From: Macrostomum lignano
Taxonomy: Eukaryota
Direction: 5' to 3'
NCBI GenBank assembly: GCA_002269645.1
Contig: NIVC01000568.1
Location: 436,039 to 500,038 of the forward strand
Length of the DNA stretch: 64,000 nucleotides
Positions within the stretch are counted from its first letter, which is position 1, and each line of letters starts with the position of its first letter. The position numbers were made by a program, and so were the translations under genes. The notes beneath the pieces were generated by a model. It did not search any database. It saw nothing but the letters and a program-made list of their open reading frames with translations, and was not told the origin of the DNA. Below are positions 1-64,000 of this stretch, piece after piece.

Positions 1-345
1 ATCAAGGTGCTTCGTCCAGCGCAGGTCATGCGTTAGCGTCACACCGAGGTATTTGACCTCCTTCTTGAAGGGGATGTTTCTGCCATAGACAGTGAGGTTT
101 TTCATCTCCCACTTACGGCGCTTGGTGAAAACGACAGCGACAGTCTTAGTGACGCTGATTTTTAGGCCATGCTGTGTAGCCCAGTCGGCCGCCTTGTCGG
201 CGAATTGCTGCATCAGGTTGCGCAGAGTGGCGGGGTCGGGTCCGCTGACGACCGCGGCAACGTCATCGGCGTAGCCCGCCCTGGTGATACTGCTGGGAAT
301 GTCAGCGGTGACAACTGATGTAGAAGGACGCTGCACTAGATTTTC
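1..345 (-). mobile_element. Non-LTR retrotransposon reverse transcriptase fragment (C-terminal part, 5'-truncated; runs off the window start)
   Basis: Manual minus-strand translation gives ...[47 protein letters not shown]...[25 protein letters not shown] is at 262-273 and the KYLG motif follows. Confidence 0.85.
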
Positions 346-1244
346 TTAGAAAAACTCAAACAATGGGTCAGTTTTACCATCTCGAATTGTCTATCGTTCA
401 CAAGTCTTCATTCTGTTAGTGCATTTGCAAATCCCTGTTTCACATGCATAATGCTCTACTCGTTGAACTACTAACTATCACAAGACTATAAAATAAGAGA
501 TCTTACCGTCTTCATCGCTTGAGCTCTTGGCGGCCAGCTGTTGTGCTGGTAGCTCTGCGTTCTTACAGTAAGGCTGCTTATACGCTGCTTGTCTCTTTGC
601 GTCTCTCACTGCCTCTCTCTTTCCGTGTGACTCGCCAAGCCCTTGAATCGATCCCAATTCCCCAATAGCAGCACGCCTAAACCCGCGCCTTAATCAATCA
701 ATCAGTCTGCTCTTTAGCTACAAAACTGCCAACGTACTCAGCAGTATTGTAGCTTTTTAGCAGGCGCTTTAAGTCTTTCTTGTACGTTGAATAAAAAACC
801 TACTATTGTAGTTCTTACACCAGCATTGGATGAGGTCTGCACAGGATGCGCCTATATAGCTATCTATGTGCGAGAGCGTATAATGAATGCAAATTTGCCC
901 AGCAGACATTTGATCTGAGTGCACAATTTATTGCATTTGGTTCGCGAATCTTCTGATTAGTAACAATTTGCATTGCACAGGCTATCTACATGTATAGGGA
1001 GGCTTCTAGGGCAGAAAAGGGCGTTGACTGCAAGACGGAATTCGAAGTTGTAGGAGTGAGAATTTATTTGATTAGCACTGAGAATGATCCAACCACGCGA
1101 CCTAAGCTACAAGCGTAGATCTGGCACCCAATTTTGCTTAAATGGTTCAATGCCTTTCTAATGATGTGCGAACAAAATCTGCCTGTAATTACAAATTTTA
1201 TCCCAGATTAGCTTTCATAATTCCTCTCCGGTCCACAGCCACCC

Positions 1245-1612
1245 CCTCCTCTCACCCCCAGCAACCCCTCCTCTCACCCCAGCCACCCTTCCTCTCACCC
1301 CCAGCAACCCCTCCTCTCACCCCAGCAACCCCTCCTCTCACCCCAGCCACCCCTCCTCTCACCCCCAGCAACCCCTCCTCTCATACCCGGCCACCCCTCC
1401 ACTCACTTCCCGGCCACCCCTCCACTCACTTCCCGGCCACCCCTCCTCTCACTTCCCGGCCACCCTCCACTCACTTCCCGGCCACCCCTCCACTCACTCC
1501 CCGGCCACCCCTCCACTCACTCCCCGGCCACCCCTCCACTCACTCCCCGGCCACCCCTCCTGTCACTCCCGGCCACCCCTCCTCTCACTCCCGGCCACCC
1601 CTCCTCTCACTC
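1245..1612. repeat. C-rich minisatellite; 21-bp units (CCCCAGCAACCCCTCCTCTCA) grading into 23-bp units (CTTCCCGGCCACCCCTCCACTCA)
   Basis: Head-to-tail repeats are visible directly. The Pro/Thr-rich ORF 1142..1795 is their translation. Confidence 0.95.
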
Positions 1613-1990
1613 TTTTCTCAAACCCCTAGTCACATCCAACCCGCCTCATTTAAAGATAAAGGTAAAGATGAGTATTTTTATTCGCAGTTCTATAGATCAA
1701 TCGATTTAACGGTATTATGGAAGTCAATAAGTGAAATTTACTTTATTTTTAAGTCATACTTTATACTTTGTTCTTTACCTTCCTTCATGGAATAATAACA
1801 GTAAATTTTTATGCCGATATGAATGGAGCAAACGAACCACTTCAAGCGTAAGAGCAAGCGTACTTTAGAGCGTAGCAGGATTACAGGTTTGCTTAGCTCA
1901 CTACTTTGCTGCTGCAAGTGAAATAATTAGTCAGTAACGAAAATAAGCAGTTTTTTTAAGTAAAGTGCAGAAAAATATTCGTTGCCATTG

Positions 1991-2038
1991 TCAGCGATTC
2001 TGCTTGCGAAACTTTGCACGTCGGTTTTTGAACCAAAC
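1991..2038 (-). CDS. gsc: Goosecoid-like homeobox gene, exon 3 (VWFKNRRAKFRKQNR*)
   Basis: Acceptor ctatttacttcctttcag|GTTTGGTTCAAAAACCGACGT encodes recognition helix WFKNRR (K50). TGA is at 1991-1993. Confidence 0.9.
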   Translation of the reverse strand, partial: VWFKNRRAKFRKQNR

Positions 2039-2130
2039 CTGAAAGGAAGTAAATAGTGCTGATTCTATTGGTCTCTTTCAGTTGTGGTGTTGGTGTCTAT
2101 CTGGTAAATTGGGATTCTAATGGATATGGT

Positions 2131-3790
2131 GGCACCACAAACCATCAGGTAAGGCTTGGCGACACAAACCATCAGGGTTGGCGCCACAAACCATCAGGGT
2201 TGGCGCCACAAACCATCAGGGTTGGCGACACAAACCATCAGGGTTGCCGCCACAAACCATCAGGGTTGGCGACACAAACCATCAGGGTTGGCGACACAAA
2301 CCATCAGGGTTGGCGACACAAACCATCAGGGTTGGCGACACAAACCATCAGTGTTGGCGCCACAAACCATCAGGGTTGGCGCCACAAACCATCAGGGTTG
2401 GCGCCACAAACCAGGGTTGGCGCCACAAACCATCAAGTTAGAGTTGGCGTCACAAACCATCGGGTTAGAGTTGGCGCCAAAAGCCATCAGGTTAGGGTTG
2501 GCGCCAAAAGCCATCAAGTCAGAGTTGGCGCCACAAACAATCAGGTTAGGATTGGCGCCACAAACCATCAGGTTAGGGTTGGCGCCACAAGCCATCAGGT
2601 TAGGGTTGGCGCCAAAAGCCATCAAGTCAGAGTTGGCGCCACAAACAATCAGGTTAGGATTGGCGCCACAAACCATCAGGTTAGGGTTGGCGCCACAAGC
2701 CATCAGATTGGTGCTAGGCAGTGATCAGGTTGGTGCTATGCAGTGATCAGGTTGGTGCTAGGCAGTGATCAGGTTGGTGCTAGGCAGTGATCAGGTTGGT
2801 GCTATGCAGTGATCAGGTTGGTGCTAGGCAGTGATCAGGTTGGTGCTAGGCAGTGATCAGGTTGGTGCTAGGCAGTGATCAGGTTGGTGCTAGGCAGTGA
2901 TCAGGTTGGTGCTAGGCAGTGATCAGGTTGGTGCTAGGCAGTGATCAGGTTGGTGCTAGGCAGTGATCAGGTTGGTGCTAGGCAGTGATCAGGTTGGTGC
3001 TAGGCAGTGATCAGGTTGGTGCTAGGCAGTGATCAGGTTGGTGCTATGCAGTGATCAGGTTGGTGCTTGGCAGAGGCGCCACAAGCCATCAGGTAGGTGC
3101 TAGGCAGTGGCGCCACAAGCCATCAGGTTGGTGCTAGGCAGTGGCGCCACAAGCCATCAGGTTGGTGCTAGGCAGTGGCGCCACAAGTCATCAGGTTGGT
3201 GCTAGGCAGTGGCGCCACAAGCCATCAGGTTGGTGCTAGGCAGTGGCGCCACAAGCCATCAGGTTGGTGCTAGGCAGTGGCGCCACAAGCCATCAGGTTG
3301 GTGCTAGGCAGAGGCGCCACAAGCCATCAGGTTGGTGCTTGGCAGTGATCAGGTTGGTGCTAGGCAGTGGCGCCACAAACCATCAGGTTGGTGCTTGGCA
3401 GAGGCGCCACAAGCCATCAGGTTGGTGCTAGGCAGTGGCGCCACAAGCCATCAGGTTGGTGCTAGGCAGTGGCGCCACAAGCCATCAGGTTGGTGCTAGG
3501 CAGTGGCGCCACAAGTTATCAGGTTGGTGCTAGGCAGTGGCGCCACAAGCCATCAGGTTGGTGCTAGGCAGTGGCGCCACAAGCCATCAGGTTGGTGCTA
3601 GGCAGTGGCGCCACAAGCCATCAGGTTGGTGCTAGGCAGTGGCGCCACAAGCCATCAGGTTGGTGCTTGGCAGTGGCGCCACAAGCCATCAGGTTGGTGC
3701 TAGGCAGTAGCGCCACAAGCCATCAGGTTGGTGCTAGGCAGTGGCGCCACAAGCCATCAGGTTGGTGCTAGGCAGTAGCGCCACAAGCCA
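2131..3790. repeat. Compound minisatellite filling gsc intron 2 (22-, 27-, 22- and 34-bp units)
   Basis: Successive units are GGCGMCACAAACCATCAGGGTT, GGCGCCACAAACCATCAGGTTAGGGTT, GGCAGTGATCAGGTTGGTGCTA and GGCAGTGGCGCCACAAGCCATCAGGTTGGTGCTA. Confidence 0.95.
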
Positions 3791-3825
3791 GAAGCAGGTC
3801 GCAATTACTGTAAACATGCACTCGC

Positions 3826-4154
3826 CTCGACCCGTTCCTCTCGCAGCTGAATCCTGGCCGCCAGCTGCTCCCTGATGGTCACATCCGGGTAGTGGGTCAG
3901 CGCGAACAGTCGCTCCAGCTCCTCCAATCGGCGCTCACTAAATATGGTTCGATTACGTCGTCTTCGCCCGAAGCTCCGACGGTTCTGCTCTTCCATGACC
4001 TGCCGCGGCTCCGCTACTGAAAAAGATGGAGGCTGCTGCAGAGGCTGCTGCGGAGGCTGCGTCGGCAAGATGAAAGAGCAGCGACAGTCGTGATAAGCGG
4101 CAAATGCGGGCGCAATAAGTTGTTGCTGCTGCAGAAGCTGAACAAAATTATTGC
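3826..4154 (-). CDS. gsc: Goosecoid-like homeobox gene, exon 2 (homeodomain residues 1-46: [47 protein letters not shown])
   Basis: Acceptor ttgttcaacag|GC at 4155-4156 fits phase 1. The exon ends GAG|GCGAGT (GC donor) at the typical paired-class intron position 46/47. LREERVEVWFKNRRAK is characteristic of Gsc. Confidence 0.9.
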
Positions 4155-4379
4155 CTGTTGAACAACGTATGGTAAATTAGCAGGTGATGTAGCTAAATCC
4201 CAACAGGTGCCGGCTTTGACCCTACAAGATCTTAGTTTAACAGGACGCATACACACACTGGCGGTAAGTAAAAGTTTCCTGATCAACAGGTGGTATGACT
4301 AAATTTAACAAGAATTGTATACGTAGTTTGTAGGTTGTATACGTAGGCTCCAACAGATTATGAGCCGCACACAACTCAC

Positions 4380-4527
4380 ACAGGTGCGCGCTTGTTTGAT
4401 TCCGTAGTAGAGCCCGATAATTGCTGATATCTGCAGCTCCGGCAGCTCCAAGTTCGCTCGACACCGGAGTGTGCAGTATGCTGTCAATGGTGAAACTCAC
4501 TGTTGAGTTGCTTCCAGCTTGGCTCAT
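4380..4527 (-). CDS. gsc: Goosecoid-like homeobox gene, exon 1 with eh1 motif (FTIDSIL)
   Basis: ATG at 4527 and donor T|GTGAGT at 4379. The 148 nt (phase 1) join exon 2 in frame, giving 174 aa. An N-terminal eh1 motif plus a K50 homeodomain is the Gsc architecture. Confidence 0.8.
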
Positions 4528-4585
4528 TCTAGATCGAGTGTGTCAGCCCCACGGTTGAAATCAGAGAGCGTCCCCGCACACGGGG

Positions 4586-4593
4586 TTTAAATA
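4586..4593 (-). promoter_or_regulatory. Possible TATA-like box (TATTTAAA) upstream of gsc
   Basis: Located about 60 nt upstream of the gsc ATG on the minus strand. Motif match only. Confidence 0.3.
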
Positions 4594-5154
4594 GACACAA
4601 GATCCTCTCTGGAGCGGCCTGCAATCCGATGAGCTTAGAAACCGATGGAGTGATGATGCGATGATGAAAGTTTACTTTTCGCCCAGGCATGTTCCGCGCC
4701 CAGCCTCCTGGCGAAGGGAACCGCGCCAGATGGAGGCTCTTCGAGTGTGTGCGGAAAAATCTCAGAAGCCCAAATCCGATCCCTGGGACTCGAACGTTTT
4801 CAAGGTCTGCCGAAGACAAATACCATAAGACTCTTCTCAGCTTTGATTTTCATTAATTCCCCACCTCCAAAGCTGATTGCCACGGGAAGTCTTCCCGTAC
4901 TGTCGGAATTCCCCGAATGGTGGCGAAAGAAGAGCCCCACACGAAATTAGCTGCTGAAATTCAACACTGCGGTGGCAGGAGACTCTGACCCAAGCTGCCC
5001 GCCGCAGGACGGGAGCCGCCAAGCAACAAGTTTTTTAGAAATTTTTTTCGGGAATGGGGAATCAAGCCAGTTTGCTTTTTGCTCAGTAAAAGATATGCAT
5101 AGACAGAGGAAATTTGAAAATATAGGCACTTTCTCGAATCAGGGTTTCATACTC

Positions 5155-5487
5155 GTAGCTCAGAGCCTCATAGCTCAGAGTCCCGTAGCTCAGAGCCTCA
5201 TAGCTCAGAGCCTCATAGCTCAGAGCCTCATAGCTCAGAGTCTCATAGCTCAGAGCCTCATAGCTCAGAGCCTCATAGCTCAGAGTCCCGTAGCTCAGAG
5301 CCTCATAGCTCAGAGCCTCATAGCTCAGAGCCTCATAGCTCAGAGTCTCATAGCTCAGAGCCTCATAGCTCAGAGCCTCATAGCTCAAAGCCTCATAGCT
5401 CAGAGCCTCATAGCTCAGAGTCCCGTAGCTCAGAGTCTCATAGCTCAGAATCCCATAGCTCAGAGTTTCATAGCTCAGAGTCTCATG
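5155..5487. repeat. 15-bp minisatellite (AGCTCAGAGCCTCAT), about 22 copies
   Basis: Direct tandem repeats; they translate as IAQSL / SYEAL. Confidence 0.95.
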
Positions 5488-5612
5488 GTACGTAGGACTT
5501 CTTGAATCCACATACCTGGAGAACCGACAAAAACTACTGAAATATTTTTTCCAAGGACCACACTAGATCCAAGGATATAATACTAGTGATCCTTGTATTT
5601 ATCTACAAAAAG

Positions 5613-5739
<127 letters not shown>

Positions 5740-6460
5740 TGCCAGGACCTGCACCGGAGCGGTTACGAAAATTAGATTTCTCGGTAGTTGCACGCACTCT
5801 TTTGCACTACTTGAGTAGTCTGATTTTCGTTCGGCATAGCTGTTTCCAGCAGGTAGTTCCTCTGGTAAAAGCGCTTACCGCACCCATTGGCTTTCCAGCT
5901 GCCTTAATCGTTTCCGGTGATCTTGTGTGCGTGCTTTCAGCTTGATTGGCTGCGGCAAGCAAGCTCGAAAGAGCTCGCTTCGCTCGCTCTTTCTCACTAT
6001 CTACTATCTATCTATCTGTCTATCAGACATGCACACTTTGCAGAGCTGTTTCGAAATTAGACGAATTTTTTCTTACTAGAAAACTGTATATCCAATATTA
6101 ATTTTTGTTGTCTCCACTAGCCAGACGTTTGTCAATTCCCACACTCTAAATTTACTTTGTAGAACTGATCAGAATACTGCAGCTGGCACCCATGAAGCTA
6201 TATCCATATTTGTAGAGAAATTCGTGCAATTTCTGCTAGAGACATTTTCCCTATCTAAACTTAAGTCGAGTTCCATTGTTTGAACGAAATTCAGATCCGG
6301 TTGCAAAACTCAAAAAGGAAATCTACAAGCTACATGTGCCAGCTACTTTATTTGTTGAAGTTTGCATCCGGCATTGGGTTGGTGTGACCTGCCAACATTT
6401 ATCATGGTAACTGCAAACTCTGATATTTACCACCGATCCAGCGCTACTGGGCAAACAGGT

Positions 6461-7063
<603 letters not shown>

Positions 7064-7219
7064 CCGACCGCCATCAGTTTTATATTTCCAGCCGAAGTTG
7101 TTTGCTTATTGATTCGATCAATATCTTCGATCATAAACGGATCTTTTAAAAACTTTGAGAGATGCAGTTAATCCTAAATATTGTTGCTGTCATCTCATAG
7201 TTAAAACAAAAAGTTTTAA

Positions 7220-7641
7220 TTAGACAACCAGCAGTAGTTTGATGCTTTTCAACGAGTAGCTTCCATCGGCGCCGCTCCAATAGTATCTGCCAACAGAGGA
7301 AGATCGAGTGGCAAAGTAGATTCCGTTTGGGTTGCAATGCGAGCAGGATTTGAACCACCAACCCCCATTGCCTCCCGAAGAAGAGCAGAATACAGAACTA
7401 TGCTGATCATTGTCTCTGTCCATTGTGGAAAACTGCATCCCCTTGTGATAAAATAGAGAGTCAGATGTTGTGTTGGAGCTGCCGGACAGATACTTGTCGA
7501 AGGTCATCGTGTAGTTAGTGCTGGCGTTTCCCACGGAGAAGCCGGAGTACTCGCAGACGTACAACACATTCGACCAGGTGACAGCTTCCACTCTCAGGCG
7601 CCTGGGCGTGTTTCCAGTCAGTTCGTGTATTTTTCGCAGAC
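7220..7641 (-). CDS. Fibrinogen C-terminal (FReD) domain protein, last exon
   Basis: Acceptor tcattcag|GT. Encodes LRKIHELT...GMQFSTMDRDND...C...GGWWFKSC..CNPNG, which are hallmark FReD motifs. TAA at 7220-7222. Confidence 0.9.
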
Positions 7642-7719
7642 CTGAATGACAATTGGCAAACACTGAGTAATTCACTCAGTTAAAATCTTAGATAGTTTGC
7701 ATTCTGCAGAACTGCTCAC

Positions 7720-7818
7720 CCATCCAACCGTCGACCTCGTTGCCGAATCCGTTTTCGTACTCGGACCAGCTCCTGGCGAAGCTCAGACTGGCGCCAGTTC
7801 GAATCAGCATGACTCCAT
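7720..7818 (-). CDS. FReD domain protein, middle exon (DGVMLIRTGASLSFARSWSEYENGFGNEVDGWMG)
   Basis: Matches the FxRxWxEYxxGFG motif. Acceptor ctaccag|AT and donor G|GTGAGC; both are phase 1 and consistent. Confidence 0.85.
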
Positions 7819-7917
7819 CTGGTAGATCTGTCACCGGTTTCATGAGCCCAATATTTACTAATAAGCAATAAGTATAAATGTAAGAAAGTATTTTCTGGTA
7901 TAATGATCTATCATTAC

Positions 7918-8056
7918 CTTTCCAGCGGATTCGATACACGAGGCTTCCAGGAGCAGTCGCGGCAAAGTCCGCATTCCTGGCAGCAGAGAAAAGGCAGAAC
8001 CGCGAGCCCGATACGAAAGCAGTGGCAGATAAATAATCTGACCAGGGACTACTCAT
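7918..8056 (-). CDS. FReD domain protein, first visible exon
   Basis: ATG at 8056 and donor AAAG|GTAATG in phase with the next exon. No signal peptide is visible, so further upstream exons are possible. Confidence 0.55.
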
Positions 8057-9722
8057 GAATCTGACAGTCTTTTATTGCCTGATAAATACTGCGGTTGCTC
8101 AGGCAACCGGATTTTCTCCCCTCCAACCCACTGTTTCCCTCTCTCACTCACTCACTATTTCTGCATTGGGATGGCTCTACCCTCAGTTTTCTACTTTAAG
8201 TAGCAAGTTGAGTATTCAGGTCGTGCCATTAACTAGTTTCTGATCTGCATAACTTTCTTTCTGTTTTTATCAAGGATGTATCTGCAAAATATTGTTAGTT
8301 ATCGGATAGGCTTTGCGCCCAGTTTTTCAAAACGCAATATTTTTAGTTAGCACTGTTTCGACTGCAAGATATGTAAAAGATTATGCAAAAGATGTAAATT
8401 ACCGGAAAGCACAAGCCATCATAAATTTTCCACAGAAACCCAGCCTTGACTTTTCGATGTCGGTTATAAACTAGGGCTTTAAGTTAGCCAAATCGATAGT
8501 TTGCTGACAGACCTGCAAGCAGTACAGTCCGGCAAGTGTGTTTATAAATACGAACTGCAAGGGCGCAATGATAAAAGGACGGCAGGCATCCATCTCGCTG
8601 CTCAGCCAAACTACGCGCCTTACTCCGCAGCCCGCGAATTCATTCGCCCCCTCCCAGGGGAGCAGAGCCTCGGGCACTCACGCTGGTTCTTTCCCGCGCC
8701 ATTTTTTTTTACGTTCGTCCATCTTTCCTTCCTGCGTTCTTTCGTTTCTATTTCCCATTTTCAGCGCTATCTCCCTCTCACTAGGATCGCGTATTCCTAA
8801 TTCCCTTTTTTCTTCTCCCGCACTCACTTTGCGTCCCGTGGAGGGCGGGGCAATATTGGCCGCATGTTCGGCACCACCTTGGCCAAAGGCTTCCGCCCGC
8901 TGCTCACACCCGGCGTGCCTGCTCGGGCCTCTCCGGCTGATTTATCTCACTATGGACCCAGTATATAGCCCATAATTCCTCTCACCACATTCTCCCTTCC
9001 CGGTTGCCCCCGCTCTTTCTAGGCACTTAGTCCCGGTACAATTAAGCCTTCTCTCCCGCTATCGGCTTATCTTCAACTCAACCTCCTCCTCTTAACTACC
9101 CTCGTTTTTTTTCTTCCGCAAAGCAGCGCGGCAAAGCAGCTGCACGGGCCTCTCCTTGGGCCCCGCATATTTCAGTTACCCGACGCACGTCAATAAGGCC
9201 GGGCACTTGCACGCAAAGAGCTCGCACAAGTGCATGGTAATCAGTTAGTAATCGGCACTTTGCTGCGCTCGTTTGTCTGTCTCCGAGTGTCTCTAATTAG
9301 GGCTGATTTCGAATCGCTCGTCGCAGGTTTATAGGTCTATTGCATTTATTCAGATTCATTTGTTTTCCACTCACGCGTCGTGCAATTTTGCAGACTAAAA
9401 AGAAGCTTATACATTTGTCAACAAGGAAACTCAAGTCACGAAAACTAATAATCCACCTATACTATATTGCGCTAAAGTGCTGGAAGTTACAATTTTTTGT
9501 CAAGGCATTACTTCCGAGCAATAGATGCAGTGCTGAGTTTAATATCTATTGGCGATTGAGCAGATGACTGGGGAGGGACAATCAATGTGTCACAGAATTC
9601 GCTTTTCTGTAATCCGCCATAGAATACGGTTCGTAACTTCTGAGGACTGATAGCGGGCTGAGCTACGAGCTATAATAAATAATCTCAACAGACGGCTTTG
9701 GTTTTCTATATAGTACGAGTAC

Positions 9723-10464
9723 TGTAATGACTTAGAAGTAAGTCTTGACGTTTAGTCCAAAGCTCTGCCTGGGAGGGGGTTTCACAAACTCGAAATTTCA
9801 CAACGTCGAAAGCACCCTCCTTCATAAGGTCGAAATATTCATAAGGTAGAAATTTCACAACATCGAAAACTTTAGCAAGAGACTTCATAAGGTCGAAATT
9901 TCACAAGGTCGCGAAAACTCAAATAGCAGCCACTTCACAAGTTTGAGTTTCGATGTTATGAAATTTCAACCTTGTGAAATTTCGACCTTATGAAAGTGGC
10001 TGCTTTTCGAGTTTTCGATGTTGTGAAATTTCGACCTTGGGAAATTTCGACCTTATGAGGTATTCTGCTAGAGTTTTCGATGTTGTGAAATTTCGACCTC
10101 GTAAATTTCGACCTTATGAAGTCTCTTGCTAAAGTTTTCGATGTTGTGAAATTTCGACCTTGTGAAGTTTCGACCTTGTGAAAGCACCCCCCTGGGAGCG
10201 GATCCCGTGAGCAGGCAGGCAGTCAGTAAAAACGTGGAGAGACCGAGGGGGTCGTGTTTGCCGTTATATTTCTGGGCTCTGGGCCCGAACCGTATAGGCG
10301 TGCTGTGGTACGAACACGTACAGGGGATGCGTAGCATGAAGCAATGGAGAGCGTGCAGTAGGGGTGACACGGTGAGTCAGTGAGGGGAACAATCGGTGCT
10401 GCTTAGTCAGTGGGAGAACGCATACTGGCCCTGCTGCGGAGGGTCCGCAGCCCAGGCCAGGACA
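9723..10464 (-). repeat. 3' LTR of the Gypsy element (TGTCC...TTACA; about 319 bp once the nested foldback insertion is removed)
   Basis: Begins with TG immediately after the PPT and ends with CA immediately before the TSD. Confidence 0.85.
9776..10190. mobile_element. Non-autonomous foldback element nested in the Gypsy 3' LTR; 8-bp TSD CCTGGGAG
   Basis: TSD at 9768-9775 and 10191-10198. Ends are GGGG...TTTCACAA and TTGTGAAAGCACCCC. The arms are inverted arrays of GAAATTTCAC/GAC(A/C)AGGTC-type subrepeats. Confidence 0.85.
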
Positions 10465-10723
10465 TCTCCCCCCTCAGGCTGGTGCTCAGCCGAGTCGAAG
10501 TCGGTCAGGAGGTACCCTGGCTCGCTCGGGTACCGCCGGGCCGGCGAGCCCGCCGCAGGCTTCACAATGCCATCGCCAGGCCGGGCCGGCGCCAGGTTTC
10601 CGTCGAAGAGCCGTCCTGGTGCCGCTGGCAGGTCGCCGGTCTCGGCAAACGTCCTGGTCGGTCTTGGCGACTGCTGGAGCGCTGCCTCCTGCTGCCGGTG
10701 ACGGTTGCTGACGAGCGATGGCG

Positions 10724-12811
10724 TCAGCAGGTCCAGCCGAGATCGGAGTCGTAGAGCAGTAGAGCAGCTGGCTGGGAGCTGCGCCTGTGGCCGAATGCAG
10801 CGTGTTGCGATAGGCGAGTAGGAGCTGCTGCAGAGCTCTCTGACAGTCCCGATTTCTTTAGGTGCTGCTTCAGCACCTTGACGAACCGTTCGGCTTGCCC
10901 GTTGGTCGCAGGATGAAACGGAGCTGAAGTCACATGCTCGATGCTGTTGAGACGCAGGAACTCGCTGAATTCGGATGACGTGAACTGAGCTCCGTTGTCA
11001 GACACCGGAGTCCGAGGTAGACCCTGGCGCGCGAAGATCTCGCGAAGGCAGTTGATGGTCGCGCCTGACGTCGTGCTGGTCAGCTGCTTTACCTCCGGCC
11101 ACTTACTGTGCGCGTCGATAAGCACAGGAAGGTGCGGCCGTCGACAGGGCCAGCGAAGTCGATGTGTAGCCGGGACCACGGCTCCGATGGGAAGGGCCAC
11201 GGGTGCACAGGCGCCTTGGGCGGATCGGCCTGGTTGAGCCGGCAGGTTTCGCACGCCTTGACGGAGTCCTCCACGTCCTTGTCCAGGCCGGGCCACCACA
11301 CGTAGCTGCGAGCGAGCGCCCGCATGCGGCTGGCTTCAGGTGGGCCTGGTGCAGTTCGCTGAGGACCTTCGAGCGGAGGGCGGACGGAACGATGACTCTG
11401 GACCCCCAAAGCAGGCAGCCCTGCTCGATGTTCAGCTCGTGCTGTCGGCCAGAGAACGCTTTGAGGCCCCCTGCAGCTGGGATCGGGCGCCCGACTGCAG
11501 ACACAGCAGCACTCTGCCGAGCTGCGCGTCCGTCCGCGTCCTCTGCGAAATCACCTTTGCCGTCAGGGCCGAACCGACATCTTCGTCGATGAGGAGGCAG
11601 TTCACAGCTGGCTCCTCGATGAACTGGGTGCCAGAGCGGAAGGCGAGAGAGCGAGTCGCAGTTGCCGTGCCGCGCCGTTCGTCTGAACTCCAGGCTGTAG
11701 TCGTAGCTGGAGAGCCGGATGGCCCAGCGCTGCATGCGAGCTGCGGCGTGTGCCGGATGGCCTTGCGCTCACCAAGCAGTCCAAGTAGGTGCTGGTGGTC
11801 CGTCACGATGACAAAGTGCCTCCCGTACAGGAACTGGTGGAACCGGTGCAGGCCGAACATGATGGCGAGCGCCTCTTCGTCCAGCTGCGCATAGTTGCGC
11901 TGAGCGGGGTCAGGCTGCGACTCGCGAAGGCAATCGCCTGCCTCTGGCCGCCGATCTTGTGGCGACAGGACCACCCCCAGACCGAATCGCGAGGCGTCGC
12001 ACTCCAGGTACAGTGACAAGTCTGGGTTGTAGTGGCACGAGAGCGCCCGAGGACAGCAGCAGTTGCTTGACTGCTCGAATGCTCGCTGCTGCGCGTCACC
12101 CCAGAACCACTTGTGTTCTTGGTCAGCAGCTGGTTCAGCAGCTGGCGCCACTACCGCAGACAGGTGCGGCATGAACTTCGAGTAGTGGGTCAGCATGCCG
12201 AGGAAGGCGCGCAGCTGCTAACGTCTTTGGTGCCGGCGCGTTCTGCACCGCTGCGACCTTGTCTGGCAGAGGCTTCAGGCCATGCGCGTCGATTTGATGA
12301 CCGAGGTAATCGACGGAGTGTTGACTGAGGTACTCGACGGAGTCTTGAAAGAACAGGCACTTGGACCTGTTCAGTCGAAGGCCGGCTTCCTGGAGACGCT
12401 GCAGCAAGCTGGTCAGGTTCTGTCTGTGCTGCACCTGAGTCTTGCCCGTGATGAGAATGTCGTCCACGAACAGTGGACGCCGTCGTGGTCACCCAACAGC
12501 GTCTCCAGTGTGCGCTGAAAGATGGCGCTGGCTGATTTGATGCGGAAGGGCAGTCTGTTGAGCTGAAACAGACCTCGCGGCGTGTTGATGACCAATACCA
12601 ATTAGGCCCGGCTCTCCTCGGACAGCGGCAGCTGTAGAAATGCGTTGGACAAGTCGAGCTTTGTCCACTTGCAGCCTCCGCCGAGCTTGGCGAAGATGTC
12701 CTCGATCTCGCCGTTCGCCTTCACTACCGGGACAATGGGAGCCGCCCAGTCTGAGTGCTTGATGGGCGTGATGATGCCTTGGGTCTTAAGTCGTCTCAGC
12801 TCCTCGTTCAC
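10724..12811 (-). pseudogene. Gypsy pol (RT, RNase H, integrase), broken by many frameshifts and deletions
   Basis: Fragments include WAAPIVPVVK, KLDLSNAFLQL, RLPFRIKSASAIFQR, DDILITG, LECDASRFGLG, NYAQLDEEALAI, RLHIDFAGP and SDNGAQFTS...APFHPATNGQAER. Confidence 0.9.
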
Positions 12812-12965
12812 CCGCTCCCTCAGAGCGTACGGGACCGGCCTGGCCTTGAAAAACCGCGGTGTGGCTGCTGCGTTAGGTCAGTGGTGTCAGAGCTGGTGCT
12901 GACTGAGTTGACCTGAGCCATGATTGCGTGACAGTCCAGTTTTAGTCGAGCCATCCAGTCTCGTC

Positions 12966-14080
12966 CTAGGAGAGGGAACTGCCCTGGGAGACCACGAGCA
13001 GCGGGAGGATTGCCTTCTGGCCATTGTGACTGACAGCGACTCTGGCTTCACCTAGCGGCTTGAACTGCTCGTTGGTGTATGTGCGTAACACCATCGCCGT
13101 TGGCTGTAGACGCAGTCCTGGGAGCCGCTCATCCGCCATTTTCTTTGGGATCAGCGTGACGGCTGATCCAGTGTCCAGCTCGAACGGGCAGTCGCGACCG
13201 TCCACCTCCAAAGTGACCGTCAAGGATCGGGACGATCGAGATCCGACGTAGAGGATCGAGCCCTGGCTGTCACTGTCCTGGTCCGACGCAGCTGCAGCGG
13301 AGTCCAGTTGCTTGACCCTGGCTGACCTGCAAACATTCTGGATGTGGCCTGTCTTCTCGCAGGCGTGGCACTTGGCATCGCGGAATTTGCAGCTTTGTCG
13401 ATCGTGACGGCCACCGCAGCTGGCGCACGGCTGCTGCTGGTGTGGGTGCGGCGACGCTAAGCAGCGAGTCAGGAGCTGCGGCCTCTCGTGCTTACGCGTC
13501 TGTCCGCTGCCAACATCCTTGCTGATCGCTGCGGCGGTCTCCAGTGTTCTGGGCGCGATCTCGCTCGCGTAGCGCTGCGCTGCCTCCATCGATGACACCG
13601 TCGCGACCATCAGGGCGTAAGTCAGCTTTGAGATTTCCAGCAGCTTTGAGCGGATGGCATCGTTCCTGAGACCGAAGACGGCCTGGTCTCGCAGTCTCTC
13701 CTCCAGCGCCGTGCCGAAGTTGCAGTGCAGAGTGGCTGCCTTCAGCCCTGCCAGGAAGGTGGCGAAGTCCTCTCCCGGCAATTGCATTCTCTGCTGGAAC
13801 TTGAAGCATGCGGCGATCTCGGATGGCGCGGGAGCGTAATGGTCTTGCAGAATTTTCTTTAGGCCGTCGTATGACCTTTCTGAAACCTTGTCCGGCTGAC
13901 ATAGGTTGCGAAGCACCGTGTAGGCGGTTTCTCCTATGGCAGTGCAAAGTGTGGCCACTTTGGTGGGCTCCTCAGTGACTTTAGCGCATACGAAGTATTG
14001 TTCGAGTCTCTCAATGTAAACTTCGAAGTCGGAGTCCCTTGATAACTCCGGAATGCGGCTAAAGGCTGAGCTCGTCGCCA
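12966..14080 (-). CDS. Gypsy gag-protease ORF (start codon lost)
   Basis: The frame is open from the PBS (ATSSAFSRIPELSRDSDFEVYIERLEQYF) through two Cys/His knuckles (CASCGGRHDRQSC; CHACEKTGHIQNVC) to the protease motif ELDTGSAVTLI. Confidence 0.85.
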
Positions 14081-14300
14081 GGACAAGTACGTTCTGTTAA
14101 AGTGCTTCAAAATGAACTTTGTCACATAGCATCCTTGTCTACATTGTCTAGCAGCCTTGACTTTGTCACATTGGGGCTTGTGCACGAAAAGTTAGCCAAC
14201 GGTTGTGAGATTCACAATCATGAGGGCATGCCTGACGATTGGAAAGTCAGTGCCGCTGTACACCCTGTGTGAGCGAGTGTATGAGTGCGTGCCTGCGGTA

Positions 14301-14800
14301 CAACAACAACAACAACAAAGTACTTTACCTGCCAGCCATGCAGTGGCCAGAAAGGGGGAGAAGTCAGCGAGTGCGTCTCTGGGCCATAGCCCTCAGAAAG
14401 TCACACCCCCAGCTTGGTCCGGGGCGCCAGCATCCGTCGAAAGCCTGTCAGGACATCTCGCCGTTCGCCCTTGGCCTCGCCTACGCGGTCCCTGCAGCTT
14501 GAGCAGCAGCACCTCGTGCAGCGGCTCAAGGCGGCGAGCCTCCGACCTGATTACGTGGCTAGCCAGTCGAAGTCGCCGCCCGAGCAGCAGGTCAGAAGGC
14601 CGCTTCAGGCGTGCCCTCGTGTAGAGCGCGGCGTTGGTCTCGCTGCCTGGACCGTTGCGCACTCCTAACGCCGCACGCAGCATGGCCGCATACGCAGCGT
14701 CCAGCTGCCTCTCCAAAGCGTCCGTCAAGGTCCAGGTCTCGGCGTTGTACAACGAGACAGTCTCAACGACTGCTTGAAACAGCCCGACTGCGGTACAGTA
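14301..14800 (-). mobile_element. 3' fragment of a non-LTR retrotransposon (RTE-like C-terminus) with (TTG)6 tail
   Basis: Encodes LFQAVVETVSLYNAETWTLT...LERQLDAAYAAMLRAALG...RRLRLASHVIR...GPRRRG. The simple-repeat tail is at 14301-14318. Confidence 0.75.
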
Positions 14801-15518
14801 TTGGCGCATTTTCATGTGCTTAGGAGTCAGCGGAATGGGCAGAGTTGCCGTCAGCGCTAGTTGTGGAACGATGTCATGCAATATCAATTTCAACCCCATA
14901 GTGGGGTCTCGTCTCCCGGAATCGGTATACGGTATTATTCTTGACATTCGACTGACCGCATGTGTGCAAAATATCTAGCCTAATTACTACTTCAAATGTC
15001 GTTACCACATGCAGTGCAGTTTGCAAATGTGATTTATGTTAATAGTATGTTTTAAAACCGTCGCACGAAAGCAGCCATGAGCAAGTTGGTTTAACCATGC
15101 GTGACTACGTGACTCGTATTGCATGGCTGGCTATTTCTGTTCTGCTGAGCTAGACAAAATTACATTGTCTAAGCATGGAATAACTCAAGATATATTTAAC
15201 ATAAAAAATAAAAACTTCTTAGCCAGCAGAGATAGGCAGGATTATAATTTTCTACAAATCCTCAGGTTTAATCACTTTCAATGATAGCTGAGATGGTATT
15301 TGATAGCAGTAATGCTGGTGCCTATTGTCTAAATATACCACTTATTTACATCGTGCACAAGGAAAGGCACTCCGAGTGGAAGTAAAGAACGATGGATAAA
15401 ATCACAAGTCGGCGTGACAGAGCCCAGATTTTAGCGAATAGAATTAAGAATGCGATTATATCCTGTTGCCGATTCAGTATGCCGAGGGACCGCGGGATCA
15501 GCTCGTGCTTCAACTGGG

Positions 15519-16046
15519 CTATGCAACCGTTGGTCCGTCGTCAAAGACGCTGCCGAACTCGCCGCCGACGCCACCGGCAGCGCCGCCGCGCCAACTGGAC
15601 GTCTGGCCGGGTCGGCAGCAGCAGCAGCAGCATCTGCACCAGCTGAGACACCAGTGACAGCACCTGGCAACTATTGAAAACTCTGCGCGTCGTTTTGCTA
15701 GAGCACAGAATGCGGCCCCCACTAGCATTATGGCGCAGCTGCCGGTGAGACTAGCAAAGCCGCTAGCCATCAGGCTGCTCGCGCTAGTACCGTCTGGTCC
15801 GAGGCCGGTGCGCACAGACAGAAGAAGCGAGGCCAGAATGAAGACGCTTAGGCCAAGCACGAATAACAGGACCGAGCCCAGCTGCCAGAGTCGCTGCTGG
15901 CATGGCACCACGACCTGATTGGTGCCCTGGCTCTGACTCTGGCGCTGCTGCTGAGTCTGCTGCTGTTGCTGCTGCTGCTGCTGCTCACGTTGATCTTCGG
16001 CTTTGGTGGGGGCGTCATTGATGGAAACTGAGCACTTGCTAATCAT
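15519..16046 (-). CDS. Orphan ORF: poly-Q N-terminus, two predicted transmembrane helices, Cys-rich tail
   Basis: ATG at 16046. The hydrophobic segments are LGSVLLFVLGLSVFILASLLLSV and GFASLTGSCAIMLVGAAFCAL. The C-terminal frame is ambiguous with overlapping ORF 15431..15670. Confidence 0.5.
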   Translation of the reverse strand: MISKCSVSINDAPTKAEDQREQQQQQQQQQTQQQRQSQSQGTNQVVVPCQQRLWQLGSVLLFVLGLSVFILASLLLSVRTGLGPDGTSASSLMASGFASLTGSCAIMLVGAAFCALAKRRAEFSIVARCCHWCLSWCRCCCCCCRPGQTSSWRGGAAGGVGGEFGSVFDDGPTVA

Positions 16047-16544
16047 TTGAGGCCGAATTGGATTAACTCGATTTTTATAGTTAGTAAATTTCTGACTGAA
16101 CTTCTGCAAAGACAGCTATAATTACTTGTAGTTCACGCGTTTTGGATCACCACGTTTCTTTTGCAGCCTCTACTCACGGCACTGGCAGCTTCCAGAAGCC
16201 CATTGCTCTGGCCAGCTCTGTATTAGGATGCAGCTAAGCTGAGACAAGCCTTCGCTGTTTTTGTCTGATATTGCCTTCTTCCAGCCTTCTTACGGGTCTA
16301 TCCCCCGATTCTGATTGGCTGATCAGCCGATGTCTGCGTATGGCTGCATTTTTCTACAATAAGAGCCTAAAGACAAAAAATTCAAAGGCTCTTATAGAAA
16401 AATTTCAGCTGAAAAACTGAGCTGACCAAACAGAGTAAGAAATCAACCAACAAAACATGAAATCTTTTCACCGATTTGAATGCATCTCGTCAGAAAAAGA
16501 TGAGGATTTCATTTTGTTTCCGTTTCTTTTTTCTCCTCTCCTCT

Positions 16545-16571
16545 CTCATCTCCCTCTCTCTCCTCTCTCCC

Positions 16572-16609
<38 letters not shown>

Positions 16610-16650
16610 TCTCTTCCTCTCTTCCTCTCACCTCTCCTCTCTTCTCTCTT
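16545..16650. repeat. Imperfect (CT)n tract
   Basis: Seen directly. Confidence 0.9.
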
Positions 16651-17293
16651 CTTATCTCACCTGGCCCGCAGTCATGCGCTATCTGACTATTAAGTTAAAA
16701 AAAGTTTGCCAACCCCTGTTTTAGAGCGAGGTAACTGCATAATTAAATTAAGGTCCAACTGAATTTAAAACCAACTTTATAATGTTGGAATGCACGCGAT
16801 TTAAAGGTTGGAATTTAAGCTTCGTTAGTCCCATTGGTTATGTTTACTCTTTATTTCTAAGAGGGTTCGTACAGGCGCCGTAAATCTGTCGGGGTGTGGA
16901 ACGGCAAAATTGAAATGGCATGCTTTCCACAGTGAACTGGTTCGCAACGGAAATTCAAGGTGCTGCTGCACGTTTGCACATTTACAATCGTGCGCATTTC
17001 CAAGAAAATTTCTAGGAATCTGCGACGCCTGAACTTCGATAGCCATAGGCTAAGATCTTTATCGGCAGATTTCACTATCTGCCTGGCTAACTAGTTGGCA
17101 ACATACCTGATAAGTTCAAGCATATAGTTTCATGCAGTTTATAAGCTTGATCGCACCGAGGCTTCGGGCCGAGAGCAATCTCAAGAACTTATAAAGAAAG
17201 AAAGATTCGCCCAAATACCAAATTTCAGCTTAAAAGAAAACTATTAAATTTTATCATTTCTTTAACTGACAACGGAAGCAGTGAAAGAAAAGC

Positions 17294-17426
17294 ATGGCAT
17301 CCTATCTGTGCTCATCTGCTCCCGTGCTGCTGCTGATTATATTCATAGGCAGCACTGCGGCTGCTTCAACTGGGCGGAAGATTTCCTGGCGCCAAGCCAA
17401 AGGCCGGGTCAATTGCACAACTGATC
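17294..17426 (+). CDS. Secreted staphylococcal-type nuclease, exon 1 (signal peptide)
   Basis: Encodes MASYLCSSAPVLLLIIFIGSTAAA (hydrophobic core, then small residues). Donor C|GTGAGT at 17427, phase 1. Confidence 0.75.
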
Positions 17427-18160
17427 GTGAGTCTTACTGTATAGCTAGGTGCTCTATCGAAATGCTATATACTAAAATAGAAAATTTTTTAATTGGGTCC
17501 TTTAAAGAACCTGGACAAAGCAGAAGCACAGAATTTCATGAAACCAAAAGCTTCCACTATAAAAATATCGCCTGTTAACTTCGGTGAAATTATGACATAA
17601 ACGTTTCCATCTATTCTATTAGAGATGAGTGAATATGAATTTATTCAGTATTCATACATATTCACTCAACATTCCACAACGTAAAAGTCAAGACACCTAA
17701 AACACAAGCTATATTTAAAATCACTACATGCAGCTAACTATAAAAGGGACGCCAACTAAAGCGCCGGAACCGAAGTAAAGCTCTGGACTGAACCAAGCCG
17801 ACCCAAATCTATTACTTCTCTGACCAGTCAACTAAAAACACTGAGAAACTACACCCCATCCGGGTGCTCTCTTTGTGCTTCCAAGTATTTACTCAGGAAG
17901 CTACTTAAGTTCTAAGTATAGACTCGTTCACACCGCCATCAAAATAAAGTCAATTTTAGCGCGATCACACGGATAATTCACACTTTTCGACGCTTTGTAG
18001 CTCGGGCATCACTGATTTAGTGATTTGTTCGATGTTGTGAATTAGTTTCACCAAACAATAACCTTGTCCAACCAAGCATATTGACTCATTGGAACTCTAC
18101 TCATTGACAGAATGAACTCAGTAAAAACAAAATCATTATCTTATCGCCTCAAAAATTCAG

Positions 18161-18630
18161 CCAAGTATCTGTGCGGCCGAGTCAAATCGGTGCACGACGG
18201 CGACTCGTTGCGCATCATCCCGGAGACGAACGACGACGGCGACAGGGCGTCGGTTCGTGTCCGCCTGATGCAGATCGACGCGCCGGAGTTGAGCCAAGCT
18301 CACGGACGAGATTCTCGCAAAGCACTGGCCAGCAGGCTGCCGCGCGGTACCCGAGTCTGCGTGATCTCACCTGGTCGGGATTCCTATCATCGAATACTTG
18401 GATTTGTCTGTCTAGCTAAAGACGACATCGCCTACCGGATGCTGGCCGAAGGACACGCCTGGTGCTACCACAACACCTGCAACTTGCGGTACAAAGCAGC
18501 CACCAGCGCTGCCAGGGTCGCAGGGCTCGGTCTGTGGACGCCCGGACAGACGCCAATGGCTCCGTGGGCTTATCGTCGGTTTCAGCGGAGACGCGCCAGA
18601 AAGCACCGACAGCAAGGAAAGAAAGAATGA
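18161..18630 (+). CDS. Secreted staphylococcal-type (SNase/thermonuclease) nuclease, exon 2
   Basis: Acceptor aaaattcag|CC at 18160 is in phase with exon 1. Motifs are VHDGDS, VRLMQIDAPE, RDSYHRILG, MLAEGHAW and AR..GLGLW...PMAPW. AATAAA at 18701. Confidence 0.9.
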
Positions 18631-19186
18631 GGGGCAAGAGCTGGAATGCAACTGTAGCTTTTGGGATGATGCCTTTGATTTACAGCTTCAATAATACAAC
18701 AATAAAAACAATAAGGTGATAAGAGCAATCGTGTGTCCTAATGAATTTCCATTTACCAACACGTAATATGATATATGATTATTACACACCAAATCATGTT
18801 ACGCTGAAGCAGTGTCTGACACTATTTTTTCGTGCATCGTAGTGAGTCCAGTGTCCAGCAGTAAACAAACCAGCTCAATACGCTAAAAATAAAGAACTTC
18901 TAAAATTTAAAGCGCCCTATAATGTGTCTGTCTACTAAATAATGAGTTACTAAGTAGTATGTTACGCTAATGTAGACAGATAAATTACGATCGAATTTCC
19001 GTTTTTCAACGCAATAGCATTCAAATAGCCTGACTTATTAATGATAGTATCAAACGATACTTTCTCCTTTTTTCGTTATTTTGAAAAGAACGATAGGGTA
19101 CTCGACGGTACGCTCGTATGAGTAAATTAAAAGGGCAGTGGCAGTACTACTAGCGTAGGGAATATGGATCGTTTCTTCTATCATTA

Positions 19187-19490
19187 CCTCTCTCTCTCTC
19201 AAGGTGCCATACATGTATCGACGGAGGACGTTGGCGATGGCGACCACAGTCTTCCACAAAGCACGGTCCATTGAGGCGTGGAGTATTTCCAGTCTTGTTC
19301 ATGTCATCCATTGAGACAGGTTCTTCAGAAATATTTTTCGTTGCCCTGCCTCCCATGGTCTCTTTTTCCTTCAATCTGCCCAGTCACTGACAGGCGTGAC
19401 AGCTGCTCGATTCCTGTACCTTCTTCATAATAAGGCCAAAGGACTCCAACCTGCCGTCTCCTAATTTTCGCCATCAACTTCCTTCTGCAA
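19187..19490 (-). mobile_element. Degenerate 3' end of an RTE-like non-LTR retrotransposon with (GA)n tail
   Basis: Frameshifted fragments KIRRRQVG...IEQLSRLSVTGQIEGKRDHGRQ and DRALWKTVVA..NVLRR. The (CT)n tail is at 19187-19200. Confidence 0.7.
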
Positions 19491-19495
19491 TCAAC

Positions 19496-19610
19496 AGGGG
19501 GAAAACCTCCAGAGGGAAAACTCGCTGCGGGAGAATATCGCTGCGGGAAAAGCACGCGAGGGCGAACCTCGGCGGGAAAACTTCCTGCGGGAAATTCTCA
19601 TAGACCCACT
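19496..19610. mobile_element. Remnant arm of a foldback element related to the one at 50714-51251
   Basis: Tandem GCTGCGGGAAAA-like subrepeats end in GAAATTCTCATAGACCC, whose reverse complement resembles the GGGTCCATGAGAATTG terminus at 50715. Confidence 0.55.
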
Positions 19611-20567
19611 GTATGCATCAGCCCCAGCCTCTAGCTCTTGCCCCAATTAGCTGATAGATGACGGCTGGGGGTGCATTATACGAGTATAATAATTGGAATA
19701 ATTAAAGACAGCGTAGCATTTATATTTTTCTGGTTTAAGATAGCGCCTGTATGCAACCCACTTCTTGCTATGGCCTGTTTCCAAATTACTTTTTTTCTAT
19801 TCTGTACAATCTCTCAAGGCTTGGCTGATTACTCTAGTGGATAGGCCACCGCAACCACCATGGCATATAGCATACAGTGCAAATAGATCAGTGCTCAGTG
19901 CTGCTCAAAATTATCTGCTCCAACTCGTTTATACGTTTCTATTATACTCGAATTTAATTACTCTACGCTCGTATATAGGTGTCCTTAGAGTGACCCTTTG
20001 CTCTATGCATGCTCACAGAGTTAGGAGAGAAGGTGGTAGAGAACTCCGAGCTCTCGAGGCTTTTTGGATGCTTTTCTATAATGACCCTATAAGAGCTTAT
20101 TACAATCTTGAGTTGCTGTCTCTGGCCTCCGCTCATTCACCCGTCTGTCAATCTTTCTGACAATATCTGCAAAACCTTTCATACTATAGCTCTATATTGA
20201 ATATGCATTAAGCTGTGAAATCTCGCTCCAGCGCTTTTGAAAGGTGATGCAGCTGAGTTAAATACTCTGGCAAAAGCTGGATTTTCATCTTTGGAATCCG
20301 TTCTTTTTCGTCAATGCACATTTGTTAATCGTTTCTTTTGATTTGTTTTGACATTTGCTGCTTTTTTGATCCAGAATTGAATTATTCATTCCCGGATTTT
20401 GAAGAACAATTGCTACACATAGCTGCTGATGAAGTGAGGTACTGGAAAAATAAGACAGGGATACAGGGGAATTCAGGCGGAGGTGCAGGCGGGGGAAATG
20501 AGACGGAAACAGACAGGGTGTTAGAGAGAGGGTACTTGTTTTGAGGGGAGTTCTGATGTGAGTTGTG

Positions 20568-21690
20568 ATCCCGGGATTCTCGGGATCAGGATATCCCGGA
20601 CTTTGCCAATCCAGGGATCCCGACGAATTGGGCCTACCGCTGAGCTGAGCTACCGGCACTTGTCAGGTGAAAATCGTAATCGTGCTTTGATTTATTAATC
20701 TTTTAATCATGCAGGCTAGTGAGAAGGCTATAGGGCTGCAGGGATATAAAACTGAAGCTGTTGGCAGATCGTAAGATTTCAGGTGTAATAATGTACGTGC
20801 AACTATATGCATAAGTACTCGCAGACTAATGTAATTATTATTCCAAAACCTGTACACAGAGCCTAAAGCAATAGAAGCCAATTATGCTGGTGAACGCAGC
20901 ATTCAGCAAGGCGATTCCTCATTGTTTCCGATCACAGCGCTGGCGCTTGCCAGACGGGAGTCAAATAATTTTTCATTTGAACTCTCCCACTATCTCAAAC
21001 CCAGCTAAAATCAGGGCCCAGGGGGTCTCGACTCTCGACCTTGCGCAGATCAGAAGCCCCTCTCTATGCGAAAGACATTCTCAGCACTGTCAGGATACCC
21101 AATTTAGATGCCCAGCACATAGGAAGTGGTGGCAGAACTACATGTACTTAAAGCAGTCCCTACTTTCAAAACTCCTTGGCCGTAGTTGGGATTAGAATAG
21201 TGCGACCTTGCTATCGGACCACTCACCCACAACCCAAGCTACATATATACCAATTCTCCATCTATAGGGCGGGTGCCCCTGGGAGGGTGAGGTCTAATCC
21301 CCTTCTAACCAGGTATCCAGCAGTACCTCAGGCCATACGTGTATAGCTCTGTAAGCTATCATTCCCCAGGTTGCATCACAGGCATGAAGTGTGATTTTCA
21401 TGAGCTGAATGTAAAAATGCGCGTCTATTGCGCCAGCCCGTACATCACACTCCAATTCAGAGCTCACTGTCAGTTTCTTCTTTGCAAAATATTTTATTCT
21501 GTTCTACTTTGTTATTGAAAGCCCCTTAAACGATGGCTTCGCCTTCGACAGCCAAAATTGCACCAACAAAGATTAGAAAATTTTCAACTCCGGGATCCAG
21601 GGGTCCCGGCCTAATTGGTCGGGATCCCGGGATTGGCAAAGTCCGGGATATCCTGATCCCGAGAATCCCGGGATTGGCAAAACTCTCCTA
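20568..21690. mobile_element. MITE-like element with about 70-bp subterminal inverted repeats (CCCGGGAT-rich)
   Basis: 20568-20635 is the reverse complement of about 21608-21675. The left terminus is degraded and no TSD was found. Confidence 0.6.
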
Positions 21691-21705
21691 CATATTACTA
21701 TCAAG

Positions 21706-22512
21706 TAGGGATGTCGATTCCCCGGGGAATTTTCTTATCGGGGACCCCGGGGAATTTACTGTCGTTCCCCGGGGACTCCGAGGAAAAGAAAAAATAAGTA
21801 AAATACGGCGGATAACTTTTAAGTGGAATTTTTTAACTTTGATTTAAGCTTTGGACTACGTGTTCAAGGCGCAAGGGTAAAAACTCTAAAAAAATGTTTA
21901 TTTAAAACTGCATTTGACAACGTGGCATCACCAAATCGTGCGCGCACCTTTGTCAGAAAGAGTCCAGACTCCGGAGGCGGAAAATGCATGCTCAGCAGCT
22001 GTGCTCGTGGGAGGATAATTAATGAATGAGACTGCTGTTATAATCGGAATTTTTATTTCTGCGATAAATCACCATTTTGTCCTTGTCTAATAGGGAGTAT
22101 TTTTTTATTGTATGACACCCCCTATGCGTCAGTGACTGACGCAGGACGCAGCGCTGTGCCTGCGTCAAATGCGTCAGGCCGTCAACGCAGACCAACACAG
22201 TAGTCAGTAAGGCTTCTTTTTCCTGACGGGTTTCTACGTGCAATTTGCTTGATTGAAAGACTAATAGTGAAAAAAACATTTAAACGTGTGTTGTGTTTGA
22301 AATAATACATTTAAATAAGCAGCTTTGCGGTAAAAAAAAGCATAGACAGAGTTTCAATCAGCTTTCAGTGAATCATTTTCTTATTTTAATGGCAAAAAAT
22401 AAGTTAAAAATGCTTTTTTTCTTCCCGGGGTCCCCGGTCCAACTCCCCGGGGAGTATTCCCCAACAAGCTCCCCTGGGCCCCGGGGAGCACTCCCCGGGG
22501 TCGACATCCCTA
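21706..22512. mobile_element. hAT-type MITE, 807 bp
   Basis: TIRs TAGGGATGTCGA / TCGACATCCCTA. 8-bp TSD CTATCAAG at 21698-21705 and 22513-22520. CCCCGGGG subterminal repeats. Confidence 0.92.
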
Positions 22513-24128
22513 CTATCAAGACTAAGAAATGTCCTTCAAGACTCGGTCGAATGTTGATGGACTGATGCAAAAATAATGCTCTGGAACTTGTAGCAAGCAT
22601 TTGCAGCAAGCAAACTCGTAAAACGGAAGCAGTGTTGCAAAATTGAACACAAAAATTTGTCCCGAGATTCGGCACTCCTGGGATTGCAATCCCTAGACAC
22701 AAGATACAACGTACCAATACCAATACCAACTACCAGGCTACCAGATTACTTAAGACTAAAACTTAAATGAGAGGCGAGAGCTAGCAGGCAGCAGCCTAGC
22801 CCTAGTAGTGGACACTGAGCGAAACCGTGGCAGAAACGGGTGGGTCAGTGTCAGTAGGTGGCCAAACGAAGGGTGGGTGGGTGAATTTGTGGGCGCCGGG
22901 ACAAGTGCTGCTGCTATCGAAAACAAAACTCAGTCCAAGGCGCATCCACCGGTAAGGGTCACCCAGCCCCCCTCTCCAATCTGAAAGGAAAACAAAACCA
23001 AAGAGCGGCAATGCCTGACTTGAGGGTGTGTATGTACAACGATGTACGTTAATTCCAGCCCGGCGGAAAAACTCACACTTCGATCCGGACCGCCTAATTG
23101 GTCAGTTGGAGGTGGGGTGCTCGCTGGGGTGTTGGGGTGAGGGGTGCTTCTCCAGACAGTCCCCCTCAAGTTAGGCCGAAAACCCTGCTTGCTATGGCTT
23201 GAAGCTTGAAATTAGGTTTGGGTTGATAAAGAGGTGGTGGGGGTCTTAAAAGCGCGCCCGTGTTGTATTAAACGTCTCTGCTTGTTATATAGTGAGTCAT
23301 TTTAGTTTCTCGCTGTACATAGCGGCACTGGCCCCTTCCTCCCCCAGCCCTCTGCTAGCATTCAGTCCATTCTCTCTTTTTAATTCAATCTGGGGGGACG
23401 GGCCCTCACCCACCCGACACAAGCGCATAAAAGTAAAGCAGGGGGCACGCCTTCGTTTTACTGTCTTACTCGCTCCGCGTTGCACGTAGAACCAGCGCGG
23501 TCATCCAGAGAGATAGCGCAGCACAAGGTAAGACGAAGAATCAGAAAAGCTTTAACCGGTTAATCAGTAATACTGCAACAAAGACGCTTTCGAAGCCTGG
23601 TTTGTTGCCTGTGTTGCGGGTTATGAGTTATGACAAGCTTATTCAGGACTCGATTGTACTGCCTCCCCCTATTTATCACTTAAATTAATCTCTGGTTTGT
23701 GCGGGAGTACCCGTCTAGAGCATGCCGATCTGATGTTGAAAAACGATCTGCGTTCATGACTAGATTGCTACTCCTTAACAACCTTGGATTGTGCAACGGA
23801 TTGTTCATTTAGCATTACGCAAATTTGATTTGATTCACGACTGTTCCATGATTTATGATCATATTGTGTTCCATGTTGCTCTTTGTGTTGTGTTAATGTT
23901 CATTGTTCATTCCTCATCCTGTTCTTGAAATATTTGAAGGCTATAAAAGTTTATCTAGGATTAGGAAGTTATCCAGTTATTCTGCTAAAAAAAATAGAAT
24001 CGGTCAAAGTGTGAAGCTCCTCTTTTGAAACATTAACCTTATGGTTAAACACAACTTCATAGAAATAGTATGTTTCTTGTGGACTTGTGGTCGCTTTTAA
24101 CTCCGAACTACCCTCATTTTACCCTCCA

Positions 24129-24166
24129 AAATCCGCCCCCCCAACTAATTTCTGGTTGCGCTACTG
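24129..24166 (-). mobile_element. Isolated terminus of the MITE family found at 24923-25252
   Basis: The reverse complement matches CAGTAGCGCAACC.GAAATT.GTT..GGGGGCGGATT. Confidence 0.6.
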
Positions 24167-24922
24167 ACAATTAATAAGAAACCAGAGTATTGAAGTCTAC
24201 GTCCTGCGTCCCACTCTACAGTCGGCCACTCTTGATCAGTTATTTATTCAGCTTTAAATATCAGGTACTCGAAATTGCTAGCACTGCTACTTCGAGTACT
24301 TTGTGATAACTTGGAGCTTGAAATATTTCGACAAAAAAACGAACAAATAAATACAAAAGATATTTCAGTGAACATTAATTCAGCCTTGAAAGCTGTGAAT
24401 TTATCTTGTACTTGTGCTTGGCTCACTGTCACCAAAAAATATTGAAGCGCATACTGCATGTGCATGCAGAACACGCTTGCGCATTATAATAAAAAATAAA
24501 CATCAGAAAAATTCTGGCCACTGTCCAGGAAACGCAGCCCGAGATCTGGAATTGACACCCCCTCCAGACAAAAAAATGCTGGGCAAGATATCGAAGATCT
24601 TCACAGAATTCTCGATTACTTTCAAACAGCGATTAAATCTATCTGGGATCTGGCCAACTTGTTCTCACTGCAAAGGTGGGTAGCTTTTCACAATTCATGA
24701 AATTTTATCATCATTGTAAAGTTGGGATGCAGACTATAACTTTATTCCTTAAATTGAATTTTTAATAGTTTGACTGACTTTTTTAGGAAAGTGCAGCTCC
24801 ATCAAATCATATCGAGTTTCTTTCACACGCGTTCAGATTCGGAATTAGAAACGCGGTATAATCCCAATTCTGGTAGCCCCCAATTCTCAAGAATTCCAGA
24901 ATCGATTTTACAGCACAGTTTT

Positions 24923-25252
24923 CAGTAGCGCAACCTGAAATTTGTTAAGGGGGCGGATTCTGAAGGGTATAAAGACCCGAGGCGGGCGGATTCTGGAGGG
25001 TAAAGACCCGAGGGGGCGGATTCTGGAAGGTAAAGAGATCCGAGGGGGCGGATTCTGATGGGTATAAAGACCCGAGGGGGGCGAATTCTGGAGGGTAGAG
25101 ACCCGAGGGGGCGGATTCTGGAGGGTAAGAGTAAAGATCCGAGGGAGCGAAGGATTTGGCTGTTTTTGGCGAAAATTCGCTTGGTCCCCCATTGATTTTT
25201 TCAGGTCTCAGCTTAAAGGGGGGCGGGGCACCCCCCTCTGGTTGCGCCACTG
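24923..25252. mobile_element. hAT-type MITE, 330 bp, with internal tandem repeat of about 30 bp
   Basis: TIRs CAGTAGCGCAACC / GGTTGCGCCACTG. 8-bp TSD ACAGTTTT at 24915-24922 and 25253-25260. Confidence 0.92.
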
Positions 25253-25506
25253 ACAGTTTTCCCAGTTCATCAAACTTTAATCGATTGGGAAGAAGTCATT
25301 CAGCTTAAAACAAGCCAAATTTATACAAACCTAACGTTTGTCCAGTCAGGTTAGTCTGCTTCGGCCAAATTGTTTGGAAAGAGTGTCATTTCCATGTTCA
25401 AGAACTGTCTTAGAAATGATTCAATTCGAAGATAAAAAATGAACACTGTGCCCAGGCCGGTAAAAATAATTTTCTGTTATTGTTAACAAAGTAACATTTT
25501 CCAGTT

Positions 25507-28059
25507 CTAAGAAGCGTCGACTCGATTTCGGCACCACTTTGTCCACAACTTTTTTACTTGTTGTTGACTCGCTTCTCTGTCGGATTCAGGGCTGGAGCTT
25601 TGGCTGCTGCTGATGTAGTCCAACTCAAATTCATCAGGCGTAGCTGATCTGAACGTTTTGTTGTCTCGACTGTCCACCATCTCGGTGGTATTGTGATTGG
25701 TAGGAATTGTGTAAGCGGCAGGAAAATTTGACCTACCTGCAGATGTAGACGGTGCAGTCCGTTCGCGTGGCAGCTCTGCGCAACTTCCTGTGTCTACGTG
25801 TACCTCAATAGGAGAAGCAGAGCTGCTTTCATCCGTCTGTTTATCTTCATCGCAGTCGGAAACTAAAATACTTCCAACTTCCATAGTTGCGCCGTTTAAG
25901 TTGTGAATGTAACTATTATTTAACACGGTGGTTGGGTCTGTAAAAAGTAGTTCCCTTCTGTCTTTTGGATTGTCACAAGTCGTATGATTCGCAACGGCAG
26001 CTGCTGGTTGACTAATTTGTCGATAGCTATTATTAAAGGCATCAAATTCAGCGGAAACTCCAAACTTAATGAGGTCTGCATCATCAAGTTCGTTGTCAAC
26101 CGGCGCAGTTTGTGAGTCGATGACGAATGAAAAGCCTGCGTCATTATTATTACTGGCGGAACTGCGGGACGAAAGCTTTTCCTCTCTAGAACCTAGCACT
26201 TCAAATATGACGCGTCCACTGTCTTCGGTAGTTACATGTACCTCTTCTGGTTGGGCAGTTTTGTTTGCTGCAGAAAAGTCGATCAGGTCTTGCTTCTTCG
26301 CATGGGCAGTTTCGTTTGCTGCAGAAAAGTTGACCCGGTCTTGCTTCTCCTCATGGGCAGCTTTGTTTGCAGCAGAAAAGTTGATCAGCTGGTCTTGCTT
26401 CTCCTCATGGGCAGTTTTGTTTGCAGCAGAAAAGTTGATCAGCTGGTCTTGCCTCTCCTCATGGGCAGTTTTGTTTGCAGCAGAAAAGTTGATCAGCTGG
26501 TCTTGCCTCTCCTCATGGGCAGTTTTGTTTGCAGCAGTAAAGTTGATCAGCTGGTCTTGCTTCTCCTCATGGGCAGTTTTGTTTGCAGCAGAAAAGTTGA
26601 TCAGCTGGTCTTGCCTCTCCTCACGGGCAGTTTTGTTTGCAGCAGAAAAGTTGATCAGCTGGTCTTGCCTCTCCTCATGGGCAGTTTTGTTTGCAGCAGT
26701 AAAGTTGATCAGCTGGTCTTGCCTCTCCTCATGGGCAGTTTTGTTTGCTGCAGAAAAGTCGATCAGATCTTGCTTCTCCTCATGGGCAGTTTTGTTTGCG
26801 GCAGAAAAGTCGATCAGGTCTTGCCTCTCCTCATGGGCAGTTTTGTTTGCAGCAGTAAAGTTGATCAGCTGGTCTTGCTTCTCCTCATGGGCAGTTTTGT
26901 TTGCGGCAGAAAAGTCGATCAGGTCTTGCCTCTCCTCATGGACAGTTTTGTTTGCAGCAGTAAAGTTGATCAGCTGGTCTTGCTTCTCCTCATGGGCAGT
27001 TTTGTTTGCGGCAGAAAAGTCGATCAGGTCTTGCCTCTCCTCATGTGCAGTTTTGTTTGCTGTAGAGAAGTCGATCAGGTCTTGCCTCTCCTCCATTTCG
27101 TACACATAGCTGTCGCTGTCATCGTCATCATGATCTAGTGATCCTCCTGATACATGGAATTCGTGTATTTTCGCGGCACTGCTGCTACTAGACTCCTCAG
27201 CGATTTTACTGAGTATGAACTCGCGTCCATCTTCATCTCCCTGCCTTGTCACTTCAAGTGCTTGTACACGAGGAAAGAGACAATCAGCTGTGCAAACACG
27301 GCCAGGGCCTTCTATAGTGGGCGTAAAGCTGAACGTATGGTTAATAGGCATATCTATGGATATTTCGCTCTGCATTGCGACATCAAAGGCGATCACGAAG
27401 CACTTTCCAATATCCTCGACCTCGTCGGAATAAACCATCACGTCAGATTCCAAGGCTGGATGAATATTGTTGTCCATTTCAGTTACCTTGCAGCTGTGAA
27501 GTGAGGCTTCGGAGTTGCTGTAAGAGTCTTCCGATTCGACTGCGTCAGTAGACAGTACATGAAACGATTCTGTTGTTTCTCTTCTAATTCGCTTTGGAAT
27601 TCCTGAGCTGGAGTTGCGCAACCGAGACCGCGCAGACCGCGTTGTTGCTGTCGACGAGCCATCTTCCGTTTCTGGTGTCTCCCAGTCGCCGCTCGCTTGT
27701 TCCGTCAACTCCGGTCGTTGAAAATCAATTTGTTCAACGCCGCCATGCGGCTGCCTGAACAGATCTCGAATTCTCCCGGCAGGATGTTGCCGCTGATACA
27801 CGCTGACTGGCGCAGGCTTAGCGACGAATTTATTGGCGGTGTTAAACTGACTGTCAGCTTGATCTTCGCTATCTGTCTCTTCAGTCGAGCAGCTACCGTC
27901 GATTAGTACAGGTGACCATTCACAGGTGCTCTCATAGCATTCTGTCGTAGTTTCCATTACAACTCTAGCGGCTCTAACTGAGCTGGCTTGAGAGGCTGTA
28001 GTAGAATTTTCGCTAAAGTCGCGCGAGTGCGAAATTTTTGATGCTGTAATTTGCCGCAT
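25507..28059 (-). CDS. 850-aa acidic low-complexity protein with 16 tandem 17/18-aa repeats (EERQD[Q]LI[D/N]F[S/T]AANKTAH)
   Basis: Uninterrupted 2.55-kb ORF with ATG. The non-repeat parts are also open. No recognisable folded domain or signal peptide. Confidence 0.8.
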   Translation of the reverse strand: MRQITASKISHSRDFSENSTTASQASSVRAARVVMETTTECYESTCEWSPVLIDGSCSTEETDSEDQADSQFNTANKFVAKPAPVSVYQRQHPAGRIRDLFRQPHGGVEQIDFQRPELTEQASGDWETPETEDGSSTATTRSARSRLRNSSSGIPKRIRRETTESFHVLSTDAVESEDSYSNSEASLHSCKVTEMDNNIHPALESDVMVYSDEVEDIGKCFVIAFDVAMQSEISIDMPINHTFSFTPTIEGPGRVCTADCLFPRVQALEVTRQGDEDGREFILSKIAEESSSSSAAKIHEFHVSGGSLDHDDDDSDSYVYEMEERQDLIDFSTANKTAHEERQDLIDFSAANKTAHEEKQDQLINFTAANKTVHEERQDLIDFSAANKTAHEEKQDQLINFTAANKTAHEERQDLIDFSAANKTAHEEKQDLIDFSAANKTAHEERQDQLINFTAANKTAHEERQDQLINFSAANKTAREERQDQLINFSAANKTAHEEKQDQLINFTAANKTAHEERQDQLINFSAANKTAHEERQDQLINFSAANKTAHEEKQDQLINFSAANKAAHEEKQDRVNFSAANETAHAKKQDLIDFSAANKTAQPEEVHVTTEDSGRVIFEVLGSREEKLSSRSSASNNNDAGFSFVIDSQTAPVDNELDDADLIKFGVSAEFDAFNNSYRQISQPAAAVANHTTCDNPKDRRELLFTDPTTVLNNSYIHNLNGATMEVGSILVSDCDEDKQTDESSSASPIEVHVDTGSCAELPRERTAPSTSAGRSNFPAAYTIPTNHNTTEMVDSRDNKTFRSATPDEFELDYISSSQSSSPESDREASQQQVKKLWTKWCRNRVDAS
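26251..27093 (-). repeat. Protein-coding minisatellite (7 x 51 bp + 9 x 54 bp = 843 bp)
   Basis: Units were counted from the translation; all unit lengths are multiples of 3. Confidence 0.95.
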
Positions 28060-30413
28060 ATTCTTTTTTCTTATGAATTAGGAAAATTCGATTCTGGCTT
28101 TTTAAAATTGCTCATGTAAAACGCACGTATTTATTAAAATTAAAATGAGGCTATTCCAATACAATGTATAAATTGTCTGTGGTAGTTTTTATAAATGAAA
28201 CTGCACGTGGCTATCGAGTACTATGTGTGACGATTAACCGGCAGACTCGAAATTAACTGAAGAAAACAAATACAGCAGAGGCAAATTTTGTAGCGGTAGC
28301 ACTTGATGATAGTAGCGAATGATGCGGGCGGTGGCCGCAGTTCTTATTTATTGTAACCGTATGAGTGGATAGTTAGGGCTCGTTATTATCGATTCCGTCT
28401 GGGTAGTTAATAGAGATGGGCCGGAGTATTTGCTGAATCCGTAAGGAATGCACTGGGCGGCTACGCAACAATAAGATCGATAGATGATAGATAATAGAGC
28501 GAGTCGATGAGCCTGAGGCAATGGCGACGATGTGATGGCAGTGATCGTGTGGTGGCGGTACTCGTAGCGAGAACCCCTTTACAGACGGTAGTGGTGGCGT
28601 GATCGAGAATTGGCGGTGGCGGTGGTGTGACTGAGACTTGGCAGAGGCGCGGTTTAGAACTGTGGCGGAGTGAGAAGACGGGTAAACAAGTAAACAATTA
28701 GGGTCTAACCCCCAGCCAGACAGGACTGATAAAGACCGGGCTGGGGGTGGGTGCGCGAGGAGAGCTTAATTTCAGGCTAGCATAATTTATGCGCGGCTTT
28801 TGATCTATTGGCCGGCGAGAAAAACCAGCTTGAAAACAGAAATTATCGATCGCATTGTACATAGGCTTTACAAACGCACGCAATGTTGTTTAAAATTCTT
28901 TGGGCATTACTTTAAGCAGACGTTAAAGTACGAGACCATTAAATTAACAATATAATACGTCGTAGATTAGCACTGCTTTCGCTAAAACGGCCCTTGTCGG
29001 GGCTACCTCAACTGACAACGTCACAACTACATGTAAATCCACAAAATTTTCTTTCTTTGAGAAGTCCGAAGTTATATCCGTTGCAAGTGACAGCACGGGT
29101 TCCCAATTGTGGATCTTATTGTTGTTATACATGCACATGCATGCGCTACATGTACATGTACGTAGGTACACATAACATGTAGATGCACATGTACAGCTAT
29201 ACCTATAGTAATGCTGTGTGACGTTTCCTGAGACCAGAGGGATTCTTTCATTTCTCACTATCTATTCTCACTTGAATTCATGATGAACTGAATATATGCA
29301 GGTTTTTGGTACATGTACATGTATTATGTAACATTAGTGCAAGTACATGTACGAGTGCCTCAGCTGCAATAGTAATCAATATAATGTGCATGTTCCCTTC
29401 TTTCATTATATAAATGCTGATCAACGTGAATAAAGAAATTGAATAAATTATAAGAAAACATTATTTAATGCTTTCATTATACAATACAAACAAGGGGACT
29501 GACTACTCAACTCCCGTATGAGTATTGAGTGGTCCCTAACCTAGGTAAAAATAAAATGTATTAATTTATACCGACAATTTTATACCGACCAGATGCTAAA
29601 CTCGTTTTTCTCGTACTAATCAATTATTATCGCGCATCTACGTACTTCGGCATGTTCTCTGGCATGCTCCATTATGCTTTTGACCGCTTTTGCAGCTTTA
29701 AATACCGCAAAATTAATTTAAAATCGTGCAAATTCATGAAAGTTCAACAAATTCTCGATTGTATAACAAAAAATTATTATCATGCAGCAAACAAAAAATA
29801 TATAGATTAACTCGTATTGGCCAAACAGGCTGTTCAGCTCCTGTGGTTTAGCTTGAGCCACTATTAGTACTACTTACTAATAAGCAATAAAAGTTCTATT
29901 ATTCTGTTCCATAACAACTAAGGACCACGTATCATTGATGCGATGAAAAAAGATTTTTTCTATTTCCGAAGTGTATTTTTTCCAGGAAATCGACCTCCTA
30001 AAAATTTACACGATCTTAGAGTTCGTGTGATTTTATGTACAGTTGGGTCCCTGCCATAACTATGGCACAAAAAATACCCAGACTAAAATAATAATCATAA
30101 AATAAGCGCTACAATAAATGAGCATGACAATTTTTTACGCTGCAGTGCATTTGAAATTTATTTAATTAAAAACTAAGTACATTTGGAAAAAACAAAAAAG
30201 CAGTTTTATTGTTAATTCTTGTACTTCTTTTGTAATTTTTGTTTTTTCTTCTTTACGTGGGTTTACGATAATTTAAATGGCGAGATCGACGCACAAATTT
30301 TCTAATTTTTGCGCATTTTTTTTTCGAAACTTTGTTGGTTAAGGTTCTTTAGTTAAAAAATCATTTAATGCTTAAGGTCTAGAATAAATTGTTTGCTTCA
30401 TCGAAAAAAGTCA

Positions 30414-30455
30414 ATGGCGCAGCCTATTCCCATAAAATTTCAGGAGCATTTTCAA
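30414..30455 (+). CDS. CLTC: Clathrin heavy chain, exon 1 (MAQPIPIKFQEHFQ)
   Basis: Matches the CHC N-terminus MAQxLPIRFQEHLQ. Donor CAA|GTAAGT. Confidence 0.9.
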
Positions 30456-33400
30456 GTAAGTATTTTAAAACATTAAACAACAATTTGTTTTGTTCACTGA
30501 ATCATGCGATTTAATTTGTACCATTTTACTGGGATTTCGTTTGTGCTTTTTACAATGTAGCACTATTCACATTTTAAGAGTTTCTGTATGTAGAATATAA
30601 TCATTTCCTTTGCCTTCGTTCGACTTAGATATTTCTTGTGTGCAAAAAGAATGCTTGCTTATTAGTTATTTTTTACTTTTTAGACAGCTACGGCCTAGTC
30701 AGACACAATACCAATACCGATACTTCAAATTTCCTTAATCATACTATCATAGCCTGCGAAAATTAGTATTAAAAATAATCTTAAAACTGTAGGGCCAAAT
30801 CTAGGACTAGGGAAAGGTATGTAGAAGCTTAATTTATGCCTTTATATTTTTTAAGAGATTGCACTTTGTAAAAACAAAGTATTATAATAAAGTATCAGAA
30901 TTGGTTTCAACCCACTTTGGCAAAATATTTTTTTAGTAAAAGTCAATAAAGACAAAAATACTTTAGTTTCACAGTGACCATTTTGTCTAAAGCTAGTAAT
31001 TATGTCAAAAAATTTGTTAAGATTGATCTAGGCCTCAATGAAGAGTTTTTATTGTTTTAAAAATTCAAAATAAAAAAGGAACTTTATAATAGACTATGAA
31101 GATATTATATAGTTATATCTGCAAGCAAGCAAGATTTTCATTTTAAGTATAATAGATATGTAACAAAATACCCTATTGGAATAAATGTTGAAAACCCGCG
31201 GACTTGCGCTTTAGAAAAGTCAAACTATTTTACCGCACTTTAGGATTAGGCCTATTAGAGATGTTCCAAAAAGAGCTGCAGTTTTGTCAAAATCAAAATT
31301 CGCTAACTTTCCAAAATCAAAACTGAAATTTCCTGAAATCATAACTTAGCAAAACAAAGTTTAGTAGGACCAATACTCACTTTTTCACTTTTAATTTATT
31401 GCAAAATGTAATACATGTATATGTAGTAGAAAGTAGTTTTTTTAGCAACTTTTTAGACACTATCAAAATTTATACTTCTAATTTTTTTCAAAATTGAAAT
31501 TCACTCTTAAAAATTTCAAATTTTGGAAAATTGAAATTGAATTTTCGGAACAACCTTAAGCTTAATAAATTAAAAGTGTATAAGCCCCTTCCACAGAGGT
31601 ATTATACCCATTTCCATGTATATGTATTTGCTAGAGCAGCAGCCAGTAAGAAAGGGCAGCGCATGCGCAGGTGCCATGCCTGTGCGCGCACTGCGCTTTA
31701 GAAAAATTTCAAAAGTGCGCCGGACACCGTCCGCAGTTTTACAACTTTTTTCCTATAGGGACAAAATATATTGTTGCTATAACATAAGTTGTTATAATTG
31801 TAAATTATTGCTAGTTTTTTTCTAGGAGTCATTCCTTTCAAAAGCATGATAAGCCATTTCAATCAGAGGGTAAAAAAGGTTTTAGTTACAAGCAAGGTAA
31901 AACCAAAAATACTAAAATTAAAAGAATAAAATATATAATTGATTTCTTATTTAGTAAGTAATGCAATACATTGTAAATATGAATAGTATAAAAAATGTCA
32001 AATGTCTTCAAGTTTAAGCATTTGCTACTACTCTTTAGTCAGGATGATGTATATTACGCCAGAAATTTCCGGCATACAATTGAAAATTTTACTTTTTGGC
32101 GTACCTTTTGGCGTGATGCTATGGTGTAAATACGCCAAGCAGCGTATGCCAACTCCAACCTTCATGCCAAAGTTAATATTAACAATTGTTGGTATAACGA
32201 CATAACCTCAGAATCTTATTATAAAATCATAAAAACTGTAAAACTTGTAAGATAAAAGTTCATAAATTTGTGATTTATAAAAATTTAAAATTCCATGCAA
32301 ACTAATCGTGTAATTTTCTAAAAAACTTTAACAAAAAATTGATTTTTGTTGGCATTATCTGTAAGCCAATTTACTTTAAATGAAAACCACACATTTGTTA
32401 AATAATTATTTGAAGAAAAAGAAAAGTAGACAAAAATGTGTAACACACAAAAAGGTCATTTATTGTAGCAAAGCCTAGAAAACCTGGCGTAAGTTCCTAG
32501 GACCTTGGCATACGTTTCAGTATAAAGTGGCATAGATTTTTTAGGGGACTTTTTATTCCAGTGTATACCATGATATGATCCTGACTATGGCTACTACTAC
32601 CTTGGCCAAACTAATCCAATTGGCTTAGAGGCAAAATGGTTTATGCCCATGGCCAAAATAATCTATGGGTGAAATGGTCTATGGAAAAATGGTCTAAGGA
32701 CAAAATGTCTACGGTCTAAATTTTTTATGGGCAAAACAAAAAATTACCCTTTTTCTATCGGCAATTTTATTATTTGATTAATAGAATTTTTAGGTGCCAT
32801 TCTATTATGGTGGGATTTCAAAATATAATTTAGGAACTAAAACTGAAAAACCATTCTATCATTCCTAATCTTTTAATTGCACTTTGCTATTAGCTATAGC
32901 TAAGTCATGAGTTTTTAAATTTACTAATTGAAAAGGCAAGTCAAGTCAATGAATAATTCATTAAACCTAAAAAGGCCTATAATCACCAATGTGGTATATT
33001 TGCAATTATAAATAGCTTATCTTTTTACCAAAGTAGTCATTTTCTTTTGCCAAAAATATGTTTTAATAAACTAAAAATTCACTTTTAAGTGTCTTTTGCA
33101 AAAAATTCCTTTGCCTAAATGGGCTGCACTTTCAGAATTAGGATATCAAAGATAATTAAATTTGGGTATCAGACTCTTTGCAGCTATTGGTGATTTTTAA
33201 AAAAAGGGTATTAGATTGGTACTTTTTACCAATACTTTTTTGAACATTGTGCCTAGCACTGTATTTAATAATATACTATAAATAAAAACCAATGCTATAT
33301 TTAGCTCTACAAGTTTTCTAATCATAGAAGAAACTAACAATTTTGGGTCTATACCATATGTCAATGTGGTATGTGTCAAACTTCTAGTTCTATATTTTCA

Positions 33401-35411
33401 CATAGGTACTTATGAATTCTAAAACAATTGAACATATAGTCAAAGCATAAGCTATGCTAATAGTCATTTTTTATTACTAAATTGGCAATTTGCAAATCAA
33501 GGCAATCTAGCAAGTTTCTTTTAAAATTACTTTATAAGTCAAATGGCCTAACCTAAGAAATGCATGCTTCCTTGGTTATTAGACTGATGCAAATTGCAGT
33601 GGAGCTAAAGATACACAAATTCCATTTAGTGCTACAAATTGGCAAGAAAGATGACATGATCAAAGCTTGAGAACAACCATGAGAGTACTATGTCTTATAA
33701 ACCGGCTTTCTAAGCATATGGGTAGACTTTTATCTCAAAGGCCAGATAAAGAATGCAGCTTATGGCTAAAGGGCAGATGAGAGTAGAAAGAAGGAATTGA
33801 CAATTCAAAAAGGAGAGGCAAGAAGGGGATAAAAGAAAAGAAAGAAAATAATAGGAGAGATAAGAAGGTGAGGACAATAAGAGAAAGAAGGGAGAGAGGA
33901 AAAGTGAGATAAGAGAGGAAAGAGTAGAGAGGAGAAAGAAGAGAGTAAATGCATGAAAGAGTAGAGAGCCATATGAGAGAGAAGTAAAGAGAAGAAAGAG
34001 GTGAAAGGGAAGAGAAGAGAGAAGAGAGGAAATAGTAAGAGAAGATAAAAGTTTCAAAGGATCCAAGGGATGTAAGGAAAGTCAAAGGCAAAGGCCAAAG
34101 CTTGTCAATATATGTTTTAGAGTCAGATAGAATTGCTTGAATTCAATCCTTGACATTCAGCACCCCAGCCAATAATATCAAATGTTTGCTTCAAACTCCA
34201 CTTTATATTTACCTATATCCTACTAACTATTAAAAAGTTTTTGATTGAGTATGGCCTCAGACTTCAGAATATATGCAAAATAGTTCCAGGGATTGGAATT
34301 CCCTAGGTTCAAAATCTATCAGTTTCAATAGCTTGTATAAATATAAATAAAAAACAAAGAATAATAGTTATAGACAAAACATTTTTGTAAAATTTGTATA
34401 ATTTATTTCCCCACTTGGTATTGTACAAAATATGCTTTTTTATATATGCTATACACTAATGCTTTTTGTATATACTATTATACACTGTGCTGTCTATGTT
34501 AGACAGTGTAGACTCTGTAGAGCTTGACCACTTTCTGTTACACTGCACTAGGTAATGTGATGCTAGACTTACTTTCTGCATTAGAATTTCCTACAAAAAG
34601 GCCACCTTCCTAACTATGGCTATTACCCCTGTAAGTTATTATCAAGACTAATGATGGCCTAAACTGAGTTTATAGATTTTACTGCATTGTATTTTGGTAA
34701 TTGTGTTATCATTTTGTTAATATTTTGTTTTAGTTCCAGTTACACATTTTGGCACCAATTTGAATTTAATGTGCACATCTACAGTTATGCTAGTTAGGTA
34801 TATGGAATTTCTATTATCTTAGACAAGGCCAAAACAACTAAAATATATGATGTTTCAAAAAGTAAAGTTCTGTGGGACTTCTACCAGTTTCTATGCTTTT
34901 GGAGCCTAACATTTGGAATCCCAGGTCCTCAGCTTGCTTTTCAATGTTTTAATTGATAACAATTAAATTATAAAGTAATCTATTCAGAACTTCTCTACAA
35001 TGACTTTATTATTGTTATTGTTATTATATTATTAGGGCAAGCATTTATTTTATTGAGCTTTATACCCTTATCCTATATATGAAGTCCTAAGTAGCTAAAA
35101 AGTTTAGAATAACTTTTTTTAGCCAAACCTTTTTAACATCAGAGCAAAGAAAAGAGGGACTATTGTATGAAAAGTAACTTAGGATAGCAAATAGCTACTT
35201 TGTATAGTAGATAAGGATGGGTATTATTAGCATAGATTGATGCTGATAAAAATGAGAATAAGTACTTTTATTTTCCTTTGGCTTACTTGGCTGACATTAT
35301 GTGTAAGTTCGATGCTTGATTTGTCCTTGCCTTTCATGTTCTAAGTCGCACAAGTGTTTCTGTTTGATGCCTCAATTGCAAATAATTCGAACTCATTTTT
35401 ATTCAACCCAG

Positions 35412-36374
35412 CTGCAAAACATCGGCATCAACAATGCCAGCATCGGGTTCTCCACCCTCACCATGGAGTCGGATCGGTTCATCTGCATCCGAGAGAAAGT
35501 TGGCGAAACCGCCAAGTAGTGATTGTGGACATGAACGATCACAATAATCCTACTAGGCGGCCAATATCGGCCGATAGTGCCATCATGAATCCCGTTAGCA
35601 AAGTGATCGCGCTGAAGGCCGGCAAGAGTTTGCAAATATTCAACATCGAATTGAAATCGAAAATCAAATCGCACGCCATGACCGAAGAGGTCACCTTCTG
35701 GCGTTGGATTACTGTCAATACTATCGCTTTAGTGACGGAGACGGCCGCTTATCATTGGAGTCTGGAGGGCGATTCGACTCCAGTGAAGATGTTCGATAGG
35801 CATGCCTCGCTGTCCGGCTGTCAGATAATTAACTATAGGTGCGACAATAGCCAGAAATGGCTGCTAATCATAGGCATATCGGCCCAGCAGAATCGCGTGG
35901 CTGGAGCTATGCAGCTGTATAGCGTCGAGCGCCGCGTCTCCCAGCCAATAGAAGGCCACGCCGGCGTGTTTATGGAATTCCGCGTCGAAGCCAATGCCCA
36001 GCCGTCTAATCTGTTCTGCTTCGCCAATAGAGGCCTGCAGGGAGCCAAGCTGCACATTATTGAAGTTGGCCAGCCACCGTCTGGCAATCAGCCCTATCCG
36101 AAGAAGCAGGTAGATCTGTTCTTCCCACCCGAGGCCACTTCGGATTTTCCCGTTGCTATGCAAGCCTCTTCTAAGCACGGCGTTATCTACATGGTCACTA
36201 AGTACGGCTATATTCACCTGTATGACTTGGACACGGCCACCTGTCTCTATATGAACCGGATCAGTAGCGAGACTATTTTTGTCACCGTACCGCACGAAGC
36301 CAGCGGCGGTATAATGGGCGTTAATAGGAAAGGCCAAGTGCTCAGTGTCAGCATGGATGAGGACAATGTTATCG
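35412..36374 (+). CDS. CLTC: Clathrin heavy chain, exon 2 (terminal beta-propeller); 1-bp deletion near 35513
   Basis: Encodes [28 protein letters not shown] and [13 protein letters not shown]...[10 protein letters not shown]. Acceptor cccag|CTG, donor G|GTTAGT. Confidence 0.95.
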
Positions 36375-36439
36375 GTTAGTTTGAATCTGTTTTTAAACTG
36401 TTTAGCTCTTTAGGCATTCGAGTGGTTGGCGGTAATTTT

Positions 36440-36770
36440 ATAATAAAACAGTTTTTTGCGACGGTCACCTTAAGCTCAAAGAGTCGGGCTGAGGGGGTTT
36501 GCGGCAGTTTCAATGAAGATGTTTGATTTGCGGCAGTTTCAATGAAGATGTTTGATTTGCGGCGGTCACTTCAAAGAGTCGGGCTAGGGGGGGGTTGGCG
36601 GCAGTTTTATCGAGACTGATCTGTCGGCGGTCACTTCAAAGAGTCGGGCTAAGGGAGTTGGCGGCAGTTTCAATGAAGATGCTTGATCTGTTTGCGGTCA
36701 CTTTAAAGAGTTCGGACTGAGGGGGGGGGGGTTGCGGCGGTTTCAATAAAGATGTTTGATCCGTTGGTTG
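36440..36770. repeat. Degenerate tandem repeat in CHC intron 2
   Basis: Recurrent CGGTCACTT(C/T)AAAGAGTCGGGCT...GGGGG and GCAGTTTCAATGAAGATGTTTGAT blocks. Confidence 0.8.
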
Positions 36771-36823
36771 TGACTTCAAATTAATCTAGCTAATTAACCT
36801 AACACCTGGCACTCTCACTTTAG

Positions 36824-37338
36824 GCTACGTGACCAACAATCTGCAAAATCCCGATTTGGCCCTGAAGCTGGCTTCGCGCAACAACCTTCAAGGCGCGGAC
36901 GATCTGTTCCTGCGCAAATTCAACGCCCTGTTCCAGCAGGGCAACTACTCCGAAGCGGCCAAAGTGGCCGCCAGCGCGCCAAAGGGTATCCTGCGTACGC
37001 CGCAAACTATTCAGCGATTTCAGCAGGTGCCAGTGCAGCCTGGCACTACTTCGCCAATGCTGCAGTACTTCACCATCCTGTTAGACCAGGGCCAGCTGAA
37101 CAAATACGAGAGCCTGGAGCTGTGCCGACCAGTGCTGCAGCAGGGTCGCAAACAGGTTGTTGAGAAATGGTTGAAAGAGGACAAGCTGGAATGCTCTGAG
37201 GAGCTTGGCGACCTGGTGAAACAGACTGATCCAACACTGGCTCTGAGCGTCTACCTGAGAGCCAATGTGCCCCACAAGGTCATTCAGTGCTTTGCCGAGA
37301 CTGGGCAGTTCCAGAAGATTGTGCTCTACGCCAAGAAG
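36824..37338 (+). CDS. CLTC: Clathrin heavy chain, exon 3
   Basis: Encodes [21 protein letters not shown]...[10 protein letters not shown]. Acceptor tttag|GC, donor AAG|GTGAGA. Confidence 0.95.
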
Positions 37339-37454
37339 GTGAGACTAACAGTTGGTCTTGAGGCTTATGGCCAATTTAGGGTCTGTTAATAGGTCAGGCT
37401 CGGTCTTAAGGTCATGATTTGGGCCCTTGTTGGTTGCTTCTCACATGTAGGTTA

Positions 37455-38925
37455 TAAATGGGCCTAATGAGTCATGCGCTGGGTCAAGTATCAAATCTTA
37501 AAATGAGTCTGCCACTGGGTCAAAAATCGAGCTCTAAAGTGGGTCATGCGCTGGGTCAAGTATCAAGTCTTAAAATGAGTCTGCCACTGGGTTAAGGATC
37601 GAGCTGTAAAGTAGGTCGGGCACTGGGTCATGGATCAAGTCGAAAAATGGGTCGGGCACTGCAAGGATCGAGCTTTAAAGTGGGTCAGGCACTGGGTCAA
37701 GGATCGAGCTCTAAAGTGGGTCGGGCACTGGGTCATGGATCAAGTCGTAAAATGGGTCGGGCACAGGATCAAAGATCCGATTTAAAATGGGTCAGCCACT
37801 GGGTTAAGGATCGAGCTCTAAAGTGGGTCGGGCACTGGGTCAAGGATCGAGCTCTAAAGTGGGTCGGGCACTGGGTCATGGATCAAGTCGTAAAATGGGT
37901 CGGGCACAGGATCAAAGATCCGATTTAAAATGGGTCAGCCACTGGGTTAAGGATCAAGCTCTAAAGTGGGTCGGGCACTGGGTCAAGGATCGAGCTCTAA
38001 AGTGGGTTAGCCATTGGGTCAAGGATCGAGCTCTAAAGTGGGTCAGCCATTGGGTCAAGGATCGAGCTCTAAAGTGGGTCAGCCATTGGGTCAAGGATCG
38101 AGCTCTAAAGTGGGTCGGGCACTGGGTCATGGATCAAGTCGTAAAATGGGTCGGGCACAGGATCAAAGATCCGATTTAAAATGGGTCAGCCACTGGGTTA
38201 AGGATCAAGCTCTAAAGTGGGTCGGGCACTGGGTCAAGGATCGAGCTCTAAAGTGGGTTAGCCATTGGGTCAAGGATCGAGCTCTAAAGTGGGTCAGCCA
38301 TTGGGTCAAGGATCGAGCTCTAAAGTGGGTCAGCCATTGGGTCAAGGATCGAGCTCTAAAGTGGGTTAGCCATTGGGTCAAGGATCGAGCTCTAAAGTGG
38401 GTCAATCAAGGATCGAGCTCTAAAGTGGGTCAGCCATTGGGTCAAGGATCGAGCTCTAAAGTGGGTCGGGCACTGGATCAAGGATCGAGCTCTAAAGTGG
38501 GTCGGGGTCAAGGATCGAGCTCTAAAGTGGGTCATGGGTCAAGGATCGAGCTCTAAAGTGGGTTAGCCAAAGGATCGAGCTCGTGGGTCGGGCAGGATCA
38601 AGGATCGAGCTCTAAAGTGGGTCAGATTTCAAATCGATGTGGGTTAGCCATTGGGTCAAGGATCGAGCTCTAAAGTGGGTCGGGCACTGGATCAAGGATC
38701 GAGCTCTAAAGTGGGTCAGCCATTGGGTCAAGGATCGAGCTCTAAAGTGGGTCAGCCATTGGGTCAAGGATCGAGCTCTAAAGTGGGTCAGCCATTGGGT
38801 CAAGGATCGAGCTCTAAAGTGGGTCAGCCATTGGGTCAAGGATCGAGCTCTAAAGTGGGTCGGGCACTGGATCAAGGATCGAGCTCTAAAGTAGGTCGAG
38901 CACTGGGTCAAGGATCAAGTCCTAA
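37455..38925. repeat. 36-bp minisatellite with higher-order blocks in CHC intron 3
   Basis: Unit GGGTCAAGGATCGAGCTCTAAAGTGGGTCAGCCATT. A variant block GGATCAAGTCGTAAAATGGG...GATCCGATTTAAAATGG recurs near 37738, 37881 and 38131. Confidence 0.95.
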
Positions 38926-39189
38926 TTGGGCAAGGCTCAAAGATCTGATTCGAGTCCTCAATGAACCGGGTACTGTGGTGTCAGGAAACAGCCTTAGCCG
39001 GCTCAAGAGTAAAGCTCTGGATGGGTCACGCAGTGTGACAAGATTCGACATTAGCTGGTTTAAGAATCCAACTCTGAAAAGAACCGAGGAAAAAGAATGG
39101 AGCCTTTGATTTTAAGTTAATGAATTTTGAACGGCAGCTTTGGCCTTCGATTAGCAACATTATTTTCCCCATTCCCCCCTTCTTAACAG

Positions 39190-39708
39190 GTCGGCTATTC
39201 GCCCGACTACATCTTCCTGCTGCGCAACCTGATGCGCATCAACCACGAGCAGGGCCTGCAGTTCGCCCAGATGCTGGTCCAAGACGACGAACCGCTGGCC
39301 GATATCAGCCTCATTGTTGACGTCTTCATGGAGCAGAATCTAGTGCAACAGTGCACCAGCTTCTTGCTAGACGCTCTGAAGAACAATCGGCCTAGCGAGG
39401 GTCACCTGCAGACTCGCCTGCTAGAGATGAACCTCATGTCCGCGCCTCAGGTGGCCGACGCCATCCTTGGCAACCAGATGTTCTCGCACTACGACAAGGC
39501 TCACGTTGCCAGCCTGTGCGAGAAGGCTGGCCTGTTGCAGCGGGCGCTGGAGCACTACACGGACCTGTACGACATCAAGCGGGCCGTGGTGCACACCCAC
39601 ATGCTCAACCCGGAGTGGCTGGTCAACTACTTTGGCAATCTGAGCGTTGACGACTCGCTTGAATGCTTGAAAGCTATGCTGCAGGCTAATATTAGACAGA
39701 ATCTGCAG
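39190..39708 (+). CDS. CLTC: Clathrin heavy chain, exon 4
   Basis: Encodes [16 protein letters not shown]...QANIRQNLQ with canonical AG/GT boundaries. Confidence 0.95.
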
Positions 39709-40107
39709 GTAAATATGTCATCGTGTTCGCTGTGGTGCTACTGACCAGTCAGTAGTATGATCTCTTCTCCCTCCCGACCTATAGGCTCATTTATCTGCTT
39801 ATCGTTCGCGCCATTCCAAGCAAACTCTGCGGCCCTGTCGCTTCTCTGTCCCCATTTTATTGCCCCACCTTATCGCTCGCCCCTTGGCTGGGGAGAGGTT
39901 TTTGTCGCCATGTACATTATCTGCCACGCTGACTGATGTACACTGTGCCTGCACTGATATCACGTGACTCTTCTAAAATCGATTTTGCAAATTTAGTTTG
40001 CCCTAGGCAAAAAATAGTTACCACTTTCTGTGCTTGCTACTGAATGGAAAGTAGTTAAAACGATAACTAAAAATAGACTAATCCCTCATCCTCCCACTAT
40101 TACCCAG

Positions 40108-40485
40108 GTGTGCGTACAAATCGCCTCGAAATACCACGAGCAGCTTGGCGCCGCCGCCCTAATCGAGATATTCGAACAATTCAAAAGTTACGAGGGCCTG
40201 TTCTACTTCCTTGGCAGTATTGTGAACTTTAGCCAGGACCCGGAGGTGCACTTCAAGTACATCCAGGCCGCCTGCAAGACCTCCCAGTTCAAAGAGGTCG
40301 AACGCATCGTTCGCGAGTCCAGCGTCTACGAGGCCGAGCGGGTAAAGAACTTTCTGAAGGAGGCCAAGCTGACCGACCAGCTGCCGCTCATCATCGTGTG
40401 CGACCGGTTCGACTTTGTGCACGACCTGGTGCTCTACCTGTACCGCAACAGTCTGCAAAAGTACATTGAGATCTACGTGCAAAAG
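40108..40485 (+). CDS. CLTC: Clathrin heavy chain, exon 5
   Basis: Encodes [14 protein letters not shown]...KYIEIYVQK with canonical boundaries. Confidence 0.95.
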
Positions 40486-40549
40486 GTGGGCTATCGAATG
40501 GTTCTAAGAATCGCTCTTTAGCTGTAAATTAACTTCCGAAGTCATTCAT

Positions 40550-41195
40550 TTCTTTTTGAGAGTCGCTCTCCATCTCCTCTTGAGAATCGCCCTCCATCTC
40601 CCCTTGAGAATCGCCCTTCATCTCCCCTTGAGAATCGCCCTCCATCTCCCCTTGAGAATCGCCCTTCATCTCCCCTTGAGAATCGCCCTTCATCTCCCCT
40701 TGAGAATCGCCCTTCATCTCCCCTTGAGAATCGTCTTCAATCTCCCCTTGAGAATCGCCCTTCATCTCCCCTTGAGAATCGCCCTCCATCTCACCTTGAG
40801 AATCGCCCTTCATCTCCCCTTGAGAATCGCCCTTCATCTCCCCTTGAGAATCGCCCTTCATCTCCCCTTGAGAATCGCCCTCCATCTCCCCTTGAGAATC
40901 GCCCTTCATCTCCCCTTGAGAATCGCCCTCCATCTCCCCTTGAGAATCGCCCTCCATCTCCCCTTGAGAATCGCCCTTCATCTCCCCTTGAGAATCGCCC
41001 TTCATCTCCCCTTGAGAATCGCCCTTTATCTCCCCTTGAGAATCGCCCTTTATCTCCCCTTGAGAATCGTCTTCAATCTCCCCTGGAGAATCGCCCCCAT
41101 CTTCCTTTAGAATATCCTCTATATTTTCCTTGAGAATCATCCTCTATCTCACCTTAAGAATCGTCCTCTATTTCACCTTGAGAATAATCTCCATA
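40550..41195. repeat. 24-bp minisatellite in CHC intron 5
   Basis: Unit GAGAATCGCCCTTCATCTCCCCTT. Confidence 0.95.
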
Positions 41196-41217
41196 ATTCT
41201 CACAATACCTGTCGCAG

Positions 41218-41717
41218 GTGAACCCAAGCCGTCTTCCGGTAGTAGTGGGCGGCCTACTGGACGTCGACTGCGCCGAAGACGTGATCAAGCAGCTCATCCT
41301 GGTTGTTCGCGGCCAATTCTCAACGGACGAACTCGTTGCCGAAGTGGAGAAGCGCAACCGATTGAAACTGCTGCTACCCTGGCTGGAGCACCGGGTGCAT
41401 GAGGGCTCGGAGGAGCCGGCCACGCACAATGCCCTGGCCAAGATCTACATCGACGCTAATAACAATCCGGAGCGGTTCCTCAGGGAGAACCGGTTCTACG
41501 ATTCCCGGGTGATTGGCAAGTACACTGAGAAGCGCGACCCTCACCTGTCCTGTATCGCCTACGAGCGGGGCCAGTGCGACGACGACCTCATCCGAGTGTG
41601 CAACGAGAATTCTCTGTTCAAATCGCAGGCCAGGTATCTGGTTAAGCGCAAGGATGAGGCTCTGTGGGCCCGCGTGCTGCAGAGGACAACGTCTATCGGA
41701 GGCAGCTGATTGATCAG
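41218..41717 (+). CDS. CLTC: Clathrin heavy chain, exon 6; 1-bp deletion near 41681
   Basis: Encodes [18 protein letters not shown]...EALWARVL; the shifted frame then gives [12 protein letters not shown] before the donor CAG|GTCTGT. Confidence 0.93.
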
Positions 41718-41864
41718 GTCTGTACAGCTGTTAATGAATCGCTAATCTAATTCACACATTTAAAAAGCTAGTTTTTATTTAGGCTGAATTAATTAGCATT
41801 CGAGGTTCAGTAATGTGAAAGTAAAGGTAATTATTTCGCAAGGGGTTTTAATTATTACGTAGGA

Positions 41865-42243
41865 TAAACAGCCAAGGCTAATTGCTGTGTTAGCGAGGCT
41901 AGTTATAAATGATAAACAGCTATGGCTAATTGCTGTGTTAGCGAGGCTAATTATAAATGATAAACAGCCAAGGCTAATTGCTGTGTTAGCGAGGCTAGTT
42001 ATAAATGATAAACAGCTATGGCTAATTGCTGTGTTAGCGAGGCTAATTATAAATGATAAACAGCCAAGGCTAATTGCTGTGTTAGCGAGGCTAGTTATAA
42101 ATGATAAACAGCTATGGCTAATTGCTGTGTTAGCGAGGCTAATTATAATGATAAACAGCTATGGCTAATTGCTGTGTTAGCGAGGCTAATTATAAATGAT
42201 AAACAGCCAAGGCTAATTGCTGTGTTAGCGAGGCTAATTATAA
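41865..42243. repeat. 48-bp minisatellite (two alternating variants) in CHC intron 6
   Basis: Unit GCTAATTGCTGTGTTAGCGAGGCTA(G/A)TTATAAATGATAAACAGC(TATG/CAAG). Confidence 0.95.
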
Positions 42244-42282
42244 TCAGTCTGGATAATTAATATGTTAAAATTCCTATCCCAG

Positions 42283-42612
42283 GTGGTGCAAACCGCTCTC
42301 TCCGAGACAAACGATCCTGAGGAGATCTCCGTTAGCGTAAAATCCTTCATGGCTGCCGACCTGCCCAACGAGCTTATCGAGTTGTTGGAAAAAATTGTGC
42401 TGGACAATACGGTGTTCTCGGATCATCGCAATCTGCAGAACCTACTGATCCTCACCGCCATCAAAGCCGACCGCAATCGGGTCATGGAGTACATCACTAA
42501 GCTGGAGAACTTCGACGCACCTGAGATTGCCCAGATTGCCATCAGCAATCAGCTGTTTGAGGAGGCTTTCGCCGTATTCAAGAAATTTGAAGTTAACGAG
42601 AGCGCCATTAAG
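42283..42612 (+). CDS. CLTC: Clathrin heavy chain, exon 7
   Basis: Encodes [20 protein letters not shown]...FEVNESAIK with canonical boundaries. Confidence 0.95.
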
Positions 42613-42659
42613 GTGCGTTATTGATTGGACGATTATATTTGGATAAACTCCTAAACGAA

Positions 42660-42945
42660 TCCGCGTCCCCACAAGTGCTAATCGAGCGCATCCGCATAAC
42701 AACTAAACCCCAAATCGAATACTCGTCCCCACAGGTGCTAATCGAGCACATCCGCATCCCAACTAACCTCCCAATCAATTCCGCAGTCTCACAGGTGCTA
42801 ATCGAGCACATCCGTTATATAGCAACTAAACCCCCAGTTAAGTTCGAATCTCACAGGTGCTAATCGAGCACATCCGCATAGCAACCAAACCCGCCCCGAT
42901 AAAATTCGCTTCTCACAGGTGCTAATCGAGCACATCCGCAACCTC
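42660..42945 (+). repeat. 60-62-bp tandem repeat containing the intron 7 acceptor and the first 7 or so codons of exon 8
   Basis: CACAGGTGCTAATCGAGCACATCCG occurs with exon starts at 42735, 42795, 42857 and the true site 42919. There is a mutated copy near 42675. Confidence 0.9.
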
Positions 42946-43434
42946 GATCGAGCCTACGAATTTGCCGAGAAGTGCAACGAGCCGGCAGTGTGGTCCCAGC
43001 TAGCCAGCGCTCAACTCGAAGAAGGCTTCGTCAAAGAGGCCATTGACAGCTTCATCAAGGCCAACGATCCCAGTTGCTATGTGGACGTTGTTCGAGTTGC
43101 CGGCGAGACCGGGCACTGGGAAGACCTAGTAAAGTTCCTGCTCATGGCTCGCAAAAAGGCCAAGGAGTCCTTCATCGAGACCGAGCTGGTGTTTGCCTAC
43201 GCCAAAACCGGTCGCCTAGCGGACATGGAAGAGTACATCAACTCGCCTAATCACGCAAAAATTGCCGAAGTTGCCGATAGGTGCTTCGACCAGGAGATGT
43301 ACGAGGCCGCCAAGATTCTTTATAGCAACGTGTCTAATTACGCTAGGCTGGCCATCACCCAGGTTAAACTGGGCGAGTTCCAGAGCGCCGTCGAGTCCGC
43401 TAGGAAGGCTAATTCTACAAAAACTTGGAAAGAG
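42919..43434 (+). CDS. CLTC: Clathrin heavy chain, exon 8 (ends at a GC donor)
   Basis: Encodes [22 protein letters not shown]...[12 protein letters not shown], followed by |GCGAGT. Confidence 0.95.
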
Positions 43435-43519
43435 GCGAGTCATTGTCTACACGATGAAAATTGTTTTACATAATTCAATAGCCAGCAGCTTTTTTACTTG
43501 CTAGAAAACTCCATTTTAG

Positions 43520-44420
43520 CTGTAAGATCCCAAACAAAGCTGAAAGATCCCACACTAAGTTAAAAGATCCCAAGCTAAGCTAAAAGATCCCAAGATAAGC
43601 AAAAAGGTCCCAATAAGCTGAAAGATCCCAAACAAAGCTGAAAGATCCCAAATTAAGCTGAAAGATCCCACACTAAGTTAAAAGATCCCAAACTCAGCTA
43701 AAATATCCCAAGATAAGCAAAAAGATCCCAAGATAAGCTAAAAGATCCCAAACAAAGCTGAAAGATCCCACACTAAGTTAAAAGATCCCAAACTATGCTG
43801 AAAGATCCCAAGCTCAGCTAAAATATCCCAAACTCAGCTAAAAGATCCCAAGATAAGCAAAAAGATCCCAAGATAAGCTAAAAGATCCCAAACAAAGCTG
43901 AACGATCCCACACTAAGTTAAAAGATCCCAAACTATGCTGAAAGATCCCAAGCTCAGCTAAAATATCCCAAACTCAGCTAAAAGATCCCAAGATAAGCAA
44001 AAAGATCCCAAGATAAGCTAAAAGATCCCAAACTATGCTGAAAGATCCCAAGCTAAGCTAAAAGATCCCAAACGAAGCTGAAAGATCCCAAGATAAGCAA
44101 AAAGATCCCAAGATAAGCTAAAAGATCCCAAACTAAGCTGAAAGATCCCAAGCTCAGCTGAAAGATCCCAAACTAAGTTAAAAGATCCCAAGCTATGCTG
44201 AAAGATCCCAAGCTCAGCTGAAAGATCCCAAGCTCAGCTGAAAGATCCCAATAAGCTAAAAAGATCCCAAACTAAGTTAAAAGATCCCAAGCTATGCTGA
44301 AAGATCCCAAGCTCAGCTGAAAGATCTCAATAAGCTGAAAGATCCCAAACTAAGCTGAAAGATCCCAAACTAAGCTGAAAGATCCCAATAAGCTGAAATA
44401 TCCCAAATTAAGCTGAACGA
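43520..44420. repeat. Minisatellite of about 20 bp in CHC intron 8
   Basis: Unit AAAGATCCCAAACTAAGCTG and variants. Confidence 0.95.
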
Positions 44421-44518
44421 TTCCAAACTGTATCTCATATATCCCAGTTAATCACAATATCAACCACAACTTTTTACCATCCTATAAACTCCCCCCCCAC
44501 CTCGTCATCATTATCCAG

Positions 44519-45025
44519 GTGTGCTTCTCTTGCCTAGAGAGCCAGGAATATCGCCTAGCCCAGATCTGCGGCCTGAACATCATCATACACGCTGACGAGC
44601 TCGAGGAGCTGATCAACTTCTACCAGACCAGGGGCCTGTTCAACGAGCTCATCTCCCTGTTCGAGGCCGGCCTCGGGCTCGACCGCGCCCACATGGGATT
44701 GTTCACCGAGCTGGCCATTCTGTACAGCAAGTACCGGCCAGCCAAGCTCAAGGAGCACCTGGAGCTGTTCTGGTCCCGCATCAACATTCCCAAGGTGCTG
44801 CGCGCCGCCGAGCAGGCCCACCTGTGGTCCGAACTCGTGTTTCTATACGAGAAATATGAAGAATTCGACAATGCCATACTCACTATGATGAAGCATCCCA
44901 CCGAGGCCTGGCGAGAGTCCTTCTTTAAGGAGATGATCTCCAAGTGCGCTAATATCGAAATCTATTACAAGGCTATAAAGTTCTATCTGGACTTTAAGCC
45001 TCTGCTGCTCAATGACCTGCTGCAG
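44519..45025 (+). CDS. CLTC: Clathrin heavy chain, exon 9
   Basis: Encodes [22 protein letters not shown]...[11 protein letters not shown] with canonical boundaries. Confidence 0.95.
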
Positions 45026-45052
45026 GTGAGTCCGCCTGTAATGAATTTCATG

Positions 45053-45136
45053 TCTGTGTCTGGTTGTCTGTCTGTCTGTCTGTCTGTCTCTGTCTGTCTG
45101 TCTGTCTGTCTGTCTGTGCCTGTCTGTCTGTCTGTC

Positions 45137-45195
<59 letters not shown>

Positions 45196-45244
45196 GCCTG
45201 TCTGTCTGTCTGCCTGTCTGTCTGCCTGTCTGTCTGTCTGTCTA

Positions 45245-45330
<86 letters not shown>

Positions 45331-45452
45331 CTAGTGTCTGTCTGTCCTCCTAGTGTCTGTCTGTCTGTCCTAGTGTCTGTCTGCCTGTCTGTCTGTCTGT
45401 CGCTGTGTCTGTCTCTTTCTGTGTGTGTCTGTGTCTATCAGTCAGTCAGTCA
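45053..45452. repeat. (TCTG)n microsatellite in CHC intron 9
   Basis: Seen directly. Confidence 0.97.
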
Positions 45453-45507
45453 GTGGGTCCTCAGTGAGGACTAAGCGTGTGCCGCATGCCCAACCCAACC
45501 ATCCCAG

Positions 45508-46147
45508 GTGCTGATCCCACGCCTGGACCACACCCGCACGGTGAGCTTCTTCTCTAAGGAGGGCAAGATCGCCATGGTGAAGCCCTACCTCAAAGCGGTG
45601 CAGCAGAACAACAACAAGCACATCAACGAAGCCCTGAACAGTCTGTACATCGACGAGGAAGACTACCAGAGCCTTCGCGCCAGCATCGAGGCATTCAACA
45701 ATTTCGACAACATCGGCCTAGCGCAGAAGTGCGAAAAGCACGAGCTGCTGGAATTCAGGCGCATTGCCGCTTTCCTGTACAAGGGCAACAACCGGTTCAG
45801 CCAGAGCATCGAGCTGTGCAAGCGGGACCGGCTGTACAAGGATGCCATGCAGTTCGCTGCCGACTCTCGCGACTCCGAACTTGCCGCCGCCCTGCTGCAG
45901 TGGTTCCTCGATGAGAAGCTCACCGAGTGCTTCTGCGCCTGTCTGTACCAGTGCTACGATTTACTCAAGCCGGACAAGGTGATGGAGCTGGCCTGGCGGT
46001 ACAACCTCATGGACTATACGATGCCCTATCTGGTGCAGGTCATGGCTGAGTACCAGGCTCGGCTGGAGCGGCTCGAGCAGGCCGAGGCTGTGCGAGCTGA
46101 GAGCGACGAGAAAGCCGACAGCGGTAGCAACCCGATTGTGATGCCGA
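45508..46147 (+). CDS. CLTC: Clathrin heavy chain, exon 10
   Basis: Encodes [15 protein letters not shown]...[11 protein letters not shown]...SNPIVMP. Donor A|GTAAGT, phase 1. Confidence 0.95.
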
Positions 46148-46159
46148 GTAAGTGCGGAA

Positions 46160-47100
46160 TTCCCTTGTAGGTTACATTCCCCTGTAGGTTACATTCCCCT
46201 GTAGGTTACATTCCCCTGTAGGTTACATTCCCCTGTTAGGTTACATTCCCCTGTTAGGTTACATTCCCCTGTAGGTTACATTCCCCTGTAGGTTACATTC
46301 CCCTGTTAGGTTACATTCCCCTGTAGGTTTCATTCCCCTGTAGGTTACATTCCCCTGTTAGGTTACATTCCCCTGTAGGTTACATTCCCCTGTTAGGTTA
46401 CATTCCCCTGTAGGTTACATTCCCCTGTAGGTTACATTCCCCTGTAGGTTACATTCCCCTGTTAGGTTACATTCCCCTGTTAGGTTACATTCCCCTGTAG
46501 GTTACATTCCTCTGTAGGTTACATTCCCCCGTAGGTTACATTCCCCTGTAGGTTACATTTTCCTGTAGGTTACATTACCCTGTAGGTTACATTACCCTAT
46601 AGGTTACATTCCCTGTAGGTTACATTCCCCTGTATGTTATATTCCCCTGTACATTAAATTCCCCTGTATGTTACATTCCCCTGTAGATTAAATTCCCCTG
46701 TAGGTTACATTCCCCTGTAGGTTACATTCCCCTGTAGGTTACATTCCCCTGTATGTTACATTCCCCTGTAGATTAAATTCCCCTGTATGTTACATTCCCC
46801 TGTAGATTAAATTCCCCTGTATGTTACATTCCCCTGTAGGTTACATTCCCCTGTAGGTTACATTCCGCTGTAGATTAAATTCCCCTGTAGATTAAATTCC
46901 CCTGTATGTTACATTCCCCTGTAGATTAAATTCCCCTGTAGGTTACATTCCCCTGTAGATTAAATTCCCCTGTAGGTTAGATTCCCCTGTAGGTTACATT
47001 CCCCTGTAGGTTACATTCCCCTGTAGATTAAATTCCCCTGTAGATTAAATTCCCCTTTAGGTTACATTCCCCTGTAGATTAAATTCCCCTGTAGGTTACA
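46160..47100. repeat. 17-bp minisatellite in CHC intron 10
   Basis: Unit GTAGGTTACATTCCCCT. Confidence 0.97.
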
Positions 47101-47689
47101 GGAGTGTCCAGTCAGCGTTCTCATCTTTAGACTCCATAGATGTTTATAATCCCCATTCTCGAAAACTTTGGATTATGTCAAAACATCGATTTTATTAAAC
47201 GAATCGTTACTTATAGCACTTTTGATCGTTTATTTTAATTCAAACGATATTCGTTTACAAATTCAATGACATTAATCGTTTATCCTTGTCTGATAATCCA
47301 AGACTTGAACCAGCCGGCACTGTGCTGGGGTGCCGGTCCCCAGTTTCATCAAGGATTATCTCCTCAGATGCCTTCCTCTATGTTTAGCGGCAGCAATTCG
47401 AGTAAATAATCCAACACTGCGCCTGTGCCGGTTTTTAGTTAATTTTTATACGTTTCTATAAGGGTTTTTTTCTGGTTGGGTTCTGCTCCGTTCACAGCTT
47501 TTTTATTTATTGTAATTTTTTGTATACTACTCTTCATTCATTAGCAGCAGCAAGATTGGAGGAAAACTTGTAAAACCAAAATCCAGCAGTACGTGTTACA
47601 TAGCGAGCACGAGAGAAAAGAGGTGGCGTGGCGCCTTAGGTCCCAGACAGGCCCTGACTTTGACCTCTCTTCTTACTACTCTCTCATCG

Positions 47690-48110
47690 GCTGAGCCAGA
47701 TTGGGCCTGCCCTCCCCTAGGCTGAGTTTCGTCCATCTAACTATGACTTCTCTCCTTATTGCTCTCTTATTGGCTGAGCCAGATTGGGCCTGCCCCCCCC
47801 CCCAGGCTGAGTTTCGTCCATCTAACTATGACTTCTCTCCTTATTGCTCTCTTATTGGCTGAGCCAGATTGGGCCTGCCCCCCCAGGCTGAGTTTCGTCC
47901 ATCTAACTATGACTTCTCTCCTTATTACTCTCTTATTGGCTGAGCCAGATTGGGCCTGCCCCCCCCCAGGCTGAGTTTCGTCCATCTAACTATGACTTCT
48001 CTCCTTATTACTCTCTTATTGGCTGAGCCAGATTGGGCCTGCCCCCCCCCAGGCTGAGTTTCGTCCATCTAACTATGACTTCTCTCCTTACTGCTCTCTT
48101 ATTGGCTGAA
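47690..48110. repeat. 81-85-bp minisatellite (about 5 copies) in CHC intron 10
   Basis: Unit GGCTGAGCCAGATTGGGCCTGC(C)nAGGCTGAGTTTCGTCCATCTAACTATGACTTCTCTCCTTATT.CTCTCTTATT. Confidence 0.95.
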
Positions 48111-48731
48111 CTTGATTGAGTCCGTATCCCTAAGACTGAGATTTGTCCAGTTCTTGCTTTCACTTCTGTACCTCTAGTTTAAACACACTGCGCGGACAAA
48201 CCACTAAAAATGGAGACGCTCTACTTTTTAACAATTTTATTTGCGAGTTGACACATCTACGAATAGTTATTCGAGCCAGTGAGTTGAGCAATTTTAAGAT
48301 TGTATCAAGATAGAGTCACGTGTCACATTTCGTTATTAGTGCGGGTAGCGACAGGCAGAGATAAATGAGCCAATAGGAAGTCGGGAGGAAGTAGAGATCA
48401 TACTACTGAGTTAAAAGTAGCATAAAAGTGGACTTTTATGCTTTTTTACGGTAAAGAACTGAAACTTACTGAAACTTTTTGCTTGCCCTAAATAGAATAG
48501 CGCATCCTACACTCTTATTTCAGTCCTGACGGGACTTTCTGCTAAATCTTCAATACGATAGAAAATTTCCAAATTATTCCAGCATCTGCTATTCAATTAA
48601 CTTATTTTTTATAAAGTGCCATCAGTCTTTTTGCTTCGCGGTTTTCTTTTTTCAGTGTCGGTTTTTTGTTCTATGGTTGACTATTATGACTTGATTTATT
48701 AATTAATGTATGCCAATTCCATCCCCAACAG

Positions 48732-48865
48732 GCAATCCCATGCTGATGCTCACCAACACTCCGCACTCGATGATGCCGCCTGGAGTGGCCGGCATGCCGC
48801 CTTACCAGCCTCCGCCGCCGCCTCATCAGGGCGGCTATTACCCGGGCATGCCGCAGCAGTTCTGA
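48732..48865 (+). CDS. CLTC: Clathrin heavy chain, exon 11 (C-terminus SNPMLMLTNTPHSMMPPG...GMPQQF*)
   Basis: Acceptor ccccaacag|GC is phase 1. xLMLT resembles the CHC QLMLT motif. The summed exons give about 1681 aa, the expected CHC length. Confidence 0.85.
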
Positions 48866-49811
48866 TAATAGAGGCTCCTCGAAAACAATAATGGAATTCT
48901 CTCAACTGACTACTTAGCATGCTTAGTAGTGTGATAGTAATAATGACTGGACAAGTAGACTCTGAAAATGGCATCCCTTAATCTCTATTTCCTGTCGTGC
49001 ACAATCTTGTCTTTAAGTTCGCCTAAAAACTGTTGCTTAAATTTGATTACAAACAGCTATTCGAAAAATCTAAAATTGCTTCGAAAGTCAATGAAAATCC
49101 TAATAAAAAGTCATTTTGAAAATATATGAAATATTATAAGAACTTGTTGGACACCGCGCCACTACATTTCCCTAAACTTATACTGTTTACTCAAAAACTA
49201 CCATTTTATTCCATTGTTTCAATTTTTGCTTGTCTTTTCTCTCTGCCTGTAGTTACGATTCTGTTGTTGGTTACAGCTTAATACCGCACATATAATATCT
49301 TAATGATATACAAATATGGAAATTTCTGATAAGAACAGACAGTTGGTTAATCTTTTTGACCGGCATTATTTGCCGCGTACTACTTACTGAAATGTGTGGA
49401 ACTAATAAATCCTGTTTATTTTATTGTTAGCAGTGCAATTGTCGTGGCCCTAAGAACAGCCTGTCTTCTTGTTACAACCAGAAATTTTTATTAATTAAGG
49501 TATTTAATAATTGTTTGCACTTTGGATTCAAGCGCTTTATTCCTTAAACTGTTATTCACTAATTTAGCACTGAGAATCGTTGAACCGCAGCAGAGTACAG
49601 CTGGAGTTTATGCGCAACTTATTGTTCTATCTTTATATTATTTTACTAATATTTATGAAACTGTTTACGGACGCACTATAAATCTCACCCTCGGTTATTG
49701 CCTGTCAATTTCTCTTAACTATATTTTGTTTGTTATATTTCTTGTTTCTTGTTGTCAATTCTACGTTAAATTTGTGTGTTTTGTGCCATTTTCCCTCGTC
49801 AAAGTCGTAAC

Positions 49812-49815
<4 letters not shown>

Positions 49816-49864
<49 letters not shown>
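49816..49864. repeat. (CT)n microsatellite
   Basis: Seen directly. Confidence 0.95.
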
Positions 49865-49866
<2 letters not shown>

Positions 49867-50713
49867 GTCTCTTCACAGGCTTTCCATTTTATTTCCAGTT
49901 TTTGTGTCCTGTCTGTTTCGCCACATTAATTTTGTCAAATATCTGACAGCCCTCGTGTTGTTTCACGGTTTATTAATAAAGTCATTTTACTCTTTATTCC
50001 CAAAGTAGATATTGTAGACTAATAAAGTAACAGCACGTATTTCAGCAGCTGGTTTAGCTTCGATTGTGTTTTCAAACCCCTACCATTTTGTTTAGTGATT
50101 AAATAAATTTATTATTCATAAATTAACGGACCTGTCATTAGATGAACGACAACAAAGTTTCTTTTTATTCAGGTCTGCTTTGTTTCTTCAGCTTTGCTGC
50201 TTCTCAACCACACATTGTTCCTAATTGTGCTCCAGGGCACAAGCTAGTTAATATTAGTTTTACACTAATCTATACAATAATTGTGACGTGTCATTTGTTA
50301 TGAACAGTTTTGTCCTCGTTTATAAAAGGTGGATTGCTTTACCCTGAAAATTTTGTCTGTTTCTTGTTTTAGACATGGCTTATCGCTTGGCTAATAAAAT
50401 AATACACCTGACTGATCCTTAAATACCTGGATTTATTATTCTGATTATGTCGTATAAGTGTTGTATGTGGTCTTAAATAACTTTTCTATTTTTTAGCTAG
50501 TAGCGTAGCTATAACTGTAAAATGATGGATAACTTTGGTTAGGAGGGAAAAACATTAAAATTTCGAAAATGCGAAAAGCTTTCATTTTTGGTCAAAATCA
50601 TTCAATCGTTCATCCCGTGACATCATTGCAAATCAACAGCTTCCTAGTTCTTTGCCCATTAATTTTTTTAACTTTGAGTCAGTGACGAGTCTCGCAAATA
50701 CCCTTAGCAAAAA

Positions 50714-51251
50714 GGGGTCCATGAGAATTGCCCGCCGAGATTTGCCCGCAGGAGATTTGCACGCCGAGAATTGCCCGCCGATATTTGCCCGCAGTGCATT
50801 TTGCCCGTGAGCGAATTGCCCGTGAGCGAATTGCCCGTGGAGATTTGCCCGCCGAGTTTTTTCCCGCTGAGGTTTGCCCGCAGTGCTTTTTTCCTGCAGC
50901 GCATTTATCAGCTAGATTCTGTCTGCAACCCCCCATCCCCCTAGAGAGATATGCATTTGATATGCAGTTACTATCAAAGCGTTTGATCGGGTAAATCTCT
51001 TTATTAAAAGTTACTAAGCATTGGGGAGGCAATGCAGACAAAATCTGCCGCGTGGCCAAATGCGCTGCAGGAAAAAAGCATTCGCTCTTTTTTTCGCTCG
51101 CTATCGCGGCCGTTGCGGGCAATTCACTTGCGGGCAAACTGCACTGCGGGCAAATCTCGGCGGGCAATTCTCGGCGGGCTAATCTCCACAGGCAAATCTC
51201 GGCGGGCTAATCTCCACGGGCAATTCGTCTACGGGCATTTTTCGTGCCCCC
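50714..51251. mobile_element. Foldback element with inverted arms of TTGCCCGC-type subrepeats
   Basis: The left arm has (A)TTTGCCCGC repeats and the right arm has GCGGGCAA(A)T repeats. 50881-50906 pairs with 51058-51082. Termini are GGGG / CCCC. A TSD was not cleanly resolved. Confidence 0.75.
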
Positions 51252-52283
51252 AGCAAGGGTGGTTGTAAAGATGCCTCCAAGGGCATTCCAAGTTCTAGCT
51301 CTGACTTTTTTTAACCGTATAACAAAGCTTGCTATATCAAGGTATGATGAAAAATAAATTAAAATCATATGGTTCTGAAATTTAAACGAAATAACTGTTG
51401 TAAAAACTAGCTCTCGTAGTTAAATATGATATCAATTTAAAGGACACAACAATAATCAGGTTTAATTTAAGCAATTTGTGAATTTCGCAATAGCTCACGG
51501 CACGGCCGGATAACTTCAGCAACTGTTACTAGCAAAAATCATTAACAGTAGAGCGGCAGTGACAAGCGATACCTGAACTATTTGTTTTCAATCGTGAATT
51601 TCGTGTCAATTTTATTCACTTTAAAATCATCACTTTAGTCCCAGTAGTAATGAGCCGTCACTCTAAATAATGCATCTATGAATAATCCAACTACACAGAT
51701 TTGTCTGGCAGACGTTGTGTCTTGGTCTATTGCCTGCTGTCCCTTTAGTTTGATGTGCAGTGCAAAATAGCTAGAAAAAATCAATAAGATATTAAACAAT
51801 CTATATTTTTAGCTTTTAACAGCATAGAAGGACTTTAACAGCAATGCTATTATGCTAATTTCTTATTTATTTATTTCTAGTTTAGTATTGAACTTTTACT
51901 CCATTAATTTAATGACTTAATTTTATAGAATAGGGCCAATGCATCCTAATATTAGGGCCATAGTCACTGTCATTTTAGGGGGAGAGAGTAGCCTAAACCT
52001 AGAAGTTAGGCCCCTTAAGGTTAACTCATTTATGTAGTTCAATTCATAGGGACAGGGTGGTATAGTATACCTGTATAACTTTCACTGACACATTTTAAAA
52101 CACATCTTTTGACACTTTTTATAACACTTAAAATGTTGCAAAAAGTTTTATAAAAGTATCAAAAAAGTGTTATAATAGTTAACTTTTATTGACACATTTT
52201 TAGAATGTAGGCCCTATTCCAACACTTAAAACGTCACTTAGAGCTAGGTCATGTATATATAATATACATGTACTATTCATGTA

Positions 52284-52477
52284 CAGGCGCTGCGGAACGA
52301 GTTTTTGCCAGGGGGGCAGGACCAAGTTTCCGAAACTCAAGCCCAGACCCTGACTTGGACAATGACCAAAAATTTGAGCAAAATTATGCTGTTGAACAGT
52401 ATTTGAGGGGGGGCAATGCCCCCAACTCAATGTCAAGGGGGCAGCTGCCCCCCTGCCCCCCTGTTCCGCGGCGCCTG
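52284..52477. mobile_element. hAT-type MITE, 194 bp
   Basis: TIRs CAGGCGCTGCGGAAC / GTTCCGCGGCGCCTG. 8-bp TSD TTCATGTA at 52276-52283 and 52478-52485. Confidence 0.92.
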
Positions 52478-54840
52478 TTCATGTACAATTTGTATATATA
52501 TATATGTTTCTTAAGATACTTCAGCAGCCTGCAGTATACATGTAAGACTTTTATGTGTACAAAGTATACATGTATAGGCCTATAACGCTATAAATATATC
52601 AATTAATGCAAATGATGTGCAACAGTTGCGTGAATTTCTGAGGCACTATGGTCAGTGCCCCAAAGAGTGAAGATGGCATTTCGCTAAGCAATAAGTGAGT
52701 GCATATCCATGTGTGTTGTTGAGTATCAGCAATAAAAGCATAAACAAATTTTAAAATGCAAGCTCTTCTGTTTGCAAGTAAAGTAATGAATTTAATGCTT
52801 TATTTTTCTATGCATTATGTTGTCTATAGACAAATTTCAGTTAGTTAAGTGAGCATCATTTTGCAATTGGGCCTTGGTATTGCTTAAACAAGACATTTAT
52901 CAATACCTTCTTAATGAATGAGTACAGAAGTAGACTATTGTAAATTTCAATACAGTTTATGTAACTGTATGGTATAAGTACTATTACTTTTGTGGGCATA
53001 ACTTTTGTTATTCTCTAGTATTCTCTAGTATCAATTTTGAAAATTCAAAAAGCAGTTTATAGAAAAGATTGCCACTATCAGTTCATAAAAATTTAAGTCA
53101 CAAAAAGCTATAGAATGAGAGCTATAGTTAAAATTAACACTACTTTTGGGACAACCCTCATAGATCTTGTCATTCTTTATTAGCAATAGTGGCATCAGAA
53201 CAATGCAATTTCTTTTTTAGGTAGGTGTTCAACAAAATTAGGTTGGTAGTTAGTGGCAAGATCTTAGGAACTGCAGCCCTTGTCAACTTTTAGAGTCTAA
53301 AGAGCTGACAATGAGATTGATTTTATCTAATAAGAGTCGTGAACCATAATATATTGTATTGTTTTGATGCAGATTTATTGCCTGTTTTCAATGTTGTTAC
53401 CATGCAGATCTCCATATAACAGAGGCTATTAGGCTATACTTTAGGCTATACCCTATTTTTAGGGCAAGACTTGGAATACCAACTTTAGCATTAATTTTGT
53501 ATAGCAGCCAAGTTTTTAAAGCCACACATATTCCAAGTAGCAATGACATGAAAGTCAAAATATCTAGTGTCGAGAGCAGCTAGTAGACTAAGATTTGGCT
53601 TGCTTGTTACAATTTGCTAGAGGTCGGACGAGCAAAAATTTTTGGGTCGGGCGTGAGTAGTCGTGAATAATTTCAGCTTTGCCGTGATCGTGATCGTGAT
53701 CGTGATTGGTTCGTGAAAAATTAAAAGTAAAAAATTTCCGTTCAAATTTTGTTTTTTTTTCTTCAAATTTGAATTTTTCTATCAGTTAATGTGTTTGATT
53801 CTATTTTTAAGTGCTTCTATACCATCAGCTTATACCATCTGCATCTGCCCATCTGGCTTTCTTCTCTGGTTGAGAAGGAACTCAGAGTCTGGCTGAGAAG
53901 TAAGAAGTTCTTACTTCTTAGACATTTGTGTTGCTTTTTGGCTTTCTCAAAGCTCAAACTAAGCTGAAAGCTGTAACTATTTAGTATTTTTATTTTTAAA
54001 TTTTTAATTTAAAAGTAGTATTTGCTACTATTACTATTTTAGAATTTAGTATTAAATAAATAGTTAAAACAAAAATTTCATTTCATTTTGATCATGAATT
54101 TGCATATTTGAGTTTTTCTTTCTTCTTATTATTTTTATGCTATAATAATGTATAAATAGATTAGATACTATACAGATAGATAGTTGATACTAGAGCATAA
54201 TTTTATAATCTGATTGTCTAATAGTTATTTAGTAATTATAATTTATAACTAATAATTTTTAATATATAAGCATAGTATTTTTTTACTAAAATAAATTGCT
54301 GTAAATTAAAAATTAAGGTTGACTAAGTCTAAGTACTAAGTAGCAAATATACTTGATGGATATGCTAAATTAAATTGTTATTTGCTATTGTTATTGTCAT
54401 TTGTTAATAGTAATAATAATAGTCAAACACAAATATTAAATACTTTTTCTTCTTGAATTGAATTGAATAATGAATAATATTCAATATTCAATATAGTATT
54501 AACTATTATGTACTAGTACTATCATGTGGTACACTGGTATATTGAATATGTATGCCTGATTGCCTGATGCATAGTAGTATATTTCTAATCTATATGGTTA
54601 GTCTAAAAATATTTTTTTCTAGCCTATTTGACTTTAAAGTCTGTAGTGACTTTACATTTACACTATACTGCTATACTATGCAATATTTTATTTAAAATAT
54701 AAATAAATATTTTAATTTAAAATAATATAATACTTGTTTTTTCTTTGCTTTTCTACCTAGCAAATTAAAATAGGCAATTACACAATATTACATTACAATT
54801 TACAATTTACAAATCAAACAATTTCAGCCATTCATTTGCA

Positions 54841-56351
54841 ATGGCCTCTGTTGATAAGCCAACCCAGCAACCTCGAGGAAGAGGCAGTGCTGTGTGGTTG
54901 TACTTTAAAGACGTTGAAGGAAAAGAGAATTCTGCTGCTTGCCTAGCTTGTAAGAAGGAGGTTCTACGAAACACAGGATCAACAGGCAGCATGCGAAGAC
55001 ACATAGAATCCTGCCATCCAATTCAATTCAAAGAGCTCCTAAACACTGAGGCAGATCGTGCAAAGCCAAAATGTAAAGATGGACCACAACCATTGAAGCA
55101 GCAGAAGTTGAGCACAATGTTTGCTCAAGCAAATGCTCAAGAATGGTCGGATTCGCACCCTCGTTCGGTTGCAATTGATCGAAAAATTCTCCGCTTTATT
55201 GTGTTGGATTCACAGCCATTCTCTGTGGTAGAAGGTGAAGGCTTTCGCGATCTGTTGAAAGAAGCATGTCCGCAATATCGATTGAAGAGCACTCGATTTT
55301 ATCATGACAAGCTAGAGACTCTCTATGAAGAAATTAAATTGCAGGTCCAGGACGAAATAGACAGACTGCGAGATTTCGGTTTCACGTGTGACTTGTGGAG
55401 TGACGGCCAGTTGGCACTCATGTCCTTCACAATCCATTCTATCACGCCAGATTTTGAGCGTAAGCAGCTTTTACTGTGCGTAAAGCCATTCACTGATGCC
55501 CATACTGGGCTTAACATCTCGGCCGTTTTTTCGACAACCCTTGGTGAGTGGGGCATTGGCTTAGAGCAAGTCAGCCTCCTCCTGCGTGATGGGGCCAGCA
55601 ACATGAAGCTTGCAGGAGAACTTCTGAAAGTACCATCTGCCCATTGTGCTGCCCACAAGCTGAACCTTGTTGTTAAGGATTCCATCTCCGGTCATCGAGG
55701 ACTGAAGACAATACTTGACAAAGCACGGAGCATTGTTGGCCACTTCCACCACTCTGTAACCGCTCAAGCAAACCTCAAAACACTGCAGCTCCAGCTGAAG
55801 CTACCAACACACAGCCTCGTGCAAGATGTAGACACACGCTGGAATTCAACACTAGCCATGTTACGCCGAATCAACGAGCAAGAGGAAGCGTTTAGTGTCT
55901 ATCGCACCAGACACCGACCAATTGAAATCCTGACGGACAATGAGTCAGATGTTTCAAAGAAAGCTGTCAAACTTCTTGAGATTTTTGAGGTTTTTACGCT
56001 AGAAGTCAGCAGGGAAACTGCCAGCATCTCGTGTATCTTGCCGATGGTGAAAGTGTCGCTGGAGCATCTGCAGCAGGTAGACTGCTTTGGCATCACGTAC
56101 CTTCGAGACGACCTGGTGAAAGGGTTGACTCAACGCTTCTCTGACGAAAAAAAGAGTCACCACCACATTGTTGCTACGATGTTAGACCCACGCTTCCGGC
56201 TAGATTTTTTCGATGAAGAGCAGCGCAACTTTGCTAAGGCTGAGCTCGTAAAAGCAATGAATGAAATTTTGCGTGAAACTTCTCTTCCTACTGTTGATGG
56301 CGATACAGCCATAGACGAGGACCTCTCCGATGTATCTATCGAAACTGAGCC
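54841..56351 (+). CDS. hAT transposase exon 1 (BED zinc finger plus catalytic core)
   Basis: BED finger SAVWLYF...CLACK...STGSMRRHIESCH, then TCDLWS, RDGASNM, CAAHKLNL and DVDTRWNST. Donor CC|GTGAGT. Confidence 0.93.
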
Positions 56352-56511
56352 GTGAGTATTTCCTCTATTTCATAATTCAATGTACATGTACATGTAACAA
56401 AAAAATTAAATTATAAATTACATTTGCTACATCTGTAAGTTATAAATTTTATAACTAATATATCAAAGTTCTCTTTGTTTTAACTTTTAACTTTTAATTT
56501 CACCTTTTTAG

Positions 56512-56926
56512 ACAAACTGAGTCTCAGCCTCAGCAGCTATCTATGTCAGCCCTGTTCGAGAAGTCTTCTACTTCTAGTGCTGCAGCTGCAACTCTGCGTG
56601 ACCTGTCTAGGGCCGGAACGCTACTGCCAGTTTCAAACAGAGGCAATGCTATGGACAAGTTGGCTCGTGAAATGGCAGCCTACCTATCAGAGCCTCGACT
56701 TCCATTTGAGGAAGACCCAATGAAGTTCTGGAGAGACAAGACTCCATCAACTGCAATGTCAGCACTTGTTCGGAAATTTCTGGGACCACCACCTACCAGT
56801 GTTCCAAGTGAGCGTATCTTCAGCAACGTTGGAAACATCTACGAGCCGAAACGACGTCGCCTGCTTGGCGAAACCGTTGAAAAGCTTGTTTTTATTAACT
56901 ATAATGTTCGGAAGTTTGACCCATAG
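56512..56926 (+). CDS. hAT transposase exon 2 (dimerisation domain)
   Basis: Acceptor ctttttag|A is phase 2. Encodes DPMKFW...PPTSVPSERIFS...RRRL. The spliced product is 641 aa with no stops. Confidence 0.9.
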
Positions 56927-59660
56927 AGAAATGAGCAGGGTCCATTCAATTCATTGCTGTTATTGCTGATTAGTGATTAGTTTTACTTTTTTGAAGATTG
57001 AGATCAGAGAGACAAGATAATGATAGAGAAAATAAATAATCAAAGACTATAGAACAAGTAGAGTTGGAGCTACAAGAAAAAGTTTATCGATAAGGAATAG
57101 ATAACTGTTGCTATAGTGTGTAGCTGTGTACTCTGTAGTCTGTAGACTCTGTAGTATGATTTTTTGCATGTAGCTAGTATAGTATAGATTAGACTTAAAT
57201 TAGTCATTGTAATAACACTATATGTGTAGAACGTAAAAGTAAAGTAGTAAACCTACATGTACTCTTTTATACTTCATATTCATACACTGATAAGCTTTTC
57301 TGTTTTTCACTTTTCACTGTTTTTAGTTCTGTAGGCAGCTAAGCAAGTTAACAAACACTTGTCTGTACATGTCATGTACTATCATGTAGTGAAATTTATA
57401 TACAGTCATACATATATACAATTTATATTTTCATTCAGTGCTTTTCAGTTTTAATTTTACATTTTACAAAATAAACAAAAGATTGAAAAGAATAAGGCAG
57501 TAAGCTTTGAACTTCGAAAATCCACTTTAACTTCGAACTTTCTGAACTAAGTAAAGTAAACTGAAAACTCTATTCTGTAAGTTTTGTGTTAAAACACATT
57601 CGTTGTATTTGAAAAGAAAAACAAAAACCAAGTAAGTCTACATTTAGGACTGTACACGATTGTGGTTTGGGGAACTGAAAAGTATAAACATAGTAACATC
57701 TGAAGCTGAAAGAAACCCACAATCACGATCACGCACGTGAAAAATGTTTCACGACTCGTGAATTCACGACACTGAAAAAGGTCGTGAATTCACGATATCG
57801 TGATCACGATCGTGATCACGTCCTACCCCTACAATTTGCAATTCTTTCAAAAACCAAGCAATTTCTAGCATTCTAGTAGTGCAAAGACTCACTTAACCTC
57901 TACTGGCAAGGTGCACTTCCCACAATGAGAGCCCCAGATTGATTCATAATAGCCACATCATTTCTTGCAATGGCCTTTTTGTCATCATTTCATTTGCTCA
58001 ATGGTTTCTAAAAAATCCACTGGATACTTGCTTGGAAGTAGAGCTGCTGAAATTAGAGCTTTGCCAGCTACTACAAATAACTTTTGCTTTTTTTTCACAC
58101 TATCCTCATAGTCTACTGGTCAAAATTTACATCTTTGGCAATGCTTGTACAGCTCACAAGCATGAAAAAAGCCAAAGCAGAATTTGCATAGAAGATAGCT
58201 AAAAGATATTTTGGTAGAACCTTTGTTTCAGATGACAATAATCTCTCCTTGTTTAGTTTTTGATAAAACTTGAATATTGTGCTCAAAGTTGCCTAGCAGA
58301 TATAGTTTGGTCATGGCTCACTTATACTCTTGAGAAGCCTTTGGATGAGCAGCAGCTGCAGCAACAGCAATCTCATTTTTGTGGTAACAAAGCAAGTGAT
58401 CCCATGGACAAGAACAGAGGACACCACAAAAATAGCACAAATGTCTCTTTTTCACCTTTTTATCTGCACTAGCAGCATTACATTCATCGCCAACTTCCTC
58501 CTCATTTTGACTACTCAGTGTATCATCAATGCCAGAATTTGGGTCATCAACAAGTTTGCCATCTTGAAGTTCGTGCACAAGGCTGCAGATAGCATTGTCA
58601 GTTAAAAAGAGTGCCTCAATAAATTATTAGATTACTTTATTCTTAATTCATTGCTTAGATTAGAAGCAGTAGGTGCAGCCACAGTGCCAGGATCAGCTGT
58701 TGCTGAGATGAGAGCAGCTGCTGCAGTGGCTGGGACAGAAACAGCCGCTACAGTCACTTGGACTCTTGGAGCACTCAATTTGTTGTATAAAATTGTTTTT
58801 TGCAAGTTGAATCTAAAATCTAACAAAGCACTATTCTCTATTTAGAAGCAAAAACATGCTAATTAAAGACAATTTAATTAGTGTTTCTATTAAATTATCA
58901 TTAAAAAAATTGCTCTAGCCCTATACGACACCTGATTACTATGTATTTTATTATTGATCATTTAAGCTTTCATTAAAGTCATTTTACTTGAGTTAGAAAC
59001 TATAGTTCAAGACAATTTTTGTTATTTTGAGGCAAATTTGTTTTTTATATTCTATCATTCATTTTTATTTGCTAATATGCTTAAAAGACATGGTATATAT
59101 GGTGTCTGCCAATAAGAGATTAACAGAAAGTAAGTAAGCAAGTAAAAATCAGGAATGGGTTTCTACACAACAATCCTGCATTTATACATTTGCACCCAAG
59201 CATAAATTATTTCATGATTGATAATTTTTGGGACAAAAAAAACATTTGTTTGCATAACATTTCTGTAAAAGCTTACTTATAGTAGATTAGTAAGAAAAAC
59301 CTATTTGAAAAACTCCAAAGTTTTTTTAACCTTTACAAAATATTTTAAAATCTTTAAAATTTTAGAATCCTACATAATGGGATCAATTTGTCAGTTGAGA
59401 AAGTTCACTGCCTATGTGATAGAACTATAGTTATTTTATAGTTAATATATTTACTCTATTTTTAGTTTCAGATTAGCATTCATTTTACATTGAAAGTAGT
59501 ATTATTATAACAATTTACAGTGGTAGACATCAAATATTCAAAATCTAAGCACTTTATATTGTTGGCATTTGTTTCCCACAGCGGAGCGGTTGTTCCACCG
59601 TCTCTAGCGATCTCGCTCACTGCCCAATAAATCCTAAACAACACAAGCAACTAATAAAAC

Positions 59661-59858
59661 ATGACCCGCGGCAACCAGCGCGATCTGGCTAGGGCTAAGA
59701 ATGCCAAAAAGCAGGCCGAGCAGGGCAAGAAAAAGGCCGCTAACGAGAAGAATGGCAACAGAGGCCTGACGCTGGAGGAGCGCCGTCAACGGGACGCTGA
59801 GATACTTCGACAAAAGCAGCAGAAAGCTGCTGAGAAGGCGGCCGGAGAAAATAAATGA
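59661..59858 (+). CDS. SERF: Small EDRK-rich factor (SERF / MOAG-4 / 4F5 family), 65 aa
   Basis: MTRGNQRDLARAKNAKK and RRQRDAEILRQKQQK match the family signature. A splice acceptor lies upstream at 59580-59581 and AATAAA at 60059. Confidence 0.92.
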   Translation: MTRGNQRDLARAKNAKKQAEQGKKKAANEKNGNRGLTLEERRQRDAEILRQKQQKAAEKAAGENK

Positions 59859-60080
59859 TGGACAGGTGGCGAAGAGAAGAGGGGGAGCTGTCGATAAGAC
59901 TCTTAATCCTGGACTAATATTCGTGCGCATACAGCAGTTCTCTACTTGCCCGACTGCTTTTAAGCAAGTTAATAAGTCCAAGTTTATACATGCGCAACCC
60001 CGCTGATTTACACCGGCCGTACGACTTACTTTTTGACCAAAAATGCAACTTAACTATGAATAAAACAAGCAAAGTTTTTT

Positions 60081-60145
60081 GGGTCAACGGCGGGAGTAAC
60101 TATAACTGTATTATTGAGCCTAAATGCATCGTCAGGTAATTAGTG
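60081..60145 (+). pseudogene. Degenerate 65-nt fragment of large-subunit (28S) rRNA, helix 68-71 region
   Basis: Collinear with the conserved eukaryotic sequence GGGTAAACGGCGGGAGTAACTATGACTCTCTTAAGGTAGCCAAATGCCTCGTCATCTAATTAGTG (recalled from memory, not aligned by tool). Confidence 0.75.
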
Positions 60146-61121
60146 CCCTAACAGTTTTTCCGGTGGGCATTTTCGCGACCTACCTCGGCTGGGCCCCTTG
60201 CCAGCCGGCCGGGTGTTGCGCGTGTACGACTCCAAGTAATTGAAAACTTTGCAACAGTTTTGTTGATCGGCAAGACAGAGAATTGCATACTTAGTAATCG
60301 TATTGTATATGAGTATTAGCTGACAAATCTATAACAAATATTTTTGCTTGGTTATAAACAAGGGCAATTCGAATTTGAAAGCAAGGTTGAACTTATTTAT
60401 TCAGTCTTGCACTTTGCATGGGCCTTTCCTTTTTTAAATTCGACCGCTCCTAATAAAACAGGCAACAACACGCACTTTATATATATAACCTACTAATAGT
60501 ACTGTAGCGCGCTTCATTCTATTGTATTGTACTTATTTTTGCGTCAATTTAATCAACAAAACCCAGTTGAAACGCACCGAAAGTAAGTGCTAAATTTGCT
60601 ACTCACAAGTAGGCCCCTTGGCGATGCGTGTGTACAAACACTGTTCGAGCTATCTCAGTCTCCGCTTGTTATGTTCGTTGTAGTTGCTCTGATATAGGAT
60701 TATAGGAAGGCAAACCTCGAAAGTTCAGTTAATTTTGCAGTCCACTTTTACATTTGGTTGGTTTGTTTTTTTCTAATTTCACGAGACGGTGGCTTCAAAG
60801 CGGCAACAGTGATAGGTTTTTTGTACAACTATATTAATTCATTGGCTGACGGGTTCACCTTGTCAGTCTGTTTAATTTAAATATACCTGCCCTTTTCCTT
60901 TTATTCATTCATTGTCTAATTGTCGGCTGAGAAATTATTAACTTAAACTATTTATTGCTAGCTAGAATTTTCTGCCAAGTATTATTTATTTCCTTAACGT
61001 GACTAGTGCTTAGGTTAGTGTAATAGAACAGTGGACACTCCACAGGCTGCAGTAGTCAGTGCTGCATTTGCACTATTGAGTCTGTATATGGACGTTTTTT
61101 AAGTTCAGTATTTTCCATGTT

Positions 61122-61508
61122 TGTCATCATTGCCGTCAGCACTTTCCATGTTGGTCATCATTGCCGTCAGCACTTTCCATGTTGGTCATCATTGCCGTCA
61201 GCACTTTCCATTTTGGTCATCATTGCCGTCAGCACTTTCCATGTTGGTCATCATTGCCGTCAGCACTTTCCATGTTGGTCATCATTGCCGTCAGCACTTT
61301 CCATTTTGGTCATCATTGCCGTCAGCACTTTCCATGTTGGTCATCATTGCCGTCAGCACTTTCCATGTTGGTCATCATTGCCGTCAGCACTTTCCATTTT
61401 GGTCATCATTGCCGTCAGCACTTTCCATGTTGGTCATCATTGCCGTCAGCACTTTCCATGTTGGTCATCATTGCCGTCAGCACTTTCCATGTTGGTCATC
61501 ATTGCCGT
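61122..61508. repeat. 31-bp minisatellite, about 12 copies
   Basis: Unit TCATCATTGCCGTCAGCACTTTCCATGTTGG. Confidence 0.97.
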
Positions 61509-62439
61509 CGGAGCAACGCAGTCACACGAAATTCAAGAACACGGGCCAAATTTTTGTTGCGAACCTTCTCAAACAAGACTCAAGTCGCCAGCCCTCCGAA
61601 CCGTCGAGGTATTCAACGATTCTGCCAGAAGGTCGGATTTTCCCCATAAGCGCTAGTGTATTCAGTACACCCTTGTGCGCCAAACAGCACTGCGCCTCAG
61701 TGCAGCCTTGCCAACCAAATTTCATCAGCACGTCGAACACATGTGTCTGCATCAGCACTGCCTTCGTTGGTCACTGGCCTTCACCCAGACGGGGCTTCTG
61801 GACCTTCATCACGTGGCAGCAAAGGTGACTTTAAAGGCCCTATTGCAAATTTCTCTGATGTCGCTGACCAAGCCTCGACAGTGGGCAAGCCGCAACTGCT
61901 GGGTATCCTCAGCTAGTCTCTCCAGCATTCGGTCGTTATCCAGACGCCATTCTTGAAAATTAGTTCGTATATTTCCCCCCCCTTGGTAGTTCGACTGGCG
62001 GAAAAATGGCTTGGCATTCCTACTGTTGAGGAAGAATAGTGATCAAGTTTTATTGGATCAGTCTTCAAGCAATAATTAGTTTTTATGCTCAGGTTTCACT
62101 GCGATGCTTAGTCTGTACTGCACTGAGCTTTTCAGTGGGTTATGACTAATTGGTTTCTTGATCAAGTTTAGCAGTGAATTGACATTTATTCATTAGGAAC
62201 TGGAGTTCTCAAGTGATAAAAAAGACGGTAAACTGTCGAGTGCAGCGTCCTACTTTAGTATCAATGAAAGGGCATTGCTCAACTGTCTTGCATTCACCCG
62301 CTTTTGAACACTCTTGCTGCTTCCATGCATTTCCATCATATAAATCATTAAACGCGCTTTGCTTGTCCAATAGTACGCTTAGCCAACCAAGCCACGCGTT
62401 CTGTTGGTTAAATAGATCGAGGCGAGAGCTGAGTAGCAA

Positions 62440-62982
62440 ATGCGCACTGCCTTGTCTGGGATATATCACGCTGTGCGCTCTCCAATCGGCAAGATCATCA
62501 ATTCAGCCATCGAGCTATCTAAAGCTATGGAAGAAGGCCGCGAATGGCGCAGCAGGCGTCGCCGCCAACGCCGCTGCTGTCGGCTAGCCCTCTGGCTGGA
62601 GCTCATGGTCGGCATTATCATGACTATATTGGGCCTCTTTATCTTGTTGCTAAGCGCCGAATCGCTTCGCGAAGGCGACTATCCGGCTGTGTACTTTTGC
62701 TCCCTGTACATCGCGCTCGGGCTGGGCCTGTTGCTGCTTTACTATGTCCACTACTACGGCTTGAAGTGCTGGTTGAAGCGTCAGGTGCAACGCCTGGACG
62801 CCAGTATTCGGTCGGACAGGGACGCTCTGGCCGCGTTGGCTCGGCGCAGTCTGCAGTTCTCCGGCATCGCCGGGCCGGTTCGGATCAATCGGAGCCCCCA
62901 GCAACAGCAGCAGGCTGACGCCGAAGCAGCAGTAGTTGATGACTGCGCTGTCGTTTGGGAGGTCAGGCAGTCGCTTGTGTAG
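62440..62982 (+). CDS. Orphan two-transmembrane protein (180 aa from ATG 62440; alternative ATG 62527)
   Basis: A basic Cys-containing segment RRRRQRRCCR precedes the hydrophobic helices LWLELMVGIIMTILGLFILLL and AVYFCSLYIALGLGLLLLYYV. It is a GC-rich island in AT-rich DNA. Confidence 0.6.
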   Translation: MRTALSGIYHAVRSPIGKIINSAIELSKAMEEGREWRSRRRRQRRCCRLALWLELMVGIIMTILGLFILLLSAESLREGDYPAVYFCSLYIALGLGLLLLYYVHYYGLKCWLKRQVQRLDASIRSDRDALAALARRSLQFSGIAGPVRINRSPQQQQQADAEAAVVDDCAVVWEVRQSLV

Positions 62983-63436
62983 TTGCTAGGCTCGTATGAC
63001 GACAGGATACCTGCCTTGCGTTTTAGCGAACAATTCAACAAGACCGCTCTTCGAACAGTCTGCTGACACTTCTCTATGGCGAGGAAGCAGCGCGAAAACA
63101 TCTGTAAATTTAATCTGTCAAAAAACCGCACTCGATTCGAGCACTGGGCACAAGATCTATACCAGCTAGCCCTTGAAAATAAGTAGAACTAAGCTTTGCA
63201 CACAGACGAAAGAAGACCATTAGCAATATAGGCTCAAATCGTGTTAATGTGTTACGCCCTTAGGCCATATCAACGTAGGTTACGCTACAGTATATAGGAA
63301 ATTTTTGCTGTGCCCCAATATGTGTGCAGGGATGCGATGTGGCCACACAAAACTCGCTGTTTTTGAAAGCATTAAATGTAGCTCCTCTCTGCTGAAGGAG
63401 AGTTTAATTTGATTACTATTTCTGGCAGTTAAATTG

Positions 63437-63830
63437 CTGACAGTCATTTGTCACTGATTTTTCTATTGTCACTGACAGTCAATTGTCACTGATTAGTCAA
63501 TAGCACTGACAGTCAATTGTCACTGACAGTCATTTGTCACTGATTTGTCAATAGTCACTGACAGTCAATTGTCACTGATTAGTCAATAGCACTGACAGTC
63601 AATTGTCACTGACAGTCCATTTTGTCAATAGTCACTGACAGTCAATTGTCACTGGCAGTCAATTGTCACTGACAGTCAATTGTCACTGACAGTAAATTGT
63701 CACTGACAGTCAATTGTCACTGGCATTCAATTGTCACTGACAGTCAATTGTCACTGACAGTCAATTGTCACTGACAGTCAATTGTGACTGACAGTCAATT
63801 GTCACTGGCAGTCAATTGTCACTGGTCATT
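63437..63830. repeat. 17-bp minisatellite (GTCAATTGTCACTGACA) with variants
   Basis: Seen directly. Confidence 0.95.
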
Positions 63831-64000
63831 GTCTTAGTCTCGATACGGCCTATTTGTTGCTTTTTTCTAAATGCTTTCTGCTCTCTGCTTAGTCCTCTCT
63901 AATTACTTATTCGTAATTTTTCAACTAAGTTCTTGTAAAACCCTTCTCTTGTATGAGCACATTTGTTAGGTTCCTATATGCATGTAGGTCTTAACATTTG

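What the first reader, a model, noticed from the sequence alone, without database searches (positions are those of the whole stretch)
17294..18630. Bacterial-type single-domain staphylococcal nuclease as a spliced, secreted animal gene (horizontal-transfer candidate)
Seen in the sequence: a signal-peptide exon (17294-17426) splices in phase through GTGAGT...TTCAG onto one SNase domain, giving 200 aa, with AATAAA downstream. Residues matching staphylococcal nuclease D21 (HDGDS), R35/D40/E43 (RLMQIDAPE) and D83/Y85/R87 (DSYHR) are all present. The DAPE..Q.HG and GLGLW...PW signatures resemble bacterial thermonucleases. Established knowledge: the canonical animal SNase protein is the cytoplasmic multi-domain Tudor-SN (SND1), while single-domain forms are typical of bacteria, fungi (Lcl3) and plants (CaN). 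Inference: this is an acquired gene domesticated with a host intron and secretion signal. It may be a Ca2+-dependent extracellular nuclease for mucus, biofilm or dietary DNA, or for defence. Added Cys residues (CTTD..LC, VC..VC, WCYHNTC) would suit disulfide bonding.
Basis: partly seen in the sequence, partly recalled or inferred. Interest (0 to 1): 0.82.

Follow-up and report, generated by a model that had tools for sequence, protein, structure and literature searches.

The report
Bacterial-type secreted nuclease gene in flatworm
A real, spliced gene of the flatworm Macrostomum lignano encodes a small, apparently secreted DNA/RNA-cutting enzyme whose nearest relatives outside the worm are bacterial. 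It most likely came from bacteria long ago and has since multiplied into a small gene family.

Summary
Exons 17294-17426 and 18161-18630 (+ strand) join in phase across a GTGAGT...TTCAG intron to give 200 aa. This is identical to the GenBank protein BOX15_Mlig022653g4/g2 of Macrostomum lignano, whose annotation was built from transcripts. It is a single SNase domain (Pfam E 4e-12) with every Ca2+-binding and catalytic residue of staphylococcal nuclease, and its AlphaFold model matches that fold.

It is not contamination. Four syntenic contigs carry it, next to an LTR retroelement and the clathrin heavy chain gene.

The bacterial-origin reading is supported, with corrections:
- Outside M. lignano the best matches are proteobacterial thermonucleases (40-47% identity, 80-100 bits). 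Human SND1 scores 6 bits.
- The gene is not a singleton. Two further M. lignano paralog groups (47% and 41% identical) share the phase-1 intron position and six conserved cysteines. The acquisition, or at least the intron, therefore predates an old family expansion.
- The bacterial relatives have their own signal peptides, so a host-added secretion signal is not shown.

Tree support is weak. Other Macrostomum species could not be searched, and tissue and activity are unknown. I rate it a plausible old bacterium-to-flatworm transfer and a new member of a known enzyme family, of moderate interest.

The parts
17294..17426 (+). Exon 1. It holds the start codon, the signal-peptide-like segment (residues 1 to about 25, 17294-17368; hydrophobic core APVLLLIIFIGS followed by TAAAS) and a basic linker with the N40-C41-T42 sequon and the first conserved Cys. 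It ends with the first base of codon 45.
   Evidence: hydropathy; helix 9-23, low pLDDT; first in-frame ATG, Kozak context. The exon boundary equals that of the GenBank model.
17427..18160 (+). Single spliceosomal intron: 734 nt, phase 1, GTGAGT...TTCAG, 37% GC.
   Evidence: Introns of the same phase and homologous position occur in the two paralog groups. A second, independent UniProt model (P0002) uses the same acceptor. The GenBank annotation is transcript-derived (PMC5730564).
18161..18630 (+). Exon 2. It encodes the complete SNase (OB-fold) nuclease domain (fold about residues 46-178; Pfam match 77-171 = 18256-18540), the basic C-terminal helix (179-199) and the TGA stop. Key codons: D59 18202-18204, R79 18262-18264, D84 18277-18279, E87 18286-18288, R122 18391-18393.
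   Evidence: residue mapping; AF2 core pLDDT above 95; Foldseek: S. aureus nuclease, TM 0.77.
18701..18706 (+). AATAAA polyadenylation signal, 71 nt after the stop codon.
   Evidence: sequence only.

Best explanation
This is a functional nuclear gene of the flatworm Macrostomum lignano. It encodes a secretory-pathway, Ca2+-dependent, sugar-non-specific nuclease of the staphylococcal-nuclease (thermonuclease) family.

Origin. An ancestor of the gene was most likely acquired from a bacterium, with Pseudomonadota-type thermonucleases as the closest relatives. It then gained one phase-1 intron just upstream of the catalytic domain, evolved six conserved cysteines, and expanded into at least three paralog groups. 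The window copy is one of four near-identical homeologous or haplotype copies of one paralog.

Mechanism (inferred from conservation with S. aureus nuclease). The signal peptide is removed around residue 25. D59, D84 and the A85 carbonyl bind Ca2+. E87 activates the attacking water. R79 and R122 stabilise the phosphate transition state. The products would be 3'-phosphorylated mono- and oligonucleotides from DNA or RNA. The cysteines probably pair as C41-C49, C111-C128 and C146-C151, and together with the N40 sequon they fit an extracellular or gut-lumen enzyme.

The biological role is most likely digestion or scavenging of extracellular nucleic acid from food or biofilm. That part is a guess.
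For: Shown:
- The gene model is identical to the transcript-derived GenBank protein.
- The Pfam SNase match is above threshold.
- All catalytic and Ca2+-binding residues are conserved in the window gene and in both paralog groups.
- The AF2 model has pLDDT 86, with the core above 95, and Foldseek gives S. aureus nuclease at TM 0.77.
- The locus is collinear on four contigs at 98-99.6% identity and is flanked by an LTR retroelement, a Fibrinogen_C fragment and the multi-exon clathrin heavy chain gene.
- An exhaustive HMMER search of 1.84 billion representatives found only M. lignano paralogs as closer hits (P0074 at 47%, P0075 at 41%), and then thermonucleases.
- Every named non-Macrostomum hit is bacterial.
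- The GTDB scan gives Pseudomonadales and other Gammaproteobacteria, Pusillimonas and similar taxa at up to 42% identity.
- P0001 scores 80-100 bits against the proteobacterial enzymes, 5.9 bits against human SND1 SN1-SN2 and -0.2 bits against S. aureus nuclease.
- All three paralog groups have one phase-1 GTGAGT..CAG intron three codons after the first mature Cys.
- The N-terminus has a hydrophobic core followed by small residues.

Inferred: enzyme activity, secretion, disulfide pairing and biological role.
Against: - The NJ tree places the worm genes as one clade among bacterial or unnamed sequences, but with only 31% bootstrap support. No donor lineage stands out, since many lie at about 40% identity.
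- Divergence between the worm paralogs (41-47%) is as deep as divergence from bacteria. An ancient eukaryotic gene with many losses cannot be strictly excluded.
- Two or more unidentified, eukaryote-looking Logan contigs encode a related intronless SNase (P0101/P0257). Other eukaryotes may therefore hold similar genes.
- The protein collection contains no Logan-derived copies even of M. lignano's own gene. Absence from other Macrostomum species is therefore untested.
- I could retrieve no direct RNA-seq junction reads, expression site or enzymatic data.
- The strongly basic C-terminal tail could in principle act as a nuclear signal if the N-terminal signal is not used.
Confidence: 0.7

Rival explanations
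1. Vertical inheritance. The family is an ancient eukaryotic or metazoan single-domain SNase that survives in Macrostomum and a few other lineages and was lost almost everywhere else. The similarity to bacterial enzymes would reflect slow evolution of the fold.
For: Paralogs within the worm are as diverged as the bacterial hits. Eukaryote-like contigs of unknown origin encode a related protein that shares the WCYRN.C motif. Bootstrap support for any placement is low.
Against: No named eukaryotic protein other than M. lignano's own appears among the best 120-150 hits in collections that include nr and UniRef. Human SND1 scores only 6 bits against 80-100 bits for Proteobacteria. P0101/P0257 do not group with the worm family (1% bootstrap). 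Vertical descent would need very many independent losses.
Confidence: 0.17
2. Bacterial contamination or assembly artefact. The SNase ORF would be bacterial DNA mis-joined to flatworm sequence.
For: Exon 2 alone is an intact 172-codon ORF at 60% GC with bacterial best hits.
Against: The gene has a canonical spliceosomal intron and a separate first exon. The same gene with more than 8 kb of collinear flanks lies on four contigs. The flanks hold a retroelement and the clathrin heavy chain gene. Two further paralog loci on contigs of 354 kb and 608 kb have 3.3-3.5 kb introns at the same position. Codon GC3 is 0.64, similar to clathrin at 0.71. The model comes from a transcript-based annotation.
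Confidence: 0.01
3. The gene is real and of bacterial origin but is not secreted. It would work inside the cell, for example in lysosomes or phagosomes of gut cells, in apoptotic DNA degradation, or membrane-anchored like plant CAN or fungal Lcl3.
For: Flatworm digestion is largely intracellular (general knowledge). The N-terminal hydrophobic segment could act as a signal anchor. The basic C-terminal helix resembles a nuclear localisation signal.
Against: The hydrophobic core is short (about 12 residues) and is followed by TAAAS, as in cleavable signals. Six cysteines are conserved in all paralogs. There is no N-terminal Gly2 for myristoylation. The basic tail is also present in secreted or periplasmic bacterial homologues.
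Confidence: 0.12

Closest known systems
Proteobacterial 'thermonuclease family protein' / YncB-type micrococcal nuclease homologues (e.g. Pusillimonas minor WP_185779956.1; Pseudomonadales and Gammaproteobacteria MAG proteins)
   Same: A single SNase domain of about 140 aa follows an N-terminal signal peptide. Shared motifs are V.DGD(T/S), (I/V)DAPE..Q.(H/Y/W)G, D.YGR, GLW...PW.(W/Y)R and a basic C-terminal tail. Identity is 40-47% at 80-100 bits.
   Different: The worm gene is interrupted by a spliceosomal intron and sits in an animal chromosome. It has a 19-residue basic linker with an N-glycosylation sequon and six family-specific cysteines. It lacks the Excalibur Ca2+-binding C-terminal domain that many of the bacterial hits carry.
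Staphylococcus aureus nuclease A (Nuc; PDB 1STN/1EY0)
   Same: Same OB-fold (Foldseek TM 0.77). All Ca2+ ligands and catalytic residues are conserved.
   Different: Only 15-18% identity in the structural alignment, and no significant pairwise sequence score (-0.2 bits). Nuc has no cysteines. It is Gram-positive rather than proteobacterial type.
Tudor-SN / SND1 (animal multi-domain SNase-like protein; PDB 4QMG)
   Same: The SN domains share the fold (Foldseek E 4e-9, 20-23% identity).
   Different: SND1 has four tandem SN domains plus Tudor and a fifth SN domain, and is cytoplasmic or nuclear. By general knowledge it lacks the canonical SNase catalytic set. It scores only 5.9 bits against the worm protein. 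The worm protein is a single catalytic domain with a signal peptide.
Plant CAN1/CAN2 and fungal Lcl3 single-domain SNase-like nucleases
   Same: They are eukaryotic, single SNase domain and, for CAN, Ca2+-dependent nucleases (PMC3505149).
   Different: CAN proteins are anchored to the plasma membrane by N-myristoylation and palmitoylation and have an extra N-terminal region. Lcl3 has a transmembrane anchor (general knowledge). The worm protein has a cleavable-type signal and no Gly2. The sequence relationship was not tested here because I had no verified sequences.
Plasmid-borne thermonucleases of conjugative plasmids (RP4 ParB-type)
   Same: They belong to the same family. At least 5000 plasmid records match, 3751 of them conjugative, which shows how mobile the gene is among bacteria.
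   Different: Identity is only about 34%, lower than for chromosomal proteobacterial and MAG homologues. Nothing indicates that a plasmid copy was the donor.

Membership tests
SNase / thermonuclease family (Pfam PF00565) | Sequence match to the family profile above the curated threshold | tested here: met
   46.9 bits against a cut-off of 21, E 4.3e-12. A profile of the protein plus bacterial homologues hits S. aureus thermonuclease at E 1e-16.
SNase / thermonuclease family (Pfam PF00565) | OB-fold beta-barrel with three helices | tested here: met
   AF2 model with core pLDDT above 95 and the strand/helix order of SNase. The top Foldseek hits are S. aureus nuclease, TM 0.77 normalised to the target.
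SNase / thermonuclease family (Pfam PF00565) | Ca2+ ligands (D21, D40, T41 carbonyl) and catalytic R35, E43, R87 | tested here: met
   D59, D84, A85, R79, E87 and R122 align to them. They are also conserved in paralogs P0074 and P0075.
SNase / thermonuclease family (Pfam PF00565) | Ca2+-dependent hydrolysis of DNA and RNA to 3'-phosphate products | not testable with these tools
   Needs a recombinant enzyme assay.
Tudor-SN / SND1 | Tandem SN domains plus a Tudor domain, about 900 aa | tested here: not met
   The protein is 200 aa with one SNase match and no Tudor domain. It scores 5.9 bits against human SND1 SN1-SN2.
Plant CAN-type membrane SNase | N-terminal myristoylation/palmitoylation motif (Gly2 plus Cys) and an extra N-terminal region | tested here: not met
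   The N-terminus is MASYLC, with no Gly2. A hydrophobic signal-like segment is present instead. The feature is defined in PMC3505149.
Bacterium-to-animal horizontally transferred gene | Closest relatives outside the recipient lineage are bacterial, with no comparable hits in other animals | tested here: met
   Caveat: many hits are unnamed, and other Macrostomum species are not represented in the collection.
Bacterium-to-animal horizontally transferred gene | Physical integration in the host genome (host flanks, spliceosomal intron) | tested here: met
   There are four collinear contigs. Clathrin heavy chain, a retroelement and a hAT element lie in the window. The intron is GT-AG.
Bacterium-to-animal horizontally transferred gene | Well-supported phylogenetic nesting within a bacterial clade | tested here: inconclusive
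   In the NJ tree of 263 domains the worm family is monophyletic among bacterial or unnamed sequences. Bootstrap support is 31%, and no eukaryotic single-domain outgroups were available.
Bacterium-to-animal horizontally transferred gene | Transcription and correct splicing in the host | tested here: inconclusive
   The evidence is indirect only. The GenBank models derive exclusively from RNA-seq and transcriptome assemblies (PMC5730564), and the model equals my splice. No reads or expression tables could be retrieved.

The most novel reading that the evidence does not exclude
A Macrostomum-lineage family of disulfide-stabilised, secreted nucleases arose from one old bacterial gene transfer. 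It then gained an intron and diversified into at least three paralogs with different extracellular jobs, for example gut digestion of diatom or bacterial nucleic acid, clearing eDNA-based biofilm from the epidermis or adhesive organs, or reproductive secretions. This would be a rare documented case in flatworms of a transferred bacterial enzyme becoming a multi-gene secreted toolkit.
Probability: 0.4. Interest if true: 0.55.

Novelty: new member of a known kind. Interest (0 to 1): 0.45.

Why it matters
Well-supported bacterium-to-animal gene transfers that produce expressed, intron-bearing and expanded gene families are still few. I found none reported for free-living flatworms in the searchable literature.

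M. lignano supports transgenesis (PMC5730564) and, by general knowledge, RNAi. The function of an acquired secreted nuclease could therefore be tested directly in this animal. The enzyme itself is a compact, probably disulfide-stabilised thermonuclease variant.

The enzyme class and the kind of event are both well known, so the finding is incremental rather than conceptually new.

Tried and rejected
- Single-sequence phmmer against the PDB returned only a spurious hit to a designed trefoil protein. A profile was needed.
- The gene IDs (Mlig022653, 008456, 018861, 002410, 031327, 013652) were absent from all full texts and from the supplements of three M. lignano papers. The stored tables are truncated. 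No expression data were obtained.
- The metazoan HGT compendium has no searchable supplement and does not mention nucleases or flatworms.
- The last cluster look-up of the NJ sister sequences gave no organism names.
- I tried to identify the organism behind P0101/P0257 (Logan runs ERR14224704-6 and DRR639838) from flanks, ORFs and contig ends. This failed. The contigs look eukaryotic, with no flanking ORFs, but remain unassigned.
- P0220/P0221, listed in the same cluster as P0074, are not SNases. They are a neighbouring gene, linked through a fused UniRef model.
- dN/dS between the four copies is not possible, because there are only 0-4 exon substitutions.
- NCBIfam gives only sub-threshold matches to EcnA and NucI, so the protein belongs to no named equivalog.
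- GC and GC3 do not discriminate between host and donor.
- I did not build a tree with Lcl3 or CAN, because I had no verified sequences for them.

Full report
WHAT IS THERE

The + strand of the window holds a two-exon gene. Exon 1 (17294-17426) and exon 2 (18161-18630) are separated by a 734-nt, AT-rich (37% GC) intron with a consensus GTGAGT donor and a TTCAG acceptor. The join is in phase (phase 1) and gives a 200-aa protein plus a stop codon. The ATG is the first in-frame ATG after a stop and has a good Kozak context. An AATAAA lies 71 nt after the stop.

The protein is 100% identical over its full length to GenBank 'hypothetical protein BOX15_Mlig022653g4/g2' of Macrostomum lignano. The annotated gene span equals 17294-18630 exactly. 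The window is the last 64 kb of contig NIVC01000568.1 of assembly GCA_002269645.1. That assembly's GenBank annotation was built only from RNA-seq and transcriptome assemblies plus TransDecoder (PMC5730564). The splice junction therefore has indirect transcript support.

A second public model (UniProt A0A1I8H60, P0002) uses the same acceptor but a weaker GTCAAT donor at 17408. It lacks a start codon and is the poorer model.

WHAT THE PROTEIN IS

- Pfam assigns a single SNase domain (PF00565, E 4e-12).
- I aligned the protein through a family HMM to the S. aureus nuclease sequence, which I first verified against PDB 1EY0/1STN. Every functional residue is present: D19/D21 = D57/D59, R35 = R79, D40 = D84, T41 = A85 (a main-chain ligand), E43 = E87, D83/Y85/R87 = D118/Y120/R122, and Y113/Y115 = W145/Y147.
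- An AlphaFold2 model built on 78 homologues has mean pLDDT 86, with more than 95 through the domain. It shows the SNase order of strands and helices. The N-terminal helix (9-23) and the linker (31-42) have low confidence, as expected for a signal peptide and a flexible linker.
- Foldseek against the PDB returns S. aureus nuclease (TM 0.77 on the target) and the SN domains of human SND1.
- The N-terminus has a 12-residue hydrophobic core followed by TAAAS.
- The mature part is very basic (35 K+R against 15 D+E). It holds an N-C-T sequon and six cysteines (41, 49, 111, 128, 146, 151).

Secretion, disulfide pairing and Ca2+-dependent activity are inferences from these features. They are not results.

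IT IS A HOST GENE, NOT CONTAMINATION

- The gene with more than 8 kb of collinear flank occurs on four contigs at 97.8-99.6% identity (L001-L004). This matches the known duplicated karyotype of the DV1 line.
- The window also contains an LTR retroelement (integrase, RT-RNase H, protease), a Fibrinogen_C fragment, a hAT/BED transposase and the multi-exon clathrin heavy chain gene at 35.3-46.2 kb.
- Coding GC3 is 0.64, in the range of the clathrin exons at 0.71.
- Copies g4 and g2 encode identical proteins. Copies g3 and g1 share a 9-bp insertion in the signal peptide and an S119Y change. Copy g1 also has a 1-bp deletion in the ATG and a 1-bp insertion at the position of 18531. These may be real decay or long-read indel errors.

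IT IS ONE OF A FAMILY

The word-indexed search found only bacterial-type hits beyond the copies themselves. The exhaustive HMMER scan of 1.84 billion representatives showed that the closest non-self proteins are two other M. lignano groups:
- P0074 (Mlig008456/013652; 47% identity, E 8e-45)
- P0075 (Mlig018861/002410; 41% identity, E 1e-32)

Both keep all catalytic residues and the same six cysteines. Both have the same gene structure: one phase-1 GTGAGT...CAG intron three codons after the first mature cysteine, with introns of about 3.3-3.5 kb. The intron and the cysteine pattern therefore predate a deep paralog divergence. The catalytic site has been maintained throughout, which argues for long-term function.

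WHERE IT CAME FROM

- After the worm paralogs, the hits are thermonuclease-family proteins. All named ones are bacterial: Pusillimonas, Hydrogenophaga, Methylomonas, Azoarcus, Didemnitutus, Urbifossiella, Myxococcales, and many Gammaproteobacteria and Pseudomonadales MAGs. The scan of GTDB species genomes gave up to 42% identity.
- In a like-for-like comparison P0001 scores 80-100 bits against these proteins, 5.9 bits against human SND1 SN1-SN2 (sequence verified against 4QMG) and -0.2 bits against S. aureus nuclease.
- No named animal, fungal or plant protein appears among the best 120-150 hits.
- The family is extremely common on conjugative proteobacterial plasmids, although at only about 34% identity. 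This shows its mobility among bacteria.
- An NJ tree of 263 non-redundant domains recovers the worm genes as one clade among bacterial or unnamed sequences. Bootstrap support is only 31% on 139 columns, and no donor clade is resolved.

CAVEATS

- Two related proteins (P0101, P0257; 76% identical to each other and 27-32% to the worm protein) come from Logan contigs that look eukaryotic. Their flanks are AT-rich with no ORFs, the genes are intronless, and each has a signal-anchor-like N-terminus and a shared WCYRN.C motif. Their organisms could not be identified, and they do not group with the worm family (1% bootstrap).
- The protein collection holds no Logan-derived copies even of M. lignano's own gene. 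It therefore cannot show whether other Macrostomum species or other free-living flatworms have the family.
- I had no verified Lcl3 or CAN sequences to add to the tree.
- Bacterial homologues carry their own signal peptides. The worm signal may be inherited rather than host-supplied. The intron sits exactly at the border between the variable N-terminal region and the conserved domain, so either intron gain or exon addition is possible.

VERDICT

The most likely explanation (about 0.7) is an old bacterium-to-flatworm transfer of a proteobacterial-type thermonuclease. The gene was domesticated through an intron, eukaryotic start and poly(A) signals, and a cysteine framework. It then expanded into a small family of secretory nucleases.

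The main rivals are:
- vertical descent with massive loss (about 0.17)
- contamination (about 0.01)
- a non-secreted intracellular role (about 0.12), which is compatible with the same origin

The gene is already annotated as a TNase-like protein, but I found nothing published on it. It is a new member of a known enzyme family and of a known kind of evolutionary event. It is moderately interesting, mainly because M. lignano is experimentally tractable.

Noticed in passing
L009 (NIVC01000111.1, gene 6001-10088) and L010 (NIVC01000025.1, gene 10001-13967): Two further M. lignano SNase paralog groups (Mlig018861/002410 and Mlig008456/013652) are 41% and 47% identical to the window protein. Both have the same phase-1 intron position and the same six cysteines.
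   Followed up: yes
L005-L008 (Logan ERR14224704, ERR14224705, ERR14224706, DRR639838): Intronless genes encode a 205-217-aa SNase with a signal-anchor-like N-terminus and a WCYRN.C motif. The contigs look eukaryotic, with AT-rich flanks and no ORFs. The organisms are unknown. The genes may be an independent eukaryotic acquisition of the same bacterial family. The 324-aa P0257 model is a read-through artefact of a 205-aa ORF.
   Followed up: partly
L004 (NIVC01001516.1), positions equivalent to window 17296 and 18531: Copy g1 has a 1-bp deletion in the start codon and a 1-bp insertion that frameshifts the C-terminus (annotated as the 166-aa P0003). It is either a decaying homeolog or long-read indel errors. 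Copies g3 and g1 also share a 9-bp insertion in the signal peptide and an S119Y change.
   Followed up: partly
window 17408 (alternative donor GTCAAT): UniProt A0A1I8H60 models the same locus with a different donor and frame. It gives a protein with no start methionine and no signal peptide. This looks like a mis-annotation.
   Followed up: yes
window 17190-17195: TATAAA lies about 100 nt upstream of the ATG. It is a possible core promoter element, judged from sequence only.
   Followed up: no
window 10724-13958 (- strand): A degraded Ty3/gypsy-type LTR retroelement with integrase, RT-RNase H and aspartyl protease ORFs in several frames lies about 3.3 kb upstream of the nuclease gene.
   Followed up: partly
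window 25507-28059 (- strand): An 850-aa ORF is annotated as a gene but has no Pfam match. It holds about 17 tandem copies of a roughly 17-aa unit (EE[RK]QD(Q)LI[DN]F[ST]AANKTAH). The syntenic copy L004 is shorter (757 aa).
   Followed up: no
window 35354-46170 (+ strand): This is the clathrin heavy chain gene, with propeller and CHCR repeats in many exons. Several of its introns are filled with minisatellites that create long spurious ORFs on both strands, for example at 38014-39109 and 40529-41140.
   Followed up: partly
window 7220-7675 (- strand) and 54841-56355 (+ strand): The first region is a fragment encoding a Fibrinogen_C domain, probably one exon of a ficolin- or tenascin-like gene. 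The second is an intact-looking 504-aa BED-zinc-finger/hAT-type transposase ORF.
   Followed up: partly
plasmid collection: Thermonuclease-family genes related to the worm protein (about 34% identity) occur on at least 5000 plasmid records, mostly conjugative plasmids of Enterobacteriaceae.
   Followed up: no
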